In this document: positions 1-64,000 of the stretch, piece after piece
How the letters are laid out: each line of letters opens with the position of its first letter
Position numbering within the stretch: the first letter of the stretch is position 1
IMG/VR virus record: IMGVR_UViG_3300017779_000001
Origin: a virus
DNA: 64,000 nucleotides
Strand: one strand, 5' to 3'
Notes under the pieces: model-generated
Seen by the model: only the letters and a program-made list of their open reading frames with translations
Databases searched by the model: none
Told to the model about the DNA's origin: nothing
Program-made: the position numbers and the translations under genes

Positions 1-4
1 AGAC

Positions 5-3000
5 ATGATTACTGATTACAATTTTAGAGAGGGTGAACAAGTCCTCGGAAGAACCAGTAATCAAACTGGTAAAGTAAAAACACATAGACAGAATTCTATA
101 CTTGCAAATAACAAGTTATTAGATTATTCTGATATCGACAGAACAACAGAAGAGTTTCTTGCATATTTCCAAAAAGACTTCATGCCTTCGATTGATTTCT
201 TGATTGAGGCAGACAAGAAACTTATTATAAAACATATTAAAGATTTATACAAGACTAAGGGTACAAAAGAATCCCTAGAGTTCTTGTTCAGAATTCTTTA
301 CAAAGAGAATGCAGAAGTTGTGTATCCTATTGATAACACACTGCATGTATCAGACTCAGGTTGGAAACAAAAGAACTTTATACAAGTTAGAATGGATGAA
401 CCTAGATTTCAACCACCATCACATGGTAAAATTGTACAAAAGGATTCACTAGGTAATAAGGTTGCAGAAGCTGTAATCGAAGGTGTATTCTTTGACCCCA
501 ACTCTGAGATTAATTACAAAGTACAAATATCAGATTTTCACTTTGGTGAGTTTACAGTAGATGGTTTGATAGAAGTTGAAAACCGTAAAACTAAAGAAAT
601 ACAAACAGGAATACTTAGAGGTGTAATATCAGGTACAACTACAGATGTAGGTTATTCTAATACATTTATACTTGAAGATAACTCAGGGGATTTGTTATTA
701 GAAGATGGAACAGGGTTCATTAATGAAGATGACACTCCAACACTTGGTTCACTTTATACATTAACTGATAATGTAATTTTTGAATCAGGTAAAGGTGATG
801 ACGCAACTGATGCTACAGGTCAAGTGGATGGTTTGACATCAGGGTCTGTTACAGAAGTTTATGTATCCGAACAGGGTAGTGGATTTAAGGATGGTGACTT
901 AGTTATATTTGATAACTCAGGAACTGGTGGTTCAGGTGCATTAGGTAGAATCGAAGCTGTAGGTGACATTATGTTATCTGAATCAGGTGTACACTTTGGA
1001 CACTTCGAATATACTGCAACGTCAGGACAAACAGTGGTATCAGGATTAGATGATAACAATCTATTCATGGCATTCGATGAAAACACTGTAAGAATTGATG
1101 TTAATGGTATAACCAAAACAACAGGGTTCACCATAAATGACAATCTTGATACAATAACATTTACCACTGCATTGAATGGTGGAGATTTTGTAGAAGTATT
1201 TGGACAGTTTAATAGTATACTTGCTGAAGACGGAACACCACTAACATATGATAGTGTAGACGGACTATCTGCACCCACAGGAATTAGAAAAGTAACTATA
1301 CTCAATCAGGGTGCTGGGTACAACTCATTACCAATCGCTGCACCTGGCGGTTACATTTATATGAGTGCAACACACTTATCAGGATTCCAAGTAGGTGAAA
1401 CAATTACAGGAGCAGGTGGTGGAACTAGTAAAATCGTCTACATTGATAATGACAGGAATAGATTAGAAGTTCAAAGAAGACCTGAGGATTCAGGGTCATT
1501 TAACACCAACGAAACAATCACAGGTTTACAGTCTACTGCAACAGGTACAATAACACAACACAATGTACCATCAGGAACTAATGCAAAAATTCTTACTTAC
1601 TCAACAACTATAGGTGGGGTTGGTTCACTTCGAATGACAGAAGTGGGTAATAAGTATAACACACATGGTACAATAAAGTCAAGTAGTACTTTCCCAATGT
1701 TAATTACAGTACCATCAAATGTACTTGCACGTGGAACTACCATTACAGGTAATACAACAGGTGCAACAGGTATTGTTATAGATTACAATACAACAACAAG
1801 TGTTTTAAAATTTAAAGACCTCACAGGTTATTTCAAAGAAGGAGAACAACTAAACTATAGTGGTGGAACTTCTAAGGTTGCAAAGTTCAATCCTATTAGA
1901 GCAATGGGTAACTTTGTCGGTGAGGCAATAGAAGATGGAAACTTTGCAAATGACTACGGTTACCTAGATGCATCTGCAATGAACATCTTTGATAGTAAGT
2001 ATTATCAAACACATTCATATGTAATCAAGGTTGGTGAATCTATCAACAAATGGAGGTCTATTGTTAAGAACCTCATTCACCCAGCAGGACATATATTCTT
2101 TGGTGAGGTTGCAATTAGAACAAACGTTAATGCAACTGCAGATGTATATAACAGGACATTCGATAGTACTGAAACAACAAGAGCATTTATACCTACACTT
2201 ATTATTGGTTCAAAAGTAGATTCAATAGATTTACTATGGGAAGATGAAACATGGAATACAGAAGATGACAATGCAGTTAATAATTATTATCCTGTAGAAC
2301 TTGAAGATTCATTAGACGGTAAACTAAAAGCTGAAAGGTATATCAACGGTGTTGTTTATGACAGTGAAAATGATACAAATGTAACAGGTATCATTGACCA
2401 AATAACAGGTCAAGGATATGTCATAGGTACAGAGATTTCTGAAAGTGATGATAGTTTTGTTTCTAGGGTATTAGAAGTAGAAGCTAAGATTAACTCAACA
2501 CACAAAGTGTTTGTCATCATGGAGACTAGAGAAGACGAACTCAATGATGATGTAATAGTATTAAGAGAAGCAGGTATACCGAGTGCAACTACAGACCCAA
2601 GAACAGGTAGTGCAATCAAACCAACAACTTATGATATTGTAAGTGTATCAAACCCAGCAGGTGCAAAATCAGGTGCATTTACTGAGGTTGGTGATAGTTC
2701 ACATAGAGCAAGACACTTAAACTTGTTTGTCATCAATTCATTTGCATCATCGTTTACACAAGTAGGATTGAGACAAGAGGGTGGTATATCGGGTGACATT
2801 GCAAAGACATCATTATCACTTGATTTCAATAACAATGAATATCAAACAAGAGAAGACTTAATCACAGGTGGTAGTTTTAGACCATCAGACAAGGGTAAGG
2901 TTATTCAGTTTGATTCATATGCAGAAGAGTTTTTAATAATGGAAGATGGTTTTAAACTGATTCAAGAACCTGTAGATAACTTCTTGGTACAAGAACCACC

Positions 3001-3496
3001 ATCAAATGAATTCCAACAAGACCATGTAGACGATGAACAATCATATCCTAATCAATCACATGACCAACATGATGGTGATGGATTACTATTTGAAACTGCA
3101 ACAATCAATACCGATGGAGTTAATATCGGTAATGATAAATGGATATTAGAAGATGCAACACTAACAGTCAGGGATGATTACTTTATCACTGAAAGAAGTT
3201 TAGGTGTATCATCTACAGTTTCAAGTGCAAGATTAGGCCCTACTTTACGAAGTATAAATATAATATCAAATCAAAGAGCATTTGACATAGCATATTATAT
3301 CCATCATTACGGAGATGACGATGGAATATTATTAGAAAATGAAGGTGGAAAGGTTATGGATGAGAGAAGTAATCTCGAAGGACTTAGAGTCCGAGACTTA
3401 AATGATTACTATTCTTCCTTCTTAGTACCCGATTTTGAGCAAAAAGCAAACAGAAAATCAAATATTACACTTTCTTCCTATGTTAGCTCAGGTTGA
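5..3496 (+). CDS. gp7: baseplate wedge protein gp7-like (probably starts upstream of the window)
   Basis: LLDYSDIDRT...LIIKHIKDLYKTKGT and YYQTHSYVIKVGESINKWR...HPAGHIFFGE motifs typical of marine T4-like gp7; lies directly before gp8; frame is open at the window edge. Confidence 0.75.
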   Translation: MITDYNFREGEQVLGRTSNQTGKVKTHRQNSILANNKLLDYSDIDRTTEEFLAYFQKDFMPSIDFLIEADKKLIIKHIKDLYKTKGTKESLEFLFRILYKENAEVVYPIDNTLHVSDSGWKQKNFIQVRMDEPRFQPPSHGKIVQKDSLGNKVAEAVIEGVFFDPNSEINYKVQISDFHFGEFTVDGLIEVENRKTKEIQTGILRGVISGTTTDVGYSNTFILEDNSGDLLLEDGTGFINEDDTPTLGSLYTLTDNVIFESGKGDDATDATGQVDGLTSGSVTEVYVSEQGSGFKDGDLVIFDNSGTGGSGALGRIEAVGDIMLSESGVHFGHFEYTATSGQTVVSGLDDNNLFMAFDENTVRIDVNGITKTTGFTINDNLDTITFTTALNGGDFVEVFGQFNSILAEDGTPLTYDSVDGLSAPTGIRKVTILNQGAGYNSLPIAAPGGYIYMSATHLSGFQVGETITGAGGGTSKIVYIDNDRNRLEVQRRPEDSGSFNTNETITGLQSTATGTITQHNVPSGTNAKILTYSTTIGGVGSLRMTEVGNKYNTHGTIKSSSTFPMLITVPSNVLARGTTITGNTTGATGIVIDYNTTTSVLKFKDLTGYFKEGEQLNYSGGTSKVAKFNPIRAMGNFVGEAIEDGNFANDYGYLDASAMNIFDSKYYQTHSYVIKVGESINKWRSIVKNLIHPAGHIFFGEVAIRTNVNATADVYNRTFDSTETTRAFIPTLIIGSKVDSIDLLWEDETWNTEDDNAVNNYYPVELEDSLDGKLKAERYINGVVYDSENDTNVTGIIDQITGQGYVIGTEISESDDSFVSRVLEVEAKINSTHKVFVIMETREDELNDDVIVLREAGIPSATTDPRTGSAIKPTTYDIVSVSNPAGAKSGAFTEVGDSSHRARHLNLFVINSFASSFTQVGLRQEGGISGDIAKTSLSLDFNNNEYQTREDLITGGSFRPSDKGKVIQFDSYAEEFLIMEDGFKLIQEPVDNFLVQEPPSNEFQQDHVDDEQSYPNQSHDQHDGDGLLFETATINTDGVNIGNDKWILEDATLTVRDDYFITERSLGVSSTVSSARLGPTLRSINIISNQRAFDIAYYIHHYGDDDGILLENEGGKVMDERSNLEGLRVRDLNDYYSSFLVPDFEQKANRKSNITLSSYVSSG

Positions 3497-3499
3497 TTG

Positions 3500-3507
3500 T
3501 ATAAATA
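3500..3507 (+). promoter_or_regulatory. T4-type late promoter TATAAATA
   Basis: exact gp55 consensus in the gp7-gp8 gap. Confidence 0.8.
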
Positions 3508-3534
3508 GTTTATATCAATTGGAGATTTTAAAAA

Positions 3535-4989
3535 ATGGCAGCTATAATTACAGAAAAGTTTAGGATTAATAATGCTAAACAATTTAAAGAAGATTTTGGG
3601 GAAGCAGGTTCCTCAACATACCTCTTTATAGGACGACCTTATCTTTGGGGAACAGATGATACTGTAGAAACCCCAATCAATGCGATTGGAGATGAGATTG
3701 ATGCTTATGAAGATATGGTTTCACTTAAAAAAGTGAACACTGCAGACGTATCACACGGTCTTGCAAGAAGAGATTGGACATCAGGTACAATCTATGACGA
3801 ATATGCACACGATTATTCATCATCAAACACAGCTCCTTCAGGTGCAACAGGTTTGTATGATTCAAAATTCTATGTTATCACAGATGAATACAATGTATAC
3901 AAGTGTATTAGAACTGGAAGAAACACTTCAGGTACTGCAGTTGCATCAACTGTAAAACCAACAGGTGTTGACCCCGACAACCTAGTAGCAACAACAGATA
4001 CTGGTGCTGGTTCAGGTAGAGGATACCTTTGGAAATACATATACACTGTAAGTGCATCAGATGTTATCAAATTCGTAACAAACGATTTTATCCCAGTTAA
4101 AACATTGGGAGCTCAAACAGAAGTAAACGGAGAGACAGGACTCGGTTCAGCTGCCGGTGACGATGGTTCTGCTCAATGGGATGTTGAAAACAACGCAGAC
4201 GATGGTGAAGTACTACACGTCAGAGTCACTAATGGTGGTTCAGGTTACACTAATGGTACATACACAAGTGTTCCTATCAAAGGAGATGGTTCAAGTGGTA
4301 CATGTACAGTTGTTGTAGCTTCAAATGCAATCAAATACGTCACAATAACAAACGAAGGAAGTGGTTACAGAAGAGCATCAATTAATATCGGTGATATCTC
4401 AGGTATCGGTTCAGGTTCAGGTGGTTCATTAACACCAATCATATCTCCAATTTATGGTCATGGTGCAGACCCAGTTTCTGAACTAGGTGGAAACTATGTA
4501 ATCGTCAACTCTAGATTAGAGTTTGCAGAAGGTGAGGGAGATTTCCCAACAGACAACGATTTTAGAAGAATCGGATTAGTTAAAGACCCATTCGAAGATG
4601 GAACAACAACAGTTGCAACTGCACCTACACTAGCTGCATACGATAAGATAACACTATCGAGTGTATCAGGTCTTGCAATTGACGACATCATTAGAAATGC
4701 ATCATCAGATGGTGCTGGTGTTGCAAACGGAAGAGTCGTATCAATCGACACAACAAATAAAATAGTATCTTACTTGAAAGTTGCAAATAATGATAATACA
4801 TATCATGCATTCTCAAGTACAAATACAGTGTTTGTCGGTTCAGGTACAATTGGTACAGTATCGGCAGTTGATGAAAACTATCCCGAAGTTGAAAGACATT
4901 CAGGTAATGTTACCTACATTGAAAACAGGGGTGCAGTATCAAGAGCTGCAGACCAAATAGAAGACATTAAACTCATTATTGAGATGTAA
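3535..4989 (+). CDS. gp8: baseplate wedge subunit gp8
   Basis: MAAIITEKFRINNAKQF start, YVITDEYNVYKC, GYLWKYIY, C-terminal YIENRGAVSRAADQIEDIKLIIEM. Confidence 0.9.
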   Translation: MAAIITEKFRINNAKQFKEDFGEAGSSTYLFIGRPYLWGTDDTVETPINAIGDEIDAYEDMVSLKKVNTADVSHGLARRDWTSGTIYDEYAHDYSSSNTAPSGATGLYDSKFYVITDEYNVYKCIRTGRNTSGTAVASTVKPTGVDPDNLVATTDTGAGSGRGYLWKYIYTVSASDVIKFVTNDFIPVKTLGAQTEVNGETGLGSAAGDDGSAQWDVENNADDGEVLHVRVTNGGSGYTNGTYTSVPIKGDGSSGTCTVVVASNAIKYVTITNEGSGYRRASINIGDISGIGSGSGGSLTPIISPIYGHGADPVSELGGNYVIVNSRLEFAEGEGDFPTDNDFRRIGLVKDPFEDGTTTVATAPTLAAYDKITLSSVSGLAIDDIIRNASSDGAGVANGRVVSIDTTNKIVSYLKVANNDNTYHAFSSTNTVFVGSGTIGTVSAVDENYPEVERHSGNVTYIENRGAVSRAADQIEDIKLIIEM

Positions 4990-5031
4990 TCAAGTTCTTA
5001 GAACTTTAAACTAAAATATTGGTAGAAATTT

Positions 5032-8000
5032 ATGACAGAGAAGACAGACCTTAATGTAACCCCGTATCACGATGATTTTTCTGAAGACAAGAAGTTTCAT
5101 AAAGTATTATTCCGTGCTGGGAGACCATTACAAGCTAGAGAATTAACTCAGTCTCAATCTATATTACAGAATCAAGTCGAAAGATTTGCTGGACATATAT
5201 TTGAGGAAGGGTCTCTTGTGGATGGAGCTCAAACAGACGTAGTGTATGATTACGGTTATGTAAAGGTTGATAATGTCAATCCGAACAGTGTTGGTGGTTC
5301 AGTTTCTACATACTTAGATTCATTTAAAGACAAATACATTCAGGGTAAAACTTCAGGTGCAGTTGCAAGAGTATACTTAACAGTTGCAGAAACATCTGAT
5401 GACCCAACAACTCTTGTTGTAAAATACTTAGCAGGTGGAACAGATTCATCAAACTCTTTTTACTTTGATGCAAATGAAGAATTAGAAGAAGTAAATGTTG
5501 ATGAGAATGGTAACCCAACATCTGCAAGTAATAATAATGAATTCAAAGTGCAAACAATTGATAAAAGTCCAGTTGGTCGTTCATCCGTTGCAAGTATCAC
5601 AGAAGGTGTAGTATATCTTAGAGGTTTCTTTGTAAAGGTTGACGCTGCACAATTAATTTTAGAAAAGTATTCAGGACAACCATCATATAGAGTTGGTTTA
5701 GATATCTCAGAACAATTAATATCTTCTGCAGATGACGACTCATTATTAGACAATGCACAGGGAACAACAAACGAAAACGCACCTGGCGCAGACAGATTTA
5801 AGATTCAAACAACTTTTGTTAAGAAGTTATTGGATACAACAGATGATACTAATTTCATCGAATTATACAGAGTAGTAAATGGTACCACAGAACTAAAAGT
5901 ATCTTCTGCAAATTATAGTAATTTTGAAAATTCACTTGCAAGAAGAACATACGACCAATCAGGTGACTTTACAGTTAGACAGTTCATTCCAACTCTCAGA
6001 GAACACTTACAAGAAAATGACAACCTAGGATATTACACTGCATCACAAGGTGGAGATGTTGGTAAGTTCGTATTACAAGTTTCGCCAGGCAAGGCATATG
6101 TCAGAGGACATGAAATTGATAAGATAGGTACAACACCTATATCATTACCTAAAGCAAGAACAGTTGCAGAGTTATCAGGAACATCTACTTCTGCAAGACT
6201 TGGTAACTATTTAAAAGTAACTAACATTCATTCAGTCCCCGAGTTTGGTAATGAGGGTGGAGAAGATTCACTAAAACCAAATCACTTAATTAAATTATAT
6301 GATAGTACAGTTTCATTAGGGACTGAACCATCAAGTGGTCAAATCGGTTTTGCAAGAGTACGAAACTTTGATGAACTAGAGAGTGTTGATGTAGATAACA
6401 ATAAAGTACTAGACCCTACATCTAAACATGCATTATACCTATTCGACATTAAGATGTTTACCAAGATTGGTATTACTGCATTATCTAATGCAAGTCCAAT
6501 AAATGTTGGTGATAGAGTAGATGACACAGTAACAGGAGCTCATGGTATAGTAGCAGACGTTGACTATTCTAATGACTTTATTTTAGTTCATGACGTACAG
6601 GGTACATTTGTAGTTGGTAATACTATTCAAAGTACAGGGTCTACTAACACAACATATAACAATGCTATTGCATCTGTTAGAAATTATAACATCGATAGAG
6701 TGAGAGGTGTATCACAAACACCTAGTAATGCAAGTAGAGAAAAATTTACTGGTAATGTAATAGTCGATGGTGTAAAGGTTTTATCAGGAACAGTATCACT
6801 TACAGCAGGTAGTGATACTGTAGTTGGTTTTGGAACAAGATTCCAAGACGAATTGAAAGAGGGTGATGTTATAGTCAACCCTATTGATGGTGGAGAACAC
6901 ATTGTACAAACAGTTGGTGGTGCAACATCCGTTACCCTTACAGCTAATGTCGGTAGTGGTAAAACTTTCCAAGGTAATGTTACACGAAGACGAGTTAAGT
7001 TATACGACCAAAACCAAACTGCAAATATTTTTGCATTCAGTAGAGATTTTATAAAATCATTTACACCCGATAGTTGTCAAGTTAGAAGACAGACAACAGT
7101 CGAAGTAGCTAGTCAGGCATTCACTATATCAGCAGGTTCAGGAAATACGTTCCCAGCTATTACTGCATCAAATGTAAATCAATTTGTTGAGATGGCAGTT
7201 ATCGAACAATCATCAGGTTCACCAACATACTTAAATGGTGACGTATTAGACCCAAGAGATTTCTTCACTAGTTTATCAGGAGATAGTAGTACACTATCAT
7301 TTGGTAGTCTTGCAACTGCAAATAACGGTGCAATTTTAAAAGTATCATATACAGTTAACATCGGTTCACCTGTTCAAAGAGATAAAACATTAAGAGAAGG
7401 TAAGATGTTAAAAGTCGGTTCTCCTTCTTCACAAAATAGTTTTTACGGAACTGGTTATGACGACAAAGAAATTTCATTAGGTCTTGCCGATGTATTTAAA
7501 ATCAGAGGAATATATGAGGCAGAGGATGGAAGTAATCCTTTACCCCCTAGTGCAACTATTGACCAATTAAATGCTGGAATACCTTTTGTAGATAAAGAGA
7601 TTATTAAAGGTCAGACAACAGGTGCAAGAGCAAAAATCATTAACTACGCAGGTGATGATAATACAACATACTTCTACTATTTGTCAAGTACACAATTCAA
7701 TTCATCAGAATCTGTAGTTGGAGAGACATCTACTGCAACAGGAACATTATCGAATGTGTCATCAGGTAGTAAAGAAATTAAGAACAGATACTTCTTTGAT
7801 GATGGTCAAAGAGATGGTTTCTATGACTATGCAAAATTACAATTGAAGCCTGGTGAACCAGCTCCAAACAATTCAATACTAATTGTATTTGATTACTTTA
7901 CACATGGTGCTGGTAACTTCTTTGATGTGTCATCATATGACAACCAAGTTTCTTATCAAGAGATTCCAAAGTATATACCAAACAAAGTAGACCTAGGTGG

Positions 8001-11000
8001 TTTAGAACCCGATGGTCAATTTGAGTTATCAGATGCAGTTGACTTTAGACCAGTAGCAGACCAGTTAATTGGTCTCTCAGGTTTTCCAACACAAGACATA
8101 GACCCAACAGATTCAAATCTAGTAGACATTAGTGATAGTTCTACAGGTATTACTGCAGCTCCATTTAAATATGAGAGTACAGGATTTACTGCATCTGCAT
8201 TAGATGTACCAGTAACGAATAGTGCAATTCAAGGTGACATTACTTTCTATGTACCTAGAATCGATAAAGTATTCTTACATAAAGCTGGTAACTTCCAAGT
8301 AAATAGTGGTGTACCATCTTTATCACCAACTAAACCAAAGGTCATGGATGATGCAATTGAAATGTTTGAATTGTTCATTCCACCGTTTACTGCAAACCTA
8401 AAGAAAATTAAGATTAAGAGTATCGACCATAGAAGATATACCATGAAGGATATCGGTAGGATACAAAACAGAGTTGCAAACCTAGAAAGACTTACAACAC
8501 TATCTCTCTTAGAAAGAGATACACAAAACATGCAAATCCAAGATGCAGACGGATTCGATAGATTCAAATCAGGATTTGTTGTTGATTCATTTAAGGGTCA
8601 TGGTATCGGTGATGTTTCTCATCCTGATTATGGTGTTGCAATTGATACTAAACTAGGTACACTTAGACCACAAGTTTACACTTCATTCTTTGACTTAGGT
8701 CTAAATGAAGCTTCATCATCTAGTTATCAGAAGACTGGTGATTTACTAACACTACCATATTCAGAAAAGACATATGTAAATCAAGATAAAGCATCTAGAA
8801 CAATTAATGTCAACCCATATAACGTATTTGCATTTATCGGTAACCTTAAGTTATCTCCAAATTCAGATGTATGGAATGATTCAGAAAGATTACCCGAAGT
8901 TAGAATTAACAGAGAAGGTAACTATGATGCAGTATTAGCTGAGAATACAAACTCACTAGGTACTGTATGGAATGCATGGCAAACAACATGGGTCGGTGAA
9001 CCTAATGTTGTAAATGAAGAAGTTGTTTCATCAAGGCCTGGTTCATGGTCAGGAGACCCAGCACAAGGTGGTGAATGGATACCTGGCGAAGATGTTACAA
9101 GAGTTATTACAGAAACACCCGAGACACAAACAAGAAATGGTGTTAAGACTACAGTAGTCGAAGATTTTGTAGAAGACAGAAGAGACAGGATTGTAAGTGT
9201 AAGTATTATACCTTTCATCCGTTCTAGAAGAGTAGAACTAGATGCACAAAACTTACAACCGAATAGAAAACACTATGTGTTCTTTGATGGTATTAACGTC
9301 AATGCACATGTTACACCTTTCAGTTCAACATTCGGAGACGGTGGTGCAACTGCAAAAGGAACTGTAATTAAATCAAACAGAAATGGAAGACTTCGTGCAT
9401 ATTTTGATATACCAAATAACAATGCACAAAGATTCCCAACAGGTCAAAGAGAAGTCAAGATAACTGCAAGTGAAAGTAATCTTTCTAATCCACCTTCTTA
9501 TGCAAGTAATGTATATCAGGCACAAGGATTATTGCAGTCATCACAAACAGAAATTATATCTACAAAGAATGGTAGAGTTATTAGAGAAAATCTAACAGCA
9601 GGTAGAAGTATTGAAAGGTCAGGAGAGTTCTTTAACAGAACTGCAACCGATTTGGATGCACCTCCATTACCACCAGTACCACCAGCTGAAGACCCACCAT
9701 TACCACCTCCACCACCTCCGCCGCCTGACCCACCACCACCAATCGTGACACCACCAGTGGATGAGGCACCAATTATTCCAAATAATATATTTGATGTCCC
9801 CGATGTATGGGAGTTCAGAGGATGGCAAGACCCATTAGCAGAATCTTTCTTAGTAGAGAGTCGTGGTGGTATGTTTATAACATCTATAGATTTATACTTT
9901 AATACTAAAGATGAAAGTTTACCAGTAACAGTTGAAATTAGAAACATGGTAAATGGTTACCCTGGCCAGATAGTACTTCCGTATTCAGAAGTAACTAAAA
10001 ATCCTAATCTGATAAACATCTCAGAGGATGGTTCAGTTGCAACTACATTTACATTTGATTCACCAGTATATGTTGAAGAAGGACAAGAATATTGTTTCGT
10101 AGTATTATCAAACTCTAACAAGTATGAAACATTCATTTCAACTATGGGTGAAGAAGACATTAAAACTGGTCAATTGATATCAGGACAACCGTACGCAGGT
10201 TCATTATTCAAATCACAAAATGCATCAACATGGACTGCAGAACAAACACAAGACCTTAAGTTCCATATGAAAACTGCAAAGTTTGATACAACAAAAATTG
10301 CAAACATTATATTTGAGAATGGTGATTTAGAAAATGATACACTACAAGTTAACCCTATTCAAACAACATCAGGTTCAAGTAATGTTAAGGTTTATCATTA
10401 TACACATGGTATGTATGATGCAACATCAAATGTAACTTTATCAGGTATACAAGGTGATAGAGAAAACGGTGTAACAAATATAGGTGAAGGAAGTGCAACA
10501 TTATTATCAGGGGCATTACCTTCAAATAGTACTTACAATGATATTGCAACTACATCTAGTGGAAGTGGAACTGGGTGTAAACTCAAGTTCGTAGTAGCTG
10601 GTGGTGCAATATCAGATATAGAAATTCAAGATTGTGGTAGTAATTATAGTGTCTCAGATACTTTAACTGTAACAAACTTGGGTAGTACAACTAATAGTAT
10701 ACAGATTAATATTGATGCTGTAACAGATACTATCGGTGGAGTACCAATTAATCTATTAAATAAAACACATACTGCAATTGCAAATCCAAAACTAGACAGT
10801 TACGAAGTTGTTGTAGATTGGGATTCAACAGATATTGACGGTGCATCTGCACCATCTGTGTCATCATCTGTGGGTGGAGGAACATCAGTAATAGGTACAA
10901 GAAACTATTACTTTGATTCAATCCACACAATGATTCCATCATTGACATTGAGAGATACAAGATTAACATGTAACTTACAATTGTGTGCAATGAATTCACC

Positions 11001-11658
11001 CGAAAGTTATGTGAAAGGAACACCGTATGCAATGAGAAACTCTTCTCAATATGTTACACTTAATGACAATGTATTCTTAGACGCACCAAGTATTGTTGCA
11101 TCAAGAATTAATGAAGTAAATCAATCATCATTATCAGGTACAAGGTCATTTAAAACACAAGTATCATACATCACTTTGAATGAAAACGTATCACCAGTAA
11201 TTGATATGTCTTCAATGGGTGTTATCTGTAATGCAAACAGAGTAAATGGTATGAGTTCAACTAATGAGCAAACAATCACCCCAACAGAAAATGCAGAAGG
11301 TGAGATGAATGCAATGACATATGTAACTAAGAGAGTTAACTTAAAAGAACCAGCATCTTCAATTAAGGTTATGTTAGATGGATTTAGTCCATTAAGTACA
11401 GACCTAAAAGTTATGTACAAGGTTCTATTGAATGACGAATCTACTCCTTTTGATGATGTAGGATACAACTTCTTTAACACCGATGGTTCACCTGATATTA
11501 TCGTAGATAAAGATGGTAAGAATTTTAAAGAGTACGAATATAGTATAGAAGACTTACCCGAGTTTACATCTTTTGCAATTAAGATTGTAGGACAAGCACA
11601 TAATACTTCTGTAGTTCCATTAGTGTCTAACCTTAGAGCAATAGCGTTAGCAACGTAA
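5032..11658 (+). CDS. large baseplate-associated structural protein, VrlC/DUF4815-like
   Basis: N-terminal DLNVTPYHDDF...KVLFRAGRPLQARELTQ, DRFKSGFVVDSF, DPLAESFLV and GSLFKSQNASTW motifs; follows gp8 as in marine T4-like phages. Confidence 0.8.
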   Translation: MTEKTDLNVTPYHDDFSEDKKFHKVLFRAGRPLQARELTQSQSILQNQVERFAGHIFEEGSLVDGAQTDVVYDYGYVKVDNVNPNSVGGSVSTYLDSFKDKYIQGKTSGAVARVYLTVAETSDDPTTLVVKYLAGGTDSSNSFYFDANEELEEVNVDENGNPTSASNNNEFKVQTIDKSPVGRSSVASITEGVVYLRGFFVKVDAAQLILEKYSGQPSYRVGLDISEQLISSADDDSLLDNAQGTTNENAPGADRFKIQTTFVKKLLDTTDDTNFIELYRVVNGTTELKVSSANYSNFENSLARRTYDQSGDFTVRQFIPTLREHLQENDNLGYYTASQGGDVGKFVLQVSPGKAYVRGHEIDKIGTTPISLPKARTVAELSGTSTSARLGNYLKVTNIHSVPEFGNEGGEDSLKPNHLIKLYDSTVSLGTEPSSGQIGFARVRNFDELESVDVDNNKVLDPTSKHALYLFDIKMFTKIGITALSNASPINVGDRVDDTVTGAHGIVADVDYSNDFILVHDVQGTFVVGNTIQSTGSTNTTYNNAIASVRNYNIDRVRGVSQTPSNASREKFTGNVIVDGVKVLSGTVSLTAGSDTVVGFGTRFQDELKEGDVIVNPIDGGEHIVQTVGGATSVTLTANVGSGKTFQGNVTRRRVKLYDQNQTANIFAFSRDFIKSFTPDSCQVRRQTTVEVASQAFTISAGSGNTFPAITASNVNQFVEMAVIEQSSGSPTYLNGDVLDPRDFFTSLSGDSSTLSFGSLATANNGAILKVSYTVNIGSPVQRDKTLREGKMLKVGSPSSQNSFYGTGYDDKEISLGLADVFKIRGIYEAEDGSNPLPPSATIDQLNAGIPFVDKEIIKGQTTGARAKIINYAGDDNTTYFYYLSSTQFNSSESVVGETSTATGTLSNVSSGSKEIKNRYFFDDGQRDGFYDYAKLQLKPGEPAPNNSILIVFDYFTHGAGNFFDVSSYDNQVSYQEIPKYIPNKVDLGGLEPDGQFELSDAVDFRPVADQLIGLSGFPTQDIDPTDSNLVDISDSSTGITAAPFKYESTGFTASALDVPVTNSAIQGDITFYVPRIDKVFLHKAGNFQVNSGVPSLSPTKPKVMDDAIEMFELFIPPFTANLKKIKIKSIDHRRYTMKDIGRIQNRVANLERLTTLSLLERDTQNMQIQDADGFDRFKSGFVVDSFKGHGIGDVSHPDYGVAIDTKLGTLRPQVYTSFFDLGLNEASSSSYQKTGDLLTLPYSEKTYVNQDKASRTINVNPYNVFAFIGNLKLSPNSDVWNDSERLPEVRINREGNYDAVLAENTNSLGTVWNAWQTTWVGEPNVVNEEVVSSRPGSWSGDPAQGGEWIPGEDVTRVITETPETQTRNGVKTTVVEDFVEDRRDRIVSVSIIPFIRSRRVELDAQNLQPNRKHYVFFDGINVNAHVTPFSSTFGDGGATAKGTVIKSNRNGRLRAYFDIPNNNAQRFPTGQREVKITASESNLSNPPSYASNVYQAQGLLQSSQTEIISTKNGRVIRENLTAGRSIERSGEFFNRTATDLDAPPLPPVPPAEDPPLPPPPPPPPDPPPPIVTPPVDEAPIIPNNIFDVPDVWEFRGWQDPLAESFLVESRGGMFITSIDLYFNTKDESLPVTVEIRNMVNGYPGQIVLPYSEVTKNPNLINISEDGSVATTFTFDSPVYVEEGQEYCFVVLSNSNKYETFISTMGEEDIKTGQLISGQPYAGSLFKSQNASTWTAEQTQDLKFHMKTAKFDTTKIANIIFENGDLENDTLQVNPIQTTSGSSNVKVYHYTHGMYDATSNVTLSGIQGDRENGVTNIGEGSATLLSGALPSNSTYNDIATTSSGSGTGCKLKFVVAGGAISDIEIQDCGSNYSVSDTLTVTNLGSTTNSIQINIDAVTDTIGGVPINLLNKTHTAIANPKLDSYEVVVDWDSTDIDGASAPSVSSSVGGGTSVIGTRNYYFDSIHTMIPSLTLRDTRLTCNLQLCAMNSPESYVKGTPYAMRNSSQYVTLNDNVFLDAPSIVASRINEVNQSSLSGTRSFKTQVSYITLNENVSPVIDMSSMGVICNANRVNGMSSTNEQTITPTENAEGEMNAMTYVTKRVNLKEPASSIKVMLDGFSPLSTDLKVMYKVLLNDESTPFDDVGYNFFNTDGSPDIIVDKDGKNFKEYEYSIEDLPEFTSFAIKIVGQAHNTSVVPLVSNLRAIALAT

Positions 11659-11879
11659 TGAGTACAATGAAAGAACTAGCAAGAGTACAAGGAGAACAAC
11701 ATCTTTTTAGAGATGAAGAATCAGGTGCTATAATAAGTAATGATAGTCAAACACTTGCAATTTATAAGAAAAGAAAAACAGTGTTTCAAAATCAAATAAA
11801 TGAAATAAATACTCTTAGAGAAGAGATAAATGAAATTAAAGAATTTTTGAGGAATATAACAAATGGCCAAAACAGTTAG
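11658..11879 (+). CDS. small conserved hypothetical protein with C-terminal coiled coil
   Basis: LFRDEESGAIIS...EINTLREEINEIKEFL; start overlaps the upstream stop (TAATG). Confidence 0.65.
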   Translation: MSTMKELARVQGEQHLFRDEESGAIISNDSQTLAIYKKRKTVFQNQINEINTLREEINEIKEFLRNITNGQNS

Positions 11880-14616
11880 TCAACATAGTACACTCGAAGA
11901 GTGGAGACAGTCGTATAACGAACTAGCATCAGATGTTGGGGATATTGGTGGTTTACGTACTCAAGATAAAACTACACTTGTTGATGCAGTAAACGATTTA
12001 AGAGATAGAGAATTCTTTTTCCAAGGATTTATTTACACTGCAACTGGTGGTCAAACAGTATTCGAAGGTGCAGACAGTTCATCCGACCAAAATGAATTAG
12101 AGTTTAGAGACCATAGATTCCTCGTATTCAAAAACGGTGAATTACAACAACTCTCAACAGATTTCACAATATCAAATGTAAATGCAAACGGTAATCACAC
12201 TAGAGTTACACTTACATCGGGTGCAACTAATAATGATATTATCAGAGTGGTTGCATTTACAGGTTCATTCCTTGATGTCGCAGGTCAAGCTGCAGTACAA
12301 ACGTTTTGGACTGAAACATTAGAGAACACAATTTACAATAACAACGATAGTGGTGTTATTATTAATGGTGACATCGGTTCAGTTGTCACAGAATTACAAT
12401 CAGGTTACGTAGTTCAGATAGAAGGTAAAACATTCATCAATGGTGATGTAGACCTTGATACAGGTCATACCCTATCTGCACCTACACTTACAGACAACAC
12501 ACTATCAATTAATCAAGGAAACGTCACAGGGGGTGTCACAGGAGACTTCAGTGGTGATTTCAACGTAGGTAATTTAGATGTCGGTGGTGGTTTCAATTCA
12601 ACAGGAGTATCGATTACATCTACTGGTAACATCAATGCAAACGGTAGTGCAGAGATTGATGGAAACCTAAACGTAGATGGTTTAACAACATTAGATGGAA
12701 CAACAATTGATGGTAATCTAGACCTTAATGGTAATCTAGATGCATCAGGAACAGGACACATCGGTGGTAACTTTGATGTCAATACTGATAAGTTTACAGT
12801 TGCATCAGCAACAGGTAACACTGCAGTAGCAGGAAGATTAGATGTAACTGGTAATCTAGATGTTGATGGTGCAACAACTACAGATGGAATACACAACGTA
12901 GGTTCTTTAAATCAAGATGGAAGTGTGGACATTTCAACTACACTAGAGGTACATGGAGCTGTAGATTTTAACTCTACTCTAACTGTAGATGGTCAATCTA
13001 ATCTCAATGGTCATGTAAACTTGGGTAATGCATCTACTGATACAGTTACATTCAATGGTGTACTTGATAGTGACATCGTTCCCGATGGAGATAGTTCAAG
13101 AGACTTAGGTACAAACAGTGTTAGATTTTCAAATGCATATATCGATACTACAACAGGTAACCTAGTCGGTAATGCAAGTACAGCTACAACTTTAGAAACT
13201 GCAAGAGATATAGGTGGTGTATCCTTTGACGGAAGTGCAAGTATCAATTTGCCTGGCGTCAACCAATCAGGTAATCAGGACACATCAGGAAACGCTGCAA
13301 GTGCAACTGTATTAGAGACTGCAAGAAATATATCAGGTGTATCTTTTGATGGAAGTGCAGACATAGAATTAAATACTTCTCACATTGATGAAAACGTTGC
13401 AAACCTTTATTTTACAAATGCAAGAGCAGATGCAAGAATAACAAATGCTATTGATACAGACAATACTTTTGCAGATGCATCAAACACTTTAGTTCCTTCA
13501 CAGTTAGCAGTCAAATCATACGTTGATTCACAATTAGATTTACAAGACGAACTAAGTGAGATGAGTGGAGACTCAAGTGATATTACAGAACACGCAACAA
13601 CAAATTTATTCTTTACAAATGCAAGAGCAGATGCAAGGATAACAGCTGCAAGTGTTGGAGATTTAAGTGATGTGGACATTACAGGTGTTGCAGCTGGTCA
13701 AGCACTTACATGGAGTGCAAGTAATAATAGGTTCGAACCCACAACACTTGGTAGTTCTACCGACAGTTTTGCAGAAGGGTCATCAAACCTTTACTTCACA
13801 AATGAAAGAGCAAGAGATGCTGTTGCAAGTTTAATAGTAAATTCAAACAGTGTTAGCAATGGTCTTAATGCAACATATAACGATAATGATAATGCTGAAG
13901 GTACATTAGAACTCGATGTTGACCCCGAATATATCAGAGACACAACTGCATCATTCATCACTGGTGGAACACATAGTGGTATCTCATTTACTCACGATGA
14001 TAATAATGATAAATTAAATGCATCTATATCAATAAGTGGTTTTGACACAAATGATTTAAGCGAAGGTGAAACTAATCTTTACTTTACAAATGCAAGAGCA
14101 GATGCTAGAATCGCAGCTGCTAATACAAGTGACTTGTCAGAAGACCCCGATGCAACTGGTTCAAGTGGTACAATGTACTTCACAGACGAAAGAGCTCGTG
14201 ACGCTGCAGCAGCCATGATTACTAGTGGTACACACAGTAACATTACAGTCAATTATAATGACACTGCAAATACACTTTCGTTCTCTGCAGCTGCACAATA
14301 CGCAGACTCAGATGCAAGAGGAGCTTTATCAGGTGGGCCAGGTATTGATTACAATACATCAACTGGTAAAATTTCTGCAGACCTAAATGCAAGTGGTGGA
14401 TTAGAGTTCCATGCAGCTGGTGATGGTGGTGAGATAAGATTGAAATCTTCAGTGGCAGGTAATGGTCTTGCACATAGTAGTGGTGTTCTCTCTATAAATA
14501 CAAGGAAAGGTGTAAAAATAGATTCAGATTTTGTTGAATCAGATTATGAAGTAGTTTCAACAGCACCCTCAAGTGTCAGTGGTACAAACGATGGACATTT
14601 GTGGTATGTGGTGTAA
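11863..14616 (+). CDS. tail fibre-like structural protein
   Basis: N-terminal TLEEWRQSYNEL; Gly/Asn/Asp-rich beta repeats; two GNAxxATxLETARxIxGVSFDGSA units; five (N/T)xYFTxxRA-type repeats; C-terminal DGHLWYVV. Confidence 0.75.
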   Translation: MAKTVSQHSTLEEWRQSYNELASDVGDIGGLRTQDKTTLVDAVNDLRDREFFFQGFIYTATGGQTVFEGADSSSDQNELEFRDHRFLVFKNGELQQLSTDFTISNVNANGNHTRVTLTSGATNNDIIRVVAFTGSFLDVAGQAAVQTFWTETLENTIYNNNDSGVIINGDIGSVVTELQSGYVVQIEGKTFINGDVDLDTGHTLSAPTLTDNTLSINQGNVTGGVTGDFSGDFNVGNLDVGGGFNSTGVSITSTGNINANGSAEIDGNLNVDGLTTLDGTTIDGNLDLNGNLDASGTGHIGGNFDVNTDKFTVASATGNTAVAGRLDVTGNLDVDGATTTDGIHNVGSLNQDGSVDISTTLEVHGAVDFNSTLTVDGQSNLNGHVNLGNASTDTVTFNGVLDSDIVPDGDSSRDLGTNSVRFSNAYIDTTTGNLVGNASTATTLETARDIGGVSFDGSASINLPGVNQSGNQDTSGNAASATVLETARNISGVSFDGSADIELNTSHIDENVANLYFTNARADARITNAIDTDNTFADASNTLVPSQLAVKSYVDSQLDLQDELSEMSGDSSDITEHATTNLFFTNARADARITAASVGDLSDVDITGVAAGQALTWSASNNRFEPTTLGSSTDSFAEGSSNLYFTNERARDAVASLIVNSNSVSNGLNATYNDNDNAEGTLELDVDPEYIRDTTASFITGGTHSGISFTHDDNNDKLNASISISGFDTNDLSEGETNLYFTNARADARIAAANTSDLSEDPDATGSSGTMYFTDERARDAAAAMITSGTHSNITVNYNDTANTLSFSAAAQYADSDARGALSGGPGIDYNTSTGKISADLNASGGLEFHAAGDGGEIRLKSSVAGNGLAHSSGVLSINTRKGVKIDSDFVESDYEVVSTAPSSVSGTNDGHLWYVV

Positions 14617-14639
14617 TGGGACACAGAGGTGAACATTAA

Positions 14640-16880
14640 ATGTCAAATGAAACATATATTAATACAGGGACTAGTTTTCAACAACCCTTCAATGATAGAA
14701 GACCTGTACAACAAAGTTACCAATATAACAATCAAGAAAATAGACAGAGACCTGTACAACAAAATTATCAGTACAACAACGTAGAGAATAGACAGAGACC
14801 TGCTAGACAATCGTATCAATACAATAACGTAGAGAACAGACAAAGACCAGCTAGACAGTCATATCAATACAATAACGTAGAGAGCAGACAGAGACCAACA
14901 AGACAGTCTTATCAGTACCATAATAGAGTACAACAAAATACTCAACAAGATTACACTTATCATAATAGGACACAACAACCTAATCAGCAGAACTATACCT
15001 ATCATAATAGAGTAGATAGACAACGTCCTGTACAACAAAATTATCAGTATCATAATAGAGTAAATAGACAAAGACCTGCTCGACAACCTTACACTTATCA
15101 CAACCGTGTTCAACAAGATACTCAGCAAACTTATCAGTATCATAATAGGATTCCAACCACTACTCAACAAGAATACACTTATCACAATCGTGTTCAACAA
15201 AATACTCAACAAACGTATGTGTACCATAATAGAATACAAGAAAGCACTCAGCAAAATTATCAGTACAACAACGTAGAGTCAAAACAAAGACCTGTTAGGA
15301 ATCAAGCACACCAAAATTACATTCATTACATGCAAGTTTATGGGGGTTCAGGAGATACAGCTGCTATTAAGATGGAAACACCATATGGTCAGGTAACTAA
15401 TACGATACCATCTTTTGAGTTCATGGGGTTTCCAATGCAAGAACAACGTACCGTAAGTGGAAGTCAATATACGTTCCAAGCAAGACAAGCATCGGGTAAT
15501 GCACATGAAGGAGACTCATTTAGGGGTGCAATGTTCTTCAGAGGGCCACAGTATAGCTTACAAGGAACTCAGTCACCATACTATGAAGGTGCGGGGCCAC
15601 AGGGAAATCATACAAATTATACACAGTGGGAGATGCAAGGATTTTCTTTTGAGGGACAGTTCCAAAGACAATGGACAGGACGTTTAAGATACACAGGAAA
15701 GAATACTAAGTTTGCAGCTCACATGGAAGCTACTGATACTGTGCAAAACCAAACCGTCCCCAATCCTCAAAGACAAGGACATCCTCAGGGACAGGGGAAT
15801 CAAGGACTTGAATTTCTTTCTCAACATCCAAATAATTCTCAATATGGAATTACAATTACCAGTGGTCAGTATACAAGATTGGGGTGGGAACATGAGGGGT
15901 CATTTAATTCTCAGGTTCAATCACCAGTTAACCCCCGAAATATTCCTCAAACAGCGTTGAGAAATAAAGGAACCTTTGTAAGAGTGAGACCCCGTGGTTA
16001 TGCAAGACAAGAACAATTTACTACAGGTGTTGCTTTAGATTTTGCATCAGTAGCTGCACAAGGTCTTGATTATCAGGTACCTACTGCAAATCTTAATGAT
16101 AAACAACAACCTGCTCAACAAACTTATTCATACCATAATCAATTACCTAGAAGAAGACCCGTTAGAACTCAACGAAACGAAGATTCAGATAGACAAAGAC
16201 CAGTAAGAGTACAAACACTTTCATCTGAAACAAAACGTAGACCAACTACAGTACAACAATTACAACGTGTATCTAGACGAAGACCAGTTAGAAATCAAGT
16301 CAATCAGGCTAATGAACAACAAAGAAATATACAACAAACATATCAGTATAATAATATTGTAACTAAACAACGTCCTGTACAACAAACTTATCCATATAAT
16401 AATGTTGAGACTAGACAAAGACCTGTTAGAAATCAAGTTAATGAAGATGTGACTAGACAAAGACCTGCTAGGGTTGCAGTATTACAAAGAGTTTCTAGAC
16501 AAAAGAATTTGCAACAAACATATTCTTATCACAATCAGGTTCCTAGAAGAAAATCTGTACAACAGACTTATAGTTATCATAACAGAGTAACAAGACAAAA
16601 GAATTTACAACAGACTTATAGTTATCATAATCAGGTTCCAAGACGTAGACCAGTACAACAGACTTATAATTATCATAATCAGGTTCCAAGACGTAGACCA
16701 GTGAGACAACCATTCCCTTCAACAAGACCTATAGGGCCTCTTGCAAAGGTTAAACAAATTTGGATTAATGAAGGTGGAGTGTTAAGAAAAATGGATGAAG
16801 TGTACTTAAATGATAGTGGAACATTGAAAAAGACTCATCAAAGTGTACCAACTTCTCAATTAACAGACCCGAACACTTAA
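14640..16880 (+). CDS. mirror-repeat (RxRP / YxY[HN]N) protein A, putative hairpin fibre with central tip domain
   Basis: 746-aa ORF; two arms of 14/16-aa repeats flank a non-repetitive domain homologous to that of 24074-28222; lies in the fibre gene block. Confidence 0.7.
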   Translation: MSNETYINTGTSFQQPFNDRRPVQQSYQYNNQENRQRPVQQNYQYNNVENRQRPARQSYQYNNVENRQRPARQSYQYNNVESRQRPTRQSYQYHNRVQQNTQQDYTYHNRTQQPNQQNYTYHNRVDRQRPVQQNYQYHNRVNRQRPARQPYTYHNRVQQDTQQTYQYHNRIPTTTQQEYTYHNRVQQNTQQTYVYHNRIQESTQQNYQYNNVESKQRPVRNQAHQNYIHYMQVYGGSGDTAAIKMETPYGQVTNTIPSFEFMGFPMQEQRTVSGSQYTFQARQASGNAHEGDSFRGAMFFRGPQYSLQGTQSPYYEGAGPQGNHTNYTQWEMQGFSFEGQFQRQWTGRLRYTGKNTKFAAHMEATDTVQNQTVPNPQRQGHPQGQGNQGLEFLSQHPNNSQYGITITSGQYTRLGWEHEGSFNSQVQSPVNPRNIPQTALRNKGTFVRVRPRGYARQEQFTTGVALDFASVAAQGLDYQVPTANLNDKQQPAQQTYSYHNQLPRRRPVRTQRNEDSDRQRPVRVQTLSSETKRRPTTVQQLQRVSRRRPVRNQVNQANEQQRNIQQTYQYNNIVTKQRPVQQTYPYNNVETRQRPVRNQVNEDVTRQRPARVAVLQRVSRQKNLQQTYSYHNQVPRRKSVQQTYSYHNRVTRQKNLQQTYSYHNQVPRRRPVQQTYNYHNQVPRRRPVRQPFPSTRPIGPLAKVKQIWINEGGVLRKMDEVYLNDSGTLKKTHQSVPTSQLTDPNT
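14718..15305 (+). repeat. N-arm coding repeats of protein A (42/48-nt units)
   Basis: unit lengths in aa, anchored on YxY[HN]N: 16,16,16,16,14,14,16,16,14,14,14,14,(16). Confidence 0.9.
16101..16688 (+). repeat. C-arm coding repeats of protein A
   Basis: unit lengths in aa, anchored on RxRP-like motif: 16,14,14,14,14,16,16,14,14,16,16,16,16. Confidence 0.9.
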
Positions 16881-16885
16881 AGTTG

Positions 16886-16893
16886 TATAAATA
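16886..16893 (+). promoter_or_regulatory. T4-type late promoter TATAAATA
   Basis: exact consensus 5 nt before the ATG at 16899. Confidence 0.8.
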
Positions 16894-16898
16894 GTTAT

Positions 16899-17231
16899 AT
16901 GGCAATCATAGCAAACATATTTATAGACCAAGGTACCGATTTCGAAGTTACTATCGATGTCTCTGATACCAGTGACAATATCATAGACTTATCAGGGTAC
17001 ACTGCCTCTGCACAAATAAGAAAAACATATGGTTCTGAAACCATTGCAGAAACTTTTGGTACATCCATAACTGCATCAACTGGTAAGGTAACACTTACTC
17101 TTACGGATACTCAAACCACTGGTTTGAAAAGTGGTAGATATGTTTATGATTTAGTAATAACAGATGCCTCAGGAACAAAGACTAGAGTCATTGAGGGACA
17201 AGCAATAATAACACCCGGCGTAACAAGGTAG
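16899..17231 (+). CDS. conserved virion structural protein (Ig-like adaptor type)
   Basis: ANIFIDQGTDF...DLSGYTASAQIRK...GRYVYDLVI...TRVIEG...TPGVT pattern common in T4-like phage fibre regions. Confidence 0.7.
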   Translation: MAIIANIFIDQGTDFEVTIDVSDTSDNIIDLSGYTASAQIRKTYGSETIAETFGTSITASTGKVTLTLTDTQTTGLKSGRYVYDLVITDASGTKTRVIEGQAIITPGVTR

Positions 17232-17241
17232 GGTTTATAAA

Positions 17242-17493
17242 ATGGCTATAAAAGCAAAGATATCAGGGAACGCAAGTAACGTGACATTAAAATCAAGACT
17301 ATTACAATCAACAGGCATTAAAGCAAAGCAAGTTGCAATCGGAGACTCTTCTACTGGAGGAGGTAGTAGTGTAAATTCGATAAGTGATATCGCAGACGTG
17401 AATGCAACAGAAACCGATAAAGGTTTACTAAACTATAATGCTGAAACAGATAGATGGGAAACCACTACAGTTATTGATGGTGGAACATTCTAG
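17242..17493 (+). CDS. small structural protein ending in IDGGTF
   Basis: ORF with ISDIADVN and LLNYNAETDRWE motifs and C-terminal DGGTF. Confidence 0.6.
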   Translation: MAIKAKISGNASNVTLKSRLLQSTGIKAKQVAIGDSSTGGGSSVNSISDIADVNATETDKGLLNYNAETDRWETTTVIDGGTF

Positions 17494-17496
17494 TAT

Positions 17497-17504
17497 TATA
17501 AATA
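17497..17504 (+). promoter_or_regulatory. T4-type late promoter TATAAATA
   Basis: exact consensus opening a 138-nt leader. Confidence 0.75.
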
Positions 17505-17642
17505 CTTACACAAATCAAGGTGTCAGACAGTGAGACACGACCCACATTGTGAGTGGACTGCAATATAATGATAATCTAATTCTATACAAATAGAATTTAC
17601 GTAAATTTTAAAACAATATATTAATTTTTTCAGGAGAAAAAA

Positions 17643-19244
17643 ATGGCAACAGTAATTCAAATTAAAAGGTCTACTGGTAGTGCTAATCCCGCAATTTCTG
17701 ATTTAGCAGAAAGTGAATTAGCCTACGTTCAGGATAGGTCAGGAACTGGTGCGAACGCAACTCTCTTCATAGAATCACATGACGGTACAAGTGCAGTTAT
17801 TCACGAAATCGGTGGTAAGTACTATACAGACATGTTGGCTGGTTCAACACCAACACCTTCAGACTTCATAGTAGGTAACGGTGCAACAGCTGGTGCATCT
17901 ATTAAGTTGAGAGAAGATTCAGACAACGGAACAAATTTCGTTGCTCTAAAATCACCCGACACATTGGGTTCAAACCTCACATTAACATTACCATCTTCAG
18001 ATGGTTCAAACGGACAAGTACTTGGAACCGATGGTTCAGGAGCATTGTCTTTCGTATCAACAACTTCATCAATCGCAGGTGCATCTGATACAGATATTTC
18101 AGCACCAGCATCAGGACACATTCTTGTCCATGACGGTTCAGACTCATTTGATAACGTAGCAGTTTCAGGTGACGTAACACTTGCATCTAATGGTGCAATG
18201 ACAATCGGTTCAGGTGTAGTTGAAAATGGCATGATAGCTGCAGACGCAGTAACAGGTGCTAAAATCGCAGACGACGCTATTGATTCAGAACATCTTGCAG
18301 ATGGTTCAATCGATACAGCTCACATTGCAAATGGACAAGTAACATTTGGTAAACTTGCAGCTGCAGCGGTTGTAATCGAATCAGAAGGTATCGGTTCAAA
18401 CGATAACGACACAACAATTCCTACTTCAGCGGCAGTAAAAAACTATGTTGATACTAACGTAACAGCACAAGATGTAGACTTTGCTGGTGATTCAGGAACA
18501 GGTGCAGTCGATTTAGATTCACAATCACTTACAATTCAAGGTACAAATAACGAAATTGAAACAAGTGCAAGTGGACAAACTTTAACAGTTGGTCTACCTA
18601 ACGATGTAACTATTTCAAATAACTTAACAGTTTCAGGAAACTTAATATCAGACGATATTACAACTGCAACATTAACAACTTCAGGTAACCTTACAGTAAC
18701 AGGTAACTTAAGTGTTAACGGTACAACAACAACTGTTAATTCAACAACAGTATCAATTGCAGACCCAATTTTTGAAATTGGTGATGATAGTTCAGATGAT
18801 AATCTAGACAGAGGTATCAAATTTAAGTACAACTCAGGTGGTACTAAACTTGGGTTCTTTGGTATGGACGATACAGATGCTAAATTTAAGTTTATTGCAG
18901 ATGCAACAGACACAAGTTCAGTATTCTCAGGTTCACTAGGTAACGTTGCATTCGGTAATGCCGAAGTAGCAGCTTTATCATTAAGTGGTTCTATCTCATC
19001 ATACGCAGGGTCAGCTCCAACAGACGGTCAAATCTTAATTGGTGACACTTCAGGTGGAGTATTCGATGCAGCTACATTGACAGCTGGTGAAGCAATAACT
19101 ATTACTAATGGTGCTGGTGCAATTACACTAGCTGCTGAAGACGCAACTACATCTAATAAAGGTGTTGCATCTTTCTCAAGTAATAACTTCACTGTTTCAA
19201 GTGGTGCTGTAACCGTTACTGCAATTGACGGTGGTACATTTTAA
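17643..19244 (+). CDS. tail fibre-like protein
   Basis: MATVIQIKRS start, LTLPSSDGSNGQVLGTDGSG, short pentapeptide-like repeats, LSVNGTTTTVNSTTVSIADP, C-terminal IDGGTF; SD CAGGAG. Confidence 0.75.
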   Translation: MATVIQIKRSTGSANPAISDLAESELAYVQDRSGTGANATLFIESHDGTSAVIHEIGGKYYTDMLAGSTPTPSDFIVGNGATAGASIKLREDSDNGTNFVALKSPDTLGSNLTLTLPSSDGSNGQVLGTDGSGALSFVSTTSSIAGASDTDISAPASGHILVHDGSDSFDNVAVSGDVTLASNGAMTIGSGVVENGMIAADAVTGAKIADDAIDSEHLADGSIDTAHIANGQVTFGKLAAAAVVIESEGIGSNDNDTTIPTSAAVKNYVDTNVTAQDVDFAGDSGTGAVDLDSQSLTIQGTNNEIETSASGQTLTVGLPNDVTISNNLTVSGNLISDDITTATLTTSGNLTVTGNLSVNGTTTTVNSTTVSIADPIFEIGDDSSDDNLDRGIKFKYNSGGTKLGFFGMDDTDAKFKFIADATDTSSVFSGSLGNVAFGNAEVAALSLSGSISSYAGSAPTDGQILIGDTSGGVFDAATLTAGEAITITNGAGAITLAAEDATTSNKGVASFSSNNFTVSSGAVTVTAIDGGTF

Positions 19245-19269
19245 TTAGTAGTTATAACTTGGAGGAAGC

Positions 19270-20094
19270 ATGGCAACAGTAATTCAGTTTAAACGTTCAG
19301 CTACTCAGAACGCTGTTCCTAATACTGGTGATTTATCACTAGGGGAATTAGCTGTAAACACTTATCACGGTAGGTTTTACACTGAGAAGAATGACGGTTC
19401 TGCATCTGTAGTCGAATTAGGTTCAAACCCAACGAGTTTGACACTCAATGATGCTTACTCTTTTCCAACCAGTGATGGTTCGGCAAACCAAGTACTTAAA
19501 ACCGATGGAAGTGGTACATTAACATTTGCTAACGCAGGTAATGTGTATTCCACGTTCACATATAGTGTAACAGGAAACCAAACAGTATTTACTGGAAATG
19601 ATGACAATGGTAATTCATTATCATATACATCAGGTGGTGAAAACGTATACTTAAACGGTGTTAAGTTGATTGGGGGTGGTACAGATTATACAACTACTAA
19701 CTCAACCACTATCACTTTAACAGAAAACGCAGTAAGTGGAGATACATTAGTAATTAATAATATCTCTAACACTAGTGATTTAGTTGAAGGTAACCATACA
19801 GAATCATCGTTCACTGCAACGACAGCTGACCAACTTTTACAGTCAGTTTCAACATCAATTAAGAGTATAAGATTTTTTGTGACAGCAACACACGCTTCAG
19901 CAGGAACTCACTCTTGTGATGTTATCATTGCAAATGATGGTACTAATGCATATTATTCACAGTTTGGTGATGTCCATACTGGTAACTCTTTGTTTACATT
20001 GAGTGTAGATGTTAATTCAGGAAATATGAGATTACTCGTAACTCCTGCTAACACTAATACCACAATAGACACGTTCCAAATTAGACATTCATAA
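19270..20094 (+). CDS. fibre-associated structural protein
   Basis: MATVIQFKRS...LGELAVNT N-terminus; VYLNGVKL...DYT domain; C-terminal beta domain shared with the next two genes. Confidence 0.7.
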   Translation: MATVIQFKRSATQNAVPNTGDLSLGELAVNTYHGRFYTEKNDGSASVVELGSNPTSLTLNDAYSFPTSDGSANQVLKTDGSGTLTFANAGNVYSTFTYSVTGNQTVFTGNDDNGNSLSYTSGGENVYLNGVKLIGGGTDYTTTNSTTITLTENAVSGDTLVINNISNTSDLVEGNHTESSFTATTADQLLQSVSTSIKSIRFFVTATHASAGTHSCDVIIANDGTNAYYSQFGDVHTGNSLFTLSVDVNSGNMRLLVTPANTNTTIDTFQIRHS

Positions 20095-20107
20095 GGAGGA
20101 TTAGAAC

Positions 20108-20518
20108 ATGGCAAAATCAAATGCATTTAAATTAGCTGAACTAATCCGTGGGATTCAATTCGATGTTGACAATGATAAAATTGTTACAGCGAAAAAAGTT
20201 GAAACCAAAAATACTAAGAGAGAGTCATCTACGACAACATCGACAGATGCATTCTCATTAGATACCTTTGCAAAAGCAACCTACAGGGCTGCAAGATATA
20301 TTGTAGTAATGTCTAAAGGTACGGATTACCATTCTACAGAAGTTATGTTAGTACATGATGGTACTACAGTTACTTTAACTCAGTACGGTACATTGAAGTC
20401 AACACCGTTAGCTACATTTGACGCAGATATTTCGGGAGATGACGTAAGATTACGTGTGACCCCAGCATCAAATGCTAGTACAACGTTCAAATTTGACAGA
20501 ACAGTAGTAGACGCGTAA
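20108..20518 (+). CDS. structural protein (beta-sandwich domain paralogous to neighbours)
   Basis: LDTFAKATYRAARY...EVMLVHDGTTV...QYG; SD AGGAGG. Confidence 0.65.
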   Translation: MAKSNAFKLAELIRGIQFDVDNDKIVTAKKVETKNTKRESSTTTSTDAFSLDTFAKATYRAARYIVVMSKGTDYHSTEVMLVHDGTTVTLTQYGTLKSTPLATFDADISGDDVRLRVTPASNASTTFKFDRTVVDA

Positions 20519-20536
20519 CAGTTCAGAGAACTAATT

Positions 20537-20565
20537 AAGGGGGAACTTAGGTTCCCCTTTTTTTT
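20537..20565 (+). terminator. intrinsic terminator
   Basis: GGGGAAC-TTAG-GTTCCCC stem-loop followed by T8. Confidence 0.9.
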
Positions 20566-20618
20566 GCCCTTACAAAATGCATAAATAGTATTAGATTCAA
20601 CATTATGGATTATATTAA

Positions 20619-21365
20619 ATGGGAATAAAGAAGAAATTTTTAGCAGACTACGGTGAAGAAATACATGGTGACTTAGATGTTACTGGAGATGTTTCTGTGT
20701 CAGGTGGTTTGACAATATTAGGAACAACGACTACTATAGATTCGGTTACCAAATCGGTTGATACATCTATGTTTGAACTTGCTAATGCAAATACATCCCA
20801 AGACTTGATTGACTTTGGTATATACGGTAACTATAATGACGGTCTATCAGATGGAGGTGCAAGTGAGTTTTCAGGTTTGTTTAGAGATGCAACTGATTCC
20901 ACATGGAAATTATTTGATGGACTAGAAATAGAACCGACAACAACAGTAGACACTGAAGGAACTGGATGGTCTTTTGCAGACCTAAAGGTAGGTGATTTAG
21001 AATCGACAGGAACATTAACTGCAGTAGGGCCACTCAACTTACAGAATTTAAGAATGGATGCAAACAATACATTGACTACTACTGCAACAGATGAGGTAGA
21101 ACTAGATAGTTTTCCATTGTTATCATATAGAAGTGGAAAATATCATGTACAAGCTTCACAAGGAACAAATTTTCATGCATGTGAAATTATGGTAATACAT
21201 GATTCATCAAGTGCATCACACCAAGTGTATGGAAGTGTAACCACAAATGGAGAGTTGTTTACAACATCAGTAGATACAAATTCAGGAGATGTCAGAGTCA
21301 AAGTTACACCATCATCATCGAGTTCAACAGTATTCAAAATAAGTAGAAATTTATTAACAGTATGA
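20619..21365 (+). CDS. fibre-associated structural protein
   Basis: LTILGTTTTIDS and GLFRDATDSTWKLF fibre motifs plus the C-terminal domain shared with 20108-20518; CATAAATA late-promoter variant at 20580. Confidence 0.65.
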   Translation: MGIKKKFLADYGEEIHGDLDVTGDVSVSGGLTILGTTTTIDSVTKSVDTSMFELANANTSQDLIDFGIYGNYNDGLSDGGASEFSGLFRDATDSTWKLFDGLEIEPTTTVDTEGTGWSFADLKVGDLESTGTLTAVGPLNLQNLRMDANNTLTTTATDEVELDSFPLLSYRSGKYHVQASQGTNFHACEIMVIHDSSSASHQVYGSVTTNGELFTTSVDTNSGDVRVKVTPSSSSSTVFKISRNLLTV

Positions 21366-21420
21366 TAACCTTTAGGGGATTGGTTCTCCTAAATACATTC
21401 ATACAAACAGGGGATTTTTA

Positions 21421-21756
21421 ATGGCAACAGCAAACTTTACAATCGATTATGGTTTGACAGTTGGTTCATCTGAAGTAATCACATCTAGTGGTAAAGTAGT
21501 GGCAGCTGCAGTATCAACTTTGACAACTGATAATTTAACACAGGGGTCGACAAATCTGTATTTTACAGGTTCACAGTTTAATACATCTTTTGCTTCTAAA
21601 GACACAGACGATTTATCAGAAGGGTCATCAAACCTTTACTTCACAGATACTAGAGCGAGAGGTTCTATATCTTTAGCATCAGGTGAAACCAATTTATCTT
21701 ATAACAGCACAAGTGGTGAACTATCATTACCAACAGTTGATGGAGGTACATTCTAA
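21421..21756 (+). CDS. small fibre-associated protein ending in VDGGTF
   Basis: two NLYFT repeats and C-terminal DGGTF. Confidence 0.65.
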   Translation: MATANFTIDYGLTVGSSEVITSSGKVVAAAVSTLTTDNLTQGSTNLYFTGSQFNTSFASKDTDDLSEGSSNLYFTDTRARGSISLASGETNLSYNSTSGELSLPTVDGGTF

Positions 21757-24059
21757 TGGCAGGTGAAAAGAATTTTAACGTCAAGAATGGTCTATCGGTT
21801 GCTGGAACAGAAGTCATTCAAACAGATGGAACTTATGTAGGTTCCATTTCTGCAACTGCACTTAACGAAAGTGTAGACGATAGAGTTGCAAACCTCTTAC
21901 AAGCAGGAGCTGGTATTGGATTATCATACGATGATGCAAATAACCAATTAACAATCACAGGTAATGTTGGTGATATCACTGGTGTTAACGCAGGTGCTGG
22001 TTTAACAGGTACTGCAACTTCAGGTGATGCAACATTAAACATTGGTGCTGGTACAGGTATTACTGTAAATGCAGATGACATTGCAATCAACTTTAAAGAC
22101 GAAGACAACATGTCTTCAAACAGTGCAATACACGCTGCAACACAACAATCAATTAAAGCATATGTAGATTCCCAAGTATCAAGTAAAGACAACACAGACG
22201 AAATTACAGAAGGAAGTTCAAACCTCTACTATACAAATGAAAGAGTAGATGACAGAGTAAGTTCATTACTTACCGAAGGAAGTGGTATATCATTAACATA
22301 TGATGATACAGCTAACACACTTACAGTTGCAAATACAAACTCTGCAGATATTACAGCAGTAACAGCAGGAAATGGTTTGACTGGTGGTGGAACTTCAGGT
22401 GCAGTGTCACTTGCAGTTCAAGTTGATGACAGTTCATTAGAACTTGCATCAGATACAGTTCAAGTAAAAGCAGGTGGTATCACTAATGATATGTTAGCAG
22501 GTTCTATTGTAAATGGAAAACTTGCAAACAATTCAATATCAGTTAACTCAACTTCCGTATCCCTTGGTGGTTCTGTTACTTTAGACACTGGTGATATTTC
22601 AGAAAATGGAAATCTATACCATACATCAGAAAGAGTTGACGATAGAGTCAATGCATTAATTACTGCTGGTACCAATATAACAACATCATATGATGATGCA
22701 GCTGGTACACTTACAATTAACTCTTCAGGTAAAACACAAGAACAAATAGAAGACATCGTAAATGGTTTAGTAGTTGGTGGAACAAACATCACTTCTACAT
22801 ACGATGATACAAATGGTACACTTACACTTGCTGGTTTATCAAATGGAGATATCAGAGGTTTATTATCTGCAACTGGAGATTTATCATACAACAGTACTAC
22901 AGGTGCATTCTCATTCACAGAAAGAACAAATGCAGAAGTAAGAGGTTTATTCTCAGCAGGTGGTGACTTAGCATACAACAGCACAACAGGTGCATTTAGT
23001 GTAACAAAATTCACAACTGCAAATGCAAGAAGTTCAATTTCAGCAGGTGGTGATTTAGCATACAATTCAAGTACTGGTGTTATCTCATACAGTGAACCTA
23101 CAATGTATGCAGACTCAGATGCAAGAGGAGCTATATCAGTAACAGACTCAGGTGGAGACGGTTCACTTGCATATAATTCTTCTACTGGTGTTATCACATA
23201 CACAGGCCCAAGTGCATCAGAAGTTCGAGCTCATCTAAGTGCTGGAACTGGTGTTGGATTCTCAGGTGGTGCATTTAGTATCGGTCAGGCAGTCGCAACA
23301 AACAGTAATGTAACATTTGCAGATGTAAATGCAAGTGGTGATTTAGTAGTCACAGGTGACTTAACAGTTAATGGGTCAACAGTTACCAACAGTGCATCAA
23401 ATACAACAATCGAAGATGCATTGATTGAACTTGGTTCAGGTAACACAGGTTCAAACTCTAATGACTTAGGTCTTATCCTCGAAAGAGGTTCAACTGGTGA
23501 TAATGTATTCATGGGTTGGGACGAAAGTTCAGATAGAGTTAGATTTGCAACTACAACAGCAACAGGTTCATCCAGTGGTGCATTAACACTTACTAATGCA
23601 AACATACAAGCAGGAAGACTTTACGGTGCTGTTACAGGTAACGTAACTGGTAATGCAGACACAGCTTCTGCATGGGCAGATGCAAGAACTATCTCTTTAG
23701 GTGGTGACCTTACAGGTTCCGTATCTATAGATGGTAGTGCAAACGCAACACTTAATGCAACAGTTGGTTCAAATGCAGTTGCATTAGGTTCAAACACAAC
23801 AGGAAATTACGTATCAGGAATATCAGGAACCTCAAATGAGATTACAATCTCAGGTTCAGGTAGTGAAAATGCAACAGTAACAATAGGTCTACCCGATGAT
23901 GTAACTATCGGTGATGCATTATCAGTTACTGGTAAAGGTACTACAGATTTTACAACAATCGGTAGTTCAGACGGAGCATTTAGAAATACTTTCATACATT
24001 CAGCAGGCCCATCAGGAAGTGATGGACAAGTCGGTGATGTATGGATAACTTACTCATAA
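21756..24059 (+). CDS. tail fibre-like protein
   Basis: KNFNVKNGLSV start; repeated VDDRVxxL..GxxI...YDD and GDLAYNSTTG units; C-terminal GSDGQVGDVWITYS. Confidence 0.75.
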   Translation: MAGEKNFNVKNGLSVAGTEVIQTDGTYVGSISATALNESVDDRVANLLQAGAGIGLSYDDANNQLTITGNVGDITGVNAGAGLTGTATSGDATLNIGAGTGITVNADDIAINFKDEDNMSSNSAIHAATQQSIKAYVDSQVSSKDNTDEITEGSSNLYYTNERVDDRVSSLLTEGSGISLTYDDTANTLTVANTNSADITAVTAGNGLTGGGTSGAVSLAVQVDDSSLELASDTVQVKAGGITNDMLAGSIVNGKLANNSISVNSTSVSLGGSVTLDTGDISENGNLYHTSERVDDRVNALITAGTNITTSYDDAAGTLTINSSGKTQEQIEDIVNGLVVGGTNITSTYDDTNGTLTLAGLSNGDIRGLLSATGDLSYNSTTGAFSFTERTNAEVRGLFSAGGDLAYNSTTGAFSVTKFTTANARSSISAGGDLAYNSSTGVISYSEPTMYADSDARGAISVTDSGGDGSLAYNSSTGVITYTGPSASEVRAHLSAGTGVGFSGGAFSIGQAVATNSNVTFADVNASGDLVVTGDLTVNGSTVTNSASNTTIEDALIELGSGNTGSNSNDLGLILERGSTGDNVFMGWDESSDRVRFATTTATGSSSGALTLTNANIQAGRLYGAVTGNVTGNADTASAWADARTISLGGDLTGSVSIDGSANATLNATVGSNAVALGSNTTGNYVSGISGTSNEITISGSGSENATVTIGLPDDVTIGDALSVTGKGTTDFTTIGSSDGAFRNTFIHSAGPSGSDGQVGDVWITYS

Positions 24060-24073
24060 GAGTTTAATATAAT

Positions 24074-27000
24074 ATGGCGCAACGAATAAAGAACCCTACG
24101 GGGTGGGTAAACACAACAGGAAGCTGGGTAAAAACATCTCCAACTGAATGGTCGGCAGTAGATTCTATCTATTCAAAGACACCTACTGGGTGGGTAAAGT
24201 CATCAGGACAAATGCCAGCTCAAGTAGTTGCAACAAGACCAGCAGTTGGGACAAGACCTTACAACTTCCAACAATCTTATCAATTCACTGTGCAACAGTC
24301 GTATCAGTATCATAATAGGGTACAGGCATCTACACAACAGTCATATCAGTATCATAACAGGGTTCAAACAAGTGTTCAACAAGATTACACTTATCACAAC
24401 CGTGTTCAACAAAATACTCAACAGACATATACCTATCATAATAGAGTACAAAGAAGAAGACCAGTACAACAAGCATATACCTATCATAATAGAGTACCTA
24501 GACGTAGACCAGTACAACAGACTTATAGTTATCACAATCAGGTACCAAGACGTAGACCAGTACAACAGACGTACGTCTATCATAATCAGGTACCAAGACG
24601 TAGACCTACACAACAATCATATCAATACCATAATAGAGTTGGTAGACAACGTGTAGTACAACAGGGTTATACTTATCACAATAGAGGACAAGCTTCTACC
24701 CAACAGACTTACCAGTATCATAACAGAGTTCAAACAAGTACTCAACAACCTTACACTTATCATAATAGGGTACCTAGAAGAAGACCTGTACAACAGTCGT
24801 ATCAGTACCATAATAGAGTACAAAGAAGAAGACCTGTTCAACAGACGTATACCTATCATCATAGAATACCAAGACGTAGACCAGTACAACAGGCATACAC
24901 TTATCACAATAGGATACAAACAAGTACTCAACAGGCATACACTTATCACAATAGGGTACCTAGAAGAAGACCAGTCCAACAGGCATACCAGTACCACAAT
25001 AGGGTGCAGAGAAGAAGACCTGTTCAACAGTCGTATCAGTACCATAATAGAGTACCTAGAAGAAGACCAGTACAACAAGGGTATACTTATCATAATAGAG
25101 GACAAGCATCAACTCAACAGACTTATCAATATCATAACAGAGTTCAAGCTTCTACTCAACAGAGTTACCAGTATCATAATAGGGTTCAGACTAGTGTACA
25201 ACAATCATACCAATACCATAATAGAGTACAGGTAAGTACACAACAGAATTACCAGTACAACAATACTGAATCAAGAAGAAGACCTGTACAACAAAGTTAC
25301 CAGTACAACAATCAAGAGTCTAGAAGAAGACCAGTACAACAGGTATACCAGTATCATAATCAGGTACCTAGAAGAAGACCTGTACAACAGACGTATACCT
25401 ATCATAATCAGGTACCAAGACGTAGACCTGTACAACAAAGTTACCAGTACAATAATCAAGAGACAAGACGTAGACCAGCACAACAGTCTTATACGTATCA
25501 TAATAGACTTCAAGCTAGGTATAGTTACCAACAACCTTATAGTTATCACAATCAGGTACCAAGACGTAGACCTGTGCAACAAGCATACACTTATCATAAT
25601 CAGGTTCCAAGACGTAGACCAGTTCAACAGTCTTATCAGTACAATAATCAAGAGTCAAGACGTAGACCAGTTCAACAGTCTTATCAGTACAATAATCAAG
25701 AGCCAAGACGTAGACCAACACAACAGTCTTATCAGTTTAACCAACCTACACCTAGAAGAAGACCTGTACAACAAACATACCAGTTTAACCAACCTACATC
25801 TAGGACAAGACAGACTACAGTAAGGAATAGCGCACACACAGCTTACATCCATTATGGAAATATCTATGGTGGTGGTGGTGATACATCTGTTATTAAGGTA
25901 GAAACTCCATACGGACAAAGAACTTCCTATATACCATCTTTTGAGTTCTCGGGTTTCCCAATGAATGCTCAGAATACAGGTACTGCAAGTCCATTTGGTT
26001 TTGCAGGAAGACCTGATGGAAAAGGACATGAAAGAGATTCCTTTAGAGGAAACATGATGTTCAGAGGGCCTTCGTTACAAATGTCAGGTACGCAATCACC
26101 ATTCTTTACTGGTAGTGGCCCACAAAACCAATCAACATCACCGAAGAGTTGGCACTATAGAAGTTACTTTGGTGGACAAAGACAGTGGCAGGGTGTGTTA
26201 AGATTTGTTGGTGCGAACATGGAATTTGGTGCTGATTTCGTTGCAGGGCCAGCTGCTCAATCTGTTCAAAGTATACCTAACCCACAGAGACAAGGTTCAA
26301 TACCTATTACAGGACAAGCACCAACTAATTCTCAATATGGTGCAAAAATAACGAGTGGACAGACTGCAACATTTAAATGGTCACAAGATGGTCAGATGCA
26401 GTCACAATCACCCGGCGGTGGAGGTGGAGGATTCCCACTATTTGTCAGAAACAAAGGTGATGTATTCGTTAGAAGTAGAGATTTGTCTCATGTTCACCAA
26501 GTAACTTTCAGTAATAGTGCTGGTGTGACATGGCCTCAAGGTCAGATGAACGAGATGCAACAGCCTGGTCAACAGAACCAACCGTACACTTATCATAATA
26601 GGGTACAAAGACGTAGACCAACACAACAACCGTACACTTATCATAATAGGGTACCTAGAAGAAGACCAGTACAACAGGCATACACTTATCATAATCAGGT
26701 ACCTAGAAGAAGACCTGTGCAACAAGCGTACACTTATCATAATCAGGTACCAAGACGTAGACCTGTACAACAAAGTTACCAGTACAACAATCAAGAGTCT
26801 AGAAGAAGACCAGTACAACAAAGTTACCAGTACAATAATACTGAGACTAGGAGAAGACCTGCTAGGTCAGACTATCGAGTCAACCAACCTACTCCTAGAA
26901 GAAGACCAGTACAACAGACGTATACCTATCATAATAGAATACCGAGACGTAGACCAGTGCAACAATCTTATCAGTACAATAATACTGAGACTAGAAGAAG

Positions 27001-28222
27001 ACCAGTGCAATCGTCTTATCAGTACAATAATACTGAATCTAGAAGAAGACCAGTTCAACAGACGTATACTTATCATAATAGAATACCAAGACGTAGACCT
27101 GTACAACAAAGTTATCAGTATCATAATCAGGTACCTAGAAGAAGACCAACTAGAGTACAAACATTACAGAGGGTGTCAAGACAGAGACCAGCAAGAGTAC
27201 AAGCTTTACAACGTGTATCAAGACGTAGACCAACAAGAGTACAACAGTTGCAACGTGTCTCTAGACAAAGACCAGCAAGAGTACAGGTTAACATTCAAGA
27301 AACAAGAAGAAGACCTGTACAACAAAGTTACCAGTACAATAATATTGTAACTAGACAACGTCCTGTACAACAAGGTTATCAATATAATAATATTGAGTCT
27401 AGAAGAAGACCAGTGCAACAGGGTTATCAATATAATAATACTGAGACTAGAAGAAGACCAACTAGAGTACAGGTGAACCAACCTTCTCCTAGAAGAAGAC
27501 CTGTTCAACAGAGTTATCAGTATAATAGTACTGAGAACAGACAGAGACCAGTACAACAAGGTTATCAGTATAATAATATTGAGACTAGACAACGTCCTGT
27601 ACAACAAGGTTACCAGTATAATAATGTTGAGACTAGAAGAAGACCAGCAAGAGTACAACAGTTGCAACGTGTTTCTAGACAAAGACCTGCTAGAGTTCAG
27701 GTAAATATACAAGAAACTAGAAGAAGACCAGCACAGCAAACTTATCAGTACAATAATATTGTAACTAGACAACGTCCAACACAACAGAATTATCAATATA
27801 ATAATACTGAAAATAGACAGAGACCAGTGCAACAAGGTTACCAGTATAATAATACTGAAAACAGACAAAGACCAGTGCAACAGGGTTATCAATATAATAA
27901 TATTGAGTCTAGAAGAAGACCAGTGCAACAGGGTTATCAATATAATAATATTGAGTCTAGACAAAGACCAGCAAGAGTTCAGGTTCTACAGAATGTAACT
28001 AGACAAAGACCTGCTAGAACACAGGTATTGCAGAGAGTTTCAAGACAGAGACCTACTAGGGTACAGGTATTGCAAAGAGTTTCAAGACAGAGACCAGCAC
28101 AGTCATCCCGTCAGAAGGTTACAGTTGGTATACAACCATATGCATATCAACAACCGTATAGAAATACAGTTCAGAAATGGGATGGTACAACGTCTTGGCC
28201 TGCACAACCAATATCCTCTTAA
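24074..28222 (+). CDS. mirror-repeat (RRRP / YxY[HN]N) protein B, putative long hairpin fibre with central tip domain
   Basis: 1382-aa ORF; two 492-aa repeat arms flank a roughly 260-aa unique domain; Trp-rich N-terminal cap. Confidence 0.7.
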   Translation: MAQRIKNPTGWVNTTGSWVKTSPTEWSAVDSIYSKTPTGWVKSSGQMPAQVVATRPAVGTRPYNFQQSYQFTVQQSYQYHNRVQASTQQSYQYHNRVQTSVQQDYTYHNRVQQNTQQTYTYHNRVQRRRPVQQAYTYHNRVPRRRPVQQTYSYHNQVPRRRPVQQTYVYHNQVPRRRPTQQSYQYHNRVGRQRVVQQGYTYHNRGQASTQQTYQYHNRVQTSTQQPYTYHNRVPRRRPVQQSYQYHNRVQRRRPVQQTYTYHHRIPRRRPVQQAYTYHNRIQTSTQQAYTYHNRVPRRRPVQQAYQYHNRVQRRRPVQQSYQYHNRVPRRRPVQQGYTYHNRGQASTQQTYQYHNRVQASTQQSYQYHNRVQTSVQQSYQYHNRVQVSTQQNYQYNNTESRRRPVQQSYQYNNQESRRRPVQQVYQYHNQVPRRRPVQQTYTYHNQVPRRRPVQQSYQYNNQETRRRPAQQSYTYHNRLQARYSYQQPYSYHNQVPRRRPVQQAYTYHNQVPRRRPVQQSYQYNNQESRRRPVQQSYQYNNQEPRRRPTQQSYQFNQPTPRRRPVQQTYQFNQPTSRTRQTTVRNSAHTAYIHYGNIYGGGGDTSVIKVETPYGQRTSYIPSFEFSGFPMNAQNTGTASPFGFAGRPDGKGHERDSFRGNMMFRGPSLQMSGTQSPFFTGSGPQNQSTSPKSWHYRSYFGGQRQWQGVLRFVGANMEFGADFVAGPAAQSVQSIPNPQRQGSIPITGQAPTNSQYGAKITSGQTATFKWSQDGQMQSQSPGGGGGGFPLFVRNKGDVFVRSRDLSHVHQVTFSNSAGVTWPQGQMNEMQQPGQQNQPYTYHNRVQRRRPTQQPYTYHNRVPRRRPVQQAYTYHNQVPRRRPVQQAYTYHNQVPRRRPVQQSYQYNNQESRRRPVQQSYQYNNTETRRRPARSDYRVNQPTPRRRPVQQTYTYHNRIPRRRPVQQSYQYNNTETRRRPVQSSYQYNNTESRRRPVQQTYTYHNRIPRRRPVQQSYQYHNQVPRRRPTRVQTLQRVSRQRPARVQALQRVSRRRPTRVQQLQRVSRQRPARVQVNIQETRRRPVQQSYQYNNIVTRQRPVQQGYQYNNIESRRRPVQQGYQYNNTETRRRPTRVQVNQPSPRRRPVQQSYQYNSTENRQRPVQQGYQYNNIETRQRPVQQGYQYNNVETRRRPARVQQLQRVSRQRPARVQVNIQETRRRPAQQTYQYNNIVTRQRPTQQNYQYNNTENRQRPVQQGYQYNNTENRQRPVQQGYQYNNIESRRRPVQQGYQYNNIESRQRPARVQVLQNVTRQRPARTQVLQRVSRQRPTRVQVLQRVSRQRPAQSSRQKVTVGIQPYAYQQPYRNTVQKWDGTTSWPAQPISS
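24302..25777 (+). repeat. N-arm coding repeats of protein B (32 units)
   Basis: 10 units of 14 aa and 22 units of 16 aa, anchored on YxY[HN]N. Confidence 0.9.
26609..28084 (+). repeat. C-arm coding repeats of protein B (32 units)
   Basis: 10 units of 14 aa and 22 units of 16 aa, anchored on RxRP; identical total length (1476 nt) to the N arm. Confidence 0.9.
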
Positions 28223-28241
28223 ATAAAAGGACTAAATATTA

Positions 28242-28270
28242 TTGACTAAAACATGATTAGATGTTATAAT
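28242..28270 (+). promoter_or_regulatory. sigma70-like promoter
   Basis: TTGACT-17 nt-TATAAT, 8 nt before the ATG at 28279. Confidence 0.65.
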
Positions 28271-28278
28271 GGAGTATT

Positions 28279-29733
28279 ATGAAGTATATTGATTTACCCG
28301 ACCCAGTGAGTGTGAAAAGTTCTTTCAACGACCATCTTGGTGGATTGAATAAAACAAAACCCAAGAAAGAAGTGATGATTAAAATCAAAGAAAAGTTTGA
28401 TGAAATCTCACGTATATACAAACCTAAAATAGTTTCACTTGGTGACTTGCACAAAAAGTATGGTGTAAGTTACCAAGAAGACTCCTCACATAAAATTAGG
28501 GATTTCTTTCGTGCATTACAAGTTGGAGAAGCAGCTGTTGATGCAGAAGACTTTGAAAGAATAAATGGTGATGAGAACTCTTCTCGTCTCTATCATGCAA
28601 CTAAATTACATTTCTTAATTCAAGATATCCGAGACAAAGGAATTGAATACGGCCCTCAAGGTGTATTGTATTGGCCTCCTACTGCAGATGCAGATGAGAT
28701 TAGATACTTTGTACATCCCGGCACTGGAAGATATTCTGCAATCAAATATTTACAAAAATGGGATACTGAGTGTTTGGTATGGGATGCATATGACGTATGT
28801 TATGACCATAAACCAATGTCTTACTCTGAATGGATAGTTCACACTTTTAAAAATAATCTATATCCCGATATGAATCATGTGTCTTATTGTTGGAATCAAG
28901 GTATCATAGAAGCACACCAAAATAGAGACATGAGAGGTGACTATACTGAAGCAAATGACTACTTACATTATACACTATTCAATGGTGAGATACCAACTAT
29001 ATACGTTGGATATGATGGTAGACATGGTGAAGTTTCAGATGTTTGTATAAAGAGTATACAACATTCTATTGAAAGATACAATAACAAAATGGGAGACTTA
29101 TCAAGTGTTCCGTGGAATGCATTCGTTAATATTAAAAAACTTGACGTTTCAAAGATTCCCGAGTATACTAGAGAGTATGCAAACCAATCAACAGAGTTTA
29201 CGTATAGTAGATTCATGATACCATACTTAGAGAAATATCAAGGTGTCAGTATGTTTGTGGATGATGACTTTATCTTCACAGAAGATATGTTACACTTATT
29301 TTATTCACTAGGACATACTGATTCCGTTGCATGTTTCCATCATGACTTTTCTGATAAAGGTATTACAGAAAAATTAGGTGGAGAAAAGAATGTATGGTAT
29401 CCTAAAAAACTATGGTCAAGTCTTATGATATTTAACAACGGTCATAAGGATTGTAGAAAACTAACACCCGAGGTGGTAAACACACAATCGGGTCAATATC
29501 TACATCAATTTAAATGGACAGATAATGTAGTCAAACTTCAAGACGATTGTTGTTGGACTGAAGGTTACTCTGATGAACCATATAACGTAAAGAAACATAG
29601 AATGATTCATTACACAAATGGGGGCCCATGGATTGAAAACTTCAATGATAGTGTTCAACAAATTGGTAGATATAATTATTATAAAAATCTCGTAGAGATT
29701 GACAACAAAAAGGTGAAAGAAAATGGCAAATAG
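28279..29733 (+). CDS. GT-A glycosyltransferase fused to an N-terminal ParB/Srx-like domain
   Basis: C-half IYVGYD, STEFTYSRFMIPYL, FVDDDF (DxD), KKLWSSLMIFN, HYTNGGPW; N-half LIQDIRDKG...YFVHPGTGRYSA resembles the ParB/Srx core (weaker call). Confidence 0.7.
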   Translation: MKYIDLPDPVSVKSSFNDHLGGLNKTKPKKEVMIKIKEKFDEISRIYKPKIVSLGDLHKKYGVSYQEDSSHKIRDFFRALQVGEAAVDAEDFERINGDENSSRLYHATKLHFLIQDIRDKGIEYGPQGVLYWPPTADADEIRYFVHPGTGRYSAIKYLQKWDTECLVWDAYDVCYDHKPMSYSEWIVHTFKNNLYPDMNHVSYCWNQGIIEAHQNRDMRGDYTEANDYLHYTLFNGEIPTIYVGYDGRHGEVSDVCIKSIQHSIERYNNKMGDLSSVPWNAFVNIKKLDVSKIPEYTREYANQSTEFTYSRFMIPYLEKYQGVSMFVDDDFIFTEDMLHLFYSLGHTDSVACFHHDFSDKGITEKLGGEKNVWYPKKLWSSLMIFNNGHKDCRKLTPEVVNTQSGQYLHQFKWTDNVVKLQDDCCWTEGYSDEPYNVKKHRMIHYTNGGPWIENFNDSVQQIGRYNYYKNLVEIDNKKVKENGK

Positions 29734-30289
29734 AGCTTTAATATATGATGCAACTAATACGTTAGTTATTATCAAAGAAACAGGGTTAAGAATTGTTTAT
29801 CAAAATGTAGACAAACCCGAATTAGGTTTCGAATACGAAGGACTCGTATACGACCAAGATGAATTCAAAATCTTAGAAGTAAATCCATCTAATTGGGATG
29901 CATCGGAAAAACTTCCGTTAACTGATTCAGACAGAGATAAGATTGAAAAATTTATCGATGATGCAGAAGCACCCGATGGTACAAACCTAAACAACCAATA
30001 CATCGATGATTTGTATGATGTTGTTTCAAAAAATGTATATCAATTATGTGTTGAAATGAGAATTGAAAATCTATATGAAGCTACATACATTGGTAGAGAA
30101 GATTCAAATCATCCTTTTAGGTCAGATGCACGAAGAGTGTTAGAATTTGCAGATAGTTCTTACAGTGTACTAGAACAAGTTTGTAGTTCTCTAAGTAGAA
30201 CCCGAGAAGACCAACTTAAAGACTTTGAAGATTATTGTGATGACTTGTTGCAGTTACCACCTGTACAACAATTCCAAGGTCAGCAGTAA
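29723..30289 (+). CDS. hypothetical protein, C-terminus resembles tail fibre assembly proteins
   Basis: IENLYEATYIG...HPFRSDARRVLEFADSSY pattern. Confidence 0.45.
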   Translation: MANRALIYDATNTLVIIKETGLRIVYQNVDKPELGFEYEGLVYDQDEFKILEVNPSNWDASEKLPLTDSDRDKIEKFIDDAEAPDGTNLNNQYIDDLYDVVSKNVYQLCVEMRIENLYEATYIGREDSNHPFRSDARRVLEFADSSYSVLEQVCSSLSRTREDQLKDFEDYCDDLLQLPPVQQFQGQQ

Positions 30290-30292
30290 TGT

Positions 30293-30982
30293 ATGGAAGT
30301 TGTATATCTAGATAAACCCTTTAAGATACAGAAATTCCCCTTAGATAAAATCTATGTCTTAGACGATTGGGTAACATACGAAATCATGTATAACATGAGG
30401 AGACTAACCTCAAGAACTATATGGGCTCAAAACAATCAGGTAAATAGAAACGGTAAGATACGTCATCTGTTTTGGGGTGCAACATTCTATGAGGGCAAAG
30501 ATAAAAAAATTAGAGACCATACTTATCATATGCAAGACACCTATCTTATCAGATATCTAGATTGGAAACTTCAATCAGAGTTTGGTTTTAGATGGGAAAA
30601 ATTTCAGTATGCTGGTATGAATGGTCAGACCACTGGTCTTCAAGGGACTATACACGAAGATAGTTCTCCTGAAAATACAACTAATATATCTTTCTTATGG
30701 TACAACACTGAGTATTGGGAAAAAGAATGGGGTGGCCCACTTAAATTTTATAACGAAGAAGCAAAACATATAGATGGTTATAAAGAAGAGTATTTAAAAC
30801 ATCAGATTGCACAGGTTGATTATAAACCAAATAGATTACTAATGTTTGATGGGAGTATACCACACAATGCAGATGCTCCAAATGATGCATGTGAATATGC
30901 ATGTAGACAGTCTCTAGTTATACGAGGTGATGCATGTCGACTAGAGAATGAATTAGATTATTATGCCAACGATAGAATTTAA
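30293..30982 (+). CDS. 2OG-Fe(II) oxygenase
   Basis: HED (HxD), WxxEWGGPLKF, KPNRLLMFDGSIPH, distal R. Confidence 0.8.
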   Translation: MEVVYLDKPFKIQKFPLDKIYVLDDWVTYEIMYNMRRLTSRTIWAQNNQVNRNGKIRHLFWGATFYEGKDKKIRDHTYHMQDTYLIRYLDWKLQSEFGFRWEKFQYAGMNGQTTGLQGTIHEDSSPENTTNISFLWYNTEYWEKEWGGPLKFYNEEAKHIDGYKEEYLKHQIAQVDYKPNRLLMFDGSIPHNADAPNDACEYACRQSLVIRGDACRLENELDYYANDRI

Positions 30983-31838
30983 CACAACAAACGAAAAAGC
31001 ATTTAAAGAATATCGTCCTGTAGTTGCAAAACATATACATCCTAATTGGTGGAAAGAGATGAGTGTTTCAGCTAATGGACGAGACAATATTAAGATGTGT
31101 CCTTCAATGTTAGATGTGTTGGGTAGTGGTTACTACATTACATGTGTTGAAGATATTAAAATAGAATACCCTAAAAATGATTTAGATGGTTCACCCAAAT
31201 ATGAACTGGGACAATTTGCAAAGTGTCCACACAATCCTAATTATGAAACTACTGGTCACCCTAGAGAACAATTCCCTAACTTCGAGTATGCAAAGGCAGA
31301 TGTAGAAGAAAATCTAGAAAAAAATAATGCAGTCAAAATTAGAGTTCCATGGAGTGTAACAACACCATTGGGTTATTCTTGTTTATATCTAGACCCATTT
31401 CTATTTCAAAATAGATTCTTTCAGACTTGGCAGGGGGTTATGGACACCGATAAATATACAGGTGGAGACTTAAATGGTTTAATTATTCTGTATCCTAAGA
31501 CAAGAGAAGAGTTTGTTATTCCAGCAGGAACACCTATAGCACAGATAGTTCCATATAGAAGAGAGTCGTGGAAAGCTAGTATCGATTTGATTAGTACCGA
31601 ACAATATCAAAAAGACCATGATGCATTTCTATATCATAAGTTTGCAACAGATGATTCAACACCCTTTAAGAAAGGTGGTGGAATAGAAAAGAAATGGGTT
31701 CCAAAATCACCACTCTTTGAAAAGGATATTTTTGACCCATTCAATATTATTCCGACTGAAGAAGAACTTGAACAAGAAAGAAAAATATCAAAAGAAGTTA
31801 GGAATGCAAAATCTCTAAGAGAGAAAATTGAGGATTAA
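30963..31838 (+). CDS. conserved hypothetical protein, often found beside phage oxygenases (possible dUTPase-like fold)
   Basis: IKMCPSMLDVLGSGYYI, PWSVTTPLGYSCLY, GVMDTD, IPAGTPIAQIVPYRRE. Confidence 0.5.
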   Translation: MPTIEFNTTNEKAFKEYRPVVAKHIHPNWWKEMSVSANGRDNIKMCPSMLDVLGSGYYITCVEDIKIEYPKNDLDGSPKYELGQFAKCPHNPNYETTGHPREQFPNFEYAKADVEENLEKNNAVKIRVPWSVTTPLGYSCLYLDPFLFQNRFFQTWQGVMDTDKYTGGDLNGLIILYPKTREEFVIPAGTPIAQIVPYRRESWKASIDLISTEQYQKDHDAFLYHKFATDDSTPFKKGGGIEKKWVPKSPLFEKDIFDPFNIIPTEEELEQERKISKEVRNAKSLREKIED

Positions 31839-31841
31839 ATT

Positions 31842-32594
31842 ATGGCAGTAGAATTACTATTCCCAAACTATGTTTTTCATAGACAACTAACCGCTGAAAA
31901 CTTACACGACAGACAGGGTGTATCTTTTGACTATCTACAGTCGTTGAAAGATGAAATGGATGGAATGAGAGCTAGAGATGAAGGTAGGTCGGTATCTAAC
32001 AGAAATGGATGGCAATCTAATGATGGGTGTGAATCAAATCCTAGATTTCAAAAATTGATGAATAGAATTATACGTATGTTTGATGATGAAGTCTTACCCT
32101 TCTATGGGTTTAACAAAGGAGATGTCAGTGTACAGATTGGTAATTCTTGGGCAAACATTAATGGTCACATGTGTTGGAACTCTCCTCACTTACATAATGG
32201 TTGTTGGTATAGTGGAGTGTTTTATATACATGCAGACGGTGACGAGGGAGATATTGATTTCATAGACACAGATGAAAAAGTGGTACACGACATGCCACCA
32301 TCACCCATGATACAGATGTCATCACATCAACAACCGACTACAGGTAAATTGATATTGTTCCCAAGTGGTTTGATGCATATGGTAGAACCCAACATGACAC
32401 AGAAAGAGAGATACAGTATATCCTTTAACATCAATTATCAGATGAACAATCAAATAAAGATTGGTGAGTCATTATCAAATAGATATTATCCATGGATATT
32501 TGAATTAGACCAAGAGGGGTATCCCTTAAATTATCAAGATATAACTGGAAATATGCCACCACTCGAACCCCTTGAGGACGATACGATTACCTAA
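31842..32594 (+). CDS. putative 2OG-Fe(II) oxygenase, TIGR02466-like
   Basis: SNRNGWQS, SWANIN, HLH..SGVFYI, LILFPSGLMHMVEPN, RYSISFN. Confidence 0.8.
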   Translation: MAVELLFPNYVFHRQLTAENLHDRQGVSFDYLQSLKDEMDGMRARDEGRSVSNRNGWQSNDGCESNPRFQKLMNRIIRMFDDEVLPFYGFNKGDVSVQIGNSWANINGHMCWNSPHLHNGCWYSGVFYIHADGDEGDIDFIDTDEKVVHDMPPSPMIQMSSHQQPTTGKLILFPSGLMHMVEPNMTQKERYSISFNINYQMNNQIKIGESLSNRYYPWIFELDQEGYPLNYQDITGNMPPLEPLEDDTIT

Positions 32595-32602
32595 ATAATC
32601 GT

Positions 32603-32869
32603 ATGGAACAAGGAATATTCATCGACCCCCATCTTATATGGAATCTTTTTTTAACAATGGTGTTACTACCAGTGGGTTTTTTCGTGCGTAGTGCTTTGAA
32701 CGAACAAAAAAGAATCGATATACTTCTAAACAAAACAAGAGAAGAGTTAGCAAAGGAATACGTATCTAAAGATGAATTCCAACAATCTATGGATAGATTA
32801 ATAGATTCTATGGAAAGAATTGACGAAAAACTCGACAGACTCCAATCTCGCACTTACTTCCAAGAATAA
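32603..32869 (+). CDS. small membrane protein with coiled coil
   Basis: one hydrophobic helix (LIWNLFLTMVLLPVGFFV) then YVSKDEF...RIDEKLDRL; CTAAATA late-like motif just upstream. Confidence 0.6.
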   Translation: MEQGIFIDPHLIWNLFLTMVLLPVGFFVRSALNEQKRIDILLNKTREELAKEYVSKDEFQQSMDRLIDSMERIDEKLDRLQSRTYFQE

Positions 32870-32873
32870 TTGT

Positions 32874-32881
32874 TATAAATA
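32874..32881 (+). promoter_or_regulatory. T4-type late promoter TATAAATA
   Basis: exact consensus before gp13. Confidence 0.8.
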
Positions 32882-32914
32882 GTATTGAACATTTAAAAAA
32901 ATGGAAATAGTACT

Positions 32915-33730
32915 ATGGCAATACCAAACTCAAGGGCATCATTTAAAGAATATATTCTAAGAAGTCTTGGAGCTCCAGTGATTGAAATCAACGTGGATGA
33001 TGACCAAGTAGATGATAGAATAGATGAAGCCTTGCAATACTACAACGAATACCATTACGATGGTTCTATTCGTACCTATCTAAAACATCAATTGACTCAA
33101 AGTCAAATTGATACCATGAAGACTAACGAAACACATACTGGTGTTAATAGTTCCAGTAATGCATATCAAAGTCAAGAGTTCAAAGAAGAACAATCATATG
33201 TAGTGTTACCCGAATCAGTATTATCAGTAGTACGAATATTTCCTTTCAACGATAAACACAACCTCAATATGTTTGACCTTAGATATCAACTAAGATTGAA
33301 TGATGTATATGACCTAACTGCAACTAATGTATTGTACTACGAACAAGTGCAACAACACATCAGTCTATTAGACCATATGTTAGTGGGTGAAATACCTATA
33401 AGATATAAACAAGTTACTAACAGGTTATACCTAGATATGGATAAAGATTCTGTTACTGCTGGTGAGTTTATCTTGATTGAGTGTTTTAGAAAACTAGACC
33501 CTACGACTTATACAGACATATACAATGACATGTGGTTAAAAAGATATACAACTGCATTAGTTAAATATCAATGGGGTTCAAACCTTTCCAAATTCGGTGG
33601 GATGCAATTGCCTGGCGGAGTTGAGTTAAACGGAAATGAAATAATGACACAAGCACAGGAGGAGATTCGAAGACTAGAAGAGGAATCAAGATTGAACTAT
33701 GAATTACCTCCTATAGATATGATAGGTTAA
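32915..33730 (+). CDS. gp13: neck protein gp13
   Basis: LRSLGAPVIEINVDDDQVDDRIDEALQ; QWGSNLSKFGGMQLPGGVELNG. Confidence 0.95.
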   Translation: MAIPNSRASFKEYILRSLGAPVIEINVDDDQVDDRIDEALQYYNEYHYDGSIRTYLKHQLTQSQIDTMKTNETHTGVNSSSNAYQSQEFKEEQSYVVLPESVLSVVRIFPFNDKHNLNMFDLRYQLRLNDVYDLTATNVLYYEQVQQHISLLDHMLVGEIPIRYKQVTNRLYLDMDKDSVTAGEFILIECFRKLDPTTYTDIYNDMWLKRYTTALVKYQWGSNLSKFGGMQLPGGVELNGNEIMTQAQEEIRRLEEESRLNYELPPIDMIG

Positions 33731-33732
33731 TT

Positions 33733-34602
33733 ATGCCAACAAATGTATTTTTCAATCATGCAGTATCGTCTGAACAACACCTGTATGAAGACTTAGTTGT
33801 TGAGTCACTTAGAATGTATGGTCACAACATCTACTATCTTCCTAGGGAGATAATAGAAGAAGACACCATTTTAGGAGAAGATGTTGCATCAAAATTTGGA
33901 GATGCATATGAGATTGAAGCATATCTAGAAAACGTAGAAGGATTTGAAGGAGAAGGAGACTTATATTCTAAGTTTGGTGTAGAGATAAGAGACCAAGCAA
34001 CCTTTGTGATTGCACTTAGAACATGGGAAAGATTCGTATCTCTAGATAATAACCTCACCTCATCATTCAGACCAAACGAAGGTGATGTAATACACTTCCC
34101 TCTCAGTGGTTCTTTATTTGAAATTAAGTTTGTTGAACATGAAGACCCATTCTATCAAGTCGGTAAGCTCTTTGTATTCAAGTGTAGATGTGAATTATTT
34201 GAATATAGAGGAGAAGATTTTGACACTGGTACTAATGCAGACTTGGTTGAAGCAGAAAGAACATACACTATAAGTGCAACAATGACTGCTGGTTCAGGAG
34301 ACTCAGGTAATTACACAGAAAATGAAGAACTTAAGATTGGTGATAATGTTATTGGTGAAGTGTCTACATATAAAAGGTCTAACAGAACTCTTACAATCAT
34401 ACACAACAATACACCACTTGCAGTGGGTGACAGATTAGTAGGTGCAGTGTCAGGTGCAACTAGACAGATACAAACAATTACCGATGCACTTGATATGCCA
34501 AATGACCCGAATGCACAAAATAAAGAATTCGAAGATGCAGCTGATAATTACATAGACTTCAGTGAAACAAACCCTTTCGGTGAGATAGGAAATAATAGTT
34601 AA
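33733..34602 (+). CDS. gp14: neck protein gp14
   Basis: EQHLYEDLVVESLRMYG, RPNEGDVIHFP, FEIKFVEHEDPFYQVGK, DFSETNPFG. Confidence 0.95.
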   Translation: MPTNVFFNHAVSSEQHLYEDLVVESLRMYGHNIYYLPREIIEEDTILGEDVASKFGDAYEIEAYLENVEGFEGEGDLYSKFGVEIRDQATFVIALRTWERFVSLDNNLTSSFRPNEGDVIHFPLSGSLFEIKFVEHEDPFYQVGKLFVFKCRCELFEYRGEDFDTGTNADLVEAERTYTISATMTAGSGDSGNYTENEELKIGDNVIGEVSTYKRSNRTLTIIHNNTPLAVGDRLVGAVSGATRQIQTITDALDMPNDPNAQNKEFEDAADNYIDFSETNPFGEIGNNS

Positions 34603-34604
34603 TC

Positions 34605-35639
34605 ATGTTTACATATTTTTACAATGAAACAATAAGACGTTCAGTATCTGTGTTTGGTACCATGTTTAATAATATCACAGTTAAACAGACTAAATCAGAT
34701 GGGACAGTTGTAAACAGTATTAAAGTTCCTTTGTCGTATGGTCAAAGACAGAAGTTCTTACAGAGATTAAAAGAAGAACCCGATTTGAATGACAACTTAA
34801 GAAGTGCAATATCACTTCCTAGAATGGGATTTGAAGTCAGTGGTTTCACCTACGACCAAAATAGACAACAAAATAAACTTATCCGTTCCACTAAAACTAC
34901 TATGGAGTCAGATAATGTTAGTAGAAAGTTTCAATATCAACCCACACCATATGATATAAACTTTACACTATCCATCTATGCAAAGAACATGACAGATGGT
35001 TTACAAATAGTAGAACAAATACTACCGTATTTTCAACCCGAATATACGGTTGCAATGAAAATGATTGATGATATGTCAGAAGTAAGAGACGTACCTATCA
35101 TTTTAACAGGTGTAAATATGGACGACCAATTCGAAGGGTCGTTTGAAGACAAGAGAGTAATTAACTTTACTCTAGATTTTACAATGAAAACTTATTTCTT
35201 TGGCCCAGTATATAAAGGTAAAGTTATTACTAAGGTTAGAGAGAAAACATTTATAAATGATGGAAGACATGGTTTCACATCATCAGAACTTACTACATCA
35301 GGCATCGTAAAGGACGTTAAGTTTTACGAACCAGCATTTGAAGGAACAGTTGCAAGTGCAGTGTCTAATAACACTACAGTGACTTTCTCAGCTGCAATAG
35401 ATAGTAATGTATCTGTAAATGATACTATGGAAGGTTCATCTACTAATCCCGACCCAACAGTCTCTTCTATAGCAGGAGACAGACTGTCTGTAGTGGTTTC
35501 TAGTAACGTTACTTTGTCCCAAGGTGATAAAGTATACTTCACAGGAAGTGCATCTGCAGAGGACAATTATGTTATATCAGAAGATGTATCATTCTTTGAT
35601 GAGGGATATGGTGGTAATGAAGCTTCAACCACAGACTAG
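34605..35639 (+). CDS. gp15: tail sheath stabiliser/completion protein gp15
   Basis: YFYNETIRR..VFGTMFN, KVPLSYG, LPRMGFE, QIVEQILPYFQP. Confidence 0.95.
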   Translation: MFTYFYNETIRRSVSVFGTMFNNITVKQTKSDGTVVNSIKVPLSYGQRQKFLQRLKEEPDLNDNLRSAISLPRMGFEVSGFTYDQNRQQNKLIRSTKTTMESDNVSRKFQYQPTPYDINFTLSIYAKNMTDGLQIVEQILPYFQPEYTVAMKMIDDMSEVRDVPIILTGVNMDDQFEGSFEDKRVINFTLDFTMKTYFFGPVYKGKVITKVREKTFINDGRHGFTSSELTTSGIVKDVKFYEPAFEGTVASAVSNNTTVTFSAAIDSNVSVNDTMEGSSTNPDPTVSSIAGDRLSVVVSSNVTLSQGDKVYFTGSASAEDNYVISEDVSFFDEGYGGNEASTTD

Positions 35640-35648
35640 TGAAAAATT

Positions 35649-36071
35649 ATGACAGACAATGTTGACGATAAATTAAATCAAATATTAGATATAAACACGG
35701 ACATGAAGAAGGACTTAAAGAAAGTCCCTACAGTCCGTACAGACCTCTCTAAGGAGTCTTTAGAGACAGACTATAGATATGCAAGGGAAAATCTTTACGA
35801 CCTTGTAGAGAGGGGACAGGATGCATTAGACGGTATCCTAGACCTATCTAAAGAGATGGAGAATCCTCGTGCATATGAAGTGGCAGGACAGATACTTAAA
35901 ACCACCTCAGAGATTGCAGAAAAACTTTTAGACCTTCAGGTCAAAATGAAAAGTATCAACAAAGAAGAAATTGCAAAAGAAGGTGATACTCATAATCACT
36001 TATACGTTGGGTCAACATCAGACTTACAAAAATATTTGAAGAAAAACAAACATGGTAAATCCGAAGAATGA
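35649..36071 (+). CDS. gp16: terminase small subunit gp16
   Basis: DYRYARENLY, PRAYEVAGQ, LYVGSTSDLQKYL. Confidence 0.9.
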   Translation: MTDNVDDKLNQILDINTDMKKDLKKVPTVRTDLSKESLETDYRYARENLYDLVERGQDALDGILDLSKEMENPRAYEVAGQILKTTSEIAEKLLDLQVKMKSINKEEIAKEGDTHNHLYVGSTSDLQKYLKKNKHGKSEE

Positions 36072-37641
36072 AGGTTATCTAGGTAACACTCAAATCAAAC
36101 GTGCAAACGTTGAGACGAAGTATACCAAAGAAGAACTAGACGAATATCTCAAGTGTCAACAAGACCCTTGTTATTTTATTGAATCTTATACACAGATTAT
36201 CTCTCTTGATGAGGGTATGGTTCCTTTTAAGTTACGTGGATATCAAGAAAGTTTAATAACACATTATAATGAAGAAAGATTCAGTATAGTACTTGCATCG
36301 AGACAAAGTGGTAAGTCTATTACGTCTTGTGCATATTTACTATGGTATCTATTGTTTACACCCGAAGTTACAGTAGCTGTTCTTGCAAACAAAGGTGCAA
36401 TTGCAAGAGAGATGGTTGCAAGGATAACTACTATGTTAGAATCTGTTCCTTTCTTTTTACAGCCTGGGGTTAAGATTCTAAACAAAGGTAATATAGAATT
36501 TGGTAATGATAGTAAACTAGTTGCAGCTGCAACATCATCATCATCAATTCGTGGACTTTCTATTAATATGTTGTACCTAGATGAGTTTGCATTCGTTGAA
36601 AATGCAGAAGAGTTCTACACTGCAACATATCCCGTGGTTACTTCAGGTAGAGATTCTAAGGTAATTATCACTTCTACTGCAAACGGTGTGGGTAATATGT
36701 TCCATAAAATATATGAAAGTGCAACTGTAGGTGAATCAGAATACAAATCGTTTCTGATAAACTGGTATGATGTTCCAGGCCGTGATGAAGAATGGAAGAA
36801 ACAAACTATTGCAAACACTTCTGAGTTACAGTTTCAACAAGAGTATGGTAATAGTTTCTTAGGAACGGGTAATACACTTATTGCATCTGATACACTGTTA
36901 GGATTACGTTCATCAAATCCTATCTGGCACAAGGAAGGTTTTAGTGTTTATAAAAAGCCAGAGAAGACTCACACCTATATATGTACTGTAGATGTATCGA
37001 AAGGGAGAGGTTTTGACTATTCAACCTTTACAATTTTCGATGTATCCACTGAACCATTTGAACAGGTTGCAGTATATAGAGACAATATGATATCTCCATT
37101 ACTGTATCCCGATGTAATTGCAAAATATTGTTCACACTATAACACTGCATTAGTGATTATAGAAAACAATGCAGAGGGAGCTGTGGTTGCACAACAGATG
37201 CATTATGATTTAGAATATGATAATGTATTCGTTCAGGGTGGTTTAAGATTAGAAGACATCGGGGTAACAATGACCCGAAAGATTAAAAGAATAGGAACTT
37301 CTACACTTAAGGAAGTGTTAGAAGAAAATAAATTGAAAATTTGTGATAGGGAGTTGATAAAAGAACTCTTAACTTATGTGAATAAAGGAATGTCTTTTGA
37401 AGCAGATAGAGGTTATCATGATGATTTAGTTATGAATTGTGTGGTGTTTAGTTGGTTTTTAACAACTCAATTTTTTGAACACCTAACAAACAATAAAGTT
37501 AAAGACTTACTATACGCAGGACAACAACAGGAAATATATGACGATGTCTTACCAGTAGGAGTTTTTGGAGAACTGGATAAAGAGTCTCACTCATTTGTAG
37601 ACACGAGTGGAGACCGATGGTATTTACAAGAGAACGACTAA
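36052..37641 (+). CDS. gp17: terminase large subunit gp17
   Basis: SRQSGKS Walker A, LYLDEFAF Walker B, ITSTANG, nuclease DVSKGRGFDYS and HDDLVM. Confidence 0.97.
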   Translation: MVNPKNEGYLGNTQIKRANVETKYTKEELDEYLKCQQDPCYFIESYTQIISLDEGMVPFKLRGYQESLITHYNEERFSIVLASRQSGKSITSCAYLLWYLLFTPEVTVAVLANKGAIAREMVARITTMLESVPFFLQPGVKILNKGNIEFGNDSKLVAAATSSSSIRGLSINMLYLDEFAFVENAEEFYTATYPVVTSGRDSKVIITSTANGVGNMFHKIYESATVGESEYKSFLINWYDVPGRDEEWKKQTIANTSELQFQQEYGNSFLGTGNTLIASDTLLGLRSSNPIWHKEGFSVYKKPEKTHTYICTVDVSKGRGFDYSTFTIFDVSTEPFEQVAVYRDNMISPLLYPDVIAKYCSHYNTALVIIENNAEGAVVAQQMHYDLEYDNVFVQGGLRLEDIGVTMTRKIKRIGTSTLKEVLEENKLKICDRELIKELLTYVNKGMSFEADRGYHDDLVMNCVVFSWFLTTQFFEHLTNNKVKDLLYAGQQQEIYDDVLPVGVFGELDKESHSFVDTSGDRWYLQEND

Positions 37642-37652
37642 GTTCAAAAAAA

Positions 37653-37660
37653 TATAAATA
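37653..37660 (+). promoter_or_regulatory. T4-type late promoter TATAAATA
   Basis: exact consensus before gp18. Confidence 0.8.
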
Positions 37661-37700
37661 CATTAAAAGAATTGACTAAGGTCGCAAAAAGGAGAAAAAT

Positions 37701-39707
37701 ATGGCATTTCAAGTATCACCAGGCGTACAGGTTAAAGAAGTTGACCTTACAAATGTAGTACCTGCAGTAGCAGGGACAAGTGGTGCATTTGCTGGAACTT
37801 TTTCATGGGGCCCAGTTGATGAGGTTGTAACCGTATCAGGTCAACAAGAGTTAGTAGAGGTTTTTAATTCACCAGCAAATAATAACGCAGGTGCAGAAGA
37901 TTTCTTTACTGCAGAGGGTTTCCTAAGATATGGTTCATCATTAAGAGTAGTTAGAGTTAACTCAACAAACCTTGCAAACGCAAACGCTTCTTCAACCGCT
38001 TCACAAATTATTAAGAACGGTTCAGAATACATAGAGTCTTACAGAGACTTGAGTAATTCAGGAAGTGTTGGAGCATATGTTGCTAAGTTCGCAGGTGCAT
38101 TGGGTAATTCATTAAGTGTTCATGTTTGTGCATCTTCAAATGCATGGCAGGAAGCTTCAGCAGGTAACACAACTGCAGACAACGCTCTAAATGCAACGTC
38201 TATCACTGGTGTCACAAACGCATCAACACTATTTGTTGTTGGTGACGTTATCGTGTTTGACAATCACACTCAAGAGTATAAAGTAACTGCAGTAGCAGGA
38301 ACTTCACTAACTATTGAAGCACTTAACCAACCAGCTGGAACAGGTTTAACATCTGCAGTTGATGGTTCAGGTTCAGGTGCAGCAGTAGGTATTACTCGTA
38401 AGTGGGAATGGCAATCATATTTTGAAAAAGCACCTGGCACATCTGCACTAGCAGCTGCTAATGGTTCATCTAACGATGAAATTCATATAGTAATCGTAGA
38501 CGAAGACGGAGATATATCAGGAACTAAAAATACAGTTCTTGAATCATATGGATTTGTTTCATTAGCATCAGACGCAAAAAATTTAAACGGAGATTCAAAC
38601 TTTTACAGAGATGTATTAGAGAGAGACTCACAATGGGTATATGTTACTTCACACTTGGCAGCAATTGTGTCAAACACAAGTACTATATACACATCTTCAT
38701 CTTTAGGTTCAAATAACCTAACACCCGACTTACCACAGAAAACAGCATTCGGTGCTGGTAATGATGGTAACCTTCCTACAGCAGGACAAAAGTACGGTGC
38801 ATGGCAAGACCATTTCGAAGATGGAGAAACATCAGACATTTCATTCCTTATCGTAGGTTCAACAAGAACTGATAACGGAAGTGGAACAGAACAAGATACC
38901 CTTGCAGATTGGACAACAATCGTTAATCAGGGTATATTGGTTTGTGAAAAACGTAAGGATTGTCTATTATTAGCATCACCAAGAAGAGCATCAGTTGTTA
39001 ACGTTTCATCAGAAGCGACCCAATTGTCAAACGTACTAGCAGACGTTAATACTGCATCAAGTTCTTCATTCTGTGTCTTTGACTCAGGTTGGTTATATGT
39101 CTATGATAAGTACAATGATAGATACGTTTATGTTCCTGCTAACGGACACACAGGTGGAATTATGGCAAGGTCAGACTTATTGAATGACCCATGGTTCTCA
39201 CCAGCAGGTTTCAACAGAGGACAATACCTAGGAGTAACCAAACTTGCATTTAATCCTAAGAAGGCATCAAGAGATGACTTGTATAGAGCAAGAGTTAATC
39301 CAGTGGTAACATTCCCTGGCCAAGGAACCGTGTTGTTTGGAGATAAAACAGGACTAACACAACCATCAGCGTTCGATAGAATTAACGTACGAAGACTATT
39401 CATCGTATTAGAGAAAGCAATTTCAGCAGCAGCTAAAGGTAGACTCTTTGAATTCAATGACGGATTCACAAGAGCTCAGTTTAGAAGTGCAATTGAACCT
39501 TTCCTAAGAGATGTTAAAAATAGAAAAGGTATTTACGACTTCTCAGTAGTATGTGATGAGTCTAACAATACTGATTCGGTGGTAGATAGAAATGAGTTTG
39601 TCGCATCTATCTTCATTAAACCAGCTAAATCTATTAATTTCATCACTCTTAACTTCGTGGCTGCAAGGTCAGGTGTTGAGTTTGAAGAACTTTATGGTGC
39701 AATCTAA
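37701..39707 (+). CDS. gp18: tail sheath protein gp18
   Basis: FQVSPGVQVKEVDLT, WFSPAGFNRG, FDRINVRRLF, IKPAKSINFITLNFVA. Confidence 0.97.
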   Translation: MAFQVSPGVQVKEVDLTNVVPAVAGTSGAFAGTFSWGPVDEVVTVSGQQELVEVFNSPANNNAGAEDFFTAEGFLRYGSSLRVVRVNSTNLANANASSTASQIIKNGSEYIESYRDLSNSGSVGAYVAKFAGALGNSLSVHVCASSNAWQEASAGNTTADNALNATSITGVTNASTLFVVGDVIVFDNHTQEYKVTAVAGTSLTIEALNQPAGTGLTSAVDGSGSGAAVGITRKWEWQSYFEKAPGTSALAAANGSSNDEIHIVIVDEDGDISGTKNTVLESYGFVSLASDAKNLNGDSNFYRDVLERDSQWVYVTSHLAAIVSNTSTIYTSSSLGSNNLTPDLPQKTAFGAGNDGNLPTAGQKYGAWQDHFEDGETSDISFLIVGSTRTDNGSGTEQDTLADWTTIVNQGILVCEKRKDCLLLASPRRASVVNVSSEATQLSNVLADVNTASSSSFCVFDSGWLYVYDKYNDRYVYVPANGHTGGIMARSDLLNDPWFSPAGFNRGQYLGVTKLAFNPKKASRDDLYRARVNPVVTFPGQGTVLFGDKTGLTQPSAFDRINVRRLFIVLEKAISAAAKGRLFEFNDGFTRAQFRSAIEPFLRDVKNRKGIYDFSVVCDESNNTDSVVDRNEFVASIFIKPAKSINFITLNFVAARSGVEFEELYGAI

Positions 39708-39717
39708 GGAGTAAACA

Positions 39718-40215
39718 ATGGCAAGTATAGACAGTTTTAAAGCACAATTACTCGGTGGAGGCCCAAGAGCAAATAGATTTAAGGTTTTCCTACCTAGGTC
39801 AGGTGGTAAGATTGAGTTCCTTTGTAAGGCAGCTCAGATACCAGCATCAACTATCCCAGCATTTGAGGTGAACTTTAGAGGTTCAAAACTTAAAATCGCA
39901 GGTGATAGAACATTTGAAGATTGGACTGTTTCAATCATCAATGATGTGGAGTTCTCTGCAAGAACAGCTCTAGAAGCATGGCAGAGAGATATCCAAGAAC
40001 TAGATTCAGGAGAAGGTTTAACATCACTAGATTATCTATTAGATAGGGCTTTCGTTGAACAATTAAACAAAGACGATACTGTGTTGGCAAGATATGAGTT
40101 CTTCAACATGTTCCCTAACAATATTGGTGAAATCGCATTAGATTACGATACAACCGACCAGTTGGAGACATTTGATGTCACATTCTCATATTCACACTGG
40201 CAGAGAGTCGTTTAA
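39718..40215 (+). CDS. gp19: tail tube protein gp19
   Basis: GGGPRANRF, FLCKAAQIPAS, KIAGDRTFEDWTVSIIND. Confidence 0.95.
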   Translation: MASIDSFKAQLLGGGPRANRFKVFLPRSGGKIEFLCKAAQIPASTIPAFEVNFRGSKLKIAGDRTFEDWTVSIINDVEFSARTALEAWQRDIQELDSGEGLTSLDYLLDRAFVEQLNKDDTVLARYEFFNMFPNNIGEIALDYDTTDQLETFDVTFSYSHWQRVV

Positions 40216-40256
40216 TTTAGAAGGATTATACTCCCCTAGACACATGTTTCGGGGAG

Positions 40257-40264
40257 TATAAATA
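40257..40264 (+). promoter_or_regulatory. T4-type late promoter TATAAATA within an inverted repeat
   Basis: exact consensus; TTATACTCCCC/GGGGAGTATAA arms at 40226-40236 and 40251-40261. Confidence 0.7.
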
Positions 40265-40272
40265 TATATATT

Positions 40273-41796
40273 ATGGAATTATTTGGATTCGAGATAACTC
40301 GTAAAACAGAAACACAACAGGGGAAAGAGAAAATCTCAGCCCCTTCATTCGTACCACCAGTTGAGGATGACGGAACACCCGTTATTCAACAACAAGCAGG
40401 GTATGTCTCAGGTGCAGCTTATGGTGCATATGTGGACATGGAAGGTGGTATCAAAAATGAGGTTGACCTCATTAGAAGGTATCGTGAAGTATCATTGATA
40501 CCCGAATGTGACTCTGCTATTGAAGACATTGTCAACGAGTGTATCACTTCTGATGTCAAGGATAATATAGTATCACTTGATTTGGGTAAAGTAAAGTTGA
40601 CTGCAAGTATAAAGTCAAAGATACAAGAAGAATTTGATTATCTTCTACACCTAATGAAGTTCCCTCAGAACTCTCATGAACTATTCAGAAAATGGTACGT
40701 TGATGGAAGAATATACTTCCATAAAGTCGTGGACAAAAATAATGTCAAGAAAGGTATTGTGGACTTGAGAAACATCGACCCTCTCAAAATTAAGAAGGTC
40801 AGAAACGTTGAGAAAGAAAAAGACGCAAAAACCAAAATCGAAAAGATTAAGAAAGTTGAAGAGTTCTTTATGTTCAATGATAAAGGATTCAACAAGACAG
40901 GTACCAGTGATGGTACAACTATGAGGATTGCACCCGAGGCAGTAACATATACAACATCGGGACTATTAGACTATAGTAAAAATGTAGTGATAGGATATCT
41001 TCATAAAGCATTGAAGACTGCAAATCAGTTATCAATGATGGAGGATGCACTTGTAATATACAGAATCACAAGAGCTCCTGAGAGAAGAATTTATTACATT
41101 GATGTAGGTAACCTTCCGAAAGCAAAAGCAGAACAGTACCTTGCAGATGTGATGAACAAGTATAGAAATAAACTTGTTTACAATGCAGCTACAGGGGAAA
41201 TCAAAGACGACAGAAAACATATGTCGATGATGGAAGATTACTGGTTACCACGTAGAGAAGGTGGTAGAGGTACAGAGATAACAACTTTGCCTGGCGGTCA
41301 GAACCTTGCAGAGATTGAAGATGTTGAATACTTTAAGAAGAAGTTATACAAGTCTTTAAGTGTACCAATATCTAGATTAGAATCCGATGCTGGTTTCTCT
41401 CTAGGAAGAGCATCAGAGATTAATAGGGATGAACTTAAATTTAACAAGTTCACCAACAGACTTCAAATGAAGTTTTCTAGATGTTTCACTGATATCCTAA
41501 GGACTCAGTTGATACTAAAGAACATAATGAAACCCGATGAATTTGACGGTGTTTCAGATTTTATTAAGTATGATTTTGCATCAGACAACCACTTTACAGA
41601 GTTGAAAGATTCAGAAATCATAAGAGAGAGGATTGACACTATGCAGAATATGTCAGAACTCGTAGGTAAATATTACTCTATCGATTATGTTAGAAAGAAT
41701 ATTCTCATGCAATCAGAACAAGAAATTGAGAAAATTAATAAACAGATAGAGTCAGAAAAAGAATTAGGTCTTTACGGAGATGACGAGGAGTACTAA
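40273..41796 (+). CDS. gp20: portal protein gp20
   Basis: FRKWYVDGR, YRITRAPERRIYYIDVGNLPK, EDYWLPRREGGRGTEITTLPGG. Confidence 0.98.
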   Translation: MELFGFEITRKTETQQGKEKISAPSFVPPVEDDGTPVIQQQAGYVSGAAYGAYVDMEGGIKNEVDLIRRYREVSLIPECDSAIEDIVNECITSDVKDNIVSLDLGKVKLTASIKSKIQEEFDYLLHLMKFPQNSHELFRKWYVDGRIYFHKVVDKNNVKKGIVDLRNIDPLKIKKVRNVEKEKDAKTKIEKIKKVEEFFMFNDKGFNKTGTSDGTTMRIAPEAVTYTTSGLLDYSKNVVIGYLHKALKTANQLSMMEDALVIYRITRAPERRIYYIDVGNLPKAKAEQYLADVMNKYRNKLVYNAATGEIKDDRKHMSMMEDYWLPRREGGRGTEITTLPGGQNLAEIEDVEYFKKKLYKSLSVPISRLESDAGFSLGRASEINRDELKFNKFTNRLQMKFSRCFTDILRTQLILKNIMKPDEFDGVSDFIKYDFASDNHFTELKDSEIIRERIDTMQNMSELVGKYYSIDYVRKNILMQSEQEIEKINKQIESEKELGLYGDDEEY

Positions 41797-41981
41797 TGAG
41801 TAATGTAAAAGAAATTGTTAATGGAATAGAACGTGGTGAATTAAATGATGCAAGAGAACTCATCAATCAGACACTTAGTCAGAAAGCTGCAGAAGTGGTT
41901 GATATGAAAAGAGTCGAACAATCTATGGATTGGATGAATGCATCTGAAAATCAAGAAGTACCATTAGAGTCAGAAGACTAA
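41796..41981 (+). CDS. small prohead core protein (gp67 position)
   Basis: short acidic ORF coupled to the gp20 stop; synteny. Confidence 0.55.
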   Translation: MSNVKEIVNGIERGELNDARELINQTLSQKAAEVVDMKRVEQSMDWMNASENQEVPLESED

Positions 41982-42277
41982 TGAAAACGTTCTCTCAACT
42001 TACAAGAGACTTATATGAGGTAAAGATGTCTTTACCCACAGGTCATAAAGAAGTTAAAGTAGAGAAGATGAGAGTTGGTGGTAAAAATTATGATATCACC
42101 TATTCACAAAAGGGTCGTGAGGTATTTGCATACGTCAACGATAACGAAACAGGCCCCTATAGGAACATGAAAGAAGCAGAGAAGTCAGTAAAAGAAATGT
42201 CTAAACTGTTCAAACAAATGAACTTTGAGGGAGTAAAAATAGAGGAGATTTTCAATGAAATTAATTTCAGAGTTTAA
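41981..42277 (+). CDS. prohead core protein (gp68 position)
   Basis: synteny between gp20 and gp21; MKTFSQL...LYE N-terminus resembles capsid-targeting leaders. Confidence 0.5.
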   Translation: MKTFSQLTRDLYEVKMSLPTGHKEVKVEKMRVGGKNYDITYSQKGREVFAYVNDNETGPYRNMKEAEKSVKEMSKLFKQMNFEGVKIEEIFNEINFRV

Positions 42278-42902
42278 CGATATAGTTACACCTATCTGTG
42301 AATCAAAAGAAGATGGGAGTAAGGATTACTTCATTGAAGGGATTTTTATTCAGTCAGAGATTAAAAACAGAAATGGAAGAGTATATCCAAAAGAAGTAAT
42401 CAAAGAAGAAGTTGCACGTTACAATAAAGAGTTCGTACAGAAACAACGTGCATTCGGAGAGTTAGGTCATCCCGATGGCCCAACAATCAATTTGGACAAA
42501 GTGTCCCACTTAATTCAATCATTAGAAGAAGATGGTAACAATTATGTAGGACGTGCAAAAGTTTTATCTACACCAAACGGGCAAATCGTCAGAAACCTCA
42601 TTGATGACGGTGCTAAACTTGGTGTTTCATCTCGTGGTCTAGGTTCCCTAGAACAAAAGAATGGAGCTCAATACGTTAAAGATGACTTTCAATTAGCAAC
42701 AGCTGGAGACATTGTTGCTGACCCATCCGCTCCCGAGGCATTTGTCGAAGGGATAATGGAAGGTGTTGAATGGATTTTCGAAAACGGTGTACTAAAAGCA
42801 GTGGAAGCAGAAAAGATGAGAGACCAACTTATGTCTGCAAAACTGAATAAATTAGAGGAAACAAAGTTAATTATATGGAAAAAGTTTGTTGAAAGTTTGT
42901 AA
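42255..42902 (+). CDS. gp21: prohead protease gp21
   Basis: NRNGRVYP, GELGHP, GVSSRGLGSL, DIVADPSAP. Confidence 0.97.
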   Translation: MKLISEFNDIVTPICESKEDGSKDYFIEGIFIQSEIKNRNGRVYPKEVIKEEVARYNKEFVQKQRAFGELGHPDGPTINLDKVSHLIQSLEEDGNNYVGRAKVLSTPNGQIVRNLIDDGAKLGVSSRGLGSLEQKNGAQYVKDDFQLATAGDIVADPSAPEAFVEGIMEGVEWIFENGVLKAVEAEKMRDQLMSAKLNKLEETKLIIWKKFVESL

Positions 42903-42904
42903 GA

Positions 42905-42921
42905 TATAAATAATATAAATA
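42905..42921 (+). promoter_or_regulatory. tandem late promoters (two TATAAATA)
   Basis: TATAAATA at 42905 and 42914, upstream of gp22-gp23. Confidence 0.75.
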
Positions 42922-42949
42922 CAATAAACAGACCATAACAGGAGAAATT

Positions 42950-44326
42950 ATGTCTAACTTAGAAAAAATGATAGCAGAGGAGATGAAAAAAGACAGTTCT
43001 GCACCTGTGGCGAAAGCCGAGAAGGGTGATGCAAAACCAGTCAAACAAGGTTCATCAGACGCTGCTGTAATTGGTTCAGGTAAGGGCGAGATTGTTAAGC
43101 CTGAAGAAAATCCTGTTGACAAAGCTGTTAAATCCGTAAAAGGTGCTGAGGCTGGGTCAAAGGAAATTTCAGGAGACCCACAACAGAAGGGTGAAGCACC
43201 TGCCGAAAAACCAGTTCAATTAAAGAAAGTAAAAGAAGAAGAAGATTCTGAAGAGTCAAAACCTTCAAAAATGGAAATGATTAAGTCTATGGTTTCATCA
43301 ATGAAATCAATGGATAAAGAAAAACTCATGGCAATGTATATGAAGTCATCTAAAGATATGGAAGAAGAAGTCGAAGTATCTGAAGATTCTACTAAAGCAG
43401 AAATTGCTAGAGCATTCGTTGAAATGATGAAGAAGAAAGACGAAGATGACGTAGAAGAGTCATTCAACTCTTTATTTGTCGAAGAAGAAGACAAAGAAGA
43501 AGAGGACGAAGACGAAGATGAAGATGAGAAAAAAGAATCAACTAAGAAAGAAGAAGTCGAAGTTGAATCATCTCTCGTAGACATCGAAGTCGATGAAGAC
43601 CTAGCTGCAATATCTGAATCTCTAGAACTTTCTGAAGAGAATACAGAAAAAGCAAAAACAATTTTCAAAGCTGCAATCAACTCGAAGGCAGCAGAAATCA
43701 ACGAACAACTCAAGTCTCAATACGAGCAAGAGTTGAAAACCACGGTTGATTCCGTCAAATCTGATTTGACTGAAGCAGTTGATAAGTACCTTTCATATGT
43801 CGCTGAAGAGTGGGCATCTGAAAATGAACTTGCAATTGAACGTGGACTAAGAGCGGAAATGACTGAAAACTTTATCGAAGGTCTGAAAACATTGTTCACT
43901 GAACATTATGTTGACGTACCTGAAGACAAGTATAACGTTATTGACGAACTTGCAAATAAACTCGATGACATGGAACTAAAACTCGATGCAGAAGTATCTA
44001 AGAATATGGATATTTCAGAAGAGATGGATTCATTAAAACGAGCTAACGTGGTCAGAGAAACTAGTGATAGTCTATCCGATTCACAAGCTGAAAAACTATC
44101 TGCATTAGCAGAAGGTGTAGACTTCAAAAGCATCGAAGACTTTAGTGATAAAGTTAACGAGTTGAAAGAAGCTTACTTCCCTGCTACTGAAACAGAAAGT
44201 ATTTCAGAAGAAACCCTAGAAGTAGAAGGTATGGGTACTCTTGAAGAGGAATCTTCAGAACCAGTACTTGACCCTTCAATGTCTAGATATGCTAGCGCAT
44301 TAAGTAAACTAAAACCATTAGGTTAA
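42950..44326 (+). CDS. gp22: prohead scaffold protein gp22
   Basis: very acidic; KAKTIFKAA, VDKYLSYVAEEW..ENELAIERGL, FIEGLKTLFTEHYVDVPEDK. Confidence 0.92.
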   Translation: MSNLEKMIAEEMKKDSSAPVAKAEKGDAKPVKQGSSDAAVIGSGKGEIVKPEENPVDKAVKSVKGAEAGSKEISGDPQQKGEAPAEKPVQLKKVKEEEDSEESKPSKMEMIKSMVSSMKSMDKEKLMAMYMKSSKDMEEEVEVSEDSTKAEIARAFVEMMKKKDEDDVEESFNSLFVEEEDKEEEDEDEDEDEKKESTKKEEVEVESSLVDIEVDEDLAAISESLELSEENTEKAKTIFKAAINSKAAEINEQLKSQYEQELKTTVDSVKSDLTEAVDKYLSYVAEEWASENELAIERGLRAEMTENFIEGLKTLFTEHYVDVPEDKYNVIDELANKLDDMELKLDAEVSKNMDISEEMDSLKRANVVRETSDSLSDSQAEKLSALAEGVDFKSIEDFSDKVNELKEAYFPATETESISEETLEVEGMGTLEEESSEPVLDPSMSRYASALSKLKPLG

Positions 44327-44345
44327 TTTCAAGGAGAAATAAAAA

Positions 44346-45656
44346 ATGTTCTTATCAGAAGATTTACAAAAGAAATGGGAACCTATCTTAGAGCATTCCG
44401 ATTTACCAAAAATCGAGGATAACTACAAGAGAGCAGTCACAGCTGTTATCTTGGAGAACCAAGAGAATGCACTTAACGAAGATAGAGCAACCTTATCAGA
44501 AGCAGCTCCATTGAATGCAACTGGTTCAAGTGCAATTAGCAACTGGGAGCCAATCCTTATATCATTGGTTAGAAGAGCAATGCCAAATCTCGTAGCTTAC
44601 GACATTTGCGGTGTTCAACCAATGACTGGCCCGACAGGTCTTATCTTCGCTATGAAAGCAAGATATAACGACTATCCATCAGTGGGTAGAGAGGGTAAAT
44701 CAGAAGCATTAGGAATCAACGAACCCGTTTCATCATATTCAAGTGCAGCACAATCATCAGCAGCAGGCGCACAGCAAGCTGCAATCGGTGACCCATTTGA
44801 TACATCATCACCATCATACGAATCAACAACTGGTTCAGGAATGTCTACAGCAACAGCTGAAGCATTAGGTGATAGTTCATCAAATAGTTTTGCAGAAATG
44901 TCTTTCACAATTGAGAAAGCAACTGTTACTGCGAAATCAAGAGCACTTAAAGCTGAATACACATTAGAATTAGCACAAGACCTTAAAGCAATTCATGGTC
45001 TTGACGCTGAGTCAGAACTTGCTAACATTCTTTCATCAGAAATTTTAGCAGAAATTAATAGAGAAGTTGTAAGAAGTGTTAACCTTCAAGCAAAAACTGG
45101 AGCAGAAGATACTGCATCAGCCGGTACATTCAACCTAGACGTTGATGCTAACGGAAGATGGTCAGTAGAGAAGTTCAAAGGTCTATTATTCCAAATCGAA
45201 AGAGAATCAAACAAGATTGCTAAAGAATCAAGAAGAGGTAAAGGTAACTTTATCCTATGTTCTTCAGACGTAGCATCTGCTCTTTCTATGGCAGGAGTAT
45301 TAGATTATGCACCAGCTTTAGCAACTAACTTAAACGTAGACGACACAGGTAATACATTTGCTGGTGTTCTTAACGGAAGAGTAAAGGTCTATATAGACCC
45401 TTATGCATCTGTTAACTACCTAACAGTTGGTTACAGAGGTTCAAACCCATACGACGCAGGTATGTTCTATTGCCCTTACGTTCCATTACAAATGGTACGT
45501 GCAGTTGGTGAGAACACATTCCAACCAAAAATCGGTTTCAAAACTAGATATGGAATGATTTCAAATCCATTCGTAGGTGATACACCTTCAAGTGGTCTTG
45601 CATCAAATGGTTCTAACTTCTACTATAGAAAAATGGCTGTAAGCAATATTCTATAA
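44346..45656 (+). CDS. gp23: major capsid protein gp23
   Basis: LVRRAMPNLVAYDICGVQPMTGPTGLIFAM, KSRALKAEYTLELAQDLKAIHGLDAE, FQPKIGFKTRYG. Confidence 0.99.
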   Translation: MFLSEDLQKKWEPILEHSDLPKIEDNYKRAVTAVILENQENALNEDRATLSEAAPLNATGSSAISNWEPILISLVRRAMPNLVAYDICGVQPMTGPTGLIFAMKARYNDYPSVGREGKSEALGINEPVSSYSSAAQSSAAGAQQAAIGDPFDTSSPSYESTTGSGMSTATAEALGDSSSNSFAEMSFTIEKATVTAKSRALKAEYTLELAQDLKAIHGLDAESELANILSSEILAEINREVVRSVNLQAKTGAEDTASAGTFNLDVDANGRWSVEKFKGLLFQIERESNKIAKESRRGKGNFILCSSDVASALSMAGVLDYAPALATNLNVDDTGNTFAGVLNGRVKVYIDPYASVNYLTVGYRGSNPYDAGMFYCPYVPLQMVRAVGENTFQPKIGFKTRYGMISNPFVGDTPSSGLASNGSNFYYRKMAVSNIL

Positions 45657-45671
45657 TTAAAAGTTTAGACT

Positions 45672-45992
45672 TTTTAAAAGGACTCTTCGGAGTCCTTTTT
45701 TTTGTTTAGTGACTCTAATCGTTCAATGTCTTGGGGATTAACCCAATTCTTTACACCGTGTCCTTCTAGTGAGGCCTTACCCCAATTTTATCTAGGTCAA
45801 TAGGTAGTGACCATAAAGAAATTCGTTTACCATACTTTCCCAATTCGTCAAAAATTTCAAGTACTTCTCTGTTCGGATTCTATCCACACCTCACGATTAT
45901 ATGCCACGTCTTAATTGACTTTAACAGTGTGAACACCTTTTCTATACGGAACAACCTCTCACAACCAACTTACTTCCGTCTCGATTTCCTAC
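45672..45992 (-). ncRNA. candidate non-coding RNA (about 320 nt)
   Basis: bounded by a phage early-type promoter and the gp23 terminator; no ORF over about 31 codons found; several local stems. Confidence 0.4.
45676..45703 (+). terminator. intrinsic terminator after gp23, probably bidirectional
   Basis: AAAAGGACTC-TTCG-GAGTCCTTTT stem with cUUCGg tetraloop; T8 on + strand, T4 on - strand. Confidence 0.92.
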
Positions 45993-45998
45993 TTTACT

Positions 45999-46028
45999 AG
46001 TATACCAAAAAGTTAGGTACATTGTCAA
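45999..46028 (-). promoter_or_regulatory. sigma70-like early promoter (minus strand)
   Basis: TTGACA-ATGTACCTAACTTTTTGG-TATACT; same architecture and 18-nt spacer as the promoters at 57477, 58212 and 60823. Confidence 0.75.
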
Positions 46029-46086
46029 CCTAAATACAAGGTAAAGAATAATCTTTACATTACACATACACACACAGGAGAAAAAT

Positions 46087-46305
46087 ATGAGTAATTCAGG
46101 AAAATCGGGGTTCGAAATCAGAGCCGACTTATTATCACAAGCAGAAGGACTATTGTCTCTTAATTATCAGAGGGAGGTTGACGCTATCTATATGCATAAC
46201 GAAAACAATCCTAATAATAAGAAACCTTTACCACTAAGAGAAATCACTGGTGAAGAAGTTATACAAACTGCAAGAATGTTAAATGAGTTTGTAACCGAGA
46301 AGTAA
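46087..46305 (+). CDS. conserved hypothetical protein
   Basis: KSGFEIRADLL...EEVIQTARMLNEFV; SD CAGGAG. Confidence 0.7.
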   Translation: MSNSGKSGFEIRADLLSQAEGLLSLNYQREVDAIYMHNENNPNNKKPLPLREITGEEVIQTARMLNEFVTEK

Positions 46306-46319
46306 CTATAAATACTACT

Positions 46320-46556
46320 ATGGACAAATACAAAAAACAAGTTACTATTAGTGAAGGGCCGTTCGAAAGAATTGGATTTCCTAATGGAGTTGAAACCAAA
46401 AATGTTTTATCTAGACAGATGAAAACAATCTATGTTCAAGATGGATATTTGTGTGAGTCTATAGTAGACCGTGAATACAGAGATGGTGACTATCATGACA
46501 CCACAAAGAACATTAGGGTAATCAAACTAAATGACAATAAACACATCAGTTCTTAA
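46320..46556 (+). CDS. hypothetical protein
   Basis: ORF 5 nt after late promoter TATAAATA (46307-46314). Confidence 0.6.
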   Translation: MDKYKKQVTISEGPFERIGFPNGVETKNVLSRQMKTIYVQDGYLCESIVDREYRDGDYHDTTKNIRVIKLNDNKHISS

Positions 46557-47058
46557 TCGAAATAATTTTCGATTTCTAATCGACAGAATTCCAAACGTGG
46601 AATACTTTTGTAGGACTGTACAATTACCAGGCTTGTCATTCACAGAAACAATACAAGCTGCTGGGGTTGGATTAGATGCATATTTTCCAGGCGACAAGTT
46701 AGAATTCGAAACACTTCAAGTGCAATTCTTAGTCGATGAGGATATGGCAAACTTCACTGAGTTGTATAACTGGATGACATCTATCGTCCCGTTAGACCCA
46801 AAGAACTATAACCCAGCAAAATCTGCTGAGACCGATACACTTAATCGTTACACTTCAAATGAATTCTTAAATGAAATATCGGATGCATCATTAGTTGTAA
46901 ACACAAACAAAAATGTTGCAAATAAGTTTATCAGATTTCATGACATATTCCCTACATCTTTAAGTGGTGTAGAGTTCCAATCAGGTGCAGATGGTGAAGC
47001 TGTAGTATGTGATGTAACCTTTAGAATAGGTAGATATACCATAGAAACAAAGTCATAA
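46531..47058 (+). CDS. gp3: tail tube terminator/completion protein gp3
   Basis: NFRFLIDRIPNVEYFC..VQLPG, PGDKLEFETLQVQFLVDEDM, FPTSLSGVEF; precedes uvsY. Confidence 0.9.
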   Translation: MTINTSVLNRNNFRFLIDRIPNVEYFCRTVQLPGLSFTETIQAAGVGLDAYFPGDKLEFETLQVQFLVDEDMANFTELYNWMTSIVPLDPKNYNPAKSAETDTLNRYTSNEFLNEISDASLVVNTNKNVANKFIRFHDIFPTSLSGVEFQSGADGEAVVCDVTFRIGRYTIETKS

Positions 47059-47098
47059 ATACCTATACAAAATACACCTTTTAGGGTATAATTATATT

Positions 47099-47542
47099 AT
47101 GAATCTAGAACAATTAAAAGAAGAATGGAACAAAGATACTCAGATTGATGACATCGAATTAGATAAATCAAGTCTTGAGATTCCCAAACTTCATGCAAAA
47201 TACTCAAGTCTGTTATCAGACAAACTAATTACACTTAAGAAAATACAATTCGAATTATCCAAAATTACCAAACTGAAATGGTTATGGTACAGTGGTAAAC
47301 TTTCACAAGAAGAAATAAAAACATTGGGATGGGAAAATGACCCATTCGATGGTCTTAAAGTAATGAAGTCAGACTACAACTATTACTTCAATGCAGATGA
47401 GGATATTCAAAACTTGAATGGTAAAATCGAATACCTAAACGTCTGTATACAATTCTTACAAAAGTGTATGGAGAACATCACTTGGAGACACCAAACAATC
47501 AAGAACACGATTGATTGGAGAAAATTTATGGCAGGTCAATAA
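47099..47542 (+). CDS. uvsY: recombination mediator UvsY
   Basis: WNKDTQIDD, SLEIPKLHAKY, WLWYSGK, IKNTIDWRKF. Confidence 0.92.
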   Translation: MNLEQLKEEWNKDTQIDDIELDKSSLEIPKLHAKYSSLLSDKLITLKKIQFELSKITKLKWLWYSGKLSQEEIKTLGWENDPFDGLKVMKSDYNYYFNADEDIQNLNGKIEYLNVCIQFLQKCMENITWRHQTIKNTIDWRKFMAGQ

Positions 47543-47543
47543 A

Positions 47544-48218
47544 ATGATTTTAGAAAACAATTGTATCATCTTAAATGAATACTTAACACCCGAAGAAGTT
47601 GCAAGAATACATGCATCTTCTGATACTATTCCATGGGATGAGGGAAGAACAGGTGGTAATCAAGATGACCCCGATGCATCAGGAGAAACAGAAGATGAAC
47701 ATGGGTTAAACGAAGACTTGAGAGTATCTCAAATTAAGTGGTTCGACAGAGACCATTTCATTCCACAAGATATAAACAACAAAATTATTGAAGGATTACA
47801 GATTGCAAATCAAAATGCAGATTGGAATGTGAATATAGATTATTTCGAAAACTTCCAATACACATCGTACACTGCAGATAGAGGTAAGCCTGGATTCTAC
47901 ACATGGCACACAGACCATGGTGGAATGAAAAATCAAGATGGTACTATAAGAAAATTATCAATTACCATACAACTAACAGAACCCGATGAATATAACGGTG
48001 GTCATTTTCAATGGTTAGAACCTGTGAATGAATTCAATCAGTTGACAAATGAGAGGGTAGTTGATGTACATAAGATGATACATACTGCACCTTTCAGTGC
48101 AAAGGCAATAGGTACTATGATTGTATTTCCATCATTTGTATACCACCAAGTAACACCAGTAACCATGGGGACAAGAACTTCTTTAGTAGGGTGGGCATGT
48201 GGACAACCATATGTGTAA
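47544..48218 (+). CDS. 2OG-Fe(II) oxygenase (PKHD/prolyl-hydroxylase-like)
   Basis: FYTWHTD, RKLSITIQL..PDEYNGG, FPSFVYHQVTPVTMGTRTSLVGW; start moved to the ATG right after the uvsY stop. Confidence 0.85.
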   Translation: MILENNCIILNEYLTPEEVARIHASSDTIPWDEGRTGGNQDDPDASGETEDEHGLNEDLRVSQIKWFDRDHFIPQDINNKIIEGLQIANQNADWNVNIDYFENFQYTSYTADRGKPGFYTWHTDHGGMKNQDGTIRKLSITIQLTEPDEYNGGHFQWLEPVNEFNQLTNERVVDVHKMIHTAPFSAKAIGTMIVFPSFVYHQVTPVTMGTRTSLVGWACGQPYV

Positions 48219-48221
48219 TTC

Positions 48222-49619
48222 ATGGTCGTATCAGCAAAACTAGACGAAGTATATCTACAAGTATCTTGTGAACCATCCATTGCAAAGGAACTTCATCAGT
48301 TCTTTTCATTCAACGTCCCTAATGCAAAGTTCATGCCATCATATAAAAACAAATGGTGGGATGGGAAGATATACTTATTTTCAATCAAGACAGGTAAACT
48401 CTACCTAGGACTTCATAAATACTTAGAATTATTCTGTGAGGAGAGAGGGTATGCTTACAAAACTGATATTCGAAAGTCTAAGGAGACGACAAAGGAGGTT
48501 CTTGAGAAACACATCAGTTCTCTTAACGTTCCTTTTAGTCCTCGTGATTATCAATTCGATTCTGTTCTAGACTGTATAAACTCAGAACGTAAACTACTAG
48601 TATCACCAACTGCAAGTGGTAAGTCATTCATCATCTATCTATTACATAGATGGTATCAAAAAAAATCATTAATCATAGTACCAACAACATCTCTAGTAGA
48701 ACAGATGACTAAAGATTTTGCAGACTATGGTTTCAAAGAAAAAATTTGTAAGGTCTATAGTGGTCAAGATATTTTTGAATCAAATGTAACTATTACTACA
48801 TGGCAGTCATTGAGTAGATTACCAAAAGAATATTACAATACATTTGATGTGGTTTTCGGAGATGAAGCTCATTTATTTAAAGCTAATGTTCTGAAGGGTA
48901 TCCTTGAAAAGATGAAAAATGTAAAGTACAGATTCGGTACTACAGGTACACTTGATGGTTCAGAGGTACATAAGTTACAACTAGAAGGATTGTTTGGTGA
49001 AGCAAAGAAGGTTATCAGTACTGATGAATTAATGCAGAAAGGTACCGTTGCAAAGTTAGAGATAGATTGTCTGATACTTAAACATCCAAAACAAAAGAAG
49101 ATGAAGTATCAAGACGAAATGGATTACATTGTTTCCAATCAGAAGAGAAATGAGTTCTTATGTAATTTAGTGTTCAGTCTGAAAGGGAACACACTAGTGT
49201 TATTTCAATATGTAGAAAAACACGGACAAGTTTTATATCCTATGTTAGATAAACGGGTGAAGAACTTACACTATGTTTACGGTGGTACAGATGCAGTAGA
49301 CCGTGAAGAAGTCAGAGAGAAAGTAGAGAAAAGTAATAACAGTGTAATACTTGCATCATACGGTGTCTTCTCTACAGGGGTCAATATTAAAAAGATAAAT
49401 AATATTGTATTTGCAAGTCCTACTAAATCAAGGATTAGAAATCTACAGTCTATAGGACGTGGTCTTAGAGTGTCAGATGATAAGAAGGACTTGAAACTTT
49501 TTGACATTGCAGATGATTTACAATGTGAGAATTATACACTTAACCACTTGAAAGAAAGAATAAATATCTATAACGAGGAGAAATTTGTATACAACATGCA
49601 TACAATTAACTTAAAGTAA
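48222..49619 (+). CDS. uvsW: DNA helicase UvsW
   Basis: WDGKIYLF, PRDYQ, SPTASGKS, GDEAH, GTTGT, QSIGRGLR. Confidence 0.96.
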   Translation: MVVSAKLDEVYLQVSCEPSIAKELHQFFSFNVPNAKFMPSYKNKWWDGKIYLFSIKTGKLYLGLHKYLELFCEERGYAYKTDIRKSKETTKEVLEKHISSLNVPFSPRDYQFDSVLDCINSERKLLVSPTASGKSFIIYLLHRWYQKKSLIIVPTTSLVEQMTKDFADYGFKEKICKVYSGQDIFESNVTITTWQSLSRLPKEYYNTFDVVFGDEAHLFKANVLKGILEKMKNVKYRFGTTGTLDGSEVHKLQLEGLFGEAKKVISTDELMQKGTVAKLEIDCLILKHPKQKKMKYQDEMDYIVSNQKRNEFLCNLVFSLKGNTLVLFQYVEKHGQVLYPMLDKRVKNLHYVYGGTDAVDREEVREKVEKSNNSVILASYGVFSTGVNIKKINNIVFASPTKSRIRNLQSIGRGLRVSDDKKDLKLFDIADDLQCENYTLNHLKERINIYNEEKFVYNMHTINLK

Positions 49620-50104
49620 TGGTATCACCAAAAGACTTAATTAAAACACCCGAAAAATATCAAGTTGTAAAACTTAAAAACGGACTAGAAATAGTAGGTA
49701 TGACTGTGGATAAGGGAGACAGTATTAGTGTTACACTTCCTATGCATTGTTCACTGTTACCTTCTAAGTATCAACAGGGTCATACGGTGTGTCAATTTTA
49801 TCCTTACATCCCTATGACTGATGAACCAGTCGTATCAATTGAAAAAGAAACAATCATGGCAACGGTATCTCTTGCAAAACAATACATTCCTATGTATGAC
49901 CAAGCATGTGTGAGATGGAGTAATTGGGTAGAGACCGAAACTATTCCAGTCATCGATAGAGAACCCGTGGACAGTAGAAGTATTCATGACCGCGTCTCAT
50001 CACTCATGGAAGAAATGCAAGCTAGTGGTGAATACGATGACATATTAGATGAAGAGTTCGATGATTTCGATGTCGAAGATGTGTCCAAAAAAATAATACA
50101 TTAA
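49619..50104 (+). CDS. conserved hypothetical protein (between uvsW and gp55)
   Basis: VVKLKNGLEIVG N-terminus, acidic tail ending KIIH; synteny. Confidence 0.65.
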   Translation: MVSPKDLIKTPEKYQVVKLKNGLEIVGMTVDKGDSISVTLPMHCSLLPSKYQQGHTVCQFYPYIPMTDEPVVSIEKETIMATVSLAKQYIPMYDQACVRWSNWVETETIPVIDREPVDSRSIHDRVSSLMEEMQASGEYDDILDEEFDDFDVEDVSKKIIH

Positions 50105-50198
50105 TTTAATAAAATCAATATCTTAGGTTTTCTATTTGTCTAAATATGGGTGTAATAACCCTACCCTATATTAAATTATCACTGGAACCTATATTATA

Positions 50199-50324
50199 AT
50201 GACTGAATTAATTAAAAGAAAAATCCGTAAAATCGATACGCAAGACGTAGATAACTTCTTTGAGATGCTTTTGCTCTCTGTTATCTTTGCAGTTTGTGTA
50301 TTAGCTATTGCACCCATCGTATAA
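50199..50324 (+). CDS. small membrane protein (41 aa, not in ORF track)
   Basis: MTELIKRKIRKIDTQDVDNFFEMLLLSVIFAVCVLAIAPIV; its stop abuts the next ATG. Confidence 0.55.
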   Translation: MTELIKRKIRKIDTQDVDNFFEMLLLSVIFAVCVLAIAPIV

Positions 50325-50519
50325 ATGCAACTTCCCCTACCCCTAAATAAATGTAGAGATGCTACTCCTAAGGAAGTAGAGGAATGGAGAGAAAAGGATT
50401 TCTTTTCCAAAGGTGATTTCGATGTGATGAAAGTTTTCGTATTATTCCCTTCCCTCATCCAACTTTTTATGTTAGGATTAATGTTAGTTATCTTCTTTAT
50501 AAATGGTAAAACTTTTTAA
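50325..50519 (+). CDS. small membrane protein
   Basis: RDATPKEVEEW.. followed by a long hydrophobic helix. Confidence 0.6.
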   Translation: MQLPLPLNKCRDATPKEVEEWREKDFFSKGDFDVMKVFVLFPSLIQLFMLGLMLVIFFINGKTF

Positions 50520-50670
50520 AACAACAATTCGATTATTGATGGGTCTTGGAAAAGAGACAGAATATGAATTCACACCCAATGAAGTATTTCTATTCAGTTT
50601 ATTTTTGGGAACATCATTTATGAGTATAATTGTATGTCTAATTCTTCTAGTAAATAATCTCTTTTTATAA
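50503..50670 (+). CDS. small membrane protein (55 aa, not in ORF track)
   Basis: MVKLFKTTIRLLMGLGKETEYEFTPNEVFLFSLFLGTSFMSIIVCLILLVNNLFL. Confidence 0.55.
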   Translation: MVKLFKTTIRLLMGLGKETEYEFTPNEVFLFSLFLGTSFMSIIVCLILLVNNLFL

Positions 50671-50808
50671 TACTAAGAGTCTCCTTGTGGGACATAATTA
50701 TGATATCATGAGATTTTGATACTGTCAATAGACTTTTTAAAATAAATTAAATTAAAAAAACTTCAAAAACCTCTAGACACAGAGACAAATATACAGTATT
50801 ATAGTTAC

Positions 50809-51375
50809 ATGACTACTAAAACTAAAGCACAACAACAAGAACACTATGTGAATAACAAAGAGTTCACAGCAGCTGTTACTGAGTACAATCAACAAGTTAA
50901 AGAAGCTCTAGACAGAGAAGAAGAAAAACCTCAAATGTCAGAATACATTGGTGAATGCATCTATAAGATTGCAACCCGTCTATCGACACGTCCAAACTTT
51001 ATCAACTATACCTATAGAGATGAAATGATTTGTGATGCAATTGAGAACTGTCTACAGTACATCAACAATTTCAATCCCGAAAAATCCAGTAATGCATTTG
51101 CATACATTACACAGATATGTTACTATGCATTCTTAAGACGTATACAAAAAGAAAAGAAACAAGTATACATCAAACAGAAAACAATTGAGAAAGTAGGAAT
51201 CGAGGGGAGTGGATTTACCACAATCGATGGTCAACACGACCCTTCACTCGTCAATACTAATATCGAATGGATGCAAGAAAATATGAATCCAGTCGACTAC
51301 AAACCTAGAAAAGACAAAAAAACAACAACAACCAAAAAGAAAACTAAAAACAACCTAGATAAATTTACAGAATGA
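50809..51375 (+). CDS. gp55: late transcription sigma factor gp55
   Basis: HYVNNKEF, YIGECIYKIATRLS.RPNFINYTYRDEMICDAIENC, AFAYITQICYYAFLRRI.KEKKQ. Confidence 0.97.
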   Translation: MTTKTKAQQQEHYVNNKEFTAAVTEYNQQVKEALDREEEKPQMSEYIGECIYKIATRLSTRPNFINYTYRDEMICDAIENCLQYINNFNPEKSSNAFAYITQICYYAFLRRIQKEKKQVYIKQKTIEKVGIEGSGFTTIDGQHDPSLVNTNIEWMQENMNPVDYKPRKDKKTTTTKKKTKNNLDKFTE

Positions 51376-52439
51376 AAATAGCTCTATTGAATGACACCCA
51401 TGCTGGTGTCCGTGGAGATATGGTTGCAATGTCCGAGTACCAAGGACGTTTCTATGAAGAGGTATTCTTCCCATATCTAGATGAACATAATATCAAAAAC
51501 ATAATTCACTTAGGTGATTATTTTGATAGACGTAAGTACGTAAACTTTGCAAGTCTCAAAGCAAACAAAGAACACTTCATTGAACCTATGATTGAACGTG
51601 GTATTACTATGGATTTAATCTTAGGTAACCATGACACTTACTATAAGAATACCAATGATGTAAATGCACCCGAGTTGTTATTGTTCCAAGAGAGTAATAT
51701 AAACATCATCAGTGAACCCACTACTAAAGAGTATGATGGGTTTGAGTTATCATTAGTTCCGTGGATTAATCCCGAAAATTTTGCAGACACAATTGATTAC
51801 TTACGAAACTGTACTGCAACATGGTGTATGGGTCACTTTGAAATCGAAGGTGCATTGATGATGCCTGGCGTTGCATGTACTCATGGTTTTGACCATGTAC
51901 ATTTGAAAAGGTTTGAAAAGGTTTTGAGTGGTCACTTCCATCAGAAATCAGAAGTTCAGAATATTAAATACTTGGGTTCACAGATGCAGTTCACGTGGTC
52001 AGATTTTGGAGACAACAAATACTTCCACATATTTGATACGGATACACAAGAGTTATCTCCTATATTAAATCCACTTACAATGTTTGAAAAGATATTCTAT
52101 GATGACACAGATGAAACATTCGACACTATCAAAGACAAAGACTATTCACACTTAAAAGAAAAGTTTGTAAAAATTATTGTTGTCAATAAAGACAACCCGT
52201 ATTGGTTCGATGTATTCTTAGATGAAGTACACAAACAAGAACCATTGCACTTATCAGTAGTCGATGACCACAAGAACATCGACTTACTGGACGATGATGA
52301 AATCGAGAACGTAGAGGATACTCTCACAATACTAAACAAATATGTTGACAGTATGGACATCCAAGGAAAGAAGAGACCTCTAAACGATTTAATGAAAACA
52401 TTATATAATGAAGCTTTGGATGAACACAACTATCTATGA
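51372..52439 (+). CDS. gp47: recombination endonuclease subunit gp47 (Mre11/SbcD-like)
   Basis: DTH, LGDYFDRR, GNHD, GHFE, SGHFH phosphoesterase motifs. Confidence 0.96.
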   Translation: MKIALLNDTHAGVRGDMVAMSEYQGRFYEEVFFPYLDEHNIKNIIHLGDYFDRRKYVNFASLKANKEHFIEPMIERGITMDLILGNHDTYYKNTNDVNAPELLLFQESNINIISEPTTKEYDGFELSLVPWINPENFADTIDYLRNCTATWCMGHFEIEGALMMPGVACTHGFDHVHLKRFEKVLSGHFHQKSEVQNIKYLGSQMQFTWSDFGDNKYFHIFDTDTQELSPILNPLTMFEKIFYDDTDETFDTIKDKDYSHLKEKFVKIIVVNKDNPYWFDVFLDEVHKQEPLHLSVVDDHKNIDLLDDDEIENVEDTLTILNKYVDSMDIQGKKRPLNDLMKTLYNEALDEHNYL

Positions 52440-54151
52440 TAAAATTTGAAAAGGTAAGATACAAGAATTTACTATCTTCGGGAAACACATTTACAGAAAT
52501 TAATTTAGACACACATCAAACCACATTGGTTATTGGTGAGAATGGTGCTGGTAAATCCACCATGTTAGATGCATTATGCTTTGGACTCTATGGTAAAGGG
52601 TTCAGGAATCTAAAAAAAGATTTACTTATCAACTCTATCAATCAGAGAGAATTACTTGTAGAGGTAGAATTCTCGGTTGGTAGAAAAAAGTATAAGGTAG
52701 TGAGGGGTGCAAAACCAAATCGATTTGAATTGTATCTGAATGACACACTCATCAACCAAGAGGCAAACCAAAGAGACTACCAAGAGATGTTAGAGAAGAA
52801 CATCTTGAAGATGAGTTACAGGTCTTTTACACAGGTTGCAATTCTAGGTTCTGCAAACTTCACACCTTTTATGCAATTGAAAGCAAGAGACAGACGTAAG
52901 TTAGTAGAAGACTTATTAGACATTTCTATATTCAGTACCATGAGAGATATACTTAGAAAGAAGATATCGAATCATACAGTTGAACTAAGAGACACAGACT
53001 ATGAGGTAAAGATTCTAGAGGAAAGACTTCATGGTCTTAACGAACAACTAGAAGCATTGAGAGTCAATCGAGAATCTAAAATCACTAGATATGAGAGTAC
53101 AGTAAAAGAAACACAAGACAACATCGAAGACTTGATGACAAAGATTGGGTCTAACAATGACCACATCACATCTCTAAGAAAAACAATTAGTGATGTCGAC
53201 CCACAGAAAGACAGATTAAAACAAGCAGAAGACGTTACAAGACAACTAGAAGCTGCAAGAAAGAAAGCACTTCAAGAAGTAAAATTCTATGAAGACCATG
53301 ACAATTGTCCAACATGTAAACAGGGGTTAGATGAGGAACACAAGAAGAAACACATTGAAGAGAAATCAGCAAAGGTTACAGAGGTCAAGGAGGCAGTGGT
53401 TTCACTCGACAAAACTATTAAAGAAACAAGAGAACGACTCGAAGAAATCGGAATAGTACAAGATGAGATAAACCAAGTCCAAAAAGAAATTGGTGTTACT
53501 CAAACAGAAGTCGTATCCAATCAAAAATACATTACGAAGATACAAAAAGAAATTGATTTATTGAAAAGTGAAGTCAGTGCATCTTCTGATACAGAAACAA
53601 AGATATCAGACAGTGAGGATAAACTAGAAATCCTAGAAGGTAAAAAGAAGACACTTGTTGAACAAGGTCATTACTTTGACATAGCTGGTCTACTTCTTAA
53701 AGACCAAGGTGTGAAAGAAAAGATTATCAAACAGTATATTCCAATCATGAACAAACTAATCAATAAGTATCTTGCACAAATGGAATTCTATGTCGGGTTT
53801 GAAATAGACGAAGGTTTCGAAGAGACTATCAAGTCAAGACACAGAGACGAATTCAAATACGATAACTTCTCTCAAGGTGAGAAGATGAGAATCGACCTTG
53901 CACTTTTGTTTACTTGGAGAGGTATTGCAAGAATGAAGAACAGTGTAAACACCAACCTTCTTGTTCTTGATGAAGTGTTTGACAGTTCCCTTGATGTCAA
54001 TGGTACAGATGAATTTCTAAAACTTCTTACAACACTTACAGAGAAAACAAATGCATTTATCATTTCACATAAAGGTGATGCACTCTATGATAAGTTTGAG
54101 AACGTACTACGATTTGAGAAACATAAAAACTTCAGTCGTATAGCAGAATAG
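52436..54151 (+). CDS. gp46: recombination ATPase subunit gp46 (Rad50/SbcC-like)
   Basis: GENGAGKST, CPTC zinc hook, FSQGEKMRID, LDEVFDSSLD. Confidence 0.97.
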   Translation: MIKFEKVRYKNLLSSGNTFTEINLDTHQTTLVIGENGAGKSTMLDALCFGLYGKGFRNLKKDLLINSINQRELLVEVEFSVGRKKYKVVRGAKPNRFELYLNDTLINQEANQRDYQEMLEKNILKMSYRSFTQVAILGSANFTPFMQLKARDRRKLVEDLLDISIFSTMRDILRKKISNHTVELRDTDYEVKILEERLHGLNEQLEALRVNRESKITRYESTVKETQDNIEDLMTKIGSNNDHITSLRKTISDVDPQKDRLKQAEDVTRQLEAARKKALQEVKFYEDHDNCPTCKQGLDEEHKKKHIEEKSAKVTEVKEAVVSLDKTIKETRERLEEIGIVQDEINQVQKEIGVTQTEVVSNQKYITKIQKEIDLLKSEVSASSDTETKISDSEDKLEILEGKKKTLVEQGHYFDIAGLLLKDQGVKEKIIKQYIPIMNKLINKYLAQMEFYVGFEIDEGFEETIKSRHRDEFKYDNFSQGEKMRIDLALLFTWRGIARMKNSVNTNLLVLDEVFDSSLDVNGTDEFLKLLTTLTEKTNAFIISHKGDALYDKFENVLRFEKHKNFSRIAE

Positions 54152-54159
54152 TATAAATA
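54152..54159 (+). promoter_or_regulatory. T4-type late promoter TATAAATA
   Basis: exact consensus 5 nt before the ATG at 54165. Confidence 0.8.
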
Positions 54160-54164
54160 GTACT

Positions 54165-55646
54165 ATGAAGAGTTTTAACGAATACCTAACAGAGACACCA
54201 CTCAATTCAAACTTTGAAGATATCTATAAGAGAAAAAACAAAGATAACTTTAATAAGAAAGCATTGTCGGGTGAACTAGAACTAGAGAATGGTGGTAAAA
54301 TGTTACCCCTAGGTAAAGATGATTATGCTCTAGAAAAAATCATGAGTGTAAGTGATGTTGGTGATTTAAAACCTGAGATAGGAAATATCAGAAAACACAT
54401 CAAATCAAATTGGGGTGTTGATAAGATATCAGATATCAGTAAAGACCTCAATGGTTTTTCTCCAGGCGAGTCGGGTAACCCAAGTGGTGAAGACTGGGAA
54501 GCTCTAATTGCAGTTGCAGTTAAAAAAGAAAGTGGAAGAACATTCGTAGAGACAGATGAGTGGAATAGAATTTCAAAGTATTGGGGAGACTGGGGTGACA
54601 GTGCAATCAAAATTGGTAATGAGTTCATCAAGAGATTTAAAATCAATGACCTAAATCAATTAGGTTCATCTACACTTCCAACATCAACACACTGGACTAA
54701 GTATGGTGCAACAAATAAGACACCAAAGACAGACTTACTACAAGACAAACATAAGATATCATTAAAGAAAGCAGGTGGTTCACAGTTGATGTCTGCTGGT
54801 AAAGAAGAAGCAATTGCAACCGTCAATGCAGCTATGATGACATTTGGTCAGACCAAAGCAGGTAAGGTTAAAATTTCATCAGTCATCGATACCCTAGAAG
54901 AAAAAATGGTTAAACTTTCTGAGAAAGGTACCGTAGGAAGTATTGAAGCCTTGAAAGGTAAGAGTAATCTAACACAAAGAGAACTAGATAGAATTGCAGA
55001 ACTAGAAGACGGACACCTTAAAGCAAACGATATCAATAATAAATTAGATGATATTTTTACTGATTTAAAATTCAAATCACATTTCTGTTTCGAAGCTGCA
55101 ACTGGTAACATTAAGTTTATGGATTCACCTGAGGGTGCATCGAACATGATGGTAGTATTTAAAGATACTGGTAAAGTGTCTGATACACTTACACTTGACA
55201 ATGCAGATAAAGCAGGAATGGTTCTTGCAAAGGGAAACAAGTTTTATGTTTCATTTAAATCTAGTAGTGGGTCTAAACCATATCTTGCACTAAGGACTTC
55301 TAAGATGACTAAGAAAGACCTTGCAAGAATGAATGAAGAAACTAAGTCATTCAAACAGATTATAAATGAAGAGATAAATAATAGTGGTATCTTCTTAACA
55401 GAAGAACTACAGCAACTAGACGAGTTTGCAATCTTTTCGAAACTTGCAAACAAAGTCAAAAACGTTGCATCCAATGTACTTAATAAAATTAAAAAAGTAT
55501 GGGAAGCTATCATGGCAAGAGTCAAGATGGCATTCAACTATATTAAGAAACTTGGAAAGATGGCAATCCGAGGATTAATGAATTTCTTTGGATTAGATAT
55601 TAAAACAGTAAAAGTGAATGGGGGAGGAAAATATCCCCTAATGTAA
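54165..55646 (+). CDS. late-expressed hypothetical protein with capsid-targeting-like leader and PD-(D/E)xK-like motif
   Basis: MKSFNEYLTE start; GEDWE...TPKTDL...KISLKK. Confidence 0.5.
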   Translation: MKSFNEYLTETPLNSNFEDIYKRKNKDNFNKKALSGELELENGGKMLPLGKDDYALEKIMSVSDVGDLKPEIGNIRKHIKSNWGVDKISDISKDLNGFSPGESGNPSGEDWEALIAVAVKKESGRTFVETDEWNRISKYWGDWGDSAIKIGNEFIKRFKINDLNQLGSSTLPTSTHWTKYGATNKTPKTDLLQDKHKISLKKAGGSQLMSAGKEEAIATVNAAMMTFGQTKAGKVKISSVIDTLEEKMVKLSEKGTVGSIEALKGKSNLTQRELDRIAELEDGHLKANDINNKLDDIFTDLKFKSHFCFEAATGNIKFMDSPEGASNMMVVFKDTGKVSDTLTLDNADKAGMVLAKGNKFYVSFKSSSGSKPYLALRTSKMTKKDLARMNEETKSFKQIINEEINNSGIFLTEELQQLDEFAIFSKLANKVKNVASNVLNKIKKVWEAIMARVKMAFNYIKKLGKMAIRGLMNFFGLDIKTVKVNGGGKYPLM

Positions 55647-55649
55647 ATT

Positions 55650-56291
55650 ATGTATGAATTAGTAGAAGAAGCTAGTAAAGTTTTACGAACCCCACCACCA
55701 CAATTTGATTTCGACAATCCGTCTCATGACCCAAAGGAAATATCAGACAAACTGATTGAGTTATGTACACAGTATAACGGTATAGGATTATCTGCAAATC
55801 AAGTGGGATTACCCGTGAAGTGTTGTGTCATGATGACAACAGAAGGTGCAAAGATATTCTTTAACCCCGAGTTGAAAGCAGTGTCACAAGAAACAGAGTT
55901 AGAGAAAGAAGGATGTCTATCATTTCCCGACATCTATGTCTCTATCAAAAGACCAAAAATAGTCGAAGTAGAATATCAAGATGTGAATGGTGAAACACAA
56001 AGTGAACAACTACAAGGACTTGCATCAAGATGTATACAGCATGAGATTGACCATTTGAATGGAATAGTATTTCTCCAACGTGCATCAAGATTAAAACTAG
56101 AACGTGCATTGAAAGCTCGTCCTAAAGAACAAAGAAAGAGATTAGAATATGAAGCCAGACTTAAAGTTGTTGAAGAAATCAGAAGAAGAGCCGAAGAAGC
56201 TAAAGTTCATCAAGAAAGTGAACGTACTGAGTTACACTCAGAGGAAGAACCTAATACACTTCCACAAGACTCATCCGAATCTTCTAAGTAA
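55650..56291 (+). CDS. def: peptide deformylase
   Basis: GIGLSANQVG, EGCLS and QHEIDH signature motifs. Confidence 0.95.
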   Translation: MYELVEEASKVLRTPPPQFDFDNPSHDPKEISDKLIELCTQYNGIGLSANQVGLPVKCCVMMTTEGAKIFFNPELKAVSQETELEKEGCLSFPDIYVSIKRPKIVEVEYQDVNGETQSEQLQGLASRCIQHEIDHLNGIVFLQRASRLKLERALKARPKEQRKRLEYEARLKVVEEIRRRAEEAKVHQESERTELHSEEEPNTLPQDSSESSK

Positions 56292-56826
56292 TTACGACAC
56301 TGCAGAACATTACAATAATCGTAAGATAGATTTATGTAATGTCAGAACACACATGGTTCGTGATTGTATGAGATATGTGGAAATGGTTGCACTCAATGAA
56401 GTTGCAAAACACGCAAAGAATATCATGTATCCCGAACAGACGGAACTGATGAGATTCCCATTAGGAAGTCACCAACCTACCCACATTGATACCTACTCTG
56501 ATTTAAGTTCAGACGACCCCGATGCACCACCCGTATATCCACAAACAGAATGGGCTGCAATATGTTATCTCAATGATAACTATGGTGGTGGTGAACTGTG
56601 GTTTCCAAAACAAGAAGGTATTGAAGAAGAATTTGTATATACACCTGTAGCAGGAGAGATGGTAATCTTTGAAGGATTAACTTTTGAACATGGTGTAAAG
56701 AAAGTTTATAAGGCAGATAGGTACACTATACCTATGTGGTTCACGTCCAACCCTATGGACATGAGACCCGACCAACCCATGGATGTGGGTGATGATGATT
56801 ACACATCATTTAATAGAATAACTTAG
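56149..56826 (+). CDS. 2OG-Fe(II) oxygenase (prolyl 4-hydroxylase-like)
   Basis: HID (HxD), ICYLNDNYGGGELWF, HGVKKV...RYTIPMWF; start uncertain. Confidence 0.85.
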   Translation: MKPDLKLLKKSEEEPKKLKFIKKVNVLSYTQRKNLIHFHKTHPNLLSNYDTAEHYNNRKIDLCNVRTHMVRDCMRYVEMVALNEVAKHAKNIMYPEQTELMRFPLGSHQPTHIDTYSDLSSDDPDAPPVYPQTEWAAICYLNDNYGGGELWFPKQEGIEEEFVYTPVAGEMVIFEGLTFEHGVKKVYKADRYTIPMWFTSNPMDMRPDQPMDVGDDDYTSFNRIT

Positions 56827-56901
56827 GGGCTATAGCTCAGTTGGGAGAGCGACTGGTTTGCAATCAGTAGGTCGTGGGTTCGATTCCCTCTAGCTCCACC
56901 A
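56826..56901 (+). tRNA. tRNA-Ala (UGC)
   Basis: GGGGCTA/TAGCTCC acceptor with G3:U70, anticodon loop TT-TGC-AA, TTCGA T-loop, encoded CCA. Confidence 0.95.
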
Positions 56902-56906
56902 CTTAA

Positions 56907-56996
56907 GGAAGATTGGCAGAGTGGTTGAATGCACTGGTCTTGAAAACCAGCATACCTTTATCGGTATCGAAGGTTCGAATCCTTCATCTTCCGCCA
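56907..56996 (+). tRNA. tRNA-Ser (UGA)
   Basis: GGAAGAT/ATCTTCC acceptor, CTGGT-CTTGAAA-ACCAG anticodon arm, long variable arm, encoded CCA. Confidence 0.95.
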
Positions 56997-57004
56997 CTTT
57001 CGTG

Positions 57005-57034
57005 TTGACAGTGGGTCACACTTTTTGTTAATAT
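57005..57034 (+). promoter_or_regulatory. phage early promoter, copy 1
   Basis: TTGACA-GTGGGTCACACTTTTTGT-TAATAT. Confidence 0.75.
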
Positions 57035-57041
57035 ACAAACC

Positions 57042-57473
57042 ATGAAGGACTTTAAAAAGAACATATTGATTGATTTTCATGGGAGAATTGCACAAAAATC
57101 TCGTATTGAAAAATATGTCAAGAATGTAATACATCATTATTGTCCTAGAATGAGAAGAATAGTCGATGTGGATATCTATATTCACAACCTATTAGATAAT
57201 GAATGTTATGGATTCTGTAGTGGTGGTAAGAACCACATTGATATAGAACTTGCAAGAGGTACATCTGAGATTGATTTTGACTTAGATTATATGATGCTCA
57301 ACCTTGCACATGAGTTGATACATGCAAAACAATTTCTGTTAGGACAACTCAGTCCTACAAACTTTAGATGGAAGACCAAAGATTATGAGGGTGTACCATA
57401 TTCAAGAACCCCATGGGAACGAGAAGCATACCGAAAAGAAGATTGGGTGTATGAAACTTTTTGGCATAACTAA
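57042..57473 (+). CDS. zincin-like (HExxH) hypothetical protein
   Basis: LAHELIHAKQF...PWEREAY. Confidence 0.7.
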   Translation: MKDFKKNILIDFHGRIAQKSRIEKYVKNVIHHYCPRMRRIVDVDIYIHNLLDNECYGFCSGGKNHIDIELARGTSEIDFDLDYMMLNLAHELIHAKQFLLGQLSPTNFRWKTKDYEGVPYSRTPWEREAYRKEDWVYETFWHN

Positions 57474-57476
57474 AAC

Positions 57477-57506
57477 TTGACAATGGGTCTCACTTTTTTG
57501 TATACT
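57477..57506 (+). promoter_or_regulatory. phage early promoter, copy 2
   Basis: TTGACA-ATGGGTCTCACTTTTTTG-TATACT. Confidence 0.88.
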
Positions 57507-57533
57507 ATAAGAGTAATAAAGAAAGGAGATAAA

Positions 57534-57731
57534 ATGTCAAACATTCACAACGACAACATTAAAGAAGAGATTCTTTCAGATATCTATGATATGGCAGATA
57601 AAGATATTTGGAATGTAATCTTTGCAATTCAAAACGAATTTGGTATTGAGAAATTACCAAACCCTGAGGGTGGTGAACACGGGTTCATTGCAAAACTTTT
57701 TGAACTTAGATATGAAGCGAGGTGCATTTAA
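57534..57731 (+). CDS. hypothetical early protein
   Basis: ATG after SD AAGGAG; the ORF-track start at 57477 lies inside the promoter. Confidence 0.65.
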   Translation: MSNIHNDNIKEEILSDIYDMADKDIWNVIFAIQNEFGIEKLPNPEGGEHGFIAKLFELRYEARCI

Positions 57732-58030
57732 TGTTAGATATGGATTACATTGAAACTGGGTTAGATACCTGTCAATATACTTTAAATGGTGTAACAACTA
57801 CTGCAATAATCACAGAGGTTACACCCCATGAAATCTCAGTAAAACCCATCAGTAGAATGGGTAAGAATGTCTATGAGACTAATTTAGACACTACGTTTAT
57901 AGGACAGACATTCTCTTCAGAATGTTATGAATATATCAACCTAGAGATATGGATGGACGGTAGAGGATGTGATAACTCTGCAATTGGTGTCAGTGGTTGT
58001 TATGAACCATACACTAGGTTGGTTGCATAA
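57731..58030 (+). CDS. hypothetical early protein
   Basis: TAATG coupling at both ends. Confidence 0.6.
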   Translation: MLDMDYIETGLDTCQYTLNGVTTTAIITEVTPHEISVKPISRMGKNVYETNLDTTFIGQTFSSECYEYINLEIWMDGRGCDNSAIGVSGCYEPYTRLVA

Positions 58031-58215
58031 TGAATACTTATCTTAAAGAAATAACAGAATGGGATAGTAATGTTTCTAACCACACCTACATTGTAAATAA
58101 AAAAACTGAACTTGTAGGGTACATCAAGAGTGGAACTAAAGAAGAGATAATTTTTAAATCCCCTATGAAACAATTTTCAAAAGCAAGGAGGAAGTTCGTA
58201 CAAATAAAAAGTTGA
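58030..58215 (+). CDS. hypothetical early protein
   Basis: LKEITEWD...NHTYIV...FSKARRKF; coupled to the upstream stop. Confidence 0.65.
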   Translation: MNTYLKEITEWDSNVSNHTYIVNKKTELVGYIKSGTKEEIIFKSPMKQFSKARRKFVQIKS

Positions 58216-58241
58216 CAATGGGTCTCACTTTTTTGTATACT
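58212..58241 (+). promoter_or_regulatory. phage early promoter, copy 3
   Basis: identical 30-mer to copy 2. Confidence 0.88.
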
Positions 58242-58247
58242 ATAAAC

Positions 58248-60593
58248 ATGACAAATTTACTAAGAAACCAAAAAGACTCTCTTGCAAAACTAATGGCATC
58301 AGAGAACATATCAATCCAACACAAGAAGGTACCTACTGCATCATTCGATGTTAAGAACAGGGTACTTACTTGTCCTATATTTAAAGAGGATATATCTGCA
58401 GAGTTGTATGATTTATTCATGGGTCACGAAGTGTCTCATGCATTGCACACTCCATATGAGGGGTTACACTCTACACTTATTGACAATAGAGTTCTTAAAG
58501 ACTATCTCAATGTGATTGAGGATATCAGAATTGAGAAGATGATTAAGAGTAAGTTCCCAGGCTTGAGGAAGTCTTTCTTCAAAGCATACGATGAGTTGAT
58601 GCAGAAAGATTTCTTTGGTATCAGTGGTAAGAATCTAGAAGAACTATCTGCAATTGATAGAATCAATCTCTATTCTAAAGTAGGTATGAGTTCAAACGTT
58701 GTTCTAAATGATATAGAACAAGACTTCTATGACAGGTCTTTCAATGCAAAAACCTTCGAAGAGGTTGTATCAATTGCACAAGAACTATATGACTGGTCTG
58801 CAGAAAACGAGAAGGGTGATGAAGAAGAAATTGTTAATATCACTGATTTAGACGACTTCGATTGGGAAGAAAACGAAGACGGAGACTATGAAAACAATGC
58901 ACCTAGTGGTGGTGGAGATGGTGACGAAGTAGAAGAAGAGAGTGACTCAGAAACCCCCTCTAGAGGGAACGGAGAGACCTCTGAAGAGACTTCAGAAGAT
59001 ACCCTACCCGATATATCAAACAATGATAATGATGGACAGGAACCCCTGTTTGAAGATGCAGATGATGGTAATGAGGGTGGTAAAGCATCCCCGACTGCAA
59101 GGAAGTCTATTACTGAAAGAAATGCACACAATAACGAACAAATATTCCAAGTTGACAAAGAGAACTGGAAAGTCAACGACAGACTCTATACTAACATGGA
59201 TGTCAAGACTGATGAACAACTACAATACTTTTTAAAGAATGCAATCGTCAGTGTAGATGATATGGAAAAAGATATCCAAAAGTCAATTGATGAAAGTCTT
59301 AAAGATTATCAAGACAAATCTAAATCTGATTCATACTGGAATTTTGCATCATCATCTTTCAAGAAGTTAGAAGCAAAGAACAAAAAGATTGTCAATCACA
59401 TGGCAAAAGAATTTGAGATGAAGAAGTCTGCATATCTTTCTAAGAGAGCAATGTCTTCTAAGACTGGAAGAATTGACCTAACAAAACTTTCTAAGTATCA
59501 AATCTCAGAAGACATCTTCAAGAGAATGACTTACTTACCTCAAGGTAAGAATCACGGTCTCGTTGTCTTCATTGACCACAGTGGTTCAATTGCAGATACA
59601 CTATGTGACTTACTAGAACAGGCATTCATTCTAATGATGTTCTGTAAAAAAGTTAACATCCCATTCAAGATTCTATCATTCTCAGATGTTTACGGTGACG
59701 ACAATAACGAAACTGATGAAGAGAGAAGTTGGTTTAGAACTGATACTGTTAGACTACTTGAGTGGTTCTCAAGTGACATGTCCAAATCACAATACCTAAA
59801 AGCAGGTAAAGTATTCGGTGCAATTTACAATGCAAAGAAAGCTGACTCTGCATACGGTTGGTTAAACGAAAAGAAATACAATGAAATCATTGATTGGTTT
59901 GATATTGACCATGAAGGGTTTGAGTACTATGACCCATACAGCAGTGACCTAGGTCTAAAAGAATTAGACTGGTGGACTCCAAGAAAACTTGGACTAGGTG
60001 GAACACCTCTAGATGCAAGTATTGTTTGGGCAAGATACACATTACCCAAGTTACAAAAAGCATGGGGTGTTGACCTCATGAATGCAACGTTCATTACGGA
60101 TGGTTATTCACATGTCTACGATGGATTCAAGTTCGAAGGTGGTTATGGTAGAGACAAATATATCACTGATACAGTTTCAAGAAGAACCTACAAGTATGAT
60201 ATCAGTAATGAAAGTAACTTCTTAAGAACATGTAATCTAATTGACTGGATGAAATCAGAGACAGGTACAAAAGTAAATGGGTACTTCATTCTAGGTAAGA
60301 AGCAAGAATTCAACAACCTAAAAAGTTGTATCAATGATGGTTACTATTCTTACACACAGTGTGACGAAGAGTGGAAAGATATCAAAAAAACAGGTTCGGT
60401 TTTACCATGTCACGGATATGGTAAACTGTTCGTTGCACAATCAAAAGTTTTAGAAGTCACTGGGGATGATGAACTCTCAGATGAAATGGTAGGTGAGTCA
60501 AGAGCAAAATTGACCACTGCATTCAAAAGAAATCAGATGAACAAGTCGACTTCTAGATACTTAATGAATCAATTTATACAGGAGATAGCATGA
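58248..60593 (+). CDS. CobT-like protein: HExxH peptidase-like domain, acidic linker, VWA domain
   Basis: LAKLMASENI, GHEVSHALHTP, NVIEDIRIE, acidic linker, DHSGS MIDAS, GGTPL, ITDG; partner AAA ATPase downstream. Confidence 0.8.
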   Translation: MTNLLRNQKDSLAKLMASENISIQHKKVPTASFDVKNRVLTCPIFKEDISAELYDLFMGHEVSHALHTPYEGLHSTLIDNRVLKDYLNVIEDIRIEKMIKSKFPGLRKSFFKAYDELMQKDFFGISGKNLEELSAIDRINLYSKVGMSSNVVLNDIEQDFYDRSFNAKTFEEVVSIAQELYDWSAENEKGDEEEIVNITDLDDFDWEENEDGDYENNAPSGGGDGDEVEEESDSETPSRGNGETSEETSEDTLPDISNNDNDGQEPLFEDADDGNEGGKASPTARKSITERNAHNNEQIFQVDKENWKVNDRLYTNMDVKTDEQLQYFLKNAIVSVDDMEKDIQKSIDESLKDYQDKSKSDSYWNFASSSFKKLEAKNKKIVNHMAKEFEMKKSAYLSKRAMSSKTGRIDLTKLSKYQISEDIFKRMTYLPQGKNHGLVVFIDHSGSIADTLCDLLEQAFILMMFCKKVNIPFKILSFSDVYGDDNNETDEERSWFRTDTVRLLEWFSSDMSKSQYLKAGKVFGAIYNAKKADSAYGWLNEKKYNEIIDWFDIDHEGFEYYDPYSSDLGLKELDWWTPRKLGLGGTPLDASIVWARYTLPKLQKAWGVDLMNATFITDGYSHVYDGFKFEGGYGRDKYITDTVSRRTYKYDISNESNFLRTCNLIDWMKSETGTKVNGYFILGKKQEFNNLKSCINDGYYSYTQCDEEWKDIKKTGSVLPCHGYGKLFVAQSKVLEVTGDDELSDEMVGESRAKLTTAFKRNQMNKSTSRYLMNQFIQEIA

Positions 60594-60820
60594 GAATTAA
60601 CACAATAGATTTAACACCAGTGTATTACACTTCAACACCCACAATGAGTTTTGCAGATGCAATTCAAAACGTGGGCCCATCTCCCTGTGAGAAGTTCAAG
60701 TGTGACAAAGTAAGTACATGTGCAACCAAAGCTGAAGAGTGTTTTGCATTTAGGATTTGGGTGAACACTGGAAAGTTTAAAGAAGATAAATTACAAAGAA
60801 TAATGAAACCTGTGAAATAG
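60590..60820 (+). CDS. small Cys-rich hypothetical protein
   Basis: PCEKFKCDKVSTC....EECFAF; ATGA overlap with upstream gene. Confidence 0.6.
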   Translation: MRINTIDLTPVYYTSTPTMSFADAIQNVGPSPCEKFKCDKVSTCATKAEECFAFRIWVNTGKFKEDKLQRIMKPVK

Positions 60821-60822
60821 GG

Positions 60823-60852
60823 TTGACAATGGGTCACACTTTTTTGTATACT
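60823..60852 (+). promoter_or_regulatory. phage early promoter, copy 4
   Basis: TTGACA-ATGGGTCACACTTTTTTG-TATACT. Confidence 0.88.
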
Positions 60853-60887
60853 AATAACTGATGAGAAAAACCAAAGGAGACTATATT

Positions 60888-62123
60888 ATGGATAAAAGAA
60901 GTTACGATAGAAATGAGTCGATTGACATCAATGGGAAGATGTTTCATTTCACCCCCGACAGGAAGGAGTTCTTAGCAACCCTTACTGGCACATACCCCAA
61001 CAAGACCTCGTTTACTGCAGAGGACTTGAAGAACCTTGGACATGTACCTTACTGGGTAAAGTCTGCAAGGTACAACTTTAGAGACAATGGTGTCTTTAAT
61101 TTACAGGCAGTAGTTGGTGGTTACACAGGAAGTTCTATTCCAGTGTCCACAGTCAAAATGACTAAACCTAGTCAGACTAACGTAGGATTTAATTCACCAG
61201 TTGCAGTTGCAACTGAAGCATCTTCAATGAATATCATTGAGGATAGTGTAAAAGTTATCCCCGAGAAGATGAGCAACTATGTTCCTTTTGGACATTTCAA
61301 AGATGTCAAAAGTATTATCAAGTCTAAAATCTTCTTCCCTGTCTTTGTCACTGGTCTAAGTGGTAACGGGAAGACACTGATGGTCGAACAAGTTTGTGCT
61401 CAACTCAAGAGAGAGTGTTACAGAGTCAACGTCACCATCGAGACTGATGAAGATGATTTGATGGGTGGACACACTCTCAAAGGTGGGGACTTAATGTTCA
61501 GAGAAGGCCCTGTCCTCAAAGCAATGAGAAAAGGTGCAGTCCTTCTTCTAGACGAAGTTGATTTGGGTTCTAACAAGTTGATGTGTCTACAGTCAGTTCT
61601 TGAAGGTAAAGGATACCTTATCAAGAAGACTGGTGAGTACGTGACACCTAAAGAAGGGTTCACTATCATCGGTACTGCAAACACTAAAGGTCAAGGGTCA
61701 GACGATGGTAAATTCATCGGGACTCAGTTGATGAACGAAGCAATGTTGGAAAGGTTTGCAATTACTATGCAACAGGAATACCCACCATTAGTTACTGAGA
61801 GAAAAATCGTTGAGAAAGAAATGGCTCTCAATGGTCATGAGGTTGACAAGGAGTTCGTTGAGAATCTTGTTGACTGGGCATCAGTTATCAGAAAGACTTT
61901 CTATGAAGGTGCAATCGATGATGTCATTACTACAAGAAGGTTGGTTCACATTGTCAATGCATGGAAAATGTTTGGTGACAGAATGAAGTCAATCCAACTA
62001 TGTATTTCAAGGTTCGATGAAGAAACTAGAGATAGTTTCCTTGACCTCTACACTAAGGTTGACGCAGGTGTCAGCATGGGTGATGATGATTACGAAAACC
62101 CTATTGACTCAAATGAAGTTTAA
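60888..62123 (+). CDS. cobS: CobS/MoxR-like AAA+ ATPase
   Basis: GLSGNGKT Walker A, LLLDEVD Walker B, TANTKGQG, EAMLERF; ATG after SD AAGGAG (alternative start 60861). Confidence 0.85.
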   Translation: MDKRSYDRNESIDINGKMFHFTPDRKEFLATLTGTYPNKTSFTAEDLKNLGHVPYWVKSARYNFRDNGVFNLQAVVGGYTGSSIPVSTVKMTKPSQTNVGFNSPVAVATEASSMNIIEDSVKVIPEKMSNYVPFGHFKDVKSIIKSKIFFPVFVTGLSGNGKTLMVEQVCAQLKRECYRVNVTIETDEDDLMGGHTLKGGDLMFREGPVLKAMRKGAVLLLDEVDLGSNKLMCLQSVLEGKGYLIKKTGEYVTPKEGFTIIGTANTKGQGSDDGKFIGTQLMNEAMLERFAITMQQEYPPLVTERKIVEKEMALNGHEVDKEFVENLVDWASVIRKTFYEGAIDDVITTRRLVHIVNAWKMFGDRMKSIQLCISRFDEETRDSFLDLYTKVDAGVSMGDDDYENPIDSNEV

Positions 62124-62132
62124 TAGTACAAT
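62104..62132 (+). promoter_or_regulatory. sigma70-like promoter
   Basis: TTGACT-17 nt-TACAAT overlapping the end of cobS. Confidence 0.55.
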
Positions 62133-62142
62133 GTCAGTACCT

Positions 62143-62445
62143 ATGAAAAATATAGACTACAAGTACAATGAGGGAGAACTCTTAAATGAGTTCTCCAAGT
62201 ACATTGACAAAACTTATGACCAACACTATAGTTTGAACAAGTATCAATCTACTGAGTTTATTATAGACAGTGGTCATGGTGAAGGATTCTGTGTCGGAAA
62301 CATACTCAAGTATGCACAAAGATACGGTAAGAAAAACGGAAAAAACAGAGCAGACATTTTAAAGGTTATGCACTATGCTTTGTTTATGTTGCATGTGCAT
62401 GACCGTGAAATTATAATGGAGAAAGTGAAAAATGAAGTTATCTAA
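62143..62445 (+). CDS. DUF3310-like conserved phage protein
   Basis: YKYNE, TYDQHYS, GFCVGNILKYAQRYGKK, DILKVMHYA; start uncertain. Confidence 0.7.
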   Translation: MKNIDYKYNEGELLNEFSKYIDKTYDQHYSLNKYQSTEFIIDSGHGEGFCVGNILKYAQRYGKKNGKNRADILKVMHYALFMLHVHDREIIMEKVKNEVI

Positions 62446-63097
62446 TCAAACGAAAGATATACTCAAAAACTTTGCAACCATCAACAGTGGTATCAAAGTG
62501 TCAGAAGGTAATGAGATTAAAACAATCTCTGCAATGAAAAATGTTCTTGCAAGAGCATCAATAAGTGAAGAGTTCCCACAAGGGTTTTCTATCTATAACC
62601 TACAAGAATTCTTGGGTGCAACTTCCTTACTGGAAGACCCCGATTTTCAATTTAACGAAACTAATTTGAGTGTGTCAGATACAGACTCATCTATGTCTTA
62701 CTTCTATGCAAGTGAAGGAATGGTTATCACCCCCGAGAAGATGGTGACTATGCCCGAGACTGAAATTAGTCTTAGTATCAATGTAGACTTACTACAGGAT
62801 TTGCAGAAAGCTGCAAGTGTATTGGGTGTAACAGATTTAATCCTAGAATCAGATGGAACTAATCTTACACTTACAGTGAGAGACAAAAAGAATTCAACAT
62901 CGAATGCATTTTCTAGAATCGTTGGACAAGGAAACGGTAAAAGATTTGAGATGTATTTCAAAATTGAGAATCTGAAAATACTACAAGGTAACTATGATGT
63001 TCAAGTATCATCTAAAGGTGTATCACACTTTAAGAACAAAGACATCGACCTTGAATATTTTATTGCATTGGAACCCGATTCAAAATATGACATCTAA
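62432..63097 (+). CDS. gp45: sliding clamp gp45
   Basis: MKLSNQT..ILKNFATINSGI, FSIYNLQEFL, FKIENLKIL.GNYDV, YFIALEPDS. Confidence 0.95.
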   Translation: MKLSNQTKDILKNFATINSGIKVSEGNEIKTISAMKNVLARASISEEFPQGFSIYNLQEFLGATSLLEDPDFQFNETNLSVSDTDSSMSYFYASEGMVITPEKMVTMPETEISLSINVDLLQDLQKAASVLGVTDLILESDGTNLTLTVRDKKNSTSNAFSRIVGQGNGKRFEMYFKIENLKILQGNYDVQVSSKGVSHFKNKDIDLEYFIALEPDSKYDI

Positions 63098-63229
63098 TAT
63101 AAATAGTATTAAGATGAAAATAAGTGTGAGTGTTATGCCAGTCTCTGTAATACCCACGGGAGTCACTATATCTCATCAAACCTCTAGGGTTAGTGGCACA
63201 GTAAATTCGGTGGGGAGTTTACACCTATT

Positions 63230-64000
63230 ATGAATACAGAATTTCTATGGGTAGAAAAGTATAGACCTCAAAATATTGAGGAATGTATTTTACCCGAATC
63301 AATCAAAAAAAGTTTCCAAGAGTTCGTTGGACAGAATCAGATACCTAATCTTTTATTGAGTGGTACAGCAGGAGTCGGTAAGACAACAGTTGCAAAAGCT
63401 TTATGTAATGAACTAGGTGCAGATTTTATCGTAATAAATGGTTCAGATGAGGGAAGACTTATCGAAACCTTACGAGTTAAAATCAAGAACTTTGCATCAA
63501 CAGTGTCTTTATCCAATTCCCCAAAGGTAGTAATACTGGACGAAGCAGACTACATCAATGCAGATTCTGTTCAACCCGCTCTTCGAAATTTTATTGAAGA
63601 ATTTAGTAATAACTGTAGATTCATTTTCACTTGTAATTACAAGAACAGAATCATTGCACCACTACACTCAAGATGTGTAAACATTGATTTCAAAATTACA
63701 AACGATGATAAACCAGTTCTTGCATCACAGTTTATGAAACGTGTGGAGAATATACTAGGTAACGAACAGATTAAGTTTGAAACACCAGTAGTTGCAGAAT
63801 TGATATTCAAGTTCTTCCCCGATTTCCGAAGAGTGTTGAATGAACTACAAAGATACAGTGTGGCAGGTGTAATTGACAGTGGAGTATTGTCTACACTTGC
63901 AGATGAAAAATTAACACCACTAATCTCATGCATCAAAGAAAAACGATGGGGTGACATGAGGAAGTGGGTAGGACAAAATTCAAATCAAGACTTCTCAGTG
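63230..64000 (+). CDS. gp44: clamp loader large subunit gp44 (3'-truncated; absent from ORF track)
   Basis: translated by hand: MNTEFLWVEKYRP, GTAGVGKTT, ILDEAD, QPALRNFIEEFS, PLHSRC, FPDFRR. Confidence 0.95.
   Translation, partial: MNTEFLWVEKYRPQNIEECILPESIKKSFQEFVGQNQIPNLLLSGTAGVGKTTVAKALCNELGADFIVINGSDEGRLIETLRVKIKNFASTVSLSNSPKVVILDEADYINADSVQPALRNFIEEFSNNCRFIFTCNYKNRIIAPLHSRCVNIDFKITNDDKPVLASQFMKRVENILGNEQIKFETPVVAELIFKFFPDFRRVLNELQRYSVAGVIDSGVLSTLADEKLTPLISCIKEKRWGDMRKWVGQNSNQDFSV

What the first reader, a model, noticed from the sequence alone, without database searches (positions are those of the whole stretch)
14640..16880. Protein A independently obeys the same mirror code with a different unit order (13 pairs)
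SEEN: N arm 16,16,16,16,14,14,16,16,14,14,14,14,(16) versus C arm 16,14,14,14,14,16,16,14,14,16,16,16,16, again an exact reverse. The four outer Asn-type N units (YQYNNVEN) face four His-type C units (YSYHNQVP); the two His-type 16-mers (YHNRVD, YHNRVN) face Asn-type units (YNNVET, YNNIVT); all six Tyr-type 14-mers face Arg-type 14-mers; QQPF/RQPF bracket the two ends. The order differs from protein B, so the symmetry was not simply inherited from one ancestral layout. INFERENCE: a shorter (about 65 nm) version of the same hairpin fibre, giving the phage two lengths of one appendage type.
Basis: partly seen in the sequence, partly recalled or inferred. Interest (0 to 1): 0.85.

Follow-up and report, generated by a model that had tools for sequence, protein, structure and literature searches.

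The report
Mirror-coded fold-back phage fibre, short paralogue
A 746-residue protein in the tail-fibre gene block of an uncultured marine T4-like phage has two 196-residue repeat arms that match unit for unit when one is read backwards. The chain therefore most likely folds back on itself into a long paired stalk carrying a variable tip, a way of building a phage fibre that I found in no paper or solved structure.

Summary
Protein A (window 14640-16880, +) has an N arm (residues 24-219) and a C arm (493-688), each of 13 units of 16 or 14 residues. The C-arm order is the exact reverse of the N-arm order.

Only H16:N16 and H14:N14 face each other. This held for 105 of 105 pairs in five proteins.

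One gapless antiparallel register puts 39 of the 40 arm tyrosines opposite Arg or Lys. Relatives carry other layouts and keep the rule by changing both arms together. Four relatives break it, each by whole-unit gaps. Three of them have a close relative with the matching arm or arms.

The termini are 91-100% conserved and the centre about 57%. One distant orthologue has a centre with no significant similarity.

Best reading, at about 0.6: the chain folds back, the tip lies mid-sequence and both termini sit at the base. This is inferred.

An antiparallel pairing between two chains, or a compact stack, is not excluded. The 65 nm length and a place on the virion are untested.

The scan has reported the same design before, for paralogue B and for proteins in other phage genomes. 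I found no paper on it.

The parts
14640..16880 (+). Gene for protein A (746 aa plus stop)
   Evidence: ORF list and translation. Separate per-run assemblies cover 14400-16651 with no differences.
14640..14708 (+). N-terminal cap, residues 1-23 (contains QQPF; 8-23 resembles a degenerate 16-mer)
   Evidence: 100% identical in all six full-length A-type proteins compared, the window's included. The parser reads residues 8-23 as an extra weak unit.
14709..15296 (+). N arm, residues 24-219: 13 units, from the outer end N16 x4, H14 x2, H16 x2, H14 x4, N16
   Evidence: All 26 Tyr sit at even unit positions. All Pro and His sit at odd positions.
15297..16115 (+). Central domain, residues 220-492: the putative distal tip
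   Evidence: 43% identical to the centre of B. Mean pairwise identity among A-type proteins is 57%, the least conserved part. No Pfam, PDB, cultured-phage or Atlas relative.
16116..16703 (+). C arm, residues 493-688: 13 units, from the centre H16, N14 x4, N16 x2, N14 x2, H16 x4
   Evidence: In the register where N-arm residue n faces C-arm residue 713-n, 39 of the 40 arm Tyr face Arg or Lys.
16704..16877 (+). C-terminal module, residues 689-746 (RQPF, then a tandem motif of about 11 aa): the putative docking end
   Evidence: Mean pairwise identity 91%. The only library hit is PHROG 13729, of unknown function, E 4e-07. It is kept in the distant orthologue P0013.
24074..28222 (+). Paralogue B (1382 aa): 33 units against 33 under the same code
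11863..14616 (+). Upstream 917-aa fibre-like gene, ending GHLWYVV, 23 nt before gene A
   Evidence: Matches to PHROG tail-fibre families. The same neighbour stands in L001 and L007.
16899..17231 (+). Downstream 110-aa gene of an LtfC-like or tail-fibre-assembly family
   Evidence: PHROG 1084 at E 3.7e-29, PHROG 3304 at E 4.2e-23, and Pfam PF23926 just under its cut-off. A gene of similar size follows the A-like gene in L007.

Best explanation
Protein A is a self-complementary fold-back fibre protein of the tail or baseplate module. The chain runs out along the N arm, forms a variable central domain, and runs back along the C arm, paired antiparallel with the N arm.

The pairing follows a four-letter unit code. 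A His-class unit always faces an Asn-class unit of the same length, so only H16:N16 and H14:N14 occur. At residue level the arms are long extended strands. The conserved even positions (Q2, Y4, Y6, N8, V/E10, R12, R14) lie on one face, and each Tyr sits opposite an Arg or Lys. The irregular order of 14- and 16-residue units acts as a barcode that allows one register only, and that disfavours mispairing with paralogue B.

Both conserved termini end up together at the base, where they would dock. The variable central domain sits at the far tip as the likely receptor-binding part.

Shown: the code, its conservation through compensated changes in both arms, the conservation gradient and the gene context. 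Inferred: the physical pairing, that it lies within one chain, the extended conformation and the length of about 65 nm, the oligomeric state, and the role in adsorption.
For: - Exact mirror of 13 units, and 105 of 105 facing pairs obey H:N with equal length in A, L001_A, L005, B and L003_B.
- The unit-level match is unique. Antiparallel offset 0 gives 13/13, offsets of one unit give 8/12, and no parallel control exceeds 8.
- The residue register n + c = 713 puts 39 of 40 Tyr opposite Arg or Lys. The next best offset gives 26. Shuffled unit orders average 25 with sd 3.7.
- H14 looks like H16 without two residues and its Arg cluster at the C-terminal end. N14 looks like N16 without the leading QQ, with Tyr changed to Val. 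In an antiparallel pair these two changes lie opposite each other.
- Compensated changes occur in orthologues. The window has 6444466446666. L001_A and L005 have 6444446446666 in both arms, so an H16:N16 pair became H14:N14 at the same rung. The N arm of P0007 and the C arm of P0008 give a third layout at 13/13, including an N14 in the N arm facing an H14 in the C arm. That layout is a composite from two contigs. The distant orthologue P0013 has 14x5, a 30-aa block, 14, 16x4, 14 in both arms, with the classes swapped between the arms.
- Conservation falls towards the middle of the chain: N-terminus 100%, C-terminus 91%, arms 61-74%, centre 57%. The centre of P0013 has no significant similarity, while its termini and arms are kept.
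- All Tyr lie at even positions, and all Pro and His at odd positions, through the whole arm. Both unit lengths are even.
- The gene sits in a baseplate and tail-fibre block, and the neighbourhood is the same in L001 and L007.
- A precedent exists: the T4 gp37 tip is a six-stranded antiparallel needle (PMC9659904, PMC6957217).
Against: - There is no structural support. AlphaFold2 gave pLDDT 27.6 for the whole protein and 35.4 for the centre.
- Both arms are strongly basic, with net charges of +16 and +32. Pairing cannot be driven by charge, and the arms may need a polyanion or high salt.
- Four relatives (P0004, P0005, P0006, P0007) are not exact mirrors. P0004, P0006 and P0007 each differ by one clean whole-unit gap from a close relative that has the matching arm or arms. 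P0005 has a short C arm on a 3.6-kb contig and no close full-length relative.
- The sequence alone cannot separate pairing within one chain from pairing between chains.
- The family is small: 6 representatives among 1.84 billion.
- Nothing shows that the protein is in the virion.
Confidence: 0.6

Rival explanations
1. The arms pair antiparallel, but between chains. The N arm of one chain zips to the C arm of another. This gives a double-length rod with the central domains in the middle, or an open-ended chain or lattice.
For: It satisfies every sequence rule equally well: the mirror order, H:N complementarity and the n + c register. Self-pairing of N with N or C with C is excluded at 0/13, but pairing of N with the C arm of another chain is not.
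Against: The most variable part would lie mid-rod and both ends would be identical, which is unusual for an adhesin. In P0013 the centre is replaced by one with no significant similarity. That is easy for a domain inserted at a hairpin tip, but harder if the centre must also dimerise with a fixed geometry. The gp37 precedent is a fold-back within each chain. All three points are arguments, not tests.
Confidence: 0.15
2. The chain folds back but the result is compact. Each N-arm unit and its facing C-arm unit form one layer of a stacked cross-beta or solenoid body with about 0.48 nm per layer. That body would be roughly 6 nm long for A, not a long fibre.
For: The Q/N/Y-rich units resemble sequences that form stacked beta structures (own knowledge). 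A layer of 28 or 32 residues is a plausible solenoid coil size. The mirror order would also put one H-class and one N-class unit in each layer.
Against: The two-residue alternation runs unbroken through all 13 units, and no position is reserved for turns. Stacking would put Arg clusters on top of Arg clusters. Strict equality of length within a layer is not obviously needed, whereas an extended ribbon needs it to keep register.
Confidence: 0.12
3. The arms do not touch each other. Both lie along a common partner with two-fold or antiparallel symmetry, such as another fibre or a polyanion like DNA or a surface polysaccharide, and that partner imposes the mirror order.
For: The arms are very basic, at +16 and +32. 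A fibre-like gene directly precedes A in every locus examined.
Against: A symmetric partner predicts identical unit types at mirrored places. What is seen is complementary types, never H:H or N:N, in 105 of 105 pairs, with Tyr opposite Arg. The paired loss of Arg on one arm and Tyr on the other fits direct contact better.
Confidence: 0.06
4. The mirror is chance, an assembly artefact or a by-product of DNA repeats, and has no structural meaning.
For: Metagenome assemblies can mis-count tandem repeats, and some relatives differ by whole units.
Against: The chance probability is 1/36036 for A and 1/9.3e7 for the lengths in B. The same sequence was recovered in separate per-run assemblies. There are no inverted DNA repeats. 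The rule holds in several different layouts.
Confidence: 0.01

Closest known systems
Needle domain of the phage T4 long tail fibre tip, gp37 (structure by Bartual et al. 2010, as described in PMC9659904 and PMC6957217, plus own knowledge)
   Same: It is a fibre of a T4-type phage. The chain runs to a distal receptor-binding head and comes back, so the stalk is made of antiparallel strands and the tip lies mid-sequence.
   Different: - The gp37 needle is a short terminal part of a 1026-aa protein and is about 15 nm long (PMC3004832). It is held by seven iron ions bound by histidines (PMC6957217).
- Here almost the whole protein is the hairpin, at 196 residues per arm (508 in B).
- It is built from modular 14- and 16-residue units with a class-pairing code and Tyr:Arg facings.
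- It has no HxH motif and no detectable sequence similarity to any solved structure.
- A trimeric state is unknown here.
SMC, Rad50 and MukB arms (own knowledge)
   Same: The N- and C-terminal halves of one chain fold back and pair antiparallel over hundreds of residues. The termini come together at one end and a distinct domain sits at the fold.
   Different: Those arms are alpha-helical coiled coils in ATPases that act on chromosomes. Here the arms contain Pro at regular intervals and show a strict two-residue alternation typical of beta strands. The protein sits in a phage tail-fibre block.
Repeat shafts of parallel trimeric fibres: adenovirus fibre triple beta-spiral, T4 gp12 and gp34 repeats (own knowledge; PMC3004832, PMC5537660)
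   Same: A viral fibre shaft built from short sequence repeats of about 15 residues. The distal binding domain varies and the attachment end is conserved.
   Different: Those chains run parallel from base to tip, and the binding domain lies at the C-terminus. Nothing requires a mirror order of repeats there, and none is known.
Mirror-complementary fibre proteins reported earlier in this scan, for paralogue B and for other marine T4-like phage genomes
   Same: Two repeat arms that match in reverse order under a pairing rule, a place in the tail-fibre gene block, and uncultured marine T4-like phages.
   Different: These are unchecked AI reports. The repeat units and arm lengths differ, from 4-residue repeats up to about 870 residues per arm. 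I re-tested only paralogue B of this genome.

Membership tests
T4 gp37-type receptor-binding tip (collar, needle, head) | Sequence similarity to the gp37 or gp12 tip, or to any solved fibre structure | tested here: not met
   No Pfam family at E <= 0.01. No PDB chain at E <= 1 with the whole protein or with a profile of the centre.
T4 gp37-type receptor-binding tip (collar, needle, head) | His-X-His motifs along the needle that bind iron | tested here: not met
   No HxH anywhere in protein A. Each unit pair has a single His.
T4 gp37-type receptor-binding tip (collar, needle, head) | The chain folds back, so that out-going and returning strands pair antiparallel | tested here: inconclusive
   The sequence complementarity and compensated changes fit this.
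T4 gp37-type receptor-binding tip (collar, needle, head) | Homotrimer forming a six-stranded needle | not testable with these tools
   No multimer prediction was available.
Phage tail fibre or receptor-binding protein (functional class) | Encoded in the baseplate and tail-fibre gene block, with the neighbourhood conserved | tested here: met
   A gp8-type wedge gene, fibre-like genes and an LtfC-like gene surround it. The order is the same in L001 and L007.
Phage tail fibre or receptor-binding protein (functional class) | Conserved attachment end and variable or exchangeable binding domain | tested here: met
   Termini 91-100%, centre 57%. The centre of P0013 has no significant similarity.
Phage tail fibre or receptor-binding protein (functional class) | Present in the virion and needed for adsorption | not testable with these tools
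   The phage is uncultured and no proteome exists. The cDNA-labelled run X19 holds pieces of the gene but is probably DNA.
SMC-like antiparallel coiled-coil arms | Heptad-based alpha-helical arms flanked by ATPase head halves | tested here: not met
   No SMC or ATPase Pfam match. The units carry Pro at fixed positions and alternate with a period of two residues.

The most novel reading that the evidence does not exclude
These proteins are a fibre architecture not yet described. A single chain, or a bundle of such chains, forms a beta ribbon tens to hundreds of nanometres long. Its register is written in a four-letter peptide pairing code (H16:N16, H14:N14, Tyr opposite Arg), comparable to base pairing in an RNA stem-loop. 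Length would evolve by matched insertions in both arms, tips could be swapped at the loop, and paralogues in one phage would stay apart through different barcodes. If so, the design would be a natural, programmable beta-sheet building system, and would explain how marine phages tune fibre length.
Probability: 0.4. Interest if true: 0.9.

Novelty: new variant of a known kind. Interest (0 to 1): 0.78.

Why it matters
If the fold-back reading is right, protein A and paralogue B show a modular way to build phage fibres of set length from a single chain. Pairing specificity would be encoded at the level of repeat units.

- For phage biology, this would show how uncultured marine T4-like phages vary fibre length and swap receptor-binding tips.
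- For protein design, it would give a natural rule set for long, register-defined beta hairpins.
- Protein A is the most tractable member for experiments. At 746 residues it can be made as a synthetic gene, and the residue-level pairing map (N-arm residue n faces C-arm residue 713-n) makes precise, falsifiable predictions.

Tried and rejected
- AlphaFold2 on the whole protein with 8 sequences gave pLDDT 27.6. On the central domain with 12 sequences it gave 35.4. Both are uninformative, so I ran no fold searches; matches to such models are meaningless.
- Family and structure libraries gave nothing: Pfam, PDB by sequence and by profile, 50,697 phage genomes by tblastn, and the ESM Atlas, whose best score of 0.83 is no usable lead. 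PHROGs matched only the C-terminal module, to a family of unknown function.
- Searches for more relatives yielded few:
  - the full-sensitivity search of 1.84 billion representatives found 6;
  - three word-indexed searches found 8 proteins in all, besides a 516-aa copy of the window's own protein and the P0013 query re-finding itself;
  - three IMG/VR scans and one metagenome scan found 6 contigs, two of which appear to be the same record.
- The rest of the B-like gene on the P0013 contig could not be fetched, because that record is not held.
- A DNA palindrome as the cause was rejected: the gene has no inverted repeats.
- An A:B hetero-hairpin was rejected: the best match is 8/13.
- A's C-terminal module and B's N-terminal region show no detectable similarity.
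- HTVC008M, among the nearest cultured relatives, has no such protein at the matching place.
- The fine-scale link between position 9 of facing 16-mers (Gln with Thr/Gln, Arg with Ile/Val) was seen by eye in B. I did not use it, because matched duplications could produce it without contact.
- Literature searches found no description of such a fibre. Bartual et al. 2010 is not held.
Full report
**Context**

All sizeable ORFs of the window lie on the + strand. The region around the finding is a T4-type baseplate and tail-fibre block:
- a gp8-type wedge gene at 3535-4989 (PHROG 438, E 4.7e-135; Pfam Phage-Gp8);
- a 2208-aa structural gene;
- a 917-aa fibre-like gene at 11863-14616;
- protein A at 14640-16880;
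- a 110-aa gene of an LtfC-like or tail-fibre-assembly family at 16899-17231;
- further fibre-like genes, and protein B at 24074-28222.

The major capsid protein is 63-64% identical to those of Pelagibacter phages Mosig and HTVC008M and of the Methylophilales phage Melnitz. The gp8 homologue is 41% identical to that of HTVC008M. The source is therefore an uncultured marine T4-like myovirus. HTVC008M has no comparable protein at the matching place.

**The observation**

Protein A has 746 residues and is rich in Q, R, N, T and Y, with no Cys.
- N arm, residues 24-219: 16,16,16,16,14,14,16,16,14,14,14,14,16.
- C arm, residues 493-688: 16,14,14,14,14,16,16,14,14,16,16,16,16.

Both arms are 196 residues long. 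Protein B re-parses as 33 units against 33, also an exact reverse.

**A simpler grammar**

The units fall into two classes, each in two lengths.
- His class: H16 is QQxYxYHN[RQ]VxRxRPx. H14 is QQxYxYHNRVQQNT. H14 looks like H16 without two residues and without its Arg cluster at the C-terminal end.
- Asn class: N16 is QQxYQYNNxExRxRPx. N14 is RVQVNxxExRRRPx. N14 looks like N16 without the leading QQ, with Tyr changed to Val.

Only H16:N16 and H14:N14 face each other. This held for 105 of 105 pairs in A, L001_A, L005, B and L003_B.

In an antiparallel pair, the C-terminal end of the His unit lies opposite the N-terminal end of the Asn unit. The two-residue deletions therefore lie opposite each other, and so do the loss of Arg on one strand and the loss of Tyr on the other.

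**Statistics and controls**

- The chance of A's exact length mirror is 1/1716. With the four unit types it is 1/36036. For the lengths in B it is about 1/9.3e7.
- Sliding the arms by whole units gives 13/13 only at antiparallel offset 0. Offsets of one unit give 8/12. No parallel control exceeds 8.
- At residue level, one gapless antiparallel register has N-arm residue n facing C-arm residue 713-n, so unit positions sum to 18. It puts 39 of the 40 arm tyrosines opposite Arg or Lys. The exception is Y153:Q560.
- The next best offset gives 26. Shuffled C-arm unit orders average 25 with sd 3.7, and reach 39 in 4 of 5000 trials. B peaks at the same relative offset, with 110 pairs against 89.
- There are no inverted DNA repeats in the gene. 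The units are only 63-85% alike as DNA.
- Separate per-run assemblies from three seawater or virome runs cover 14400-16651 with no differences. Two of those runs may be the source of the window. A 75-nt piece bridges the remaining repeat junction.

**Relatives**

The family is rare. The full-sensitivity search of 1.84 billion representatives found 6. The word-indexed, IMG/VR and metagenome searches added a handful more.

Relatives that are exact mirrors, written from the centre outwards with 6 for a 16-mer and 4 for a 14-mer:
- Window A: 6444466446666.
- L001_A (identical in a second contig, L002) and L005: 6444446446666 in both arms. Compared with the window, an H16:N16 pair has become H14:N14 at the same rung, so both arms changed.
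- The N arm of P0007 against the C arm of its 95%-identical relative P0008: 6444646466466, at 13/13. It includes an N14 in the N arm facing an H14 in the C arm. This layout is a composite of two contigs.
- P0013, a distant orthologue in the same gene neighbourhood: 14x5, a 30-residue irregular block, 14, 16x4, 14 in both arms, with the classes swapped between the arms.

Relatives that are not exact:
- P0004 lacks two outer 16-mers in its N arm.
- P0006 lacks one 14-mer in its N arm.
- P0007 lacks a 14-mer and a 16-mer in its C arm.
- P0005 has a short C arm and comes from a 3.6-kb contig.

P0006 is 100% identical to the exact-mirror L005 apart from one clean 14-residue gap. P0004 differs from L001_A, and P0007 from P0008, by one clean gap of 32 and 30 residues at about 95% identity. 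These may be collapsed repeats or tolerated whole-unit bulges. None shifts the two arms by a part of a unit.

**Conservation**

Among six full-length A-type proteins, the window's included, mean pairwise identity is 100% for the N-terminal 23 residues and 91% for the C-terminal 58. It is 74% for the N arm, 61% for the C arm and 57% for the centre.

The centre of P0013 has no significant similarity to that of A, while its termini and arm units are kept. The centres of A and B are homologous: 43% identity, E 7e-69.

**How it most likely works**

What is shown:
- a strict, conserved complementarity between the arms that exists only in the antiparallel sense and in one register;
- compensated changes in both arms across relatives;
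- conserved ends with a variable, possibly exchangeable middle;
- a place in the tail-fibre gene block.

What I infer is that the chain folds back, the arms zip together, the centre forms the distal tip and the two termini form the docking end.

Conserved residues sit at the even unit positions. Positions 3, 5, 9 and 11 are the most variable. All 40 Tyr are at even positions, and all Pro and His at odd positions, along the whole arm. Both unit lengths are even, so the alternation is never broken. This fits long extended strands.

In a two-stranded antiparallel ribbon, a register in which positions sum to an even number lets every Pro sit where its missing NH would point away from the partner strand. 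It also puts Y4:R14, Y6:R12 and N8:E10 on one face. This step is reasoning from general beta-sheet geometry, not a result.

The irregular order of 14- and 16-mers would then act as a barcode that fixes the register. A and B match each other at best 8/13, so they should not mispair.

**Open points**

- Both arms are basic, at +16 and +32. Pairing would rest on Tyr-Arg and hydrogen-bond contacts, in seawater salt or with a polyanion.
The fold-back, the oligomeric state and the length of about 65 nm remain untested.
- Pairing between two chains satisfies the same sequence rules. I rank it lower because it would put the variable domain in the middle of the rod, and because a centre with no significant similarity takes its place in P0013.
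- A compact stacked body is a third possibility.
- A shared symmetric partner fits poorly, because mirrored units are complementary rather than identical.

**Comparison with what is known**

The nearest known design is the needle of the T4 gp37 tip. It is a six-stranded antiparallel structure in which the chains return from a distal head (PMC9659904), stabilised by seven iron ions bound by histidines (PMC6957217), and about 15 nm long (PMC3004832).

Protein A shares the proposed topology but not the defining features I could test. It has no sequence similarity to gp37 and no HxH motif. SMC-type arms share the fold-back logic but use coiled coils.

I found no paper describing a fibre with mirror-coded repeat arms.

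This scan has already reported the same design for paralogue B of this genome and for proteins of other marine T4-like phages. Those are unchecked notes, and of them I re-tested only B.

**Verdict**

Protein A adds an independent, shorter and experimentally tractable case, with a residue-level pairing map.

Noticed in passing
L007:2214-4637 and its neighbours (ENA contig of 74,965 bases): P0013 is a distant orthologue of A in the same gene order: fibre, A-like, 111 aa, 70 aa, 544, 277, 136, 233, 111, 765, then a B-like gene of 1247 aa. Its central domain has no significant similarity to A's, and its arm classes are swapped between the arms. The B-like gene runs off the fetched locus and could not be read whole.
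   Followed up: partly
window 14709-15296 and 16116-16703 compared with 24074-28222: The seven innermost unit pairs of A (N16:H16, H14:N14 x4, H16:N16 x2) have the same classes as pairs 12-18 of B. A may have arisen from a B-like gene by loss of the inner pairs, or B from A by gain.
   Followed up: partly
window 16704-16877: The conserved C-terminal module holds a tandem motif of about 11 residues (IWINEGGVLRK / VYLNDSGTLKK) and matches only PHROG 13729, of unknown function. B's N-terminal 72 residues, which hold several G-W-V-type motifs, show no detectable similarity to it.
   Followed up: partly
window 14560-14616 and 24000-24059: The fibre-like genes just upstream of A and of B end in ...GHLWYVV and ...GDVWITYS. 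Both endings are conserved in L001, L003 and L007. They could be the partners of the hairpin termini.
   Followed up: partly
window 14505-14916, 15551-15781, 16728-16953: A run labelled metatranscriptomic cDNA (X19) holds three pieces of gene A without differences. The run is flagged as probably DNA, so this is no evidence of expression.
   Followed up: no
window 5032-11658: A 2208-aa protein matches PHROG 358 over residues 1-1429 (E 0). It corresponds in position to the 'VrlC protein' of HTVC008M. It is a very large conserved structural protein of unknown role, just upstream of the fibre block.
   Followed up: no
L010:2-1519 (-): A second B-like gene, cut by the contig end, stands on the IMG/VR contig that also carries L002. 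Its N arm has an N14 unit (RVQVNQPSPRRRPV) among 16-mers. Its C arm is missing, so the mirror could not be checked.
   Followed up: no

What the first reader, a model, noticed from the sequence alone, without database searches (positions are those of the whole stretch)
24074..28222. Protein B: two 492-aa arms are unit-for-unit mirror complements (32 of 32 pairs) around a central domain
SEEN: parsing the N arm (24302-25777) on YxY[HN]N gives unit lengths 14x3,16x5,14x2,16x3,14,16x3,14x4,16x11. Parsing the C arm (26609-28084) on RxRP gives 16x11,14x4,16x3,14,16x3,14x2,16x5,14x3, the exact reverse; both arms are 1476 nt. Paired units are complementary rather than identical. Every Tyr-type 14-mer (YQYHNRVQASTQQS) faces an Arg-type 14-mer (RQRPARVQxLQRVS), and every His-type 16-mer (YTYHNQVP) faces a His-free 16-mer (mostly YQYNNxE[ST]) whichever arm it is on. 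The single RRRP-less N 16-mer (YTYHNRLQARYSYQQP, unit 27) faces the single YxY-less C 16-mer (RRRPARSDYRVNQPTP). A naive chance for the 14/16 order alone is 1/C(32,10), about 1.6e-8, ignoring clustering. One antiparallel register (i with 20-i in 16-mers) puts YxY opposite RxR. INFERENCE: the chain folds back as a very long two-stranded beta-ribbon zipped by Tyr-Arg cation-pi pairs, about 160 nm if fully extended, with the central domain at the tip. KNOWN: the T4 gp37 needle is a fold-back antiparallel fibre, but I know of no description of a modular complementary repeat code on this scale.
Basis: partly seen in the sequence, partly recalled or inferred. Interest (0 to 1): 0.95.

Follow-up and report, generated by a model that had tools for sequence, protein, structure and literature searches.

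The report
Mirror-coded fold-back phage fibre protein
A marine phage gene encodes a protein whose two long repeat arms match each other unit by unit in reverse order, and 55 of 60 distinct related phage loci keep exactly the same match when the arms are made by two separate genes, so the arms most likely zip together into a long thin fibre held in register by a pairing code that I could not find described.

Summary
Observation confirmed: both arms are 492 aa and 32/32 units mirror each other in length and type (0 of 10^6 block shuffles). It is neither an assembly artefact nor a DNA palindrome. The gene lies in the fibre block of an uncultured marine T4-like myovirus. A paralogue in the window and fused orthologues with re-ordered modules keep the mirror. 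Most relatives carry the two arms as two separate genes. In 55 of 60 distinct pairs the best antiparallel register is gapless and at the same offset; indels are matched across the two genes; covariation peaks on the anti-diagonal with +/-2 side peaks; anchor-proline spacings are even. Best reading: a two-stranded antiparallel beta-ribbon extension docked on a trimeric fibre, with module order fixing register, length and partner. This scan has noted the same design on other phage DNA; I found no paper describing it.

The parts
24074..28222 (+). Protein B, 1382 aa, single-chain (fused) mirror-arm protein
24074..24211 (+). N-terminal module with three short Trp-bearing hairpin-like repeats; putative docking module for the upstream fibre (inferred). 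Homologous to the start of gene 1 in two-gene relatives
24212..24301 (+). Base of the stalk, already mirror-paired with the C-terminal segment in the family register
24302..25777 (+). N arm, 32 units of 14/16 aa (492 aa)
25778..26608 (+). Central 277-aa region containing the turn/tip domain; 45% identical to the centre of protein A; no NCBIfam or PDB match, and no Pfam or PHROG match over it in the whole-protein scans
26609..28084 (+). C arm, 32 units in exactly reversed, complementary order (492 aa)
28085..28222 (+). C-terminal segment with two conserved Trp; homologous to the end of gene 2 in two-gene relatives
14640..16880 (+). Protein A, 746-aa paralogue: same dialect, different module order, 199 gapless mirror columns (arms about 14700-15296 and 16119-16715), docking-like hairpins split between N and C ends
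21756..24059 (+). Upstream fibre-like structural protein (phrog_697) ending in a G[DH]xW motif; likely carrier of protein B (inferred). The motif ends the upstream gene in 60 of 61 related loci
11863..14616 (+). Fibre-like protein ending in a G[DH]xW motif directly before protein A
28231..28238 (+). Late-promoter-like [AC]TAAATA before the cassette; present within 75 nt after the last arm gene in 57 of 59 relatives
28279..29733 (+). Cassette gene 1: C-terminal half resembles annotated phage glycosyltransferases (31-35% identity)
29723..30289 (+). Cassette gene 2, 188 aa, no family match
30293..30982 (+). Cassette gene 3, 2OG-Fe(II) oxygenase (PF13640)
30963..31838 (+). Cassette gene 4, phrog_7084, unknown function
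31842..32594 (+). Cassette gene 5, 2OG-Fe(II) oxygenase (PF13759, TIGR02466)

Best explanation
Protein B is a thin virion fibre extension. Its N arm runs out, the central domain forms the turn and distal tip, and the C arm runs back, pairing residue by residue as one long two-stranded antiparallel beta-ribbon (at most about 160-175 nm). The ribbon is built from a small alphabet of even-length modules, each accepting only its complementary module, so module order fixes register, length and partner. N and C termini meet at the base. There three Trp-bearing hairpins probably dock one copy of the ribbon on the three-fold end of the upstream trimeric fibre, in the manner of T-even gp38 on gp37. In most relatives the same ribbon is a heterodimer of two gene products. 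SHOWN from sequence: mirror complementarity, its conservation through module re-ordering and matched indels, its operation across two genes, orthogonality of the A and B pairs, fixed gene context. INFERRED: physical contact, beta conformation, 1:1 stoichiometry, virion location, role in reaching or catching the host, and modification by the linked oxygenases and glycosyltransferase.
For: Fused orthologue L001 has a remodelled inner third, with 14-mers of swapped polarity, and keeps 53/53. L007 has a different order, a new 6-mer module pair and a divergent centre, yet folds back over 464 columns with one 1-residue bulge under a matrix learnt from protein B alone. Two-gene form: 559 gapless columns, MI 1.79 against median 0.53, parallel best 0.95. 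55 of 60 dereplicated pairs, gene 2 of 202-562 aa, peak at the identical offset from conserved Trp anchors; arm lengths r=0.98 in 30 pairs. Net indels are equal in the two genes of close relatives: -18/-18, +2/+2, -16/-16, -24/-24 aa. APC-corrected covariation over 55 phages: 0.31 on the anti-diagonal, 0.20/0.22 at +/-2, 0.16/0.13 at +/-1, at most 0.02 on parallel diagonals. The twelve commonest anchor-Pro spacings are all even (6, 8, 10, 14, 18...). In six phages with both pairs, cognate scores are +158 to +368 and cross scores -9 to -229. The locus lies between baseplate and neck genes, with T4-type late promoter motifs enriched.
Against: No structural support: AlphaFold2 mean pLDDT 35.5 (protein A alone) and 33.8 (19-row alignment of an in-frame gene pair). 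The second model coils arm 1 on itself at pLDDT 40-49. Five of 60 pairs deviate, and several fused copies lack units in one arm only. Most of those have a balanced near-identical sibling and break at 29-53 nt exact repeats in k-mer assemblies, but L085, P0003 and P0004 are not explained that way. A free two-stranded ribbon of 500 residues with net charge about +17 per 100 aa has no precedent known to me. Module swaps alone create a covariation band, so the +/-2 pattern is suggestive only. No virion proteomics or cultured host.
Confidence: 0.55

Rival explanations
1. Three hairpins (or three heterodimers) wind into a six-stranded needle like the T4 gp37 tip, with the one His per rung from each chain binding a metal ion on the axis.
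For: In all fused B and A proteins checked, one His falls every 14-16 (rarely 18) residues along the axis, supplied by either arm. Phage fibres are usually trimers, and gp37 has His-bound iron along its needle (PMC6957217).
Against: The arms have no HxH pair. Two-gene relatives are mostly His-poor: median 0.4%, 30 of 55 below 0.5%. The three-hairpin terminal module suggests a pseudo-three-fold monomer (inference). No sequence match to gp37 or any PDB chain.
Confidence: 0.2
2. The arms pair antiparallel, but the two-stranded ribbon is coiled or kinked at each proline into a double-stranded helix or solenoid, so the rod is much shorter and thicker than 160 nm.
For: A proline every 6-10 residues interrupts strands. 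Anti-diagonal covariation cannot tell straight from coiled. The low-confidence model favours coiling.
Against: Module lengths vary freely (6, 8, 10, 14, 16, 18) in any order, which a regular solenoid would not tolerate. No consistent i to i+turn period across the family.
Confidence: 0.14
3. In the fused protein the pairing is between chains (N arm of one copy with C arm of another), giving antiparallel dimers or polymers with central domains apart.
For: Two-gene relatives show that pairing works in trans; sequence cannot separate cis from trans pairing.
Against: The mirror runs right up to the central domain, and in the fused L174 protein up to a centre of about 60-70 residues. Both termini carry the base modules, which fits a hairpin.
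Confidence: 0.06
4. The protein is not an external fibre but a polycationic nucleic-acid-binding or internal virion/cell scaffold.
For: 211 Arg, net charge +186; no tail-fibre family match.
Against: Invariant position after a G[DH]xW fibre gene (60/61); variable tips; relatives have less than half the charge (median +7 per 100 aa).
Confidence: 0.04
5. The mirror is a by-product of DNA inversion, a single symmetric duplication, or misassembly.
For: Repeat genes do collapse in some assemblies.
Against: 33% identity to the reverse complement and no synonymous-site congruence between arms; complementary rather than identical units; dozens of different orders each mirrored.
Confidence: 0.01

Closest known systems
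T4 gp37 long-tail-fibre needle (D11; PMC6957217, PMC7291167)
   Same: Phage fibre end in which antiparallel beta strands form an elongated needle with a distal receptor-binding tip; His spaced along the axis in the fused clade.
   Different: The solved gp37 fragment covers about 230 residues and is a homotrimer with seven iron sites; it is not built from a shuffled module alphabet and is not split across two genes. No sequence similarity; most relatives here lack His.
Streptococcal antigen I/II (SpaP) stalk (PMC7732690)
   Same: One chain whose N-side and C-side repeat regions intertwine into a long stalk (over 50 nm) carrying a central domain at the tip; N and C ends meet at the base. Closest in logic.
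   Different: AgI/II pairs an Ala-rich region with a Pro-rich region, each arm of one fixed type (helix with polyproline II, from my own knowledge). Here either arm can carry either module, order is combinatorial, and pairing also works between two genes.
T-even gp38 adhesin on gp37 (phage S16; PMC6851490)
   Same: Model for the base: one chain docks on a trimeric fibre end through three Trp in three equivalent pockets.
   Different: gp38 uses a helical bundle and has no long stalk; the module here looks like beta hairpins. Docking was not tested.
Bovine ultralong CDR-H3 beta-ribbon stalk and knob (PMC8602281, title and abstract only)
   Same: Two-stranded stalk presenting a variable knob.
   Different: The whole loop is some 50-plus residues, non-repetitive; about ten times shorter per arm.
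SMC/Rad50 antiparallel coiled-coil arms (own knowledge)
   Same: About 50-nm intramolecular fold-back with matched arm lengths around a central domain.
   Different: Alpha-helical heptads, no module code, unrelated function.

Membership tests
T4 gp37-type needle | Sequence or profile similarity to gp37/Stf tip | tested here: not met
   No PHROG, NCBIfam or PDB match; only a sub-threshold compositional Pfam hit, PF08017
T4 gp37-type needle | Paired His (HxH) metal sites along the needle | tested here: not met
   No HxH in the arms; single His per rung; most relatives His-poor
T4 gp37-type needle | Chain runs out and back, antiparallel, around a tip | tested here: met
   At sequence and covariation level only
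T4 gp37-type needle | Homotrimer, six-stranded | not testable with these tools
   Complex prediction unavailable
T4 gp37-type needle | Fold similarity | tested here: inconclusive
   Only low-confidence models; best Z 5.7 to unrelated solenoids
Antigen I/II stalk | Ala-rich A region paired with Pro-rich P region; IgG-like C domains and LPXTG anchor | tested here: not met
   Both arms use the same Gln/Arg/Tyr alphabet; no such domains found
Antigen I/II stalk | Flanking repeat regions pair and project a central domain | tested here: met
   Works-like only, from sequence
gp38-type adhesin | Encoded directly after its trimeric fibre, N-terminal three-Trp docking module | tested here: inconclusive
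   Position and Trp repeats fit; no family match; binding untested
Mirror-coded two-gene fibre family of marine T4-like phages (undescribed; found here and in earlier scan notes) | Homologous terminal modules, same locus, same five-gene cassette, register predicted by the family matrix | tested here: met
   Invariant Trp/Gly/Pro in both termini; cassette in 41/41 loci; the family matrix ranks the homologous register first in protein B, although absolute scores are negative because the repeat dialect differs

The most novel reading that the evidence does not exclude
A natural protein analogue of base pairing: a small alphabet of even-length peptide modules with strict complements, whose order programs the register, length and partner of a two-stranded beta-ribbon of up to about 170 nm, usable in cis (hairpin) or in trans (two genes), with two orthogonal barcodes in one virion and a dedicated modification cassette.
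Probability: 0.6. Interest if true: 0.95.

Novelty: categorically new. Interest (0 to 1): 0.86.

Why it matters
It would be a new fibrous-protein architecture, widespread in uncultured marine T4-like phages and invisible to Pfam, PHROGs, the PDB and AlphaFold2. It suggests how these phages could reach sparse hosts with length-tunable appendages and swappable tips. It also supplies hundreds of natural cognate and non-cognate pairs, which makes sequence-programmed beta-strand recognition directly testable and offers a design rule for orthogonal protein zippers and rulers. Protein B is the longest single-chain member I found and uses a different dialect, so the principle survives a change of alphabet.

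Tried and rejected
Homologue searches with protein B: the centre found nothing of near length, the N arm only P0007; no cultured phage match; hits of a relative to Pseudomonas/Vibrio phages were partial and not followed. ESM Atlas scores at most 0.80, uninformative. No RNA holder listed. Simultaneous co-duplication of both arms: no congruence of synonymous sites (within-class rho 0.04, p=0.65), so it is unsupported, though saturation or gene conversion could hide it. Stop-codon readthrough joining split genes: rejected, most in-frame gaps hold several stops and many are out of frame. Short apparent fusions L212 and L253 were set aside as probable chimeric contigs; L018 is a broken copy and was excluded. 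Direction of fusion versus fission: the quick tree of the cassette's first gene puts the fused forms on one long sister branch, unrooted, so undecided. Sigma-70 and terminator scans were at chance level overall. Paper searches found no description; the library lacks most subscription journals.
Full report
Context. The window is part of a T4-like myovirus genome. Baseplate genes lie upstream, and neck gp13/gp14, gp15, terminase, sheath, tube and capsid genes downstream. The major capsid protein is closest to Pelagibacter phages Mosig and HTVC008M and methylophage Melnitz at 63-64%, so the host is unknown. Runs holding the gene are labelled viral or seawater metagenomes. Protein B follows a fibre-like structural gene and precedes five genes: a glycosyltransferase-like gene, two 2OG-Fe(II) oxygenases and two unknowns.

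Observation. The parse reproduces exactly: 32 and 32 units, 492 aa each, reversed order, with one His-bearing unit per rung in 32/32. A single gapless register puts all 55 aromatic pairs opposite all 55 RxR motifs. Run-preserving shuffles never reached 32/32 in a million trials. The arms are not DNA inverted repeats, and other assemblies and runs reproduce the gene.

Single-chain relatives. Protein A in the window shares the central domain (45%) and the code with another order (19/20). L001 has a rebuilt inner third in which Arg-type 14-mers moved to the N arm and their partners to the C arm, still 53/53. L007, with a different order and centre, folds back over 464 columns with one bulge, scored by a matrix from protein B alone. 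L174 is a 531-aa fusion in the other dialect with a short centre. One-arm deletions occur in L008, L019, L022, L028 and P0002. Each has an otherwise near-identical balanced sibling and breaks at 29-53 nt exact repeats, in contigs named k127/k141. I read these as probable assembly collapses, but I could not prove it, and P0003, P0004 and L085 remain real or unexplained exceptions.

The split family. Following the downstream cassette led to phages where the same locus holds two genes: the first begins with protein B's N-terminal module and the second ends with its C-terminal segment. Read antiparallel, they match without gaps over the whole second gene. Of 60 dereplicated pairs, 55 peak at the same offset from conserved Trp anchors although gene 2 ranges from 202 to 562 aa; three are off by one 18-aa unit. 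Each gene 1 scores its own gene 2 far above foreign ones (mean +1.3 against -1.5 per column, where the matrix includes the tested pairs; leave-one-out +1.2 against -0.9). Close relatives show equal net indels in both genes. The A locus is also split in most phages and mirror-matched, and A and B partners do not cross-match within a genome. One locus has the two genes in swapped order (L275). The tip on gene 1 is absent in 23, Hint-like by motif in 22 (Pfam-checked in L066 and L123) and another domain in 15.

What the code looks like. In the split family the dominant pairs are P-Q, P-R, A-Y, N-T and A-F: the [QR]xP anchor pairs with its own reverse, and aromatic residues face small ones. Column covariation peaks on one anti-diagonal with stronger +/-2 than +/-1 neighbours and nothing on parallel diagonals, and anchor spacings are even. 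Both are what an antiparallel beta ladder would leave, though neither proves it. There P-Q, R-Y and Q-R lead and the second Tyr-Arg contact is diagonal. Tyr-Arg stacking and the His ladder are therefore features of this lineage's dialect rather than the principle.

Mechanism. I give in-register antiparallel pairing about 0.93 overall. Within that I prefer a single two-stranded ribbon (0.55) over a gp37-like six-stranded needle (0.2), a coiled double strand (0.14) or inter-chain pairing (0.06). The preference rests on the lack of HxH and of His in most relatives, the free mixing of module lengths, and a base module of three hairpin-like repeats following a G[DH]xW-ending fibre gene in 60 of 61 loci. 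That arrangement recalls a single gp38 on trimeric gp37 (PMC6851490). Virion location is inferred from gene context and late-promoter motifs. The five-gene cassette follows in 41/41 loci with enough sequence, so hydroxylation and glycosylation of the fibre is a reasonable but untested inference. How both arms change together is unresolved: synonymous sites show no shared duplication history, which fits stepwise change with selection for the compensating partner, or an old erased signal.

Comparison and novelty. It works like the antigen I/II stalk (PMC7732690) and the gp37 needle (PMC6957217; PMC7291167) but fails membership in both. No database or paper I could search describes a combinatorial, reversible module code acting in cis or in trans. 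Other agents of this scan reported the two-gene and other fold-back forms on different genomes. I reached the family independently before those look-ups and do not count them as evidence. What this window adds is the longest single-chain member I saw, in a distinct dialect, tied by termini, locus, cassette and register to the split family.

Noticed in passing
window 14640-16880: Paralogue A obeys the same mirror code with a different order; its hairpin-like docking repeats are split, one at the N end and two at the C end.
   Followed up: yes
L066:5095-7023, L123:7659-9983 and about 20 other loci: Gene 1 ends in a Hint/intein-like domain at the tip position, followed by only a few residues; role (self-cleavage, ligation of a tip, chaperone) unknown.
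   Followed up: partly
L038:7682-7939; L058, L059, L069, L086 gaps of 280-530 nt: Where the tip is neither absent nor Hint-like, a small ORF or ORF-sized gap lies between the two arm genes; possibly a tip partner or chaperone.
   Followed up: no
L275:7995-9790: Arm genes in swapped order (gene 2 before gene 1). L274 and L275 are phage-like contigs inside marine MAGs (Verrucomicrobiales, Sphingobacteriales); not reliable host evidence.
   Followed up: partly
window 28242-28270: Near-consensus sigma-70 promoter (11/12, extended -10) between protein B and the cassette, kept in L001, L002 and L007 but found in 1 of 60 split-family loci, next to the conserved late-type motif.
   Followed up: partly
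L007:12313-16152: Near the tip, 6-residue modules appear in complementary form on both arms; a single 17-aa unit forms the only bulge.
   Followed up: partly
L064, L073, L078, L092, L097, L100 and others: Tip-less pairs are often separated by in-frame gaps (9, 18, 21, 33, 39, 48 nt), but with several stops; may be chance or a trace of fusion/fission.
   Followed up: partly
window 17643-21756: Run of small fibre/adaptor genes with repeated terminal motifs (several end in DGGTF, two begin alike) between proteins A and B, conserved in order in relatives.
   Followed up: no
window 47511-48218, 56149-56826: Two further ORFs that look like 2OG-Fe(II) oxygenases by eye, outside the cassette; not run against families.
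   Followed up: no
L047:1-14073: A different viral contig with a related glycosyltransferase inside a cluster that looks by eye like radical-SAM, halogenase and amidinotransferase genes.
   Followed up: no
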